A stretch of DNA of 62,075 bases, the filler included, from Sphacelaria rigidula (lineage: Eukaryota): the NCBI GenBank assembly GCA_964200075.2. It is 11 parts of 11 records of this genome, joined end to end, with 100 filler letters (N's around TTAATTAATTAA, not from the genome) between each part and the next. Parts side by side here need not be neighbours in the genome. Positions count along the whole stretch, not along the records: positions 45,221 to 50,772 come from CAXNAA020026391.1; 10 more parts are not named here. The stretch is one strand, 5' to 3'. The notes under the pieces are model-generated. The model was not told where the DNA came from, ran no database searches, and saw only the letters and a list, made by a program, of their open reading frames with translations. Each line of letters starts with the position of its first letter. Position 1 is the stretch's first letter. Both the position numbers and the translations under genes were made by a program. Below, piece after piece: positions 1 to 62,075 of this stretch.

Positions 1-118
1 GTCTCGTACCTCAGCCCAAACTCCTCCAAACAGAGTGCCGAGAAATATCAGACATTCATTGTGTATCTGGATATTACTCGGCACTCTGTTTGGAGGAGTT
101 TGGGCTGAGGTACGAGAC
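1..118. repeat. Fold-back hairpin at contig start
   Basis: 1-42 is the exact reverse complement of 77-118, with an imperfect inner stem (AATATC-AGA/TCTGGATATT). Confidence 0.95.
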
Positions 119-150
119 GGGCAGCCGGTACGGTTTGTGCCCAAGGAGTA

Positions 151-1070
151 GTGCTGAAAGCACTTGGTTTAAACGAGAGGAGCAGTTTGCAGCAAGACCA
201 GCGTTTGGAGAAAGCTCCGCTGGCGACGCTCAAGTCAGGCATGGCTCAAGCGACAGCGACACCACTGGTATTGGATGAGACGTTACTTCCGCCGCAATAT
301 GGTGAAGAGTGGAACAAAGCAGCTAGTCGCAAGTTTTTCGGGGCCTATCTCGATTACGAACAGCGGTTGCGAATCGCTAATGAAGAAGGGAGGGTGACAC
401 ACGCGCAAGTGCCCGTTGGGCAGTTGATTCCTGCATACATTCGTCAATGTTTCGAAATCCTGTACACGGACGGACGAACGATAACCGCAGCGGAGCTCGT
501 AAATGCTGTGAAGCAGCATGCTGGGTATACCACCACCGTTGACCGAGAGGATAAAACTCGGGCAGCGGCTGATATCGAGCGCATTCTCAGGATGGCCCAA
601 GACGGACCATTGTCTGTACGGGATAGGGCAATGACAGTCACTTCAAAATTGGAACAGTATTTTTCGAAAAAAATGTCGGTCGAAGCCATGTACAAGGCAC
701 AAGACAGAAACTGGGGCAAATACGGGTGGATCTCGCCGCAAACAACAACAGCAGCAGCAGCAGTCGTCTGCGCGAGGGATATTTACTCGCGCATGCTATA
801 ACTGTGGCGACCATGGACATCTTTCAAAGAATTGTCCCAAGCCTCGCGCCAAGGGCGCTAATCAAAATAGTCCGCAACATCAGTCAGGATCCAGCAGCGG
901 TCGTCATGGAGGAAGAGGTAGAGGTCATGGTGGACGCGGGCGCGGTGGCCGCGGCAACAATCGAGAGGCGACGGATGGTGGATCCTCCACTACAATATCT
1001 TCGGCTGCATCTTCAGAACCTGCCTCAGGCTCTTCTGGCCCGTCCATGCCGGGGCGGGCAGTTTATGTAG
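151..1070 (+). pseudogene. gag: gag-like region of the Gypsy element (frameshifted)
   Basis: 216-aa ORF (151-801) upstream of the protease, followed by low-complexity Q/S/G/R-rich sequence. Assigned mainly by position. Confidence 0.6.
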
Positions 1071-1356
1071 GAGGGAGTAGTACTTCGATGGGTGGTGCTA
1101 GAGCGGACAGCTCGCAGACCACCGGCCAGGCAGGATCCGTGTCTGGTATCGCTGCCGCTACTGCGACGGCGGCAACGGCAACGGCGCCGTCTACATACAC
1201 GGAATCTTGGTCGGGTTGGAACGCCGATTCGGTGTCGACGATGCCACTTTCTGGAGCGCAGCCTTGGCGACAGGTGACTGCAGCCAACAATCAAGGTTTC
1301 CCCCCGACAGGTGTAGTGCCTGTCGATCGCACTGCACAATGCCTCCGTGCTGATCT

Positions 1357-4300
1357 TTGTTCGCCGGGTACGGTAGGATCATTGATGGCACGGGTTATTC
1401 TGGACTCTGGGTCCGCGCTTACGTCTATCAGCGTGGGTTTCCTGGCCAAGTTGTCTTCGCTCTGCGGCAGCGCTCAATTACAGTTGCCGTTCCAGAACGG
1501 TCCCCAAAACCGCTCACACCGCTACGGGAGAGCCCGTGACGGTAACACACAAGACGGTCCCAATCTCCGTAAGTGTACGCACTCCGTAGTGGGTTGTGCA
1601 GATGCCACCCATCACCTCCGCTATCATGCCCGGCAGGGATGGTGTCATTCTCTTTGGCATGGCAACGATAAAGCAGATCGGCATTGATTTGAATCCTCTG
1701 GCGTTGGAGAAGTTACGCCCCCATGCCGTGCCGGTTCAGACGGACGTCGAAAACCCCAGTTATCCAGCGGCTAGGCGGGTGACCATCTCTGTCGATGAGT
1801 TTCAAACTGAGTGTGTGAAGGAAACTTCTGCGGATGAGGCAGTGGAGCGATTGGTGGACCGGGGCCCGGACATGTTTCTGGACCCTGCAAAAGAGAAGGA
1901 GGGGAGAGATCGCGCGCTGGCAGATAGCGTGCGACAGGCCGAACAGCGGGGCCTGAGCGCAGAGGGCGCTTATCGTCTGCGCGATATTTTGTCTCGTCGC
2001 GTAGATACATTACGACGTGGTCTGTGCGGTGATCCGCCAGCGCGCGTAGAGCCGATGCGCGTGCAACTCAAGCCGCAGGCGAAGGCTGCAAAGGCCAAGC
2101 CAAGGCGATACGATCCGATGAAAACCGGGTGGATGGCTGCATGCATAGCGGCGTTGGTGGCGTTCGGTTTGGCGGTGAGGAACATACAAGCGGTGTGGGC
2201 GAGTCCGGCGACGGCGGTGCCGAAGAGAGATACTTTCCGTTTGGTCAGTGACTACCAACCGGTGAACGCGCAGATAGAGCAGTCTCTGGGGGTAATGCCG
2301 AGTCAGGAGGACATGCGGGAGTTACTGGGAGCGCAATGCTTTGGCAAATCGGACTTGCTCCAGGGGTGTTGGCAAATGCCTCTGGCACCGGACGCACCAG
2401 AGTTCTCCACGATCGTCACACTAGAAGGTCTGTTTACGCCAACTCCTGTTCCTCAGGGTGTGCTGAATGCTACATCCTATTTTCAAGGTGTGATGAAGGA
2501 TCTTTTGCCAGGATCGGACTGCAAAGTGTGTGTCGATGATGTTTTTTATTTCGCCGATTCAGAAGAAGCGTTGCTGACGTTGTTAGACGAGATTCTCGGA
2601 CGTTTGGAAAGTGCTGGTCTGTTCGTCGCAGCTCACAAGTGCACGTTTTTTCCTCGGGAAATAGTTTTGGTGTGGCAAGGTGTACTCGCACGGAACCGTG
2701 TCTCATGATCCTGTACGCATTCAAGGGCTGAGTACAGTGCGACGTCCTCAAAATGCAAGTGCGCTGATGCAATTTCTGCAGGCGGTCACTTGGTTGCGAA
2801 CTTCGCTACCTGGCATGGCAGAGGTAGTAGCGCCGCCTCGTGCGTTTTTAGAACAACTGATGGCAGGGGCGTCACGTAAGACCAAGCGGGTGGCGCCTGG
2901 ACGGAGGATCGGGTGCGGGCATGGCGTGCAGCGCAGGATTTGGTGGCGCAAGCGGTCCCACTGTATCATCCTCGTCCTGGGTGCGTTGTGTTAATGTTTC
3001 CCGATGCAAGTGATTTTCACTGGGGGTCTTCTCTGATGCAGGTGCCTGTCACAGAGTTTAACAGTGGCATGGCGTTGGAAAATATGTCACAGGGACCTTT
3101 GGGGTTTCTGAGTGGTAGTTTTAAGGGTTCACAGTTGCGGTGGGCTACAGTGGATAAGGAAGCTTTCGCGATTGTAAACACATTCCGTAGACTCGAGTAT
3201 TTGCTCTGGGGTGGTGTTCGTATTTTCACCAATCATCGGAATCTGAAGTACATTTTCAACCCTGAGGAGTGTGTCACCTCCGTCACAAAAGCCATGGCAC
3301 AGAGACGGGAGGATTGGGAAGGTGTGCTAGGTCAGTACCGATACGCAATTGAACACATCCCGGGAGAAAAAAATTGTCGGGGAGATTTGTTGTCTCGTTG
3401 GGTACAGGTCCCTACCGTACCTATTCGTTCCGTTGCTGTGTACAGCCCGTGTGATGCTGATGGTTCGCTCGTTAGATGTAATTCGCATTGCGCAGCGGAA
3501 AACAGTCGGCGACGGTGTAACTTCTTATCCCACGACCTTCGGTCAAGCTACCTTGGCTGATGATGGTTTGTTTCGGGTGCATGTTAGCAGTCGTGATGTT
3601 TTGTGGATTCCGCCAGAGGATAAGACTATGCAAAATCGCCTTATGGTGTGCGCTCACATGAGATCGGCTGGGCACCGTGGTGTGACGCCGACTTTGTTTC
3701 GTCTGAAAGAATACTGTGTGTGGCCTCACATGGATTCTCAGATTCGCGAGTTTGTTCGCCAGAGTTTACACTGTGTAGATACTCGTGCTGGTGAAATTGT
3801 ACCTCGTCCGTTTGGCGATACTGTGCATGGCACTGCGCCAGGTGGTGTGGTTCACTTTGACTTTCTTTACGTCGGGAGTAGCGGGCCTGAAGGTGATGAT
3901 GGTTTGCCTGAGGACGATGGTTATCGATACGTACTAGTCATCATGGATGATTTATCTAATTTCGTTTGTCTGGAGCCGACCGGAGCTTGTACAGCCGAGG
4001 TCACGGCTCAAAATTCGTTGCAGTGGTGTAAGACTTTCGGGGTGCCACGGGTGTGGGTGAGCGATACCGCTTCGCATTAAAAAAATCGAGTGATAGCGCA
4101 TCTGAGCGACGCGCTCCATGTGAGACAACAATTTGCTGTTGCATACACCCCATGGTCAAACGGTGCATGCAAACGTATGGTGTAGGAGGTTATTCGTGCG
4201 CTGAGGTCTATTTCATCAGAACAGAGACGACCGGTGTCGGATTGGGTTCATGTTCTACCGGCAGCTCAGTGGGCGCTGAATACGTCTTTTCGTGAACGAT

Positions 4301-5011
4301 ACCGCAACACTCCATACTGTGTGATGTTTGGACGGGCGCCGCGTACCGCGTTTTCAGCGTTGGTTTTTCGCCACTGACAGCGAGTGGAAAATCGATGTCA
4401 TGAATGCTGACGCGTTGCGTGACAAGGTTAAGAACGTCGTTGAAGAGCAAGTGAGGTTTTGCAAAGAAGTGCAAGCAGCTGTTACGGTGTCCCGAGAAAC
4501 TAAACGTAAGCTTGCTCAGGGCCAACCTGTGTTGCCCAAATTTGCGGTTGGTGATTTTGTTTTGTATGCTCGTGTTCGTAGGCAAGGTGGGACGCCAAAA
4601 CTGATATCCACATGGACAGGTCCGTGGCGAGTGGTCGGAGCCGATCACGCTCACGTGTATTCGGTGCAGAATATTGTTTCTGGCGCCGTGCACTCGGGTC
4701 ATGTCGCTCGTTTACGTTTTAATGCTGACTCACAGTTGCACATCACTGCGGAAGTCAAAGATGTTTTTCAGCATTCGTATGCTCAGGGGGAGTGTTGGAT
4801 AAATGCTTTGGTGCACGTCGCAGAGGACGATCATGGAAATGTCAGAGTTTTGGTCGATTGGGATGGCTTCGATTCTGAAGAACGAACGTGGGAGTCTCTT
4901 CGGAAAATTCATTCTTCGGCACCTGAATTTGTTGTCAAGGGATTGCGTAAACTGCGGTTGACTCGGGCGTTGATCAGTAAATTTGCGTCGGAGTATGGTA
5001 TCTCTTTGTGA
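1357..5011 (+). pseudogene. pol: pol polyprotein pseudogene: aspartic protease, reverse transcriptase, RNase H, integrase, GPY/F-like motif, chromodomain
   Basis: Protease VILDSGS (DSG 1403-1411). RT: WASP..VPK, FRLVSDYQPVN, DLLQGCWQMPL, VPQGVLNA, KVCVDD (2523-2540). RNase H: FPDASDFHWG, DKEAFAIV, FTNHRNL, GDLLSRW. Integrase: HMRSAGHRG, VHFDFLY, VIMDDLS, VWVSD. Also WTGPW and chromodomain VLVDWDGFDSEERTWE. Several frameshifts and stops. Confidence 0.95.
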
Positions 5012-5092
5012 TTTGGCGCATGCAAATTCGGCTTGGTGATTTTTGATGGTTGTCAAGCTCGTTCGTTTGTCTTGAACTCGCTTTGGGGGTGC

Positions 5093-5338
5093 TGTAGCCC
5101 AAAATGGTGCCAAGCCGTTGCGTTTAACGTGTAGGATACTGGATGATGATTATGTGACAGGGTACACTGTGGATGATGACCTTCACCATGTGGCCTTTGA
5201 TGTGTAGCCAGTGGCCTGCTGTTGTTACCCCGTGAATGGAAGCTCTGATAAGTTCTTATCGAGCGTGAGGCCAGTGGAATTCTGGAGAAGTCCCTCACTG
5301 AATAGCCCTCTCGTCCAGATCGTCTGGCACAGGCTATA
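5093..5338 (+). repeat. Putative 3' LTR (about 246 bp)
   Basis: Starts TGTAGCC just after the G-rich tract and ends GGCTATA, one change from the inverted terminus GGCTACA. No 5' LTR is available for comparison. Confidence 0.55.
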
Positions 5339-5553
5339 TAGGGGGCACCCCTCAACGTGCGTGATAGAGTGCCTTAATCAAAAGCGATGAACACCAAACT
5401 TTGGGAGATTACCATCAAAACGTGTTCAAATGGGTTGAAAAGAGAAGAGAAAAAAATGATTGCGTCGAGTACGGCGTTGCCAAAGGTCGACTTAACCCTT
5501 TTGGGACCGGGCCTCCAGAACGACCAATGAGGCTGGTCAGGAATGACGTGTCT

Positions 5554-5653
5554 NNNNNNNNNNNNNNNNNNNNNNNNNNNNNNNNNNNNNNNNNNNNTTA
5601 ATTAATTAANNNNNNNNNNNNNNNNNNNNNNNNNNNNNNNNNNNNNNNNNNNN
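5554..5653. other. Artificial contig spacer (N44-TTAATTAATTAA-N44). Identical spacers at 11207-11306, 16860-16959, 22513-22612, 28165-28264, 33817-33916, 39469-39568, 45121-45220, 50773-50872 and 56425-56524
   Basis: 100-nt linker with stops in all six frames. The intervening contigs are 5553 (x4), 5552 (x6) and 5551 bp, i.e. size-sorted. Confidence 0.98.
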
Positions 5654-6875
5654 GGCGAAAACTTGCACACGTCGGACGAGTCATTACTCGTCGAAACGAG
5701 TGCACTCGTTAACGTTTCTTGAAAACACCACGAGTACGGCTCGTGTGCTCGAGTTATTTATTTGTCTTCACCAAGACCGACGACTCGTGTACTGGAGTCA
5801 TGATTTTTTCCACCACGAACAATTCCTCGAGTGCTAGACCCATGAATTTTCTCCGCCACGAGCAATGACTCGATCGAGCACTCGTCCTACTATTTTTTTC
5901 CACCACGGGAATGACTCGAGTAATCGCCCTACTAATTTTTGCCACTCCGAGCAATGACTCGAGTACTCGCCCTACTCATTATTGCCACTACGAGCAATGA
6001 CTCGAGTATTCGCCCTAGATGTTTTTCACACGCCGGACGAGCACGAGTATGACTAGTGGCACTCACACTCGTTGGGCTGCTCGTTGGCGGTAAAAATTGA
6101 TGGGGTGAGTACTCGAGTCATTGCTCGCTGTGAAAAAAAATAATAGGGCGGGCACTCGACTCATTGTTCATGATGAATGGCTTGAGTGGAGTAGCCAGCA
6201 ATCCGACGAGCAAATAATTGTGATGAGCCCTTCGACGATCTTGAACCTAGAATCTTCAAGTTAATATGCATGTCTGCAAGTGTGCAAGCGTCAAGCTCCA
6301 AAGTTACTTTTCAGTTTATCCAAGCACCCCCACACACATACACACTGATCAGAATTTTACCTTAGCAGCGGAGAGTATCTCTCGAGTAGTACATTTACAT
6401 TTTTTCAGGGCGAGCACTCGAGTCATTGCTCGCTGCAAAAAAATAATGACCAGAGTACACGAGTGATTGCTCGTTCTTAAAAAAAATGACTCGAGCACAC
6501 GAGTCATTGCTCGTTGTGAAAAAACTGAATGACTCGAGCACACGAGTCGTTGCTCGTTGTAAAAAGAAACGATGACTTTGAGCACACGAGTCATGCTCGT
6601 TGTGTTTTAAAAAACGTCCACGAGTGCAGTCGTTTCGACGACTAATGACTAGTCCGACGTGTTATGTTTTTTTCACCACGAGCAATGATTCGCGTACTCG
6701 CCCTATTATTACTGTATTTCCACAACGACCAATGACTCGAGTACTCGCCCTCTTAATTTTTTTTCACCACGAGCAATGATTCTAGTACTTACCCTAATAC
6801 TTTTCCTCACCACGAGCAGCCCAACGAGTGCAAGCCGCGATTCATTCTCGTGTTCGTCCCACGTGTGAAAATTTG
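5654..6875. repeat. Complex array of about 38-43 bp units (core CACGAGCAATGACTCGAGTACTCGCCCT) in both orientations; foldback/MITE-like
   Basis: Forward units at about 5805-6020 and 6670-6820; reverse units at about 6100-6170 and 6400-6600. 5660-5750 is inverted at 6580-6670, and 6022-6085 is inverted at 6810-6872. Confidence 0.85.
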
Positions 6876-6879
6876 GCTA

Positions 6880-7300
6880 TCTTCTTTCATCGTAGGGACG
6901 AGGGTTAGAATGGCGTGGTGAGGTGGCCAACCCCCTCGCGGACGCGGTCATAGACGCAATGCATGTACAAAGCTGCGCGTTATCTGAGTCCTTTTCACGT
7001 CGCATTGTGGGCAGAGAGAACAGATGGTGCTGCCGTGGAGGTTCTGCATGTTGCCCGCTCCTCTCTCGCATCCTGCTGCACGAAACTTGCAGACACGAAC
7101 TCAAAATACACTGCATTCAAACAGCGCAGACAGTACGGACTGTCCGTATTTTTAACAAACGGCAATATACCGCTTCACGAATTTCACCGTCCTTTTCCTA
7201 TAGAAAGCTTGAAAATGCGCTTCGACCCAAATCGAGTTACAACATCGAATTTCGTTAAAATTACTTGCCATCGCTCTTTTTTTTCGATGGAAAAATGCTT
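6880..7300 (+). repeat. Dispersed repeat; related copies at about 33100-33420 and 43790-44260
   Basis: Shared segment ACAAAGCTGC...TTTCACGTCG.ATTGT...CAGA in all three. CCG.TTCACGAATTTCA...AAGCTTGAAAAT...GACCCAA is shared by about 7170 and 44137. Confidence 0.6.
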
Positions 7301-8029
7301 TAAGACACTCACTCAGCACGTTATGCCGTCGGTGCGCGAACTGCCATAGACGCCTCCATCAAAGCGCGTTCTCGATGTCGAGACGGCCACCAAGTGCGTC
7401 GACACTATGCTCTAACGCGGTGCGGAATTTACGAAATAGAACGATTTCAACGGTTTGGTGATTGCGGCGTTTTCTACATGTATTTTCTGTCGAAAGCCCT
7501 AGTGAGAGCTCCTAACCCGTGTACAGTAGTACTGCTATCGCATACGAAAGAACTCGTATATTTTAATAGTGCTACGCGCTCGGGCCATGTTTTTCTCGAA
7601 ACGAGTGATATCGGAATGAAGTTGGGAGCCCACACGCACAAAGTAAAGAAGACAAACGTTGGGGGATGGAATCCACATTTCGTCCATCCAACTGGTGATA
7701 AAGGTCCCATGACACAAGCAGGACGCGGCAGCAGTATTGTGCTATGATAGGAGTAGTTTTCTGTCGAACCGCGGGTTCGCATTCACACATTGTCTCGTCT
7801 TCTCCGTTTCTGTGCTATGGCATGAACACTGCCTCTTGCCTCCGTACTTTAACGCCCATCTCCCACACCAAATTATGTTCATGCCTGCCATTCCGGCGAC
7901 AGAATGTCGTGGCTAGCGCACGTTGTGCGTGCACCGCTGTGATGCACACTGCATCCGCGCCACACCTTCGGCGATGCACACGATACTCGCGCTGTTTTTT
8001 TTCTCTGTCTTCAATATTTCATTGCACTC

Positions 8030-9250
8030 ACCGTGCCCTTGCCGCGCTCGTCACCTCTAACCCTTGACTCCCTGTGCAGGCGGCCTTCAGGTCAAGGAAA
8101 TCGCTCAGAGCACATGGACGGAGGGTGTAGATACCTCGGCGGGACTGTTTCACCGCGGCATGCCCCGTCCTGTGGGTCGGGGATGGAGAGATTCCGTCGG
8201 CGGTACGCCAGGCTTCCGCCTGGCTGTGGGATAGGGGATCGTGTGAATTTACCAGGCGTCTACGGAAAGCCTCCACGCTGTCGGAGTGAAGGATGTAACA
8301 ACTCCGTGATAAATGGACGGAGGGGGGGGGCGGGAAGTTAAACCTCACTTTGGATCCACGTTAGTCTGCCCCGCCGGAAGTTGGGGTGACGGTTTCTACC
8401 CGCCTGTCACGAAGAATTTTAAATCCTTCTGTGGTCGTGGTGAATTCTTTGTCTCCACATGTCGGCGCCGACGCGTTGTGGTGTTGGGGGCGGCAGCGAT
8501 CCGTGAGGACGGCTGCTGTCGGGGTTTGCGGATGTGTTGCGCTCCATGCCGGAGTATGGAGTCGTGTGAAGAATTCGGCGCATATCGCACAAAAGGTATC
8601 CCCGTTTGGCCCACCGAGTCGCGGACTTGGGTCGTGGGTTCTGGGTACGAGGCGCCTCGTATTGCGTGGTTCAGTTGTCCTCCGTGGCGCGGTGTTCGGC
8701 GGGCTGATTTGTTTTTGTCCTCCTTCTCGGCTTTTTTCGTATTTTCTAGCCTTCCTCAGTACGTGTTTTTTGTTGTCGGTGTCTGTGATTGTAAGTATAG
8801 TATCTCGGTCTCTTGGGGGCTGGGGGTGTGTGGTTTATACCTGTGGTAGTGAGGTCTACACATATGCTTCGCCTGTGATCGTTTGGGTTTTCGGTCTTGT
8901 GTTTTGTTTTAATTTTTGCCATAGGACTTGGGTTTTGGTGCACGATGATACGCGCCGAAGCAACGGCGCAGAGACCGTTTGTTTAACGACGACGTTTTTG
9001 CGTTGCCTCTGCTTGATCCTTGGAAGACCTGTGCGAATATTTCACTAGCAATCGTTCCACGGTCCGACCTTTTTCATTTGTGCACCTGTGGCATCCGAGT
9101 GTTCCCGTACCGTGCTTTGCTGCGGCACGCACACAGGGTCACGGTCTCTCCACCCGGCGGTTACTCCGCCGACGGGCGAGTGATCCTGGCGCGTGTTCAG
9201 ATGTTTTCTTAGATCAGCTTCTGTGACCTAAAAAATGACGGGGGTTCAAG
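8030..9250 (+). mobile_element. Possible very decayed 3' end of a second Gypsy-like element
   Basis: Weak motif remnants (GADALW.WG, GRGFW), a T-rich 3' region and a purine tract AAAAAATGACGGGGG at about 9230-9244. Recognition is weak. Confidence 0.3.
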
Positions 9251-10352
9251 TGGCTGGCGAGCGTCCGTCTCGCCTTCGAAGCTCTCCACTCATCGACTGG
9301 CGACAACCGGATGCCTTGTGCCCGGTGGGCGACTCTCAGACGTGGACGATGCGGATCATTTTCGGGTATGCATCGATGGGGCTTAGTGTGCCGGCTTGTT
9401 GTCGGCTGTGCATTATTCTGGTGTCGGTGCAATCCGGCGCCATATTGCCACAACCGTGGGAGGTACCTCTCATGAAAAATGCCCCGCCCCTCCCGGACGA
9501 CTAAAGCCAGCAAGAAATACGGACGCCCCCCCCCCCTCCCCCCCGGCGATGGGTCCCTCACCGTAATTGGGATAGTTGCTTTCATCCTACATGAAGTGCG
9601 ACAACCAATCAATCAAAATCAATCATCACAATTCGCCCGCTTTGGTCAAGGTCTCTAATCCAACGAAAAATTACAAGGGTCGGACTAGTTAACGATTCGT
9701 CTGGATATTACCTGGTTTTAGTGAAATTGATTCGTACCGCACGAATCCATCCCTAAGTTTTTATTCCAGCGTCGCAACCCAGGTACGCGCTGCCCAGGCA
9801 CGTGGAATGACGCAAAATTTGCGTGGAGACCTTTTGGACCAGCGGTCAAGATTTTTCTCTTTCGAGCAGTCATGCCTGCGAAAAGCGTGGATTCGGTGAT
9901 TCGAACTGGCGATGATTCGTCCGAACCGTGAAAAAACTATGGTGATAGTGTCAGCCATCTTGCCTGCAGAAATATTTGCATATTTGGACTGAATCAAACG
10001 TTCAAACGTTCATAACGAAAATCAGATTCGAGCAAATTAGCGTCGCGGAGACCACCCCGTCCTATTTCAGCAGTATCGGTAACATAAAACAGGGGGTTTG
10101 AAAATTTACGGGGAGCAGGTATTGTTGAGGATGGGTCGTGAGAACCTGCATAACAATCGCAGTAATTATTAACTATGGGTGCTAATGCACGCTCCGGTCG
10201 CGATATGGCGATATTTTGGTCTTGAAAGTGAAGGCACCATCCGCTATTTCGATATCCCCCCCTCTACTCGGAGGTTATGAACGTCAGGGGGGATGGAGAA
10301 TTCGTTTCGGGAAATGAACGGATGTCGAAATGATTCGGAATTAGAAGAGGTG

Positions 10353-10426
10353 TCTCAAACTCGAGGTTCCTGGTATATTTCACAGTAATTTTACGTTCGA
10401 ATATACCGGGAACCTCGAGTTTGAGA
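10353..10426. repeat. 27-bp hairpin (tiny TIR element remnant)
   Basis: TCTCAAACTCGAGGTTCCTGGTATATT / AATATACCGGGAACCTCGAGTTTGAGA, one mismatch. Confidence 0.85.
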
Positions 10427-10572
10427 TACTGGACCTCTGGAACGTGGGTTTACATATTCCTGGTCGCTCTCTTCAACTGGTTGACGACACGCACGACGGA
10501 CGGCGAATGAGCTTTCATTTGTCCTGAAGATCTCGGCGCCTGCCGGAGAGGGTAGAACAATGTACTGCCCGC

Positions 10573-10752
10573 GACTCAATGCCAGCGGATCGTGTTGCAT
10601 AGTGAGAAGTCTCAGTACCAATCGCCCAATTGATATTGCGCCGATGACCGCGACACGTGCTGGACTCAATGCCGGCGGATCGTGTTGCCCAGTGAGCACT
10701 CTCAGTAACAATAGCCCGAGTGAACCTGCGCGGATGAGCGCGGCACGTGCTG
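10573..10752. repeat. Diverged 90-bp tandem duplication
   Basis: Units start GACTCAATGCC(A/G)GCGGATCGTGTTGC at 10573 and 10663 and end CACGTGCTG. Confidence 0.85.
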
Positions 10753-11709
10753 TAAGCGTGTTCGCAGCGGCAGTCATGGTGCAAAACCACACACGCACGC
10801 TGCGTATACCCTCAACACGTGCAACACTGTAAGATCTAGTACGCTGTAGACAGTACGTTGAGCTGCGGCACAAAACACTACCAACTGCTGCTGTGCCCAG
10901 TTCAGTGATGCGCCGATAGAAAAAAAACAATTTTATACGAACCGCCCGCATACAAGAATCATTGTACACGAAATGATCTCGCACCAGCTGCAAAGCACCC
11001 TCAGCTCGCACGGGTGGGTAGCCCTACACGAAGGAGGACATGTCCAACAGGCGGCACTGGTGGAAAGATTTGCTCAAGTCGGAGTGTCGCTGCCAGGTTT
11101 CGGGTGATAAGGTGATTAGTTAGGGAGTCGGCCAGTCTGCACGGTGTTGCTCTGTATGGGTTCCTCGTGCTCAGAATGTCGTGTGGTGGTCCGCAGAGTG
11201 GTGACGNNNNNNNNNNNNNNNNNNNNNNNNNNNNNNNNNNNNNNNNNNNNTTAATTAATTAANNNNNNNNNNNNNNNNNNNNNNNNNNNNNNNNNNNNNN
11301 NNNNNNTTAAGAAACAAATGATGCTCATGCTCCCAGGGAAATAAGAAACCCAGCCTCAGGCCGATTTTTCAGTTTCTTACTAGCGGGCCGGTACTGTATA
11401 TCACTGTCGGCATCTTACGGTCACCAAGAGCACGAGCTGTTTCAGGGTGAAGATTATCTCCGGAACACCGAGGCGGCTTAACGTGGTGGCGAGTAGCGAT
11501 GTGGCACATGCCTACCCCCAAACGTTTGCCCTCCAGGGCGGTACAACCGGTACGTTCCTCGATCGCATGATACCCAAGCTGAGGCGGATCGCATGGGGGG
11601 GAGCGCAGCGAGCGCGGATTCAAGAGCCAGGCGTCCACCATGTGCTGATGTTTCCAGTCGTAGAGGTTGAATAATTTGGGGATACTGCGAGTCCTTCGCT
11701 GGTAGGTGT

Positions 11710-11926
11710 TGTAATGCGTGAGAGGACCGCGTGCTTAGAGGACCGCATCGGAATTTGAGTATCCCTATGGTTAGGGTTAGGGTTAGGGTTAGGGTTAGTG
11801 TCAGGGTTATGGTCAGGGGCTTAGTACCTGCAAGAACTGGCCCGATTGGTTTTGAAAGACGTCGATCCTGAGGTGTTTTGAACCACGGCGCGGTCCTCTA
11901 AGCACGCGGTCCTCTCACGCATTACA
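11710..11926. mobile_element. MITE with 37-bp TIRs (TGT..ACA, Ginger/TDD-like termini) containing telomeric (TTAGGG)n
   Basis: TIR TGTAATGCGTGAGAGGACCGCGTGCTTAGAGGACCGC and its exact inverse; 5-bp TSD GGTGT; four perfect TTAGGG plus degenerate units at about 11769-11819. Confidence 0.9.
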
Positions 11927-12834
11927 GGTGTGCAGCCGTTAGGCTTTCAATGTTCTCGTCTCCCGAAAAGGGGGGCATTCCGCAGCGACGCCTGTGGACT
12001 GAGTTGCTCGCGAGGATACATCTTGATTGCGGGTGTGTGATGATGTTCAATGTTCATTTAGCGGTACCGGCTTTTGAATACTCTACTGCTTCGTTGGGTC
12101 ATTTCACGAAGACTGAGCTTTGCGGTCAGAGTTTCACGAAGCGGCAGATGATTGCTGCAGAAAAAGGCCACAAACGCGAACCACTCGCCAATTTTGTGTT
12201 ATCAGGATAACACGCGGGGTAGATACCTGATGAAGTTGAGGCGCTCAGGACTGTGGTGGGTTCAAAATCCATCACATCCTGAGGCTGCAAACACAATGCA
12301 CAAATAGGATTAAATGGTTCGGTGTGCGATTCTTCACCAGAATGGTCATGATTGGTTGAACTCATCGATCACAAGAAGACCTAACCCCGAAACGACATGC
12401 TCGCCCCCGAACTCTCGGAAAGAACATTCCGAAAATGTCAGACGAGATTTCTCAGTCGCAGCGGGCAAAAATCAATTTATGACTGGCTACCTGTTTCTTC
12501 CAAAAAATAGTCTATTTTTTCGAGCTATTTTTCCCCCCGAAAAGGGGAGAAACACTCTCGCATACTTTGCAACCAAGTATACCGGCCATCACCTCAAGTC
12601 ACCCCGCAACGCCGAAAAACCGCCCACTGCAACTGCGACACCCGCTTCTGTGAACAGTGTTGCCGGGATAGAAATGTGTCGCTGGCATTTCATGATAGGT
12701 CAAAGATTCATGAAACAGGATAGTTAGCTTCTCAATTTCACTCTCAATAGCAGCAGGAGCTGTTCAGCCATCCATGATTCATTCTCTTATGTGCAACCAC
12801 GGCTGGATCCCTGGGGGGGGGTCAGTTGCGTTGC

Positions 12835-13017
12835 TGTAATGCGTGAGAGGACCGCGTGCTTAGAGGACCGCATAGTAGTTCAAAACCAGTCGCGAGTCGC
12901 TGCAGGAACCACGCCCCTGACCCTAACCCAAACACAAACTTTCACCCTAACCCTAGCCCTAGGGGTGTTAGAATTCCGATGCGATCCCCGAAGCACGCGG
13001 TCGTCCCACGCACTACA
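12835..13017. mobile_element. Second copy of the telomere-repeat MITE (opposite orientation), inserted in a retroelement 3' tail
   Basis: Same left TIR, degenerate right TIR, internal CCCTAA units; flanks TTGC/GTGC. Confidence 0.85.
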
Positions 13018-13499
13018 GTGCGACAGTCAACCAATCAAAATCAATCAGGGTCCCAAAACAACTCATTTCCTCCTCATGAAAAACAAACACTATGCGGAAC
13101 CCTCACAATCAACCCGCAACGCAAAAACGCCATCAGCGCTCATTACGGCAAACGTGACGCCTGCATTTTCAGACAGGGTAGCCGGCGCAGGGAGGTGTTG
13201 CAGCATTTACGACAGCAGCAGGAGCTTTTTTTGCATTTGTCTATAGGTTTCCGATAGCTTCGGCTGTAGCCAAAAAATTATACAGCTTGACCCTTGAAAA
13301 CTCGAGGATCGACATGGCCGACACGGCACCCACACGTACGTACCGCAGCCCGAAAACCACGGTCTATCACCTCTTACCGCATGAATGACATTGCGGTGCT
13401 GACCGCCGCGAATGCGACACACGCGTATGTCCACAAGTGAGCTGCGACAGGGTATGGTATCGCTGTATTCGCGATGACACGCGCTATCCAGAGATGACG

Positions 13500-14440
13500 T
13501 TTTCGTGATATTGAGAGTAGAGGACACGACCAAGAGTGAGAAGAGGTCAATGAGTGAATGAATCGTTTCAGTTCCGAAAAATCCCTTCATGAGGCCCGAT
13601 ATGCTTTCTGTAGTAGCTTGTCACTGAAGCCCTTCATATCCCTGATTAGGATATCGACTTGTAGCTGTAAGCACACGTCACTAATACAGGCAAAATATAC
13701 ACACAGAGACTGTAAAATTGGTCACTCTGAAGAAGCAAATGATAAAACCCGCTCTCAATCAACGCTCTACTCTCATTGCCACGAAAACAGGGTTAACCCC
13801 TAGAAAGCGAGAGTAGGTCATGTGTGGAATCGGCATCATTTTTACTTGAAACAAATTTGCATGGTCCAGGTAGACTGCCCTCGCGGTCTAAGGGTTAAAT
13901 GTGCTTATGTTCGACACGGTTCAACAACAGGCAAGTATAGGTGCTAACAATATATTTTGACGATCATCTCGCGTATCCCCGTTAAACCCACTCCTTGATA
14001 GGGAAAAGGACAACTGTTCTTTTCGGGGCGGAAAGACGTGAGCTCTAGGTATGATTTCCCGCAAGTTTGAAGTTCAACAAGAGCAGATGTGTGCCAACCA
14101 TGATTTTTTTTTATCCTCTCTCATATATCAAACCCACGTTCAAGAACGTTTTCGTGACAGTGAGAGTACAGCGCTGATTGAGATTGGCTTTGGTCATTCG
14201 CTTTAACCTAGCCAATTTTTCATTCCGCGTGTGCTGTTCTTTGCCTCCATCACTAGCGTGTGCTCACGGCTACACATCGATATCCTACTCAGGGATATCA
14301 AGGGCCTCAGTGGCAAGCTACTACAGAAAGCATATCGGGCCTCGTGGAGGGACATTTCGAAACTGAAACGACTCATTTACTAGTCGACCGTTTCACACTC
14401 TCAATCGTATCCTCTGCTCTCCATCTAAAGAAAACGTTGT
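13500..14440. mobile_element. Long-TIR (about 290 bp) non-autonomous element
   Basis: About 13500-13790 is a diverged reverse complement of about 14148-14440 (e.g. GAGGCCCGATATGCTTTCTGTAGTAGCTTG / CAAGCTACTACAGAAAGCATATCGGGCCTC). Ends are approximate. Confidence 0.75.
13797..13894. mobile_element. 98-bp piggyBac-like MITE
   Basis: TTAA|CCCCTAGAAAGCGAGAGTAG...CTGCCCTCGCGGTCTAAGGG|TTAA: TTAA TSD and CCC/GGG termini. Confidence 0.75.
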
Positions 14441-16545
14441 TGTTCATGAAAAAAATCGGAAACGCCCGTTCATGAACTTCATACCAACAGATTTCACTGC
14501 GTACAATGTCCGCACAACACGCCGTTTGATACCCCGCCCTCAACATTCTGGAACCAATCGCATTCGATCGCCCCACTTCATCTTTTATTAGTGATTTTGG
14601 GAAATATGTGGATGCGTACTCATTCTGTCGCGGATGTTTATAGGCAATGAATGCTGTATGTCCCATGAAATGTCAGAACGCCTGTCACTTCATAATCGAT
14701 CATGGTCCTGCGCGTGAGACTTATACTTCGAAGTGTAGAAAGTCCGCACTAAGCTCCGGGTTCTCCTATTTTATCTAATCGAACGTGTTGGGAACCGCCA
14801 AAGTTTCCTCAGCGATGAAGGTCCGATCGTGGAGTCTGGAATATCCTATCTCAAAAGATCCAAAACCACAAATCCTTTCAGTGTACCTTCCCACATCACG
14901 TTCACTCGACCATTTCGCACCTTCCGATTGAAACACACCTCAGGTATACACGTTCAAGAGTTGAGCACCCGTCACGGGTGGAGCCCACTTTCTTGACTCA
15001 CTCATTTCCTATACTACCCCAAGCAGTCTGATCCTTCTAACCTACACGGAGCGGGCGGGGAGTCTTTGTTGTTCGCCCCTCATGAACGCCATGAGATTGG
15101 TGCAACTTACAGCCGTCGGATCCGCGGCAGCTTCATTCTCGAAAAGCACAGGCGCTGCAGCGGCAGGTGGCAGCATCAGAGGAACTCTTTTCTCGCCGGG
15201 GCGGTTGCTTCAAACGGTGAGAACCACATTGCGAATAGTACGAATAGTCTGGGATGCAGTTATTCCATGCTCGTGTGTGAGGTTGATATCGTGTGGGAAG
15301 ATGGCAGGGGGCAACATGGTATAAGGTACAAAGGTTGTATTCTGTAGGGCATACCGGCCGAAACTCAGGTTCTTACATACGAGCTGCGCCGGCCTACTCG
15401 CGGACTTGAGCTCGTAAAGTAATCTTTCATCGACACACAGGAGTTGTACCGTGATCCGCCTATGGTATTGATGCTCTGATCGAGGGGGAACTTGCCCACC
15501 TGCTCAAAAGTCTGGGCCCTGTTTTTATCGATGATTAAACCCCGTGTCTGGTCATTCCTGTACCATGCGGAGATAGAGTCTATACCTACCTCCATATATA
15601 TGAAACCCCGAACGATAGATAAGAGCGGATGGATGATACGATTTTTTGAGTGGGCATTCCCTGGAGCACGGAGAGACGATCGGCACCCTCATCTTTCCCT
15701 AAATTCCCCATCCGTGGCTCAGTATTTGAAGGTGGGCCATAAAAAAACGCAACCGACAACGAACAGGGCATACTAAAAAAGGTTTGCGTGGGCCCGTTTT
15801 TTTTCTTCTCATGAGTCGAAGGCAATAATCAGTCTTCAGGTTACAGTCAAATGTCTGTAAATAACGAAAACAAGTTTCCGGGTCCACGTATACGTCGTTG
15901 TATTGTGCCCTATCCAGTGTCCTAGACATTGATGACCTGTGAATGGGCCTGCAAAATACAAATCCGCTTCTAGGCTGGCCCAGTTCGTAAGTATGAAATG
16001 TTTCTTAGCGGTAAATATACCCTTTTGAGCCATGCCGGATTGTTCGGAACAAGGCTCGGTATACCCTGCCGGACGATACCGGGATCGGTGCACATTTCGG
16101 TATGTAGTATGCCAACGAAATATTCCTCACTTCCGGGTGCATACCCTTCACAGTAGTGCGAAACACTGCCTTGCAACAAGGCACGACATAGCAAACATGG
16201 TTTGACGATGAAAAGTAGAAGAAAAGGTGTTGAGGTCGCAAAATATTTCTCATTATTTTCCCCACAATGGAGATCGGGTGTGACGCCAACTTTGCGACTG
16301 TGATTTGTGACGAACAGGCGTGGCATGACTGCTGCATGCACAATACACAGAAAAGGCGAACAAGGGCCAAATATATTTGGAGTGTAGTCATCATCCAGGT
16401 AGAAGTGCGTGGTTGTTGTTGCTTGTTTCTTTCGAAGATTCTCCGTCTCTCTGGGGGTCTGCGAGGAGAAACGTATTGGACACATCAAAGTTGTTGAGTT
16501 GGGGAGGGCGGGGGGAGGGCGGGGGAAGGGAGGGGGTAATCAGAG

Positions 16546-16694
16546 TTCGAAACACCACAGGATCGACGTTTTTCGAAACTAATCGGGCCAGTTCCTGCCG
16601 GGACCACGCCCCCGACTCTGACCCTAACCCTCTTCGTAGTGATGTTCAAACTCCAGTGCGGTCCTCTAAGCACTCGTTCCTTTCACGCATTACA
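16546..16694. mobile_element. Third, truncated copy of the telomere-repeat MITE
   Basis: Internal CAGGATCGACG...AATCGGGCCAGTTC...ACCCTAACCCT and a TIR ending CACGCATTACA. Confidence 0.8.
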
Positions 16695-16756
16695 GTAAAA
16701 ACCAAGCCTGCTATCCCTTGGTTGAAAGCCGAGGCGTTGGCGGGTGTGGCATGGAG

Positions 16757-16795
<39 letters not shown>

Positions 16796-17025
16796 ACCAC
16801 TTGTCTCCCCGTTCTCTTTTGAGGTGGCTTATTTTGTTCGGCGCTTCCGTCCTCCAAACNNNNNNNNNNNNNNNNNNNNNNNNNNNNNNNNNNNNNNNNN
16901 NNNTTAATTAATTAANNNNNNNNNNNNNNNNNNNNNNNNNNNNNNNNNNNNNNNNNNNNTTTCTCCCCACGCCCCCCTCGCGCTCTATCCACAACTGGGG
17001 GCCAACGCAAAGCCACCAAATATAA

Positions 17026-17161
17026 GGGGGGGAGGGGGGGGGGTACTCATGATCACACATGCCAAAGTCAGAAGACCATCGACCTCGCATCCTTACAAAG
17101 TCGGGACGGAGCACGCCGGGTTTTCGCCGGACCGGGCTCGCACTCATTTACCAAGCGCGAA
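17026..17161 (-). mobile_element. SINE-like family C, 3' fragment with C-run tail
   Basis: Minus strand ends ...GATGCGAGGTCGATGGTC...GATCATGAGTACCCCCCCCC. Shares the motif CCGGCGAAAACCCGGCGTGCTCCGTCCCG with other copies. Confidence 0.8.
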
Positions 17162-17328
17162 TGTAAGTGGGGGGGGGGGAGGCAGTAAATTGAGAATGAT
17201 GACAAAGAAAACAAAGCAAAAACAAGAAGATAGAAAACAAACGGTAACACCCTGCCGAACTCCCTTCCGGCAAGGGGGCCGGGTCGTACAAAAAACAAAA
17301 CAGACCTAGGGTGGATATTTCAAATCGG

Positions 17329-17400
17329 CATTTGATTTTGATTTTGATTTTGATTTTGATTTTGATTTGATTGTCGCACTTTTAACTAACCGCCCATATG
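17329..17400 (-). mobile_element. Non-LTR retroelement 3' tail ending AAGTGCGAC-(AAATC/AAAATC)n; related tails at about 9560-9626 (+), 12790-13047 (+), 54745-54815 (-) and 54861-54930 (-)
   Basis: Recurrent GGATCC.TGGG..GGTCA.TT.A.GTGCGAC-like sequence followed by AAATC-type microsatellite. Confidence 0.75.
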
Positions 17401-17774
17401 CATACGAACTGCAGAGAGGATCCATGACTCTGGATGCGCAAAACGAAGACACGACGGATCATCGATGAGATTATGAGATAGGATAACGAAGCACCGCCGC
17501 GATCCGGTGGTCTAAATTAAAAACAGTACACGAATAGCCAGCCAGGGCGACAGTTTGCAGAGAAAAAAAATCCCGACATACGGGATCTTTTTGAGAAAAC
17601 AATCTCGTGTCCGTTGCTGAAAAACATGCATGGCGCGAATAGCGAAGGAACACTTCCGACAATAGTTGACGGGGTACAGTAATGCCGCCGCAGAAGGGAC
17701 AGAAACAGGAAAATTCTTCGTTCGTGTATATCGTGCACTATTCAGGATGTTTGAAGGACTCGGCCTAGGATAAG

Positions 17775-17968
17775 TCGAGTAAGGTATGCTCGAATTGCGG
17801 GGTATTTTGAAAGTCGTACTTGAAGTACACAAATCGGGGGTAGGGTGACAGGGGTCGCTTGCCAGTTATTTTTCGGGTACAACTCCTACCTAACAAACAC
17901 CCTACCCCGATTTGAGTACTTGAAGTACGACTTTCAAAATACCCCGCAATTGAGTACACCCTACTCGA
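17775..17968. mobile_element. Hairpin MITE (about 70-bp TIRs)
   Basis: TTGCGGGGTATTTTGAAAGTCGTACTT...GGGGTAGGGTG is inverted at 17899-17968. Confidence 0.8.
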
Positions 17969-18250
17969 TCTGCCCTTGCGTTTTTTCTTTCTCAAGTCGA
18001 ACGCACTGCACTCGAAATAAATGTCCAATAGAGCTCGAGAACTAAATAGATAGGAGCCGTTGTATTCTAGTATCGCGTGCAGCGCAGCAAGGAGGGAAGC
18101 GGCGAACGACCTCCCACAGTCAGAACCAGCGCAAGGCCGCATTTTCGCAAAAGTTGCATCATTGACATAGACATGCAAAAATATATATATATATATATAT
18201 ATATTTACAAACCGAACGGCTGGGAACCCCAGTTCTGCGAACCTCAAATA

Positions 18251-18470
18251 CCTCCTGGTTTTGCCCATGGGAAACCCCCTAGAAATAGTCACGAGGAACG
18301 TTCCTGATGTTCTCGGCTAGACTACTCTCGGAGATTCGTCTCTATGTCCAGACCCAAGGACGTCACACACAGCACCTTCAAGTACTGCCTCCTGGTTGTG
18401 TCCATAGGAAACCCCTAGCCACGACGACTGTTTCCCAGGTTCTCGGCTAGACTACTCTCCGAGACACTCT
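18251..18470. repeat. Diverged direct repeat of about 85 bp
   Basis: CCTCCTGGTT...GGAAACCCC...GTTCTCGGCTAGACTACTCTC at 18251 and 18388. Confidence 0.75.
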
Positions 18471-19704
18471 TTCTACGATAGCCCCCATCCCCCCAAACCA
18501 GCCCAAAAATGCCACGAAGAAAAGGATTATACAGCACCTGATATTTGGTTTCAGGCTGCATGAAGCGTCTCATATGGGCGCGGCACTGGCAAAAACGAAC
18601 CACAGCGCGGGAATCTCAGCTGCTCGTTATGCTCGGCTGTTTTCATTCCAATTTACGTGTAGATTTCGCCTCCCCTCACCAGCCACTTTTTGGGGCGGGG
18701 CTATGGTAGAAAGTGTCGAGATACGTCTCCATGTCTCATAGTCTCGTAGCCTCGAACCTACGTGCACGCACGCTCCAGACCCGTGGACGCCACATAGCAT
18801 CTCAAAGCAATTTTTATTAACTTTTTTTCTCGGTGCGTTGCCTATCCCCTTTATCCGTGTCACAACATGCGAGTCTCCCGTCTCGCACACCGTCTCACTC
18901 CAGTGTACATCGACACTTCCCTGTCCGGCTCTCCCGGGCCTGTTACTCAACGCGCCATGGTAGCTCAACAGACAGAGCACTACTTTACCCTCCAGCGGCT
19001 TTCTAGTGTATACCATCCTCACGGCCAACGAATGAAATGCTGATCATTTTTTTTTTCTTACTTCATGTTCATACAAAAAAAATCAAACATTTCATCCACT
19101 CGCGCGGTCCTGTAGACAGAGAAAAAAAGTATCCTCGGGATGTTTTTTGCTCACACAAAGTATCGGTTGGTTGATGTACAAAGTACGACGGTTGTGACTG
19201 ATTTGGGGGGCACTAACGTGGAATATGACATACATCACTCCTATACGCGGTACACCACCCCCTGAAACAACACCCCTTGGTGATGAGGTTCCGTCTAATA
19301 TATGCACCATACCAGCGCTGACTGTATGTACTACACATCCTGGACAAAAGATCATTACATTGTCGGAAAGTGTACTGCGTGCAGTATGTAATCTATTGTC
19401 CATCGCAGTAGATGCAATAGTCAGTACCGTACGCAGTACAGTACGGCAATCAAGGGGGGTAGGAAGGTCGCACCAGGCATCGGTGCTACACAAGGTAACA
19501 ACAACGTTCACTTGATTTTTGTACTGGATTCATTGTTTTTGTACCATTTACTTCAGTTATTTTTTTCATTCAGACCCACGATCGAACTAAACCAGAAGAT
19601 TTTTTACCAACGAGCAAACCACACGTAACAAGAAAAAAATGTAATTCCTGCGGGTAGTAAGATAAATGAATCGTCAAATATTACGAAAAAAAAGGCGGAT
19701 GGGA

Positions 19705-19895
19705 AAAAAACAGAAGTGTAACCTATACTGCACGGTCTGGTATTGTTGACGCTGGAGAATGACACGAGGGAAAAGAGGTGTAACCTATACTGTACGGTAT
19801 TGTGTTGTGTTGATGCTGAAAAATGGCACGGGGAAAAAGAGGTGTAACCTATATACTGTACGGTATTGTGTTATGGTTGGCGCTGGAAAATGACC
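19705..19895. repeat. Three tandem units of about 62-65 bp
   Basis: AGA(A/G)GTGTAACCTATA...ACGGT...GCTG(G/A)A recurs at about 19710, 19772 and 19835. Confidence 0.8.
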
Positions 19896-20227
19896 CGGTA
19901 GTTTTGTACGGCGGTCAACAATAATAGTTAAAAAAAAGAAGGCCGGGTACACAAAGATAGAGTAAATGACAAAACAGTGCGGCAGGTCTGCAGATTGGAA
20001 GCGCGTGCCAGCTTGCACGACGCGCACGTACCTACACCTACCTGAGTTGAGAGTTTCCCCAGAAAATTTCGGACAGGAATGCGAACTTCAGCGGTGGCGA
20101 GCGCGTACTCCTTCGCTCGCCCGAGCTCACCCTCTGCGTATCCACGCACCTGTCAGCACGCAGGGCATAAGACAACAAGGACTCTCCACATCACATACTG
20201 ATATCAAACAGCTCATATCCATGTATC

Positions 20228-20530
20228 GAAGGTTGTGTTCTGTAGGTTACGGATATGTTCGGTAGGGCATGAAATTTCCGACAGAACTTACAGAACTATC
20301 GGGAGGCACCGATATGGAAGTCTCACAGGATTTAGAGAACCTGTCGCATGTGGTATGGGGGTTGTACAGAAACTCGTACCCTCAGCCGGGTATTTTTGAC
20401 AGGGGTATACCCGTACCCCAAGTACAGGCGAAACTTGCGTCCAAATCTCAAAGAACTGTCGGGTACGGGTATTTCCCGGGAAAACTCTCCGGGTGTAGAG
20501 TAAGATCGTACCCTACAGGGCACAACCCTG
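20228..20530. mobile_element. hAT-like MITE (CAGGGTTGTG-type TIR, TACCCG/CGGGTA subrepeats)
   Basis: AAGGTTGTGTTCTGTAGG...CCCTACAGGGCACAACCCTG; a similar end lies at about 15331. Confidence 0.6.
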
Positions 20531-21379
20531 CATCTATTCATCACACCACATCACGGTCACAGTATCGAATACATCATTCTTATGGGCATTTTTTCTTTCT
20601 CTTGTTCTTATTTGATCTCGTTTCTTATTCTTACATCGCAGCTTACAGTAGTTCAGGCCACGTCTCTTGCCGGAATACGGGAAGACAAGAAGAGAATGAA
20701 AAAAAAATCAAGTGTGGGTGTTTCAAGTTTCGGAACATTTGACGTTAGATCCCATAATTCGTGGTCCCATCCTGAAACAGGAAGACATATGTATCGCTGC
20801 GACATGTTTTTTGGAGACTGTTCATTCACCAACGCCATTGAGATGGACCTGCCCCACCCCACCTCTCCGGTTTTGAAACTAGCAGGCTCCTCGGTTTTTT
20901 GCAAACCGTCGCTTGTCGGAAATGCAACCGGAGATATGAAAAACAAAATGTAGCGTTCGATTGATTATAATTGTCGCACATGAACTGATCCTCGACGGAC
21001 CCAGTCGTGGTCATCATCCACGAGATAGACATACGTACCCAACGTAAACAAACCGGAAATATCTGTTGTGAAATTTGTGACATTTACAGCTAAAGCTATG
21101 CCTTCCCTCCGGCCTCGGCCCAAGCGCTGAGGCCGGGTTGGGCTGGCTGAAGGCAGCGGCCCAAGGAAAGACTCAGCAACTTGGATAGTACGGAGTATCT
21201 GTGATATCTACCGTCAATCTACTTCGTACCACGCCCGTGCGGTAGCTGGGTTACTTCTCATCCCACGTACCCCTGCTCGTGCAAGCCATACGGTGTTCTA
21301 TCACCCGTGATACAGTCGGTACATTTCCCGGCCGTAGACCCGAACCGCCGTCACCGAGTATAGGCCAGCGAAGGCAGAG

Positions 21380-22512
21380 ATCCCTGGAAGAGTACCTAGT
21401 ACTAATGATGGATGCCAATGCTCGTACCGGAAAGAGAGAAGTAGGAGGCATGGATGACGCTCAGGTGTTGGGAGAGTATGGCAGAGACACCCGGAACGAT
21501 AATGGTAGACGCCTCCTAAAATGCGCCGCGGAAAATAAAATGGCCATCACAAACACATTTTTTTGCACACCAATTCGCGGGGAAAGCTCGACCGCGTACA
21601 CATATGCAGGGCCGAAGGTCGAACACCGCTGGCGCCTCGACTACATCCTCATACGTCAGCAAGACCGCAGACTCGTCCGAAATGTCACAGTGGACCCCGA
21701 GATGAAATCGGACCATCGTCTGGTCTCTGCCGCAATCCGTCTCCTTGGACGGAACGCCCCCAACCGCCAACCCCGACCGAGAGGCGGGGATAGGGGAATG
21801 CGTTTCGACCGCCAAGCCCTCGCATCCGACCGAAACTGGAGGGCTACTGTTGCACAGGACATTGTCGTTAAGCTCCCGAAATGCCACTGATTCTCCCGCA
21901 GTGACGGACGTCAACCACATGGCATCTACCTTTGCCAACGCCCTGCGACAGACGGCCGCGGACACATTCCCTCGATGCCCCGAGAAAACCCAATCTAGAG
22001 GTTTCAGTGCGTCATCTCAAGCTCAGGACCGCCTCGAAAAGGCACGGAATCTCCGGGAAAGTGCATGAAAAAAACAACGAGCAAACCCCAAGACACTGCC
22101 CTGAAGAAGGCGCTGAAGGTGACGGACAAGGCGTTTAAGCGGGTGAAGAATGCTGAGCTGCAGAATTTCGTCCACGAGTTCACAGTTCGGATCGCGGACT
22201 CTGTTCGCAAGAAGGATCAAGCAGGACTGTACCAGCATATCAAGTCCTTCGAACTGGAAGGGAAGAAGCAGAGCGACTCAACCTAGGTCCGGAGCGCGAC
22301 TGGCGAGCTGTTGCGGGACAAGCAAGCTATCCTGCAACGATGGAAGGAATGGTTTGACACACTGCTGAACGCAACCTCATCTACAATCGATCACTCTGTC
22401 ATCGATCTCATCGAACAGCTGCCAGAGCACACATCGCTCGCGGCGGAGCCCTCGATGGCAGAAGTGAAGCAAGCGGTGGGCAAACTAGTGAACGGTAAGG
22501 CCGTTAGGACGG
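21380..22512 (+). pseudogene. RTE-like LINE fragment: C-terminal half of the APE endonuclease plus linker towards RT
   Basis: LMMDANARTG, GEYG..RNDNGRRLL..AAENKMAITNTFF, RLDYILIRQ, SDHRLV; then LQRWKEWFDTLLN..EPSMAEVKQAVGKLVNGKA. Stops and frameshifts; cut by the contig end. Confidence 0.9.
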
Positions 22513-22612
22513 NNNNNNNNNNNNNNNNNNNNNNNNNNNNNNNNNNNNNNNNNNNNTTAATTAATTAANNNNNNNNNNNNNNNNNNNNNNNNNNNNNNNN
22601 NNNNNNNNNNNN

Positions 22613-22845
22613 CATAAGACCATTGACCTCGCATCTCTACAAAGCCGGGACGGAGCACGCCGGGTTTTCGCTGGCCCAGGCTCACACTCCATCATGAAGC
22701 GCGAAGCGCCGTGGTGTTTTCGATGAGTCGCATGAAGGATGAGCTGCATCCTGCTAAGATTGTTCGGCCCCAAGCCCATTGATTATCTTACATTTGGATG
22801 GCAGCCTACAATGAGTTGCCTTATTATCTGGTATCGCCTCCGCCA
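22613..22845 (-). mobile_element. SINE-like family C copy, abutting a LINE 3' end
   Basis: Matches the copies at 36165-36690 and 60075-60592 (GAAGGATGAGCTGCATCCTGCT). Confidence 0.85.
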
Positions 22846-23790
22846 GGGAGCGTACTCATTTGTTGCTTGCCTCAGTCGTTTGACGATTGACCACGCATCC
22901 CTTTCGAGACGCAGCACCGTTCCTACTCCTAATAGAGACGCCTCCAACATTCTGGCGCTCATGACGTTTCTTCCATACATTACACAAAAACTTTTCACAT
23001 ATCTTATCCCCGTCCTGTTTCGCTGTCTCCGGCCACCACCCATCTCCTAGTATAGCCATTGTTTTTTCCTTAGTGTCTAATGTATCAAACGATTCCACGC
23101 CACCCTTGTTCACGTCCCGCATTTCCCCGTCTAGCACCTCCCGTTCCTCCTTGTATAGTTCACATTCTGCCACTATATGACTTCTGCTCTCGATTGCTTT
23201 GCCACAGAGGCAGTTCTGTCCATCTTCTTCCTCCTCCACACGACGACTGGTATATCTCTTCTTTCTGGCAGGTTTAGATCCCTCACCCAAAATCGCAGTT
23301 TTAATTTTTCGCCGTGTCCATTGGTCCATTGGTCCATTGGTCTATGCAAATGTGCTTCCATCCCTATCCCCTCTCTCGACCACCCGTATATCTCCAGATG
23401 CAGATGTTCTTCCTCGTCTACTATGCGTCTACGCGCTCCTTTTCCCTTTATTTCCATTATATCTCTTACTTTTGACTTGTACCCCGCGTCTTCATCTATG
23501 GATAGTATTTCGTCTTGGTTTCCGCCTCTCTCCTTCCATACTTCTCGACTCCTCTATCCCACCTTACTCCGGCCTGCCCTTTCGTAATCTTCCATACAGC
23601 CCCATCAACTATAGCTGGCAACCTCTTTCTCTGCATCTTCTTTACGCTACATTGCCATCGCAATTTCCTCATGTCTCTGTTTCTTTTAAGTGAGTTCATT
23701 CCCAACTCTGCTCTCAAAGCTGTATCGCTCGTCGTTTTCGAGCATCCAAGTATTTTCTCAGCTGCGGCCATCTGTGCTGCTTTCAGCCTC
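22846..23790 (-). pseudogene. LINE ORF2 3' end (post-RT region and CCHC zinc knuckle), family L
   Basis: QMAAAEKILGCSKTTSDTALRAELG, CLCGKAIESRSHIVAECELY, ILGDGWWPE. The stop at 22856-22858 is followed directly by GTACGCTCCC. Confidence 0.85.
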
Positions 23791-24015
23791 CACCAGGGGG
23801 GGAGAACATGTAGTATGCCGCGGTACTTTCCGAGGAGTGGAGTTGTCGTTTCTCGAGGCAAACGCCTCTTTTTCTTGGAACAAGTGCCGTTGGAAAACAG
23901 ACGAGAGCTTAGTACGGGTGTCGTAGAAGCAGTCTCGACACTTTATGAAACCTCTGTCATTGTCCCCTGTTGACAAGTCAAAGAAGCGTTTTGAGGTAGG
24001 GGGGGCTCTGCATTT

Positions 24016-24384
24016 CTAGCAAGGGTGATTACTGTTCTCGTCCGCTTTGACTAGAGTCTCAGCGCCGTTGCGGTCGTCGGCGTGAGCGTTTTCCCCGTCT
24101 TTACCGCCGGTGGGGTCGGTCATGCGGCGGTACCGAGTGCTGACACCGATGTCCACACCACACGCAAGGCAGACGAAGAGGACCTGTTTCTTGGCGCCCT
24201 TCGGCACTGGATTCGTTCCCTGGGATGCAGAGACATGGGTGGTGCACACGGAGCACCTTTTGATGTTGAACAAATCAGCGGAAGGACGAAGGGATGGTTG
24301 CGGAACGTGCAGCGAGGGAAGTACGGAAGGAATTGAACCGTGAGCGAATGCGTGACCAATGGGTGTTGGAAGCGATGATGTCAA
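24016..24384 (-). pseudogene. Possible piggyBac-type transposase C-terminal Cys-rich domain remnant
   Basis: HVPQP...KRCSVC...KKQVLFVCLACGV pattern; later Cys residues are degenerate and no DDD domain was recognised. Confidence 0.35.
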
Positions 24385-26155
24385 GTGGTTGGAAAAAGCA
24401 AGGGTTTGGACAATAGGTTGCTTTCGGTAATCACGTTCCGAGCTGAGCTAATCCAAAGCATTTTGGGCGGTTGACCACCTTTGAGAGGCACTCCTTGATG
24501 ACCTTACCGTGGTAAAACCACGGGCATGTTAGTAATTGTGGCATTTTCTACAATCAGATTTCGAGTATAGGACCGAGGCGAACAAGCAAGTACAGCATGT
24601 AGAAGTGAGTTGTATTGCGTAAACACGGAAAAGGTCCTCTTCTAGCGAATCGTCCTCGTTGTGTGTGGGATCGTGGGCTGAATTTGGATGGTGTCACCCC
24701 CTATGGGAAAGTACACCGAACACCTACATCAATTGGACTGGGAACTAGACCAGTTAATACTGTCTATTTCCACTGTAACTGGAGGTTAACCGCAAATGGC
24801 TACGAGAGCGCCAGTTGTTCAGTTTGTGTGGGGTTTTGTCGTGACCAAGTACTTTTATAACAGTTTTTATTATGGTGGATTTATAACAAAGAACACTGTA
24901 TATAATTAGATTGTACGATTGAAGTCTGCACTCTACAGTAATACAGGTACCACAAACTTCGTTGGTATCTGGTTGTTCTGCAGTTTTCCATCTATCGACC
25001 ATAGCGGGTGGGTCGACGGTTGGTCAGTCGTACGAGGAAAATGAAGTAATAAACAAGAAGCGTGACTTATTTATGGTGGGACGCTTGCTACGGAAGTGCC
25101 GAACGCCAAACCCCTTGTGCCCATTGCATGGTAAAGAGCGTTCTGGACATAATGCAGTACATGCACACTACAGTAGTCAGCGTCAGAAGTATGCGGAATT
25201 CGTAATTTCTTAGTTTCTCAAAATGTTTCCAAATTTGTTTCGCTTGCCACCGCTCATCACACTGACTGCTGGATGCCCAACAATGGGCATCTGGAGATAT
25301 TGTAATCCTCTTGACCAATATTGAAAAAAACAATACCTGCGATCAATATTGAGCGACTCACGGGCTTGACCGATCTTCGAGACTCCTGCAAACGTTCAAC
25401 CCCAGGTTCTGGCTTTTCGCATATTTTCGGTGGACCGACTCTATCCCGACCATATAAAAAAAACTCAGAGAAGTTTTTTTTGTAATTCCAATTATTAACT
25501 GCGCTCAAGCTGGAACACTATGTTTCTTGGATCATTCACGGTCAATAACACCCTTCTGATGAACGGGATCTTTACCCCGTATCGCTCCCACAACACCAAC
25601 TTGGGAATTGTGATTTGAGCACGGACTGCTTTTTTTCACAAAACTCTCGATGCTGGCACTTTCGAGTGCTCATGGAAAATGTCATGCCAAAACCCCCCGA
25701 AAACAGGCCATCCGCGGAAAGTGCTAGACTGAGGTCTGTGCAGTATAGGAGGGAAAGACGACCTCGATCGTTTTTGTGAAGAGTGGTATACGCATTCATT
25801 TACCTGAATATTCACCATTTCGTTGCGGAAGAGCAGGAAAACTGTTTTATTGGACCGAAAACGGCCAATCATAGACACCCTCCTGTAAAACGGGGTATGT
25901 GGTCCGTATCGCCCTGAAAACACGAACTCGGGCACCGCAATTTGAGCGCGGCCTACCCTTTTCCCCTAAATCTACCGGTGTTTGCATTTTTAAGTAGTTG
26001 TGAAGAATAGTACCCGAGGAAGCTCAAAAACAACAACTACGAATTATGAAGACTTCTGATGCTGACTTCTATACATCTCGAGGTGATGCAACAGATGTAT
26101 ACCTCTTCCGAAAAAGCAATAACAAAGGGTAACCCGCGATCACAAAATAGACAAA

Positions 26156-26537
26156 GCTGGTTGCCCCGGTGGCTCAGTTGGTAACACCGAAACCTCCTGA
26201 CGGTCGGGTCTTGGATTCGATTCCTGGAGCGATCTGGGACTTTTTCTCACACAATGCCGAACAGTGGAGAGCGACTATGTCATGGGTACACAAAAGTCGA
26301 TGAGGAATTCGACTGAACGGTCGATGAGGGAAAGGGACTGCTAAACCCCTCTCGCGATAAAAGTAACTACAAGCACCGCAGAAGAAAGGTGGGGTACTAA
26401 AAACAAATAAAAAATAAAAAGCTCCTGTGTTGACCTTCCTCCTGTGTGACCCCGGTTGGTGCGACCACATTTACCGAGAGGTGTAGACTGGCGCCCAGAA
26501 TAGATGGACGACGACACAACACAACACAACACACACA
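26156..26537 (+). mobile_element. tRNA-Arg(TCT)-derived SINE (family A) with (ACAAC)n tail
   Basis: A box TGGCTCAGTTGG, B box GGATTCGATTCC, body shared with 46918-47305, tail ACAACACAACACAAC. The TCT anticodon is read from the sister copies (CTTCTGA). Confidence 0.85.
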
Positions 26538-26864
26538 AGCGTTTTCTATTCAACGACAAGCGTGTTTTTCAGTCCGGACGTGGAGAATTTTGCGGCCTTG
26601 TCCCCGGGTACTGCCAGTCTTGGCTTACTTGTTCCCATCTTCCGCTCCCCATGGGAGCCTCTGCTGCTTCATACTACAGATGGATGATTTTCGAATCGCC
26701 CACCACGTTGAATGGCATTTTCGAGCAGTTCAAGCCTCTTAGCTGGTGAATGTGAGAGTGTTTACCTTTCGAACAACTATCCACGACTTTAGAGGAGGAA
26801 GTACGTCAAGCACGATGATTTTTGTGCTGTATAGACGTCACGGCACTGTTGGGCATGAGGCAAT

Positions 26865-27125
26865 ATCCCAGATCGTCCTGAGATTCGAACCCACGACCCA
26901 ACCGTCAGAAGGTGTCAACGTTACCAACTCAGCCACCAGAGCGACCGGCCGGAGTGTAGAGCGACTAACATATGTCGTGCGTACACAAAGTTCGACTTCA
27001 CGATCGACAAGGGGAGGGACCGCTGAACCCTTTTCTCGGTAAAAAAGAAGGCAAGCACCGCAGGAGCAAGATGTAGTGCTCAAAATAAATAGAAACAAAC
27101 TCCTGTGTTAGCCTTCCTATGTGCG
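26865..27125. mobile_element. Rearranged family A SINE: tRNA head on minus strand (about 26865-26950), body on plus strand (about 26955-27125)
   Basis: Head reverse complement GGTGGCTGAGTTGG...CTTCTGA...GGGTTCGAATC; body CAAGCACCGCAG...CTCCTGTGTT. Confidence 0.75.
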
Positions 27126-27849
27126 AAAAAAGTATATTCACTAATATATGAGAAAATAAGAAGCCACCCCACACCTACTCTTGTGACCTATCCCGCGTCG
27201 TTTCATTTATTCCGGAGCCCACATTTTCTACATCTGAGGCGTCAGACTAACTTGTATCGCAGCCAATCCCGAATCTGGCGGGACCTCGATTCGTGCCAAA
27301 ATGGGGGGACTCATGTTCGCGTGTACGCCTGAATGTGTCATGGTTTCACAAATTTGTTGAAATGTTCTGTACACGGAGGGTCATTTTCTGCACGAGTACT
27401 TGTCACAACGAAGCCGAAGAACAGGCAGGCAGTGAATCATCTTTCAAGAGCAGCGTCGTACCGTGGTACCCCAGGGTCTAATGCAGTGCAACACACTCCA
27501 CAATCACAGTACACGGTAATGCCGTGTGGTTATACATACCGATAGAGTCGATGTTTCGAAAACAGTGCACAGGGTGCGACAAGAGTTCACGAGTACAGTG
27601 CCATTCATCGCCCTTCAAGTCAGCGACAGAAGAGGGTTGGTACAGTACCGTCTGCTATGGTACACACAGGCAGTAGCGCAGTGCAGCATAAACGTTCACC
27701 ATCGCGCCAGGATACGGCGTCAACACTTCTTATCCGCTTGTCAAACCCCGTGCGAAGCACAGCTCTGCAAGCACAAACAGTTCAGTAGTGCAATGTTGCA
27801 CATACAGTTGACGAGCTGGGCCAGCCGAGAAGCCATTGTGCAGTTTGCA

Positions 27850-28122
27850 GGCAGATTATACGGCCAATACTTGGAGCTGGACCCTGAAATTTGGTATGGA
27901 CAATGAGTAGGGCATAATAAATAAAAGTGCTGGAGTACACATTTTTTTTTTTTCATGAGTGAGGGACATTTCACCGATATCTGAAAACTGATTATTGCCC
28001 TTAAATCATGGGAAAAAACAAAAAAAAGCCTTTCGTACGCCAGTAATTGTTTTCATTATGCCCTACTCATTGTTCTTCCAAATTTCAGGGTCCAACTCTA
28101 AGTATTGGCCGCATAATCGGCC
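27850..28122. mobile_element. MITE with about 70-bp TIRs (GGC..GCC termini)
   Basis: GGCCAATACTT...GGACCCTGAAATTTGG...CAATGAGTAGGGCATAAT is inverted at about 28050-28122. Confidence 0.8.
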
Positions 28123-28264
28123 GTTTAGTGACAGGGTCAGAAGAAATTCGGAACATTATTTTGCNNNNNNNNNNNNNNNNNNNNNNNNNNNNNNNNNNNN
28201 NNNNNNNNTTAATTAATTAANNNNNNNNNNNNNNNNNNNNNNNNNNNNNNNNNNNNNNNNNNNN

Positions 28265-28335
28265 GGGGAAAGCACTGTTTTAGGGTTGAACCTCATCTCG
28301 GAATTGAACCTGAATTCGCACAACTTGTTGTTAAC
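28265..28335 (-). repeat. Repeat terminus found at three contig ends (also 50715-50772 and 62005-62075 on the + strand)
   Basis: GAATT.AGGTT.AA.T.CGAGATGAGG.TCAA.CC.AAAAC(AGTGCTTTCCCC). Confidence 0.8.
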
Positions 28336-28569
28336 TATGGCTGGCATTTCCTTTCTCTGCACGTTCACTACGCCATGTTGCCATTTCAATTTTCATGTCT
28401 GTTTGTTTCAAATGGGTACATTCCCAACCATGCTGAGTAATGTCACGGTAGGGGTGCACTTTCAGTTCAAAGGTTTGCTGAGGCTGACACTAAGACCCAG
28501 ATACTTGTCATCGAGAGGCTCCTACAGCAAAGAGCCTGAAAACAAAATAGCGCACCCCTACCGTGGCAT

Positions 28570-30540
28570 TGCTCTGCTCTCAATGCTGTACTACTCGTCG
28601 TTTTTTTGAGAATCCATGTATTTTCTTAGCTACTGCCATCTGTACTGTTTCTAACCTCACTTTCTCCTTCCATGCCGTCCCTGCATACTCCAGCTTTCGT
28701 ACAACCACACTCATCAGAAGACAGATACCTCTTCATTCTAATATCTAGGTGCGAAAAATCTTGGGATCGCGTCCATCCTGCTTGTCTGTGCCTGACTCTT
28801 TCTGTTACGTCATTCTTGTATGCATCCCAAGAACACCTTTCTGAGATCTCTACGCCGAGGTAAGTAGATTGGCGTACGATCGGCAGGTCTTCTTCTCCCC
28901 ACTTCCATTTGAAACTCTACCGAATGTTTATCGTCTTCGTTACATACAAGTTTCGCGCATTTGTTTGCGTTCGCTGTCCCTCTTCATCTCCTACTGTATC
29001 GTAGCTAGCGCCTCCTGTATGTGCTTCTGCAATCCTCATGTCGTGTCTGATGCCCCCACGAAATTATCCGCGAACAACAACTCCGATAATGTATCTTCCC
29101 TCACCTTGAATCCTTGATTTGCTGCTTATATTGCTGTTTTCAGGCCACTAATACATACGTTGAATGAAGTGGGTGATAACATACGTCCTTGTGCAACTAC
29201 TTGTATATTTGCATGTATTGATATTTCCCCGTCTAGCAACATAGTACTTTTCGCACATTCTGTCATCTTCTTGAGTGTTTTCTGCAATTTTCCCATGATT
29301 CCAGATTCCCACAATTGTTCTACAGCTGAGTAATGCTACGATAGCGGGGGGGCCGTACTCAAGCGCGCGGGGGGGGGGTTGATTCCACGACAAAATGGGC
29401 TCAAAAGTGCGTCAAACGACCTAGAGTACTTGCGGTGCCCTTGTTCTTGAGTGAAAGCGGTGTCAAGCAGTATGAATGAGCATTATTGATCGGGAGCAAG
29501 CGCGTTCGAAAAAGCATTGGCTGCTTCCAACGGCGATTGGAGTGGAATTTCGTAGAAGAAAACGGCCCAGGATACTTCCCCCCTATCGCAGCATGACCCA
29601 GCTCATATCCCCATACTGTGTCGTACGCGTTTTGTACGTTTGGAAATAAACAGTACGTTGTTAGCCCGACGTCTTTTCTTCCTTGAACAATCTTACCTAA
29701 TATGTTAACATAGTCTACACAGCTACGATTCGGTCTAAAAACTGCTGCCTCTTGCTGACTTCTTCCTTTTCTTGCATCGTTCCCATTCTATGGTTCAGCA
29801 TATTACACAACGTTTTCTCAGCGGTGTTGAGTAGCGTTATCCCTCATCATTCCCTGAGTCAGCCTTGTCTGCTACTACTTCCTCTCCACCGCTTGGGTGT
29901 GTACTCTTCTTTCCATATCCAATGATACAGCATAACCATCATGGTAAGCGTTCCCTCTCCCCAGTACCTCAGAAATTCGTCCACTACTCCATCTGCCCCT
30001 GCTGCCATTCTGATCTCGAGTCTAGCTACACACTATTTTACGTCTTCTATTTTGAACTCCCCCTACAGTGTTTTGAAGCTACTATCTTCTTGTTTTGTGC
30101 CTCTATATTTGTGTTTGTCCACGCGTTGATTTCTTTCTCGAGAGTTCCGTGTCGAACCTCTCGTTAGTTTTGGTGTTTCTAGTTTACGGTAGTGTTCTAC
30201 TACTGTTTCTCTTTCCCCCAGCTCCTATTTTACCCTTCTGTCCTCACTTGGCTATCCCCTTGTGTATCCTTCCTGCCTGGCTTCTCATTACCCCATATAT
30301 CCCTGCAACTATTTGCCTCATCCCGCCATCAAAACCTTCGTTGTTTACTTCACTACATCTTCCGACAATCCTTTTTTACTTCATTTCGAGCATTGATATA
30401 CTCCTCCAACCCTACCATTGTTTTCATCGATATATATATATATATACACATATCCTGCGTTGGCCCCTATCCTTACTCTTACAGCCTATTTTACTTCCTC
30501 ATTCCACCATTATACTGCTCTGCTGCATACGATGAGTTTC
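28570..30540 (-). pseudogene. Decayed LINE ORF2 reverse transcriptase region (family L)
   Basis: Minus-strand motifs VQNAYDTVW, VAQGRMLSPTSFNV, LLFADNFVG, TYLGVEIS and LETVQMAVAKKIHGFS, the last overlapping the 22846-23790 copy in homology. Confidence 0.85.
29324..29603. mobile_element. MITE inserted in the LINE RT; related copy at about 33970-34200
   Basis: AGCTGAGTAATGCTACGATAGCGGGG / CCCCTATCGCAGCATGACCCAGCT; internal TTGAGTGAAAG...TGTCAA.CAGTA shared with 34040. Confidence 0.75.
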
Positions 30541-31132
30541 TTCCCTACCTTTTGTCCCGTCAGTAAAGGTCCTCATGGGGGTAAAATCATATCTCGCCAA
30601 TGGACTTTCCTACGATGCTAAAGTTAGATTTGCCGATAAGCTGATGATGCGGTGATGCTCCTGCAAAACAAAATACAGTTCCGACTAGGACTTACTAAGA
30701 ATTAGTGGGTCAGAAAGTGGGAACTTTGGCGGATTTTTAGGATGTTTTTTCATGTCGATGAGCGATAACGACTTCGGTGTTGAGCATACCGGGGTATCGG
30801 CGCGGCAGAAGGCAGGAACATTGGTAAGGGTGGTGAATATGATCATGGGGCCTTTACGAAGGCTTGAGACTATCTAGAATCAAGCCACAGAGACGGCGAG
30901 GACGCTTGACAAAAATATTTCTTTAGGTTCTCTTTTCGACACTTTTTTGCCCCTGAAAAGGGGGCGAAACACGGCTTTTTTTCGGCCGTTCACGCATGCA
31001 GGGTGGTGCGTGCATAAAAAACAAACACCGGTTCCGACTAAAAATACACCGAAGATTTCAGGAAAGTTACCGCCTACGGCGTCGGACACCATCAAGGGTC
31101 TGTGTAATCAGAAAACCTTCCCTTATGGGACA

Positions 31133-31576
31133 AACACGGGATCTTACAAATGGGGGATGGATCTTTTATTGGGAATGAGAAACCCGGAGGATTAAAACCT
31201 TCGTATCCACACCATATCTTCGAAATACGGTTCCATTTCGTCACCTACTAATAGCTATTGACAACTGCGACGCGCCATAGAAATTTGGATTTCGACCACC
31301 GAACTTTTGGGGTGCTAGGTGAAAAAACAATTTCGAAACCATTTTAGCGTCCGTTCGGACACCCGGAATTCCCCAAAATTGATTTTTCACCTAGCACCCC
31401 AACATTCCGGTGATCGAAATTCAAATTTCTATGGCGTGTAGCAGTTGTCAACATCTATCAGTAGGTGAAGAAATGGAACCATGTTTCGAAGGTTTGGTGT
31501 GGATACGAAGGTTTTAATTTTCCGGGTTTCTCATCCCCAAAAAAAAATCCATCCCCAATTTGTAAGATCCCGTGTT
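31133..31576. mobile_element. MITE with about 200-bp TIRs (AACACGGGATCTTACAAAT); related copy at about 61662-61995, lone end at about 50493
   Basis: 31133-31330 is a diverged reverse complement of 31380-31576. Confidence 0.88.
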
Positions 31577-32590
31577 GAAAGAGAAAGTATTGCTTTATTC
31601 GCTGTAATCTTGACCAACTTGTCTCCCATTTCTCTATAACCTTTGCGCCTGCCCGTCTGAAGGTTTTTTGGTGTTCGCCCCTGAGAAAGGAAGCCACACT
31701 ATACCCTTGTCCTGTGTGTCCTCACGATCAGAGGCTCGAGCCGTGTGTGCGCCTGCTGCAGGCAAAGATGTCACACGCGGCCAATCGGCTACCCTGTAGT
31801 GGAGTTTGGGAACGTCACCCAAGCTGACGTCCGTTTTGCAAGTCCCCTCCAGAGGATGTTGGGTATTCGCAATCCTCTGGAGGATTTCCAATGTTGGGGT
31901 CTTCCTCGAAGGTCTGTGTTGGTATCAAAATCGTCTGGATTGTTTTGAAAGGCACGCGTGCTACGGAAACCAGAATTTCAACAGCAAAGACTGTTCGAAA
32001 TGAATCCTTCATGCCCGATTGCAAATTTGGAATCGGGTATGAAGGATTAACTTGGAACAGCAGAGGCTTTACAAATTCCATATACACTACCGGCAGATGG
32101 ACTTTGTAAAGCAAATTTAAGCTGTTCGAGATAAACCCTCATTTTGCCCGCCAATTCATGCTGTAAATGGGCATGAGAAAGTTGTTTGCGAGCAGCCTCT
32201 GCTGTTCAAACCCCACATACCATACCGTAGTCAGCCGATGAAATTTGAGAGGCGGCAGAGGTTGTTGAAAATTCATCCTCTTGCCCCCCAATCAATATGT
32301 CAATTGGGCGAAGAGATCGAAATCTTCAACAGCCCTTCTTTGCTGTAACAAATCCCATACACTGGTTGTGAGTGTATGTCCACACGGCCGTGCTGTACAG
32401 CTACAGCTGGTGGGTATGTTGCGTAACAGGATTATACCTCGCTAATGTATACATACAGGTTCTGAAAACCCCGCAGTCCATGGTCTACAAGATGAAAACT
32501 AAAGCATTTTTTTCGGTGAAGAAAGCGAAAAATTCTAATCTCGGTTAATATACTGTACTTTGATGACGATATGACGATCACAACAATGAG

Positions 32591-33649
32591 CATGTGGTTG
32601 GTGCTGTATACTGGACTATACAATACCGTGCAGGACAGTACCATATCGTGCTTTTACACGTGCGGTGCAATACACTCCAGAGTCAGCGTGGCATATGCGC
32701 TACGTATGGCTATACAAACTGGATGCCTGTAACTTTGGGTACATGGGTGTCTTATATACCGTCAGCTACTGCAGCATACATCACAACGCACACGCAGCCA
32801 TTCGACTCCTGTTTGGAAATCCTCTCTCGTGATTTTCATCTTCTGGAGGGAAAATGGCCCTCCGGGGGATGAAATGTCCCCTCGTGGTTCATGATGCCCC
32901 TGGAGTGGACAGTATAGGAAGCCGCCAGAGGGGAAATGATTCCCTTGAGCATATAATCTTACTGAGGGTGCCTCTGGGGCAATTTGAGGAAACGATACTC
33001 TCCAGGGTGTAAATGTACCTCTGGAGTTCGCACTATACATCAAACCTCTGGACGACACTTGTGTCCTAAGTGTCTCCAGGGCACCTCTGGAACTCCAGTA
33101 ATCTTGTGGTGGTTTATCACCCGCCGCGTGCACAGATCGAACCATGCAAACCCCACAACACTTATTCCCAGCTACCACCACAACCCTGGGAAGAGCACGG
33201 GTGGGGCACAGGCACGGCGGTCGAACCACGCGGGGTACACAGGGGGCGGGGAATGACCGGCTTGCTGCCTACACACTCGAGTGATCATGAACAGTGTAGG
33301 CATACACAAAGCTGCGCACGCTGTTCAGGTTATTTTCACGTCGTACTGTGAACAGAAAACGTATATAGTCCTGGGCTGTCTGTACTGTACTTTGTCCGCT
33401 TCCTGTTCACGTCCTACTGACGGCAGTTGTGCGCATGCTGCAAGAACGCGCGTCTTAGTGTATACTACAGTAGCTGACGGTATATAACACCCCCATGGAC
33501 GCAAAGTTACAGGCATCCACTTTGTTTAGCCATCCGTAGCGCATATGCCACGCTAACTCTGCAGTGTTTTTCACCGTACGTGTATAAGCACGATACAGTA
33601 CTGTCCTGCACGGTATTGTATAGTCCAGTATACAGCACCAAACCGCGTG
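32591..33649. mobile_element. Non-autonomous element with about 185-bp TIRs and internal CTCCAG/CTCTGG motifs
   Basis: TGGTGCTGTATACTGGACTATACAATACCGTGCAGGACAGTAC... is inverted at 33459-33649. Confidence 0.85.
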
Positions 33650-33916
33650 CTTGACACTTTCTACGATATCCCCCCCCCAAAGGTGCATGATTTTGTGAGG
33701 CGAAATCTTCACGTAAATCGAAAGGGGGAAAGCCGAGCACAACGAAAAGCTGGGAATTCCCACGCTTGGGTTCGTTCTAGCCAATACCGCCAATATGAGG
33801 CGCTTCATGCCGCCTGNNNNNNNNNNNNNNNNNNNNNNNNNNNNNNNNNNNNNNNNNNNNTTAATTAATTAANNNNNNNNNNNNNNNNNNNNNNNNNNNN
33901 NNNNNNNNNNNNNNNN

Positions 33917-33968
33917 CTTGCCTTAGTCATTTGACCATTGACCACGCATCCCTTTCGAGACGGAGCAA
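33917..33968 (-). mobile_element. Family L LINE 3'-end fragment
   Basis: Reverse complement TGCTCCGTCTCGAAAGGGATGCGTGGTCAATGGTCAAATGACTAAGGCAAG matches 22865-22920. Confidence 0.8.
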
Positions 33969-34849
33969 GGGTGGGCGTTCACGAAAAGGCAGGATCATAG
34001 ATGTGTCAGACGACCTAACACCCGCGGTACGCTTGTATTTGAGTGAAAGGGTTGTCAAACAGTAGGAACGGGTGTTATTTATTGGTATCAAGCGCGTTCA
34101 CACAACCGTTGCTGCATTTAACGAAGCAAAAAGTGGAATTTTGTCGAAGAAATGACTCAATCCCCCCCCCCCGCCCCCTCCCCCTATCGTAGGATGCCTC
34201 CCCACACGATGTACCGATCTACCAGAGTACTCCGATTGATGCCCTCTTGGTGGAGTATACGTGATCGTACGACGTTGCGCTCTCCAGGAGTAGGAGAAGG
34301 AGTCAAACGCACTGACGCTCACGGGAGCTCGTGATTTGCCAAGTCTTTGCTCACAGCGATAATCATCACAAAATGACTCTCTTAAATTATGTATATTTTT
34401 AAGCTACTACAAGGGTATAACGCCGAAAGATAACGCCTGATTCGTGCGGTACAACACTTTAACGACCGAGTACCATACCAAATATAGAGCTATACACAAG
34501 TCGAAAGCTCGTATCACAGTGCCTCTGTGCAACAGAAGCGTATCGGGAACCGAACCCCCGCCATTGCGACATTGCCTTCTCACAGAAGAGATTTGTTCAC
34601 CACTTTGCTCTGTACAGAAGGTGCCCAACGGACTCAGAAAAGGGGATATGAGAAAATAGAAGGGGTGAAGCGGGGGCGTGAAGAAATGTTTGCTTAGTAC
34701 AAAGGCTCCCCACTGGGGTAGCAAGAAACAAATCAACTTGGTACCCATGCTGCGGACAAGTGACAATCATCCTCTCATCGGTGCACTTTGGATGCGCGGC
34801 CTTTCGACCACTTGGGTTCCTCCTCTGCTAACTGATCTGTGTTAGAGCT

Positions 34850-35750
34850 GTGTACGCTGCGTGCCATAAGGGCGACAACGACTACAGGGGACACTCTCGG
34901 TGTCTATCGCGGTGTAGAGCTGGGACCGACAGAAACAAGGACACGAAAGTACCGTCTCCGTAAATCTCTATCCTTCAGCTCTTTGGTTGGTCCCTGGTGT
35001 TTTGTGGGTCCGGGTGCACCGCACAACAAGCTCGCTCACAGGTTCCATCTCGATATGAAGAGCACACACGGATCAAGAGGCCGCATGAAGAAATTGGCAC
35101 CACAGAAATTCCTCGATGTATTGCGAAGGGTGACTGCCTATGGTCATACAATTAAGACGGATGTTCGGGGCTTTCCGACTCATGTTTTGTGTACACAAAC
35201 CGCGACATGGATTGGTAACAATAGACCCGCATCCAAGCTGTGGTGATCTGCCATCACCCTCGGAAATGGAGTCAGAGGGATAGCCGATCGCGACCCATGC
35301 ATCAAGACCCAGGCAATTCCACATCGGCAGAGGAACACAGACTTGGCACATGCATTGAACATGTCGACCCGAAGCCACGGGTCGTCATACCACGGGATCG
35401 TGAGCCGTGCACAAGTCCTGTGTGGGACATGTAGTGAACAGTGGTGGCAGCCAACAAGCCGTGGTATTCAGTATAGACTGATCGCGTGTGTGTCTAGTGT
35501 GCCTCTTGCTGTCAGCGGCGTGTTGCGCGTGTATAGGTAGGTCCCAACTTGCCGCTGTGGTGGACCACTACCACCTTCAACATTGTGCTAAACTTGCCCT
35601 ACCTCAACACTGGACATGCAGAATCGAGTGAATTTTCATCCCCGCGAACGTCGCCGAAGAATTTGGCAGCTTCGACGCAGTAGATCAAGATTATATACTT
35701 GGTACATGTAGGAGGTAGGCAACATTCCCCATGTCGGAGGTTGCGTGCCT
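34850..35750 (+). pseudogene. Possible very decayed pogo/DDE_1-type transposase
   Basis: LAAVVDHYHLQH...IFIPANVAEEFGSFD resembles the LLxxDxxxxH...FIPxxxTxxxQPLD core; many stops. Confidence 0.3.
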
Positions 35751-36164
35751 AGCATTTCTATTTCGGTAGTTTCAGGCCGTAACTCAATGGCTGGTTGGTT
35801 AACTATTCCGAGGTAAACCGACACCCTCCAAAGATGTCGAACATACATGCACAAGACACGTGAGTTCCTAGTCCAATGCAATTCCATTAGACTGTATCAA
35901 ACATCAACACACAAAATACAAGAACGTTGGGCATTTCATGTCTCTATTCACTTGCCTGTTGGTCCACGCGCATGTCATGCGATACGCTGAACAGCCGCGA
36001 TGATGACACCACTCTCTGGTGCCAAACGGGGGCGAGATCCGCGCTGCTGCGATCATGAGCGAATCGGCTAAATAGTAGGCTGGCGCATACGCACTTGATC
36101 GCGGATACGCCGTGTGCCTTTGCGAAAAAATGGGCCGGGTGGTGGTGGTGGGAAGGGCAGGGGC

Positions 36165-36690
36165 GGGGAGGGGGGCTACTTACGATCTTGCATGCCGCAG
36201 TGATTAGATCGTTGACCTCACATCCCTGCAAAGCCGGGACGGACCAAGCCGGGTTTTCGCCGGACCAGGCTCGCGATCAATCAACAAGCGCAGGACGCCA
36301 TGATGTGTTCGGCAAGTCGCATGAAGGATGAGCTGCATCCTGCTGATATTGTTTGGCCCGAAGCGTACTGATTATCTTGCATTTAAGCGACAGCGTCCGA
36401 TGAGTTGCTTCATTTTCTGGTATCGCCACCTCCGGGGATAGCCACGGGTTAGATACACTGCCTCATGGGTGTCCCACAATTTTAAATACTGCGCTGTACG
36501 ATCATCCTCTTTTCGCGGAATTGAGGTTCTCCCACTCTGCACGATATGGTTGTCGCAATAATAACCCAAGCGAGAAAAACAATCAGTAAGTAACCTGGTT
36601 GCCTAGCTTACGCAATGAGTGGCGTGTTCTACAGCATCGTTGCCAACCGACGCCGACCCTTTTGGGGGGGATGCCGGGGGGGGGGGGGGA
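36165..36690 (-). mobile_element. Near full-length SINE-like family C copy (about 520 bp)
   Basis: Colinear with 60075-60592; G-runs on the + strand at both ends. Confidence 0.85.
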
Positions 36691-39600
36691 GCAGGGGGGA
36701 AGGAGAAAATCTAAGAAAAAGAACGCGTGTTGAGCAATGATCGTGTATTCGGTACAACAATGATGAATGATTGGCGAAGTAAGTACGAAGGCATGTGTGC
36801 AAGAAGATAAGGAAGCGTATGTGCAATAAAAGCTCTCGAATGAAACACGACGAATACATGCGTAGAAACACCTCAACATATAGAAATGCCACCTGCTAGG
36901 TCACTACACATGTGAAAAGCGCCCAAAGTCTCCTACATGAATAACCAACCTTACTGTTGTCACAACCATCGGGAGCCTTGCCTTGAACGTCATAGACATG
37001 GACCGAACGCCGGCGACAATGGTCGTGACCCGATTGTCCACTCTCGTGAGGTCCATCATCATCTTTTCTAAGTCCTCTTCCATTCCCCCTTCCATATTGT
37101 ACACAGAGTCGTCAATGAGGGCCGCCACATTACTGTACGTGTCTTGCACGCAGTCCACAAGAGCTAGGGGGTTTGCCTGGCGGTGGGATTTGGCCACACG
37201 GAGTTCCGACCCAGTGGTGGGTCGCGCGGGGAGGGGCGGTGGTGGAGAGGGAAAGGATGAATATAGAGCGACTCTAACCTTCATGCTGTTGCGTGTGGGC
37301 ACATTTCAATTGCGTTGGCAGAGAATTGACAGCATTATGAAGGCGGCGCTCGTAAATCCCCGAACCTGGGAAGGCCCTGTTTGTCACCGAGGTGGATCAA
37401 GGAGAACGGAGCCGGCGCCCACATGAGAAAACGGGTTGGCCACCGAAGGTTCGAAAAAATAGTATACATTGCAAATGTCGTGTTGGGAGACATGGTCAGC
37501 TTTTGTATGACGCGAAAGCCGCAGGAAATCGATAAAAAAAAACAACGGAGGCTACACATGTATATGTTAATCACGTTGTCCTCAGTACATGGAATATATA
37601 AGTTGGCGTGAAAGATGCGGAAGATTCAGCGGGCAACGAATGGTTCGAGAAACGTTCATTTTTTTATTTTGATCGCCCTCTCACATTGTCGTCGAAGAAA
37701 ACCGTCACGGCATCGAGATCGCACACCGCATTTTGTGTCGTCGTATCCCATCGGAACCCCTGAAAAAATCACAATGCAAGCGTGAAACGTGAGGAGAGAG
37801 GGAAAGGAAGGGGAGGAGGACGAGCAGGATAGAAACATCTACCGCTCAATGATGTACCATCCTACTCTTTTGTGTAGCATCCTTCATGGTTTTCGAGTTG
37901 AATGCCCAACGAGAAATGGAAAGAGCAAAGACGGTCGGCTGCGAACTCCAAAACGTGATGCATCAACAAACGTCTTCGACGTTGAGCACGGATTTCCGGT
38001 ATTACTGCGAATAGTTCCAGTCTGAAGTGTGGAGATTCAATTCAACGACACGCTGATGGGTTATATCAAGAGGAAAGAGCTACAATCGGGCGTATTCAGA
38101 TACGTGTGCCTGCATACCAGACAGAACCTGTAGCATTAACGGCTGCGAATCCAAAGCAACGGAAAAGTGGGGTGCTCCGACCTAAGGCTGCATGGGTAGA
38201 CACTCGGAGCTTCGGTTGCACCGCGGCGCGCGCCGGACGGTAGCCTGTGGTGGCGTGCCGCTGTAGATTCATCCTTTAGACTTTCTCCGGAGGACTCTGT
38301 CAAGCGGCACATATTCCTAACCACGGTTTTTTCTATGTCGGGCCACTCTGAAAATAACAGCGGATGTGGCCCTCGATATTCGTTCACATGGAGGTGACAA
38401 GCACGCGCCGAAGTTAACTTCGCTGCAACGAATCGTGACGCTAAGAAAGTTTGTGATCCCATGTCTGAATTTCTACTGAGAAGTTCGCTACATCGCAGCC
38501 TTAGGAGAAGACGAAGTCTCGTAGAACATGACGGCGATGGTTTTCCTATTGTTCAACATATTCATGTGTTGCCGCAGAGTGTGAGCTTGTGGGCTTTTGT
38601 TTACACGCGCGTGGTTTGGTCGGGATTTACGCATCAAACCGGTGCACGGATTCATGCACTTGGAGCCGTTAGCAATGCTATCCAGTTGACGATTGCACCG
38701 CATCAATACCTTCACGGGGTCACTACACAAACTGTAGCTTCCAATCATTTGATCGCTCAGGTTACCATCTGGACACGAATGGAGAGCGCTGTAAACGACG
38801 GGTGCATTGGTTCCAGCTTTGTGCCTACAAATGGTGCGTATTGGGGGTCTACTACATCGACGGTGTACGAGTATGAGATAGTCATCATTTCGCAGGTAGT
38901 AGTACTACACAAAAGATGTTGACGCACCAAAAGCAAACACGGGGCTGGATCGTGAAGTTGGTATGTGTCGTCTGCCACCAGCTCGCGGAAAGGATCCTGC
39001 TCAGCCGGGAGGAAAGGGGGGGAGCACACCATGAGCCTACAATAACAAGGGGGGCCACGTGTTGAGAAGAAAACGGAATCTTCAGGACAGTAGTAGTGCT
39101 GTTGAAACAAAAAAATCCAATTTCATCATCGTCGACGACCACCCTGCGGCAGGAATCCGGGCGACGAGTCGGGGAAATAAATCAGACACCGGCGATGAGA
39201 TTGGCAGCGACAAAACATCCTGAATGAATGTACTCATGAAGTATTTGTTTAATTTGTCACGCTCTCGTGCTGTGCGAATGGACTGATGTGCCTGGACTGT
39301 ATCGCTATGTATAACCCTCACAAGAGAAGGTAGGACAAAATCATGTACAGTAGTGGGCGGTCTAACTATTCAGGGGTGTTTTGAGGTTTTCCTCGCTTAC
39401 TGCTCTTCGGAGTGATGCTACGGTAGGGGTACAGAAATAATTTCTGAGGTTAGAATCGTTAGGAGCCCNNNNNNNNNNNNNNNNNNNNNNNNNNNNNNNN
39501 NNNNNNNNNNNNTTAATTAATTAANNNNNNNNNNNNNNNNNNNNNNNNNNNNNNNNNNNNNNNNNNNNAAACGCCTGTTAGTAAATCGAGCTTATATTTT

Positions 39601-41629
39601 GCGCTTTTCCAAATGAGCTTATATTTCGCCCCAGAGGAAGTAGTAATTACACCACCACAGGGTCGACCGGAAAAAAACGGGAAGGAGTGTACATGCTACA
39701 ATGTGGTCATTTTCACGAGGCACTATACCCAGGTGGGCCGTGGAAGGACAAAATGAGCTACCGTCATGAATTCTGCTCATTCCTCTTCCGATGACTCGCG
39801 GTGTGCAGTTAACATGTATGTAGTGAGCGGGGATAAAGAAGCGGTATATAGGCAGTTGATCTCGGTAGCTGAGAATTGCCAGAGACGTACTACACTTTAC
39901 TGTACTATACTGTATGCATGCGCGCCGCAACGCTGATACCCTTCGAGGAGAATTTGCTGCATGCAACAAAGGGGGGAAATGACGGCCCACCCCAACCACA
40001 AAGTGCTGTGTGGCAAGGTGATGGGGACAATAATATCATCCAAAGCCACATGTGGCGGGTGGCCCGCCGGTTGTCACATCCTGTTGGAAGCTCTTTACCG
40101 CGACCCATACTGCTTGCTACATCAGATGTACATTACCTAGTGCGCACCCTGCACCTGAGAATAGATTGGATGAAACGTTCGGTCTTCCTCCTTTTAACGC
40201 TGCGGTTATTATATTACATACGCAGATTTTCAGCAACACGCCACTGTTTGGTGCAGATGCCAGACACGTCATTCCTAACCAGCCTCGTTGGTCGTTCTGG
40301 AGGCCCGGTCACGAAAGGGTTCATCTCACGAGCACCTTGTTACATCCATTTAGCCGCCGGCTCTACATGCCACGAACATGCCCAGACTGCGCACACAACA
40401 ATTGCCTACACACAATTTATCCTTGTCTCGCTCTGGCTGTGTGCCATGATTGTGTCTTGCCGTCGTATTTTCAGCTACTTCCCTTCCTCCTGACGTGCAG
40501 GCTCATACCGTAGGGGTCGACCCATGTCTCTCTCGGTACATGCGTGCCTCCTCTGACATTTTGGTCCGCCGGTTAGATAAGCTCCCCCGCGCACCGCGTC
40601 AACGCTCGTCCAATTCACTCTTTTACTTTTTCACGCCCTTACCGCTAGCCATCGACTCCATCTGCTCTCTTTTTCGCTCGTTTTTTGCTTTATTTTTGTT
40701 CCTTCGCTTTTCTTCGCTTTCCTGAGCTTTTCCTGCGTTATTCTTTGCGCCTTTTTTGCTTTTGTGCGTCATTTTTTTTTGTTTTCTGTATCTTTTTTGT
40801 TTTTTGCCCCTGTTTTTGTACGTCGAAGTTAAGCTGGGCTAGCAATACTCGTACGGTGGCGGACCGCGTGGGGAGCCCTGATTTGACTCGACTTTTGAAC
40901 AGAGCTCCCCACATGGTCCCCGCCCCCCACCGTAGTACTAGCCTGGCTTGACTTTTGACGTGAAACATGAAACATGAACGTGTGACGTGTAGAGCCCTGA
41001 AAGGAGGAGGTCTGTCTGTCTGTCTACCTGCAGTTTTTTTGCCCGGGGAAATCGCAAGTCTGCGCTGTCCTGTCGGAAATCAGCGCCACTTATACGCAAT
41101 CCTCTTCAAAATCTACTGTATTTTCTGAAAATCCGCGATATACGTGGGTTTTCATGCTGTTTTTTCGCGACCATTTTTCCGCGCAAAAATCCGGAATTCT
41201 GCTTTTTCTGGGACCGGAGATGGCATCAATGGCTACTTACAGCGTGAACGTCAACCAGGTGTTGCTCAACAGACCGTATCTATCGGGACTTGAAGCGGCG
41301 ACCTTCTGCTCCGAGGGCTGACCTTAGCCCTTTGATGGCGAGCATGGGTTATCTTCATCTGTTGGATCAGCATCAATTTCACTTGAAAAAAGTATGCATG
41401 GCCAAGATGGACTACCCTTGCGGCTCAGGGGTTTATGAGGCACAAAAGTGATTTCCAAAAAATTAAATAATCGAGCAAGGAAGCTTGGCTGCCCACAACG
41501 ACCAGTTTGCTTCGTAACGACCAAACACAAAAAATACTTTTTTTGGAAGAGCGGCCTTTCTTTCGGCGCTAAACGCAGTCGGAAACGGCCCCGGAAATCC
41601 CAACGGGCGTAACAGAATAGCATGACTGA

Positions 41630-42614
41630 GGCCGCTTCTTATAGACTGAAAAAAGTCTCTGAGAAAAGTCATTTTGGACAACTTTTCTCAGAGAATTTCT
41701 CCAGAGAAATCAGTTTTCAGAACCTCACCGTATAGTCTATGAAAAAATCCTGGGGATTTGTACACCCGAGGCCATCATCTAGCCTGCGTGCAGACGCTGG
41801 TAGTGGTCATCGTTTGCATTTTGTGCTTGTGCCACCTGCGGTAAAGCGGTAAACCAACTCGTAAATAATCCTGTCAAGGTACAGGATGGATGGGATGGCA
41901 ACACACACACATACACACACACAGTAGCTACTGGTATAGTCGGGATCGAAATGATGGGCGTATCAACCCTTACTTCAGCCCATCGCCGCTTGGTACAGTA
42001 GTCGTGTCGCAAGCGGCGGAATGTGTGCAGCAGACGGTTTGTGCCATACCGCACACAAAACTTCACGTGACAGTTAGTAGTGCGGTAGTAACCGTCTCAG
42101 TACGCAAAATACTACAGAGTTCGCAATCGGTGGCGGGCACGACGAGCATGGAACGATACGAGCGTAGTCAACGCAGCCAGCAGGGGCGACATCGTGCTAT
42201 TTTACGGTTGTAACGCTGCCGGCAGAAAAACAGTGCACTGTACTGTACTGTAATGTCTGTCCCTGGTTCTACGGTCACGAAAAGGATGCACGGAGTGCTG
42301 CAGCAGCTATGCTGTTGGCGCTGTACTGTACGTACAACATGAACCACTACTTTTGCACTGACTGTACCATTGCGGGTGCGGTGTGCGAGGAGTGTGTGAT
42401 GGAACGACAATTCGCGGGCTGAGAAAAGTCTCTGCGAATCGCCATCGATTCGCAGAGAGATTTCGCAAAATCCCGCTGTCTGTAAATTATGGCCAATTTC
42501 CAGAGGCTTTTTTCACGAAAAATGGCACTATAAGGTCGCGTTCTGAAAAAAGTCTCTGGCGATTGATCAAAATGACTTTTCTCAGAGACTTTTTTCAGTC
42601 TATAAGAAGCGGCC
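41630..42614. mobile_element. PIF/Harbinger-like MITE, 985 bp
   Basis: Perfect 47-bp TIR GGCCGCTTCTTATAGACTGAAAAAAGTCTCTGAGAAAAGTCATTTTG; 3-bp TSD TGA on both sides. Confidence 0.9.
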
Positions 42615-42617
42615 TGA

Positions 42618-43020
42618 GGGCGTGTCTTGGGTCGTGTCTAGGGTCCGGTCTTGGCAAATTAGTTTTCGATTGAAAAAGTGCGGTGGAAAAAACAAAAATC
42701 CCGATCTGATAAGTCGCAATTTCAATCATCGTTGATTTTGAAGATGGTTGAAATCGCGACCTATCAGATCGGGATTTTTGTTTTCCACCGCACTTTTTCG
42801 ATCGAATACTCATGGGCTATGAAAGGCCCTGAGCACGACAGTTTTCGATCGAAATTGTGCGGTGGAAAAAAAAAATGCCGATCTGATAGGTTATAATGTC
42901 GATCATCGTTGATGATTTTCAAGATGGTTGAAATCACGACCTGTCAGATCGGGATTTTTGTTTTCCACCGCACTTTTTCATTCGAAAACTCATGCGCCAA
43001 GACACGGTCTGGGACACGTT
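42618..43020. repeat. Double-hairpin element (two tandem palindromic units of about 145 bp); fragments at about 43590-43750 and 44240-44335
   Basis: GTGCGGTGGAAAAAA...CCGATCTGATA...TCAGATCGGGATTTTTGTTTT.CCACCGCAC at about 42662-42810 and 42841-42990. Confidence 0.8.
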
Positions 43021-44511
43021 ACACCTACACTACCCAGCCCGAACAAGGACGCAGAGACACCCACTCCACAATGTCATCACACCCATGATAGCGCTGCTAG
43101 CTCTTGCTTACTATACAGGATGCCATATGTTCCACGGTGAATCCGCTCGGCATTAGAAGGGGGCCGGGCGGGTGTGTGTTGCACGGTGCCTGTCTGCTAT
43201 AAATCATCGTGTCTCCTCTAAGTCTGAACCGATTTTTCCGGAGCTAGAAACGATGTACTCAGCCGATCAATACCTACGGCTCGAGCTTTTTATTGTCTAT
43301 CCTGAGGCACGGAGCTCACAAGTTGATGTGAGCTTGTGCCTCAGGTCCAGGCTGTGTGGCAACAGTGTGACATGTGACAGGCGTATGCCACTCCAAGGGT
43401 AATTGCGCCGCGGGTTCACGTTGCCCTTCATGGCGACCAGCCCAGTTTCATGGTTTATTCGAACAAGATAGCCTCGACGTCATCACCTATCATATACACC
43501 CAGACTCGAATGGAGGGTTTCCGATAGGAGGAGGTTCCCTGGAACAGCCAATATCGTGGTTGAAGGCGTGTCTCCGCACTTTCTTTCCCGATTGCAAACG
43601 TGCGGTCGATTTTTTTTTGCCGATCTGATAGGTCCACCGCATTTGTGTTCCTAGAAGGCTTCGGCTCAAAATTATAATTAGCGGCGCGCGGAGAAAAAAT
43701 ATTCGAGACGCAAAAAAAATCGTTATCGATCGGAAACATGCGGTCGAAAGGCACGAGGCGGCACTAGACTCCTATCTCACAGACCACCAAGCTAGAGAAC
43801 ACCCGTTCACAGGACCATGCAGACTCCAACTCATTCTCAGCCACCACTGCAACCCTGGAGCAAAGAGCACGAGTTGATCCCAGGGATGGATGCACTGCAG
43901 TTGTTGGGTATGCTGTTTATTTTTTGTCGGCGAAAACTCGCGCATCTTCTTTCCTAATAGGGATCGGCGACGGGACTGCGTGATACGGTGGGCAACCGAG
44001 CTGCAGGCACGCTCATGGGCAGTGCAGGCAATACAAAGCTGCAAGTTGCTCAAGTCCTTCTCACGTCGTATTGTAAGCAGAGGGAACTGATAGTCCTGGG
44101 CTGTATGCACTGAACGTTGTCCGCTTGTATTTTATACCGTTTCACGAATTTCATCATCTCTTTTCGATCGGAAGCTTGAAAATCCATCTGGACCCAACTA
44201 CATCAAGACGAGAAGGTTTCGCTCAGATCGATTCCACCGCCCCATTTTTTTGATCAAATTTTTTCGACGATAGTTGAAATTACGACCCATCAGATGAGGA
44301 TTTTTTCTCCACCGCACATTTTCGATCGAAACCTAATGTGCTAAGATAAGACAGGGCCTTAGACACGCCCTGATGATCAGAACATCGTGTAAGCCTAGCC
44401 TCAATACAGAGAGTTTCCGATAGGCGAATACTTCCTCGAACAACCAGTATCATGGTTAATGATGCGAACAAGGTGACCCGCGGATAGCCTGAAGAAATAA
44501 CTCCACAACAA

Positions 44512-44969
44512 GGCCGCTCCTTGTAATAGACAGAAATATAAATCTGGAAAAGTGCCTTTTTGGAGATTTTACGTCGTTTTACGCTCCAACAGAGAGCCAG
44601 GCGGAAATTGACACCTTGGAATGACTTGCCCTACTTTTTGAAGCGGTTCCAGGACATTTTCCCGTTTTCCTGTGGCCGCAATTTTTTATTTCGGCCAAAC
44701 AAGAATTTTTGTCCAAAAACGGTAGAAAACAGTCAAATCTAGAAAAAAATCGCCACTTTTCTCTGGACTTGACTGTTTTTTACTGCTCCTGGACGAAAAT
44801 TCTTCCTTGGCCAAAATGGGAACATGTCCTGGAACCACATAAGCTTGTAGAGCAAGTCATTCCAAAATGTCAAACTCTACTTACCTCTCTTTTGGGGCGT
44901 GAAACGACGTAAAAGCTCCAAAAAGGCACTTTCCCGGATTTTTATTTTTGTCTGTTATCAGGAGCGGCC
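44512..44969. mobile_element. Palindromic Harbinger-like MITE
   Basis: GGCCGCTCCT...AGGAGCGGCC termini, about 200-bp imperfect arms, flanks CAA/TAA. Confidence 0.8.
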
Positions 44970-45521
44970 TAACCGACGAAAAAAAAAGCGCCGCCGCTTT
45001 TCTTTTACTTGGAGGGTGTACTCATGATCACGCATACCATAGTCGTACGAGCTGGGCCAGCCTAGAGGCGGATTTGAAGTTTGCAGGCCCATGCTCTTTT
45101 ATACATTTAGAGTTGGGCCCNNNNNNNNNNNNNNNNNNNNNNNNNNNNNNNNNNNNNNNNNNNNTTAATTAATTAANNNNNNNNNNNNNNNNNNNNNNNN
45201 NNNNNNNNNNNNNNNNNNNNCATTTGGATGACAGCCTACAATGAGTTGCTTTATCTTCTGGTATCGCCACTCCCAGAGACAGCTGATGGGGAGGGGGGAG
45301 GGGGGGGGCAACAAGAAGCGGTCAATGAGGGGAGTCATGTGTGCTGTAGCACATTGGTAACAGACAGGCAGGCAGGCGAACGACAGAGGTGGACAGATGA
45401 AGAGTAACATGCCATTATTTCCCGAACATGTACATCGCGCCGTCCACGCCACAGGCCTCGCTTGCTGAGTCCCACGGGATAAACTAGAACATGGGTCTAA
45501 AACAATCGAATGACAACGATC

Positions 45522-45780
45522 GCCGCGCCCCGGTGGTCTGTCTAACGGTCTGGCTGTCACCATTAGGGGAGCGAGAACGTGGGTTCGATTCCCGACGCGT
45601 TGAGTTTGTTTCTTCGAAGTATCTGACTCCCACCGTCGAAAGCGTGGGTGCGTGAGTGCTGACCTAATTCGCGAGACCAAAATGCAAGGCGTGTACCGGG
45701 GAGAGATGCATTGATCCCTTGAAACCACGAACTCGTCCCGAGGGGGGAGGGGGGGGGAACCAAGTGCGACGAAAAACAAA
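45522..45780 (+). mobile_element. tRNA-derived SINE (family B; Asp-GTC-like loop CTGTCAC) lying in the TBP-like gene's third intron
   Basis: GGTGGTCTGTCTAACGG...GGGTTCGATTCCC head; 3' end AAGTGCGACGAAAAAC; homologous to 54340-54733. Confidence 0.75.
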
Positions 45781-45832
45781 TGACCTTGAATGCATTTTTG
45801 GCCCAGCACGAACATCAGCCTTCGGCACCCAC

Positions 45833-46019
45833 CTTGCCCGACACGAAGATGAGGAGGCATATCTTTGGTTGTGCGAGGCGGTAAATTAACCCCGGGAATA
45901 ACTCGGGTTCGTAGTTGCAGTGCTCGCGATGCGCCGAGACATGTAAGCCCTCCAGGCGTATGGGAAAGCCTAGATCCGTAGTGGCAACCATGTTATGCAC
46001 CGTTCGGTGAGTTGCCAAA
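45833..46019 (-). CDS. TBP: TBP-like protein, third identified exon (second core repeat)
   Basis: Acceptor TTTTTACTTGAACAG, phase 2 matching the previous exon. Encodes (N)[62 protein letters not shown]. Donor AAG|GTGGGT. The final VVLTG exon is not in this contig. Confidence 0.93.
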
Positions 46020-46917
46020 CTGTTCAAGTAAAAAGCGAGGTGGGTTCAGGCGATTGGGAGTGGGAACACGGGGCATGGGATACAGATATGAGTATCGGCC
46101 TGCACGGTCGCGCCTCGGCATCATTAGGAGGTTCAGTACCGCATTTATCGGGGGTAGTTGCGCGATTGTGATCTTGAGCAAAGCGGCAAGGGAGCTAGCT
46201 GCATACATCATCACACGGTACCATCGTACACCTGTGCGGTCATGGAGCGCATCAAAGCTGTACGTGAAATTGAATTTTCTCAAGACTGAAGCATTGGCGG
46301 CGAGTGTGAAAAAAGTGAACATGAACTTCCTTCACGATGGACACTATTCACCCAACACCTGATGCTGAAGAGTAAGATTGCCAATCAACCTGTAAGTGGT
46401 TCTATGCAGGCGTATTTAGTCAATGACCGGCTTACCCTTGTTGATGATCCTGCTTTTTTCAATGCGTCTGGGCGCGTGTTCGTTGACATTTTACACAACG
46501 CACGTTCCGGTCTACTGTACAGCCCGGGTGATGGAAGTTTGTTTTCAAGCCAGGTTCTCTCCGCAACTACCCTGTACTGGCGTCACGTGTATACCAACAA
46601 CCGACGACAAAAAAATGCATCGAATTAAGCGATCCCTCGAGATACAGTATTTTACTCTAGCGTAATCGGTGTGAACGTTTGGAGCAATCCATCAGGGTCT
46701 CGTATATTGAAATCAAGACGCTTCACCTTGGCGCTCAAAGTTGGAATGTGTTGGGGTAGGGCAGGGGGTGGGGTATCATCCATGGAATGTCGTGCTACCC
46801 TCTGAGATGCAGCTACTGTATGATCCAGTGTGAGGTGTGCGGATAGATCGAGGAGCTTTAACTGCAGGCAGCAAGCCTTTCTCCCCTACAGGATGGGCAT
46901 TAGGTACGAGTTTATCG

Positions 46918-47305
46918 AGTGTATTGTGCATTGTCGCCCCATCCATTCTAGACGCCAGTCTACACCTTTCGTAATATATGGACGCATCCGTCGGGGTCAC
47001 ACAGGAAGGCCTGCACAGGAGTTTTTTCTTCGTTCTCTATGTTTTAGCACTCCACCTTCCTTCTGCGGTGCTTGCTTTATTTCTTATCGCGAGAGGGGTT
47101 CAGCGGTCTGTTTCCCTCGTCGATCGTGAAGTCGAATTATTTGTACCCACGACATAGTCGCTCTCCATTTAGTCGCTCTCTATTTTGGGCATGGTGTGAG
47201 AAAAAATCCCAGTTGGTGTGATCGTGTGACTGCACCGAGATGCGAACCCACGACCCAACCGTCAGAAGACGCGAGGTTACCAACTGAGCCACTGGGGCGA
47301 CCGGC
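46918..47305 (-). mobile_element. tRNA-Arg(TCT)-derived SINE (family A) in a TBP-like intron
   Basis: Reverse complement CAGTGGCTCAGTTGGTAACCTCGCGTCTTCTGACGGTTGGGTCGTGGGTTCGCATC; body colinear with 26156-26537. Confidence 0.85.
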
Positions 47306-48675
47306 AATTGTGAGATCAATTTACTTGGATTCAGTGCTGTGTAAAAACACTTAGATGAAGTGTGGTCAAGAACTCATTGGTCCTAGTGTGGTGAACAGCT
47401 ATCTGATTTCAATGGAATCAATAACCGCTTGGTCTCAGGATGTTCATAAACTACTTGATTTCAGTATAGTCAAATTACCCACTTGATTTCCAGAATGCCC
47501 CCCTCTCCTCCCTCGGCCTCTCACAATGAACCTTTACGCCAAAGGAGGGAGATGACAAAGGGTTCGCAGTTGGTATAGTCCCTTTGGTAAATCCGTATTC
47601 CAGACAGATTGAGATGGAAGTGTTCCAGCCCGCCAGTTCGTCGTGGGGAGCTGCAGGGTTGGAGGCTGGAGCGGTTCAGGACTGCGAGTGTACACCTGGA
47701 GGTTCAGCCTCTGTGGAGTAGTACATTGGAATAGAGACAACTAAAACAGTCGGTATACAAGAGAGTCAGTGTGTAGTGTAGCGGAGGAATTTTCAACGAT
47801 TCGTTGTTTCCACTGGGCAATATTCGGCGGTGTGCGGCTTTTGGTCTCATGACTTCGAGAATACAGAGAGGTAGTGTCCCTGGGTATATGACGGGTACAT
47901 TGTTCCTTCGTCTGTTCATCGCTGGGCATTCATGCGAATCAGAAAACATGTAAGTGCGAGCACACGGGGGGAACGCGAAGCGCGCGCTGCTTGGCCGCTC
48001 CAAACCAACGGTGAAATGAACGCGATTATTGTTGGTTATACTATTGGTGCCTTGACTGCAATGTTGACATTGGCCTCTCGGTTTCTTGCGACGGTCCACC
48101 ATTCAGGTAGTGAGTATCTCAGGCAACCAAAGCAGTGGGCGCACGGCACTGCGGGAAGAGTGCCAAAGCTCGCAAATCAATTCGAGATACCGATGAGTGT
48201 ATTTTTCGTACTTTTTCAACTCTCGAACAAATCCTGGGGACTATCGTTGGAATTTATTCCTCCGGAGGGGGGGGGGGGGGGGGGGGAGTTTTTCTTTTAT
48301 TTTTTTTTTGTCACATGTTTGATTGCGGACAAAGTACTTTTCTCTCAGATTTATTTNNNNNNNNNNGCCGCGCGGCTGGTTGTGGGGTGCTGGGGGTGGG
48401 GGGGGGGGGGGGGGGTGGGGGGGCGGGTGGTGGCCAGTCTTCTACAATATTTTGTACGTACACATGTTCGCTTCCCGCAAAAGTAATTTCACCACGACTT
48501 CATTGACCGCCTCCTCTACCGGCTGATTCGATTCCTGGTTTAGTTCATTTCGTTCGTATCCACTCTTGATTCGAAAATCGAGTCTGCCGGAACTCCTAGG
48601 TCAGGGGGCGTCGACGATCCCACAGTGACCCAAGACATGGCTGCAAGACCAAGTTATAGAATTTTGGATGCTTAC

Positions 48676-48839
48676 TTGAATCTGCTCGTGTCGTTACCGA
48701 GCTTGCCCAGAATAGCAGCAAATTTCGCGCAAGCGTAGTCAACAGCCCTGTTGCTGTGGGCCCCGGTAACCACCACCTTGCCCGTCTTGAACACCAGCGC
48801 AGTTGCCTTGGGCTCTCTCTTGTCTATCAGCCGAATAAC
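48676..48839 (-). CDS. TBP: TBP-like protein, second identified exon
   Basis: Acceptor CTGCAG|GTT. Encodes VIRLIDKREPKATALVFKTGKVVVTGAHSNRAVDYACAKFAAILGKLGNDTSRF. Donor AA|GTAAGC (phase 2). Confidence 0.93.
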
Positions 48840-49534
48840 CTGCAGTGGGTGGAATTTTTCGGGTCGACGGGATGTGTCGTTGTATAGCGTATCGGTCCAC
48901 GTAATACGGTTATGCATTGAATGGAATATTGATTCACGTACGGTGATGCACCGTACAGCGTATCGGTCCACTTGCGGTAATGCGGTACTATTGTAGACCA
49001 TAGACCAGGTTCATCCGCGCATGCAGAAAATGGATTATGGGCCATACAATATGCAACGGTCGGTCCGCTCCAGTGCAGGGTTCTTCACAAAAATGCAGTC
49101 TGCATTGTGGATGTACTCGTAAGCTCTGCTGTAAGTGAAATACTTTCTTGTCTTGTAGTATAATAGCACGACAGTCAGCATCGCACGGCAGCAGCGGAAT
49201 ACGATACATAAAGGCCAACAAAAAACACAGTGGTGTCTTCCGACTACAGACAGTACCCGGAAAACAATGTTGCCGTTTTTCTTCAAGTATACAGATCTCG
49301 GGCACGTTATACGCTGCCGTGGGGCATGCAATCTGAGCAATCCGATTTAAATATGAACATTGAGATCGAGTGAAGTTGAGCTCGAGGTTTTGATCCTTGG
49401 CGGCACAAGGAGACAATTCCCAATTCCAAAACATGACATGACACGAAGAGAGTCTGCGGTATCATTTACCGTATACTGTACGAAGTACACAGAGGAGGAC
49501 AGGTTTGATGAAACAAACAAAGTAAGATACTCAC

Positions 49535-49795
49535 ACAAGCAGAGAATCGCTTTGGGTTATACTCTGCGTTACGAGCACGCATCACTACGCGCTGCAGGTC
49601 CAGCTCACAGCCGACGTTGGCTGTAGCGGTAACGTTGACAATCCGCAGCTCGCAGCCCCCGTGTTCCATCAGCGGCCCAATCGTCTGTGCTTCCATCGCC
49701 TTTTCCGCCTCCGACAGAGTTCGACTTGGCCGGCCTGCTGTCACCGCGCCTGTCGCTGCACCTGAGCCGCCGGCACTCAGGCGAGACAACGTCAT
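49535..49795 (-). CDS. TBP: TBP-like protein, first identified exon. Start uncertain: ATG 49795, ATG about 49696, or splicing from an upstream exon via intron 49887-49762
   Basis: Encodes LRIVNVTATANVGCELDLQRVVMRARNAEYNPKRFSAC. Donor TGT|GTGAGT (phase 0) matches the next exon. Confidence 0.9.
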
Positions 49796-51387
49796 GATAC
49801 AAAGGTCGGCCCCACTGACCGGTGTACACTGTGAGTCGTGCAGCCTTCAGCTTTCGCTTTTGTCGACTGAAAGTTTTGGGAACTCACCGGCTGGCCGGCG
49901 CAGGCAGTGGCGATTGGGCAAGCTGCCAAGGGCAGCAGGCCAGCGACTGAGGCGTTGAGGTGCTGGCTTGTACTGCCTCGCCGTCGCTGCAGGGCTTGTT
50001 GATCTCAACCGCAGCAATGGAAAGAGCGGCTACGACTGCGAGGAGGAAGGTGCGGGCTGACTGGTTGAAGCGCTAAGAGAACGATGGTGCCACACTGCTT
50101 CAATGACACCAGGATGGATTAGATGCCTCGGTTGACTGCGAGTGTCCACGGCCTCTTTTACATAAGTTAGGGTACAGGTCATCTCTCACGGAGGTTGTTG
50201 ATCGCTAACGGTTCAATTCCCGCTGCGACCATTTTTCACGTTTTTCTTTCTTTCGTTTCCATTTCCCCATTCTCTCGTCTTGTGGGGTCGTGAAACCATG
50301 GTTGTTGATTGATGTAACAAATCATCCCATCGGAGGGCAAGGAGTGACCGGTTTCACCACGATATAATGCAACACATCATCCCATCGAAGGACAAGAAGT
50401 GACCGGTTAACCGTTTCACCACGATATCACCGATCGTTCGGGCGAAGACTGCAAGGAAGTAAAGCTCCATAGCTCATCACGAGCAACTAATAAACACGGG
50501 ATCTTACAAATCCTCATGTTTCATCACGCCTTATTCGAAAACACGCAGCAGAGATGCCAGCGAGTCCATCGTTGTTGCACTTGGAGGTGTGGTGAATCAG
50601 TTTTTTTCGATCTAGTACTCCCGCATGCTGCGTGTTGTACCGAATAGTATACCGTACCAGTTCAAAAACGGATATACACTACTATATAAACGCCACCGAC
50701 ATGTTCTGGTTATAACAACAAAAAATTGTGCGAATTGAGGTTTAACTTCGAGATGAGGCTCAAGCCCAAAACNNNNNNNNNNNNNNNNNNNNNNNNNNNN
50801 NNNNNNNNNNNNNNNNTTAATTAATTAANNNNNNNNNNNNNNNNNNNNNNNNNNNNNNNNNNNNNNNNNNNNCACGCAGTACAGAGGAGTAGGTGAACAC
50901 ATCCCCACGGGGCCTGACGGTGACTGTCTGCGAATACAGATAGTAGACGGGGGCATAACTGAGGCAAATGTGCCGTCGGTTTCGCCTTTGTTATTTTAAC
51001 TTAGGCGCAAGCTTGCTATGATGCGGTGCAAAGCATCTGCTGTGGGTGCGGCGTGAAGATTGCTTCACGGAGAGTCAGCCATGCACTCTGGCCGGGGTTA
51101 CAAAACACCGACGGGTCGAACAACGTCATACCCTTAAAATAGAGAAAGAACCTTCGAACCTTCTTTTCTTCCACGTTCCATTCGCACGGATCTGAAAAAC
51201 ACGCTTTGGGCGAGTCGTCTGCTCAAAGGCTGTAGAAATACAACCATTTCTTGCCCGAATAAAACTCAAATGTAAATCGTCAATTTTCCATCAACGGTTA
51301 CAAAAGGGTTAATATTGATCGTAGGAATGATTTTTTGGAACTTGTTTCAGGTCCAGGGGCGTTTTCATTTTTCTTCCAATGGCCATA

Positions 51388-51441
<54 letters not shown>
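51388..51441. repeat. (CA)n microsatellite; also (TG)n at about 59462-59529 and (TA)n at about 18180-18204 and 61420-61447
   Basis: Read directly from the sequence. Confidence 0.95.
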
Positions 51442-51443
<2 letters not shown>

Positions 51444-52113
51444 CAACCAACGTTTCGGGTCAAACTTCACTTGACCCTTAGTCTGCGAACCCCCATCAGA
51501 TGGACTCAGATGGAATATGCCACATATGGGTTCAGCTAGTTTTTCGACGCACAAAACGCCTCTTTTGTGAACATGTGGATGTTAGTCATTTGTATAAAAA
51601 CGATTCCGGAGAACCTCTGCGGGTTTTGACCCTTCACTCAATTGCGTGCAGGATCAGTCTGTGTTGTATGTGTCCGCTTAATACAACAGCAAGAAACAGT
51701 CAGCGTGCCTTCGCTCTCCAATGGACACTGTCTACCGCATGGTGCTGACGTCTCTGCTTAGTGTTCTACAACTCTACACACAGTGTGAAGGTATGCCGGT
51801 TACACTTGAGGGGTCAGGCAGGCGGCGTACACCACGAGCAGAGTAAAAGGCGCGTCATTTGTGCCCTTGTCATCTAGGGTTGATTTGCCACGAACGAAGT
51901 GAGAAATACAGCTACGCAAACACCGGAATAGCCCATCTGCGGGGAAACGAAGTGATCATTTTGATGGCCGTGATCGGTCAGAATGGTCACTCCGCCCCTC
52001 TCGAGCCTGGTTCCTAGCTCGTACTGTCCATGGAAAACTTTCAAATACACATGGTTGAGTTGGTGAGCTATCCGACTGTTTTACGAACAGGTCCCACCCC
52101 TCTGTCGAAAAAC

Positions 52114-52149
<36 letters not shown>

Positions 52150-54339
52150 ACCCCCGCCCCCCCCGCACAGCCCCCCCCCACCGCCCCGGCGCCCCGCNNN
52201 NNNNNNNCTCTGTCGAAAAACACCCCCCCCCCCCGCCCCCTGGAAACCGCTGGAAACCGCTGGAAACTGCTGGATGTCCCTGGACTATCAGCCTGTGAAA
52301 CTGTTTCGAGCGGACGCTCGTTGTCGAAAGGTTAACTCCGAATTCAAAACAGAATTTTCGCAGATGTCCCCTAACCAAGTCCGGATTCATCACCGCCTAG
52401 GCAGCTGCCAGCAAATACTCTTTTTTCTAGATGATAAATGTCTTCCCTGCGGCGTGATGAGAGAAATAGTACCATGCGTAGGATGACCCAGGAACCCCCT
52501 TTTTCCAAGATAATAACTTTCTACGCTGCGACGCGATGAAGAAAAAAAAAACAGGACCATGCGTGGCATGACCTACTCCCGCCTCTACTACTGCATTACA
52601 ACATGGAGTTAAGGACGAGAGTAGCGAAATAACCCAGGGTTGAAATCTCAGTCTCGTCAGGGGGGGGTTGAAAAAGTGTCGTGCTTCATGAAATAAAGCA
52701 TGTGTGGCACCTTCTACTCTGAGGTCTACTGTAAGCGGTGTGGACGATAGGTGCAGTCCATCTTACCCAGGGTAGAGGGCGTGTAGGTTATCTTCTCGCT
52801 CGGTGTAGGGGGTACGGAGCGTGTGGGAACGCGACGTGGAGTTGGACTTCGTAAGCCTTGCGGAGTAAATCTTGGGACAAAGATATGGACTGAAACAGTG
52901 GACGTCGGACGTGACGCCCTGAGTGAGTAACATGACCATAGGCCGGGCGGGAGATTGGAAGATGACAGTCCCGGGATGACGGTCCGGGTGGACAGACCCG
53001 GGTCATCGGTAAGGGGGTCGAATCATACGGAGGTAGTTATCGCACTGCAATAAATTTTGTGATAGTTGACAGGGGCGATAGTTGGGTGGTTTCACAGACG
53101 AGGCTACTGAGCAACATGAAAACCGAAAGGAGTTGCCGATATACTACTCTGCAGTTGTGTATGAACACTATAGCTGCAACGTCCGTCTCCTTCCCACCTA
53201 GGAAGCACAGGTCCAGCAGATGATATCGTAGGTACGGAGCAGATTCATACTGGGCAAAAGGCAGTCTTCCGCCGAAAGACAGCAACATATTTCTCAAGCA
53301 CGCCTAAAACTCATTCACAATATTTACGAAACGATGACGAAGCAGTAGAAAGCAGCGACATGAGATACACACGGTTGGTCGCAGGTCCGCTGGGGATTTT
53401 AATGGTGAAAGATTGTGGAGGACGAATCATGGCGGGAGGGCCCTCCGCACCAGCAAATAATGAGCTTCATACCAAAGCAACACACACACACACCCCTGGC
53501 CGATTTCGCTGGTTCATAGCATTTCCAGCAATAGCTCCTGAGGCAACCTGCCTCGATGCCGCTTAATCGGGTACCAACTTTCTCTGGATCCTGGAAGCTT
53601 GAGATGGAAGGTAGTCTGTGACGAGGCTTCGTTACAATTGTTTTTTGGTAAAACCGCCTCCAGAGGGAAAATAGTAGGAGTAGGTGGACCTATCAAAACG
53701 TTGTTTGCGGTTACGCCGTTTTATGAGCGTTGAGCCTCGATGCAGGGCTGTCTCTGGATATGTTGTGATGATCTCTGTAGAGGTATGAAAGTATGATTTC
53801 TCTCTGAACACACTCATACTTAACGTAGGTCCACCTATTGTACTCGTATCTTCCCTACTATACTTCTACCGTGATACTCAGGCTATGTACACATCGCACG
53901 ATCGTGTGAGAGTATATACCATCAGACACTTTCGAAAACGCGTTTTTTTTTGTTGTCAGCGTAGATTTTGTCGGTCTGAGGCCGAAACACAAAATACGTG
54001 CCTTCAAGGTACTTCCGGACCTCACTGCCTGCGGTCATGACGGTTATTTCAAAAAGCAATCCGTCGTTTTTGTTCAACCATCACGTATCGATCTACACCA
54101 CACGAAGCGTGTTATGCCTACACCCAAGGGCTAAAACACGACACACACACGCGCACGTGAACAGAATTCAAAAGTCCAAATCCACAGCGCCTCGTCAGCC
54201 ACGACGCATGCAGTGAGAGCTGTGTGCACCTACTGTGCTGTACACCGTGTGAACATCCACGAAAAAATTGGACAGCCACACCATAGTTGAAGATTGTATT
54301 CATAATATTTTTATCACCGCAGTGTGGTCAGCCACTGCT

Positions 54340-54733
54340 AAAAGTTTTAGTTTTTTTGCCTCGCAATTCCAACCCCTTCCCTCTCTCTGGACGAATCCGT
54401 GGTCTCAAGGGATCGACCCACCTCTCCCCCGGTACACGCATGCAAGAGCAAGATAACGAGTACACCTCGGTACACGCCTTGCCTTTTTTTCATCCCGTTG
54501 ATTGGATCATGACCATCAGCACTCACGTCCGCACCGCATCGACTGTCGTTTGACAATACACCGCCGAATAGAATCTCTCTACTAGTCCAGTGCTCACGAT
54601 TTCAAGGACGGTAATCAGATACTTCGACGAAAAAAGAACGAAACGCATCTCTGGCGTGAATCGAACCCGCGTTCTTTCCACCCTAATTGTGCCAGTTGGA
54701 TCATGGCCATTAGACAGACCACCGGGGCGCGGC
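54340..54733 (-). mobile_element. SINE family B copy
   Basis: Reverse complement GCCGCGCCCCGGTGGTCTGTCTAATGG...GGGTTCGATTC...CGAAGTATCTGA...GCAAGGCGTGTACCG...GATCCCTTGAGACCACG. Confidence 0.75.
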
Positions 54734-56349
54734 GTAGATGTATTGATTCGATCGTTCGGTGCATTGGTTGTCGCACCTCAAGTGACCCCCCAGGGATCCA
54801 CCCGTGGTGACATGGTATGACGTACGTGAGACTAAACTAAACTGAAAAAAACTCGCTGAAGATTTGATTTGATTTGATTTGATTTGATCGTCGCACTTTA
54901 ACTGACCGCCCATGGATCCAGCCGTTTTCAAGCCGAACTATCGGAGAAATCCACAAGCCTGGTCACGAGCCACTTTCATGCACCAGCGTCCAGCCTGTCG
55001 AACCCTCTAGGGGACCAAACGCCGCCATCAACCCACCGATCGTCCCCCCCCCCCCCCCGGGCTCGGGTTGATGGCACAAGGTGCAGGCCCGGGGCGGGTT
55101 TCACACCCATTGCACAAAGGGGGGGATGGGGACACCTCCCGCTTAAANNNNNNNNNNCCCTTTCATGCCCCCGCGCCCCGCCCGTCGAACCCCCTGGGGG
55201 ACCAAACCCCCCCATCAACCCCCCCATCGCCCCCCCCCCCCCCCCTGGGCTCGGGTTGATGGCACAAGGTGCAGGCTCGGGGCGTGTTTCACATCGATGG
55301 CACAAAGGGGTGTAGTGGCACACCTCTCGTTTAAACCACCGTTCATTTTCATGTCATTTCTGTACATCCTGGACGATAGATTACATCGTCGAAACGTGTA
55401 CTGGGTACAGTCAGTATCGGCTATTATTGCGTCTGTTGCAGTAGACGATGGATTCCATACCGCACGCAGTACACTAGTACACTCTTTGACCATGTAATGT
55501 ATAGTCATTATCCAGGGTGTGTGATTCTGGCCGTTGTCAAGGCTGCTTGATGTTTCAACATTCTGGAAGAAAAAACACCAAGGTTCGGAGATGGTGCGTG
55601 CCTGTAGTGCAATTGAATCATCCCCCCCAAATTGTCAACAGAGGCTGCATGGGTATTCTCGACGCACATCGCACCCGGGCAGCAGTTGTGGTTCGGAGTG
55701 TCCAAGCCTTGGAAGGACCCTTGGCATCAAAACACCCCCGGAGAGAAATCCTGTGCAACTGTGATAATCGCAACCTGTTTTATTTTATTTTATTTTATAA
55801 TTATTTGTCAAATGTTCTGTTTGTATCGTCATTATCTAAGGGGTGTGCAGTATCGGTGCGCGGAACGAGGGTTCGGTTCGTCTGTCATGTATGAAGGCAC
55901 TACTGTAGGGGCTTGCCTCCGGAGTGGACTTTTTATTACTTTTTTTTCCCCGAGGTATTCAATCGAGCCTTACAAGAAAAGCACATGAGCCGACATCACT
56001 CCAGTACAGTACACGATGTGTCTATATACATGAAGTGCAGTGCAATCAGTCCTTTAACGCGCAGTTGCTCCCCCCATTTGTTGTGCAATGACGCAAAAAG
56101 GAGAGATAACGGCGATGATGAAGTTGTAAAACCGCCCCGCTAAGAACTTGTGCGTATCGATGCCCTACCGGTGATGACGTCCACTCGTGTCTTCTTGGCG
56201 AGATTTGGATATATAACCACGTTCAATGTTCCTGCACGTAACAGATATATTCCACTGTACCCGAGAAACTCGCCTGCGCTCCGCCGTTCAACAAACGGTT
56301 TTCACCGCTCAAAGTGTGTCAAGAAGCGCCCCCCCCCCCACCTCCCTCC

Positions 56350-56424
56350 AGCCTGGTCCGGCGAAAACCCGGCGTGCTCCGTCCCGGCTTTGTCGGGGCG
56401 GCCCCCCGATGGGGTTGGCGGCGG
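56350..56424 (+). mobile_element. SINE-like family C 5' head; the same head is on the minus strand at 56525-56623
   Basis: CCTGGTCCGGCGAAAACCCGGCGTGCTCCGTCCCGGCTTTGT.GGGGCGG.CCCCCGATGGGGTTGGCG. Confidence 0.8.
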
Positions 56425-56621
56425 NNNNNNNNNNNNNNNNNNNNNNNNNNNNNNNNNNNNNNNNNNNNTTAATTAATTAANNNNNNNNNNNNNNNNNNNN
56501 NNNNNNNNNNNNNNNNNNNNNNNNTCTGTGTTTTATAGCGTCATCGCCAAGCGACGCCAACCCCATCGGGGGTCCGCCCCTACAAAGCCGGGACGGAGCA
56601 CGCCGGGTTCTCGCCGGACCA

Positions 56622-57025
56622 GGGGGGGGGGCGTACTCATTTGTTGCTTGCTTTGGTCGTTTGACCATTGACCACACATCCCTTCGAGACGGAGCACCGT
56701 TCCTACTCCTTATAGAGACACCTCCAACATCTTGGTGCTCATCACGTTTCTTCCGCACAATGCACAGAAACATTTTACATTTCTTATCACCGTCCTGTTT
56801 CGCGGTCTGTGGCCACCATCTATCTCCTAGTATAGCCATCGTTTTCTCCCTGCTGTCTAATGCATCAAAATCCCATGCCACCTTCGTTCACGTCCCGCAT
56901 TCCCCCCTCTAGCACGTCCCGTTCCTCCTTCTTTAGTTCACATCCTGCCACAGGGGCAATTCTGAGCATCTACTTCCTCCTCCTTTCGACTACTGGTAAA
57001 TCTCTTTCTTCTTTCTGGCAGGTCC
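56622..57025 (-). pseudogene. Family L LINE 3' end with C10 tail
   Basis: Encodes FDALDSREKTMAILGDRWWPQTAKQDGDK; ends AAATGAGTACGCCCCCCCCCC. Confidence 0.85.
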
Positions 57026-57586
57026 AAATCGGTGGAGGGGGGGTGGGTATACGACATTCCCCCGATACAGTGGTGCAGGTTCTAGTATTGTATGGTGCCA
57101 AGAATGATTTTGAACTTATCGCGCGGGTATGCTGCTCCGATAGGGGTGGTATACTACGTACGGGTCTCATAAATACTATTCCACGGTATCACATCTAGAG
57201 TTATACCTATTGTTGCACGTCAATGCTGCGCTCAAACTTTGGGCTAAGCGCATGCAGAAAATGATGGCGGCTCATGCAACTTACAGTGAAGCGTTAGATC
57301 AGGGTGAACAGATGATATCACCGAATTCTAGACATGATTTTACAACACGGCGAATCCTCAAAAAGCGCCTGCTAGTACCCGCTTCGTCCATGCGCTGTGT
57401 GCACGACAGATACTTGAATGGCCTGTTCAATACACGCCTCTTTTTGAGTACACCCTGTCAAAAATTGCAACCACTTTCGAATCAACTTATCCGCCATTTT
57501 ATAAACACTGAGAACGCGTTACCCTCCCTGCCCCCCGCCAACTCTTCCTCTGGACCGTACCACCCCGACTGTTTCTTTTTCACCAG

Positions 57587-58432
57587 GCACGGTTTGCGAG
57601 AGTTGAAGCGCTCAGATCGCCAAACGATCCAGAAAACCCCACACGCAGCGGCGAAACAACACCGACAACAGGACCCGATATGACAAATACGCACGGTGGC
57701 CCGCTGCCCGCGTTGGATACTTCCTGTGCGGCGGCAGACGGTTTGCCTTCCGCGGTGGCCGTCTGGTCTCCCATCCTCGCACTCTGTAACTTCGTAGAAC
57801 CCTTGACATCGAGAGCCTCTGCTCTCTGGAATTCCGGGCGCTTGAGTGTTACGTTTCATGAGCAGGAACCTTCTGCCGGCGTTGGCGACAGCAGTAGTAG
57901 AGGCGGGGACGAGGGATTGACACTGGCGGCACCTACGGCGCCTGCAGCGGGGAGCAGAGAAGGGGAGGACGTCGCCGCGCCGGGGGCGATAGCGCTGACG
58001 GTGCTGAGTGTGCAGGACGACAGCTCGGGTGTGAGCGGTTGGCGGACGCGAGATACAAGGTGGGGGGCAGAAACGTCGATAGCTGCTGATACTGCTTCTG
58101 TTGGTGTCGCCCCTATTGCCACGGGGAAGGGGTGGTTAGTCAAGGTTCGACCGCAAGAGGGCACGGTAGAGACGTGGGATTGTGCGAGAGCGAGTGAAGC
58201 GGACCACCGATGTCGCGCCCACGGCGACAGCGATGGTAACTGTGGCGGTAATGTTGGTGACGACGGCTGCGATGATTGCAGCGGGGGTATCGTAGTACCT
58301 CAGGTGGGCGCGGGACTTGAGTCGAAACTGGAGGAGAAGGAGGAGGAGAGGGAAGAGGAGGAAAAGAAGGAGATCGTTACTCTTGACTTTGAAAGACCCG
58401 ACGCGGGTGGGACGGAAATTTCTCCCGTGTAA
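57587..58432 (+). CDS. Probable terminal exon of an unknown host protein (281 aa, Ala/Gly/Glu-rich)
   Basis: Pyrimidine-rich acceptor TTTCTTTTTCACCAG at 57586, in phase 0 with the 250-aa ORF; GC-rich coding-like composition; TAA at 58430-58432 followed by TG-rich UTR-like sequence. Confidence 0.7.
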   Translation, partial: ARFARVEALRSPNDPENPTRSGETTPTTGPDMTNTHGGPLPALDTSCAAADGLPSAVAVWSPILALCNFVEPLTSRASALWNSGRLSVTFHEQEPSAGVGDSSSRGGDEGLTLAAPTAPAAGSREGEDVAAPGAIALTVLSVQDDSSGVSGWRTRDTRWGAETSIAADTASVGVAPIATGKGWLVKVRPQEGTVETWDCARASEADHRCRAHGDSDGNCGGNVGDDGCDDCSGGIVVPQVGAGLESKLEEKEEEREEEEKKEIVTLDFERPDAGGTEISPV

Positions 58433-59458
58433 ACTTCTACAAGATATGGGGATGACAACAAGCTTGTCGATTCGTTGAGTGTTTTTGAGGTAGGTGTGAG
58501 TGCGTTGTTCGTTGTATGTGTGTTGCATTTGAGTGTGCTATCGTTGTGGTGTGCGATTATCGTTCATGACGAAAATATTGCTGTCGCATTCGTTTCGCCT
58601 GTGGTGGGTAGTTTTGTTTAGCTCTCCAAGGGACATGAGACGCACATGCCGCGTGTTTTCCTTGTAAGGATACGGGTGGGAGCTGAGTCACCCTTACTCG
58701 CTGCTGCTGTCGACCTCATTTGCCTTTCAACTCATCGAGGACCCACCGCTTGTATCGTTCAATCTGCCGTACCGTGTCACCACGCTTTTTTTTCATTGTA
58801 GATAAGCGTCGTAAAAACCGCTGGGCACGCTTTCGGACATTATACAAAACTTGGGATAGGGCAGGGTATATAATATTCCCTGATATACTTACTGTACACA
58901 CTCTTGTTGCTACGTGGGAGCGGCTTCTTTGATGTCTTTTATGATTTTGCAGCAGAGATGGCGACAGGAGGTGGTCTCATAGGCATTTTCCTTGTTTTTT
59001 TCCCCCAGGCACACACCACGCATCCCGTTCGGGGAAGGTAAAGCTATGCCCCGGGGTATGTTATAGAAAGGGAAAAGCGGGGGCGTCCGGATATTTGTTG
59101 CGATGTAACGAGACACGAAAATATTATCTTTTGTAGGTGCGTTGCCTTGTGTTGTAAGCCCTAGCTAGGACTTGATAGACGCTGCATGGGGTATTCATAT
59201 TTCGGGGCGTGTGGTGTTTTGTGAGCGCTGTTGCAGTCATTAGGTGTTTTTTTGTTTCCGACTTTTGTTCCGAGTTGATGTCTTGGCTGTTTTACTTTCA
59301 ATTCTTCGGTCATCTGAGGAGCGTTGAGAGTCATTTGAGATGTTGTCAGGGGTGGGTCGCTGGTCGGCTGTTGATTTTGATGATCGGAACAATATTGACC
59401 GGCTGTGCGTGTTTATTTTCGTTCGATGTATTTTCTTGTGCGTGTTTTCTCGTTTTTC

Positions 59459-59528
<70 letters not shown>

Positions 59529-60074
59529 TTTTCTCCGTATGACACCCCACTCCCACCCCTAAACGCCCTTGGCTGCGTTGGACAACGGGTTGATTTCGCG
59601 ACTTGTTTAAAATTGTCATTATGGACACGAGTGTGTTTGTGTGTGTGGGTGTGTATTCAGTACAGAGAATTGTGTACATTTTTTTCCAGTCTTGGTGACG
59701 TGGCGTGTTGTGTTACAAATGTCAAGTACGTGTCTCCCGTTTCGAAGCGAGTTCCCTGTTCCGAGAACATCATATAATAGGATGGCCCCTCCCGGAATGG
59801 TGTGACAGACTGGGGTGTTTTCTGAAATGTGATGGAAGACATCGACGGCTGACCTCTCCCCTCCCATCATTTCTCAGCATCTTCCCGCTCGAGCCGGATG
59901 TATGGAAGATAGCATGGTGTACTGTAGCAACGGAGATGAACAATATTCCCCAATGCGCGAAGGGGAGACGTCCGCTTTCGAAAAGAGCGATGGTGAAGTG
60001 CAAGCGCACTTATAGATGTTTTCGAGAAAGCAGGAAAAATATTATATATATATTTTCATTCTTGTCGCGTCGAC

Positions 60075-60592
60075 GGGAGGGGTGTCCTCATAATATTGCA
60101 TGCCGTGGACATAATACCGTTGACCTCGCAACCCCGCAAAGAAGCCGGGACGGAGCATGACAGCTTTTTGCCGGACCAGGCTTGCTATCACCAAGCGCGA
60201 AGCGTCGTGATGTGTTCGGTGAGCTGTATGAAGGGTGAGCTGCATCCTGCTAAGATCGTTCGGCCCGAAGCGTTATAGTCATCTCGAACTACGGATGACA
60301 GCCTCGAATTGAGTTGGTTCATCTCCTGGTTTCGCGACTTCCAGAGACAGCCACGGCTTACACACTGCCTCATGGGGGTCTCAACATGTAAACACTGCGT
60401 GATACGATCATCATCTTTGCGCGGAGTTGAGGTTCTCAACCGCACGCAATTTCATCCAACTCGACCATCATGGTTGATGCAAAAAACGCGAGCGAGAAAA
60501 TACAACGGTAATCTGGTCGCCTATTAATAGCTTACGCGGTGAAAGGCGTATTTCATAGCGTCGTTGCCAACCCACGCCAAGCCTCGGGGGGT
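60075..60592 (-). mobile_element. Diverged near full-length SINE-like family C copy
   Basis: Colinear with 36165-36690. Confidence 0.85.
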
Positions 60593-62075
60593 CGACACAA
60601 TCGAAAAGTCATGTATATTTTTTGTTGCCCTGAGGAAAAATTCACCCAAACAAGACGTTTTCATGCTAAAATAAAACCAAGTAGTTAGAAGGTTGCACGT
60701 TTCAAGCTCACGTCCTCGCACGAACGCGCAAACCTCCACGCAGTTATGAGAAGACCCTGAAACTTGGCATAAATGTGTTGTGGGTCATCACGCAAGTGTC
60801 GATGGACGTGGTTTCTTCACTCCTTGACTTTTTTACTGTTTTCCTTGGGTCCGACGGGATCCAAGTCGTTTTTCGATGAAGTCTTCATTCTGGGACCCCG
60901 GGAAACCGGCACTTCGATCTTTTTCATTGTTTCGCAAACGAGCTGTCACCGCACAACCCAGGGAAGGGTCCCACAAAGTTTCGTCGCCAAACTTGATTAA
61001 CTGATGCTTGAATTTTCATGTTTACGTCAAACACTGCCTTAAACATCATTTTCACACTAGAATCAAGTCGTGTGCGGTTTCACCGTGGCACGAAAAAGTT
61101 AATCGCACAAACGCGAAAAACTTCACGCCGTTTTTAGTCTTCAAGAGTTAGATATTTGACATGAATGTGCTTTGGGTCATTACCCAACTTTGGATGAACG
61201 TGCATATTTTATTTTATTTACCAGTTCACGGGGGGTTCAACTGGATCGAAGTTTCACCGAAAAAACTGGACCCTCGGAAAACGGCGGAGAAATCCAACTA
61301 GTATAAGTATTTCGACCATCGAAAGTTGCGTGATGACTCCCAGCACATGTTTGCAATATTTCAGGGTCGTAACTCCTTGAAATGGCGTGTTGCGTGTTAC
61401 ACCAAAAATTGCCATCCGCTATACATATATATATATATATATATATAGCGTTCGGGGTTCCATATGGTCTTGAGAATGCACCCTATCTCCGCACGGTATA
61501 GGAATTACTCGGCATGGCGTTCTATAAACGATAAAAAAAATGGCCCAGATTTTTTCAGCACATGGGCATCTTCTCGTTGATTAGACGGTTGATAAGATAT
61601 GACAGTGTTTTCGTGAGATTGGGAGTTGACCATTCGCATCTATTTGACCAATTTCTGATTCAACGCGGGATTTTACAAATTGGGCATGGATTCTTCATTG
61701 AGGATGAGAAACCTTAGATTTAAAATCTTCGTGTCCACACCAAATCTTCGAAATTTCGAAATATCGTTCCATTTCTTTACTTGCTGGTAGCCATTGACAA
61801 CTACTACACGCCATCCAATTTTGGATTTTGATAACCGAAATGTTGGGGTCCTATAATAGGTGGAAAATCATCGTTGGAGAATTTTGGCGATCTGATCGCA
61901 TCATCTAAATTCCACAAAATTGTTTCTTCGTATAGGACCCCAACATGTCGCTTATCAGGATCCAAATTTGTATGGCGTGTAGTACTTGTCAGTAACCACC
62001 AGTAAACAACAAATTGTGAGAATTGAGGTTTAACTTCGAGATGAGGCTCAAGCCTAAAACAGTGCTTTCCCCACA

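What the first reader, a model, noticed from the sequence alone, without database searches (positions are those of the whole stretch)
45833..49795. Divergent TBP paralogue: DNA-binding face intact, cofactor-binding helix 2 remodelled
Seen: three minus-strand exons splice in frame (introns of 695 and 2656 nt, phases 0 and 2) into a TBP core with no stops. Established knowledge, using yeast numbering aligned by eye: the four intercalating Phe (PKRF, LVF, PELF, LIF = F99/F116/F190/F207), both Asn (N69/N159) and the TFIIB stirrup YEPELF are kept. Helix 2 reads SNRAVDYACAKFAAILGK versus SEDDSKLASRKYARIIQK (K133D, R137A, R141A), Q68/Q158 become V/H, and there are 3-4 aa insertions ([21 protein letters not shown]). 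That basic convex surface contacts TFIIA, TAF1-TAND2, Brf1 and Mot1. Inference: a lineage-specific TBP-related factor that may still read TATA-like DNA but uses different partners, i.e. a possible alternative core-transcription module.
Basis: partly seen in the sequence, partly recalled or inferred. Interest (0 to 1): 0.72.

Follow-up and report, generated by a model that had tools for sequence, protein, structure and literature searches.

The report
Ordinary brown-algal TBP gene, lineage-typical divergence

Summary
Three minus-strand exons (49795-49535, 48839-48676, 46019-45833) each match Pfam TBP and join into 204 aa without a stop. Contigs from three RNA-like runs join the exons at exactly the predicted junctions, while a DNA run is collinear with the genome.

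The interpretation as a divergent paralogue or alternative module is not supported.
- Ascophyllum, Ectocarpus, Cladosiphon and Nemacystus proteins share the 3-aa insertion, the changed helix 2 and the long linker. Choristocarpus and Discosporangium are intermediate.
- The gene tree follows the species tree: brown algae 100/99, sister to Chrysoparadoxa, whose helix 2 is canonical.
- The Ectocarpus siliculosus member is named a TATA-box binding protein by UniRef.
- A published survey lists a single TBP for Ectocarpus (PMC4030286, Suppl. Table 1).
- No brown-algal name appears among the 120 listed hits to a canonical TBP.

Lineage-wide remodelling remains: an N-stirrup insertion unique among 323 other TBPs, and K133D. 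K127H and Q158H are private to this copy.

The last exon is transcribed, because the RNA contigs run about 2.2 kb past exon 3. It was not found in the visible window. No whole genome was available, so the TBP copy number here is untested.

The parts
49796..50144 (-). 5' untranslated region (minimum extent)
   Evidence: RNA-like contigs reach 50021 (X6), 50144 (X7) and 50022 (X8) upstream of the ATG (table 8). An in-frame stop lies upstream of the ATG.
49535..49795 (-). Exon 1 coding part: ATG, a 49-aa low-complexity N-terminal region, and the first half of TBP repeat 1 (up to ...KRFSAC)
   Evidence: Pfam PF00352 E 1.1e-9, profile 2-40. Covered by RNA contigs with 0 differing letters.
48840..49534 (-). 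Intron 1 (695 nt, phase 0, GT..AG)
   Evidence: The joint 48837->49533 'skips 695, cut +2' is present in one contig each of X6, X7 and X8 and in 0 contigs of DNA run X1 (table 5).
48676..48839 (-). Exon 2: second half of repeat 1, with the 3-aa longer N-terminal stirrup, helix 2 and the start of the inter-repeat linker
   Evidence: Pfam PF00352 E 2.1e-11, profile 45-84. Residues 7-48 align to yeast TBP chain 1rm1_A residues 106-147.
46020..48675 (-). Intron 2 (2656 nt, phase 2, GT..AG). It holds highly repeated elements, C/G homopolymer tracts and a 10-N assembly gap (48357-48366).
   Evidence: The joint 46019->48676 'skips 2656' is present in one contig each of X6, X7 and X8 and in 0 contigs of X1. 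X1 depth is 1e5 at 47081-47452, against about 30 in single-copy parts.
45833..46019 (-). Exon 3: end of the linker and the first 59 of 85 profile positions of TBP repeat 2 (up to ...FVSGK)
   Evidence: Pfam PF00352 E 1.3e-21, profile 3-59. The RNA contigs match down to 45829 and then leave the window sequence (table 8).
45221..45832 (-). Start of intron 3 (donor GT at 45832-45831, or 4 nt further on). The acceptor and last exon(s) are not in 45221-45828 and were not found elsewhere in the visible window.
   Evidence: Scans for the C-terminal part were negative.

Best explanation
The locus is the orthologue, in a brown alga (Phaeophyceae), of the general TATA-binding protein. It is a transcribed, spliced, single locus encoding a two-repeat saddle protein that binds and bends promoter DNA. 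It most likely serves as the cell's ordinary TBP for RNA polymerases I, II and III.

The features that look aberrant next to yeast are traits of the crown brown-algal TBP lineage, not of a special extra copy. These are a 3-aa longer N-terminal stirrup, helix 2 with K133D and fewer basic residues, a longer inter-repeat linker, and Q68V.

Shown: TBP family membership, splicing, transcription, orthology, and lineage-wide sharing of the features.

Inferred: that it is the only TBP of this genome, that it still binds TATA-like DNA, and that the changed surface is matched by changes in its partners.
For: Family, splicing and transcription
- All three exons hit Pfam TBP and join into 204 aa with no stop.
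- Both junctions are present in contigs of 3 of 3 RNA-like runs laid and in 0 contigs of the DNA run. Exon depth is 37-137 and intron depth 0-5 in those runs, against about 28-32 throughout in X1. The contigs carry 0 differing letters.

Orthology
- Orthologues with the same 3-aa stirrup insertion and VDYAC helix 2 were found in Ascophyllum (P0086), Ectocarpus spp. (P0121, P0122), Cladosiphon (P0124) and Nemacystus (P0310). The E. siliculosus member is P0323 = CBJ26253.1, which UniRef names 'TATA-box binding protein'. Choristocarpus and Discosporangium lack the insertion and have an intermediate helix 2.
- In a tree of 42 rows the brown algae form one clade (100/99), sister to Chrysoparadoxa (93/73). 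Within it the crown clade has 100/99, window + Ascophyllum 98/92, and Ectocarpales 100/96. This is the species-tree order.
- The window protein is 68.4% identical to Ascophyllum (134/196) and 65.7% to Ectocarpus (130/198).

DNA-binding and TFIIB-contact residues
- F99, F116, F190, F207, N69, N159, T124, V161, E186, E188 and L189 are all kept.

Fold
- An AlphaFold model of the Ascophyllum orthologue (mean pLDDT 83.1) matches human TBP with target TM 0.95 and rmsd 1.2-1.3 Å.

Copy number in relatives
- PMC4030286 Supplemental Table 1 lists one Ectocarpus TBP (0029_0017) and '-' for TBP (B) and (C). It also lists TFIIB, TAF1 and Brf1-like for Ectocarpus (I read the table).
- 0 of the 120 listed hits to the canonical Chrysoparadoxa TBP carry a brown-algal name.
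Against: - No whole genome is held for this window, so a second, canonical TBP in this organism cannot be excluded.
- P0126 is an unnamed canonical-type TBP that branches just outside Chrysoparadoxa + brown algae. Its organism is unknown.
- I could not confirm that Ectocarpus 0029_0017 is the same protein as CBJ26253.1.
- The last part of repeat 2 (profile positions 60-85, with T215) was not found in the visible window.
- This copy has two private changes at otherwise near-invariant positions. K127H: K or R in 322 of 322 other TBPs. Q158H: Q in 318 of 323, and Q in the other six brown algae.
Confidence: 0.85

Rival explanations
1. It is a lineage-specific extra TBP paralogue (a TBP-related factor) that coexists with a canonical TBP in the same genome and drives an alternative initiation module.
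For: - Helix 2 and the N-terminal stirrup differ from nearly all of 323 other TBPs.
- The brown-algal stem (0.86) and crown stem (0.63) are long branches.
- Oomycetes, also stramenopiles, have three TBP genes (PMC4030286, main-text table and Suppl. Table 1).
- The genome itself could not be searched.
Against: - Each brown-algal proteome that surfaced gave one TBP type, and it is this type.
- The published survey lists one TBP in Ectocarpus and none of the (B)/(C) types.
- No brown-algal-named canonical TBP is among the 120 listed hits to the Chrysoparadoxa TBP.
- The gene tree equals the species tree, with stepwise intermediates in early-branching brown algae.
Confidence: 0.08
2. It is a truncated or decaying copy (pseudogene) that lacks the end of repeat 2.
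For: No exon for the last 26 profile positions was found anywhere in the visible window on either strand. The region downstream is rich in retroelement remnants.
Against: - There are no stops or frameshifts in 204 codons.
- All checked DNA-contact residues are kept.
- The spliced contigs with 0 differing letters in three RNA-like runs continue 2188-2215 nt beyond exon 3 and do not read into intron 3.
- The four letters after the donor that the contigs still match make the next codon Val, as in the orthologues' ...SGKVV (inference).
Confidence: 0.03
3. It is the sole TBP, and its changed surface is functionally meaningful: brown-algal TFIIA, NC2, Mot1, Brf1 or TAF1 have co-evolved with it. This refines the best explanation and does not replace it.
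For: - The stirrup insertion and D133 are fixed in 5 of 5 crown brown-algal sequences, and the insertion is absent in 321 of 323 other TBPs.
- Mot1 and NC2-beta helix H5 bind the convex side of TBP (PMC4565979, passages read).
- That paper's reference list cites Kim et al. 2008 on helix 2 contacts with TFIIA and NC2 (title only seen).
Against: - No partner sequence was examined here.
- Other ochrophytes (diatoms, Triparma) also lack K133 and R141.
- Ala at 141 occurs in 33 of 323 other TBPs, and position 133 is non-basic in 70 of 323. Part of helix 2 is therefore simply tolerant.
Confidence: 0.35

Closest known systems
Brown-algal TBP orthologues, e.g. Ectocarpus siliculosus CBJ26253.1 / UniRef D7FV81 'TATA-box binding protein' and Ascophyllum nodosum P0086
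   Same: Same clade (100/99 support). Same 3-aa stirrup insertion, VDYAC helix 2, long linker, V68 and conserved N-terminal extension. Identity is 65-74%.
   Different: This copy has H127 and H158, where the other brown algae have K/R and Q. Its linker is shorter (18 residues against 22-24), and it has A137/A141 like Ascophyllum's S137/A141 where Ectocarpales have K137/R141. Its last exon was not located.
Canonical eukaryotic TBP (yeast, human and plant; solved structures such as 1YTB, 1CDW, 1QNA)
   Same: Two PF00352 repeats. All four intercalating Phe, N69/N159, T124, V161 and the E186/E188/L189 stirrup are kept. The orthologue model superposes at target TM 0.95.
   Different: The N-stirrup loop is 3 aa longer (7-residue loop 104-110 in the Ascophyllum model, against 4 residues in the C-terminal stirrup). 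Also K133D, R137A, R141A, K127H, E129N, Q68V, V71T and Q158H, and a linker 3-4 aa longer. Identity to a yeast TBP is 54.5%.
TBP-related factors: metazoan TBPL1/TRF2 and TBPL2/TRF3, and oomycete TBP (B) and (C)
   Same: These are TBP-fold proteins with altered surfaces. Extra TBP genes do exist in stramenopiles (oomycetes).
   Different: Those coexist with a canonical TBP. Here no companion canonical TBP was found in brown-algal data, and the gene is the vertical descendant of the ochrophyte TBP. That TRF2 lacks the intercalating Phe residues is recalled and was not tested here.

Membership tests
TBP (Pfam PF00352, TATA-binding protein) | Two tandem TBP repeats | tested here: inconclusive
   Repeat 1 is complete (exons 1 and 2, profile 2-40 and 45-84). 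Repeat 2 is present to profile position 59 of 85 (exon 3). The rest lies on an exon that is transcribed but was not located.
TBP (Pfam PF00352, TATA-binding protein) | DNA-kinking Phe pairs (F99/F116, F190/F207) and minor-groove Asn (N69/N159) | tested here: met
   All six are kept in the window protein and in all brown-algal rows that cover them. Each is invariant in the 319-323 other TBPs that cover it. Numbering was checked.
TBP (Pfam PF00352, TATA-binding protein) | C-terminal stirrup residues that contact TFIIB (E186, E188, L189) | tested here: met
   E, E and L are kept. Their role in TFIIB contact is recalled knowledge.
TBP (Pfam PF00352, TATA-binding protein) | Saddle fold | tested here: met
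   Tested on the closest complete orthologue (Ascophyllum P0086), not on the window protein itself. Mean pLDDT is 83.1. Foldseek against human TBP 4rod_B / 1cdw_A gives target TM 0.95, rmsd 1.2-1.3 Å, E 2e-22.
General (canonical) TBP of the organism | Vertical orthology to the TBP of related lineages | tested here: met
   Brown-algal clade 100/99, sister to Chrysoparadoxa 93/73, with internal order as in the species tree.
General (canonical) TBP of the organism | Only TBP gene of the genome | not testable with these tools
   No genome is held. Indirect support: one TBP is listed for Ectocarpus in PMC4030286 Suppl. Table 1, and 0 brown-algal names occur among 120 listed hits to a canonical TBP.
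General (canonical) TBP of the organism | Basic helix-2 surface (K133, R137, K138, R141, K145) | tested here: not met
   The window has D133, A137, K138, A141 and K145. Among 323 others, 133 is basic in 253, 137 in 318, 138 in 315, 141 in 272 and 145 in 322. The departure is shared with other crown brown algae, so it is a lineage trait.
TBP-related factor / extra paralogue (TRF, TBPL, oomycete TBP B/C) | Coexists with a separate canonical TBP and forms its own clade apart from TBP orthologues | tested here: not met
   No companion was found in brown-algal data. The gene sits where the species tree predicts. This was not tested in this organism's own genome.

The most novel reading that the evidence does not exclude
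Crown brown algae run all nuclear transcription with a single TBP whose cofactor-facing side was rebuilt after they split from Discosporangium and Choristocarpus. The changes are a 3-aa longer N-terminal stirrup (recalled as the TFIIA docking hairpin), a charge reversal at position 133 with loss of one or two more basic helix-2 residues, a longer inter-repeat linker, and a conserved, confidently modelled N-terminal helix-strand extension. This would imply co-evolved TFIIA, NC2, Mot1, Brf1 or TAF1 interfaces, that is, a lineage-wide rewiring of the core initiation machinery in an independently multicellular group.
Probability: 0.3. Interest if true: 0.5.

Novelty: new member of a known kind. 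Interest (0 to 1): 0.3.

Why it matters
For annotation, this settles the locus as the brown alga's TBP gene, with RNA-confirmed exon borders and an unlocated last exon. It removes the suggestion of an alternative core-transcription module.

The residual interest is comparative. TBP is among the most conserved eukaryotic proteins, yet crown brown algae share a stirrup insertion absent from 321 of 323 other TBPs sampled, and an acidic residue at position 133. Early-branching brown algae show intermediates. Three literature searches found no paper that describes this. If the partners co-evolved, brown algae would be a natural test of how much of the TBP cofactor surface can be exchanged.

Tried and rejected
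Last exon. All of the following failed to find it.
- A regex for the VVLTGAK-type strand on the minus strand of 30000-45840 gave two non-TBP matches.
- tblastn of four full-length TBPs against the window matched only the three known exons above noise (the output was cut).
- I built an HMM from 117 C-terminal pieces and ran it against all stop-to-stop frames of 8 aa or more on both strands. The best hits were 26173-26072 (E 0.056, 10.8 bits) and 40828-40772 (E 0.26). On reading them they lie in a repeat-like stretch and a Lys-rich stretch and do not fit TBP, so I rejected them.
- tblastn with seven brown-algal C-terminal tails gave only low-complexity matches.
- The exon may lie under one of the periodic N masks (for example 45121-45220), more than 45.8 kb away, or on another scaffold.

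Other attempts.
- Whole-genome search: no genome is held.
- RNA runs: no listed holder is on record as RNA. X6-X9 are only guessed to be RNA. I treat X6, X7 and X8 (the three laid) as RNA because their contigs skip both introns.
The laid stretch therefore stops at 45221, and the loose end at 45829 was not among the rows shown.
- tRNA scan of 44000-51000 and Rfam scan of 45221-48300: no hits for the tRNA-looking repeats.
- Literature: searches found no paper on brown-algal TBP divergence. One search served only to document the cofactor surfaces.
- dN/dS, complex modelling with TFIIA, TFIIB or Brf1, and stage- or sex-specific expression were not attempted. No orthologue DNA, partner sequences or further read-laying runs were available.
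Full report
**What is there.**
On the minus strand an ATG at 49795 opens exon 1 (to 49535). An in-frame stop lies 17 codons upstream of it. Exon 2 is 48839-48676 and exon 3 is 46019-45833. Each exon on its own hits Pfam TBP (PF00352): E 1.1e-9 (profile 2-40), 2.1e-11 (profile 45-84) and 1.3e-21 (profile 3-59 of 85). Joined by coordinates they give 612 nt = 204 aa without a stop.

**Transcription and splicing.**
The run search listed DNA-like holders and four small runs guessed to be RNA.
- I laid X6, X7, X8 and the DNA-like X1 on 45221-50772.
- In each of X6, X7 and X8 one long contig (3030, 3153 and 2598 nt) covers exon 3, exon 2 and exon 1 with 0 differing letters.
- These contigs join 46019 to 48676 (skipping 2656 nt) and 48837 to 49533 (skipping 695 nt, 'cut +2'). 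Both joints are CT..AC on the + strand, that is GT..AG for the gene.
- X1 has 0 contigs with these joints. Its contigs 45711-47069 and 48435-50540 run straight across the exon/intron borders.
- Exon bins have depth 37-137 in X6-X8 and intron bins 0-5 (leaving aside the repeat-rich bins at 46895-47452 and 48197-48382), while X1 is flat at about 28-32. These runs therefore behave as RNA, and both predicted junctions are confirmed.
- The 5' UTR reaches at least 50144.

**The missing last exon.**
- The same contigs carry a further 2188 nt (X6, X7) or 2215 nt (X8) on the 3' side of exon 3. They match the window only down to 45829 and nothing in 45221-45828. The transcript therefore does not read into intron 3 and is spliced onward.
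- The four extra matched letters make the next codon Val, as in the orthologues' ...SGKVV (inference).
- I could not find the exon. The attempts were a regex scan, tblastn with four full-length TBPs, an HMM of 117 C-terminal pieces against every frame of 8 aa or more on both strands (best E 0.056) and tblastn with seven brown-algal tails. The two best HMM hits do not stand up to reading.
- The window carries paired 44-N masks every 5652-5653 nt, including 45121-45220. The 45 kb downstream holds retroelement remnants.
- The exon is therefore under a mask, more than 45.8 kb away, or on another scaffold. This stays open.

**Relatives.**
- Exon 3 searched against longer proteins gave 5388 significant TBPs. 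The most identical were brown-algal: Ascophyllum 79%, Choristocarpus 77% and Discosporangium 77%.
- Searching with the Ascophyllum protein brought Ectocarpus sp. 12 and E. fasciculatus, plus two EukProt entries. Cluster look-up names those as Cladosiphon okamuranus and Nemacystus decipiens.
- The Ectocarpus cluster includes E. siliculosus CBJ26253.1, which UniRef (D7FV81) names 'TATA-box binding protein'.
- In the alignment all five crown brown-algal sequences share three traits: the three extra residues in RLI-x-x-x-EPK, the helix-2 motif VDYAC with Asp at yeast position 133, and a lengthened linker before repeat 2.
- Choristocarpus and Discosporangium lack the insertion and have an intermediate helix 2. 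Chrysoparadoxa has the canonical helix 2.
- All six brown-algal sequences that cover position 68 have Val.

**Phylogeny.**
An IQ-TREE tree of 42 rows, the window protein included, was built on 237 kept columns.
- The seven brown-algal rows form one clade (100/99), sister to Chrysoparadoxa (93/73), with the unnamed P0126 outside (98/93).
- Inside, Choristocarpus + Discosporangium branch first. The crown (100/99) then splits into window + Ascophyllum (98/92) and Ectocarpales (100/96).
- This is the species-tree order, as expected for one vertically inherited gene.
- The brown-algal stem (0.86) and crown stem (0.63) are long. So are the stems of diatoms + Triparma (0.75) and of the Aureococcus/Chrysophaeum group (0.90), so fast TBP evolution is common in ochrophytes.

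**How unusual are the residues?**
The sample is biased, because it consists of the top hits of three queries. Numbering was anchored on F116 and checked against yeast chain 1rm1_A.

| Position(s) | Window | Other brown algae | 323 other TBPs |
|---|---|---|---|
| F99, F116, F190, F207, N69, N159, E186, E188 | kept | kept | invariant where covered |
| T124, V161, L189 | kept | kept | near-invariant (320/322, 312/323, 317/320) |
| Segment 103-111 | 12 residues | 12 in the crown, 9 in the two early-branching | 9 residues in 321 |
| 133 | D | D in all five crown | K/R in 253 |
| 137 | A | S in Ascophyllum, K in Ectocarpales | R/K in 318 |
| 138 | K | T in Ectocarpales | K/R in 315 |
| 141 | A | A in Ascophyllum, R in Ectocarpales | A in 33 |
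| 127 | H | K/R | K/R in 322 of 322 |
| 158 | H | Q in the other six | Q in 318 |

- The column for position 68 was misaligned for brown algae in that large alignment, so I read it. Among the others, Q occurs in 315 of 319.
Most of it describes the lineage; H127 and H158 are private to this copy.

**Fold.**
An AlphaFold model of the closest complete orthologue (Ascophyllum) used a 30-row alignment and has mean pLDDT 83.1.
- It shows the extra residues as a longer loop (104-110) between strands 98-103 and 111-116, which is the N-terminal stirrup hairpin. The equivalent C-terminal loop has four residues.
- Helix 2 is intact (129-148).
- A helix (35-46) and a strand (50-54) precede the core and are modelled with pLDDT up to 91.
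- Foldseek puts the model on human, plant and yeast TBP at target TM 0.91-0.95 and rmsd 1.1-1.4 Å.

**Is it the only TBP?**
- I could not search this genome.
- Matari and Blair 2014 (PMC4030286; I read Supplemental Table 1) list one TBP for Ectocarpus siliculosus, type (A), 0029_0017, and '-' for types (B) and (C). The four diatoms are the same. Oomycetes have three. The table also lists Ectocarpus TFIIB, TAF1 and a Brf1-like protein.
- A search with the canonical Chrysoparadoxa TBP listed 120 best hits, none with a brown-algal name. The five best unnamed ones fall with the Aureococcus/Chrysophaeum group or, for P0126, outside Chrysoparadoxa + brown algae.
- I could not confirm that 0029_0017 equals CBJ26253.1, and unnamed rows cannot be assigned to organisms.
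- I put the sole-TBP reading for this organism at roughly three in four.

**Mechanism.**
- Shown: a transcribed TBP orthologue with the complete set of checked DNA-contact residues and the TFIIB-side stirrup.
- Inferred from established knowledge of TBP: it binds the minor groove of TATA-like DNA through the concave sheet, kinks it with the two Phe pairs, and recruits TFIIB or Brf1 through the C-terminal stirrup.
- The changed parts lie on cofactor surfaces.
  - Mot1 and NC2-beta helix H5 bind the convex side (PMC4565979, passages read).
  - That paper cites Kim et al. 2008 on helix 2 contacts with TFIIA and NC2 (title only).
  - That TFIIA docks on the N-terminal stirrup is recalled and was not checked here.
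- Whether brown-algal partners changed in step was not tested.

**Comparison and verdict.**
This is a member of the TBP family and the orthologue of an already annotated Ectocarpus protein. It is not a TRF-like paralogue. Three literature searches found no description of the brown-algal stirrup insertion or K133D, so this comparative point may be unreported. Interest is modest.

Noticed in passing
window 5554-56524, every 5652-5653 nt (e.g. 45121-45164 and 45177-45220): Ten regularly spaced pairs of 44-N runs, each pair separated by 12 visible letters. The strict period points to masking, not assembly gaps. These blocked read-laying below 45221 and could hide a short exon.
   Followed up: partly
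window 47081-47452 (intron 2), 45221-45406, 45593-45778 and 50615-50772: Very highly repeated elements. DNA-run depth is 1e5 to 5e5, against about 30 for the TBP exons. Two of them look tRNA-like by eye (about 47320-47230 and 45640-45540), but ARAGORN and Rfam call nothing. They are possibly tRNA-derived SINEs.
   Followed up: partly
window 48260-48440: Long C and G homopolymer tracts flank a 10-N assembly gap (48357-48366) inside intron 2. Contigs of all laid runs break here. Further 10-N gaps lie at 52198-52207 and 55148-55157.
   Followed up: no
window 635-5008, + strand: Remnants of a Ty3/gypsy chromovirus-type LTR retrotransposon in several frames: zinc knuckle, reverse transcriptase, RNase H, integrase and chromodomain.
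   Followed up: partly
window 21246-21887, + strand: A weak endonuclease/exonuclease/phosphatase match (E 0.0029, below the Pfam cutoff), possibly a LINE remnant. Eleven further long frames across the window had no Pfam hit.
   Followed up: no
Ascophyllum orthologue P0086 residues 35-54; window exon 1, about 49705-49646: Crown brown-algal TBPs share a conserved segment just before the core (...AM..Q.IGP...G.C.L...). It is modelled as a helix plus a strand with pLDDT up to 91. Where it packs on the core was not examined.
   Followed up: no
proteins P0081, P0097, P0087, P0113 (Triparma, diatoms): Diatom and bolidophyte TBPs also lack the basic residues at positions 133 and 141 (Ser and Tyr). Part of helix 2 is therefore variable across ochrophytes, not only in brown algae.
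   Followed up: partly
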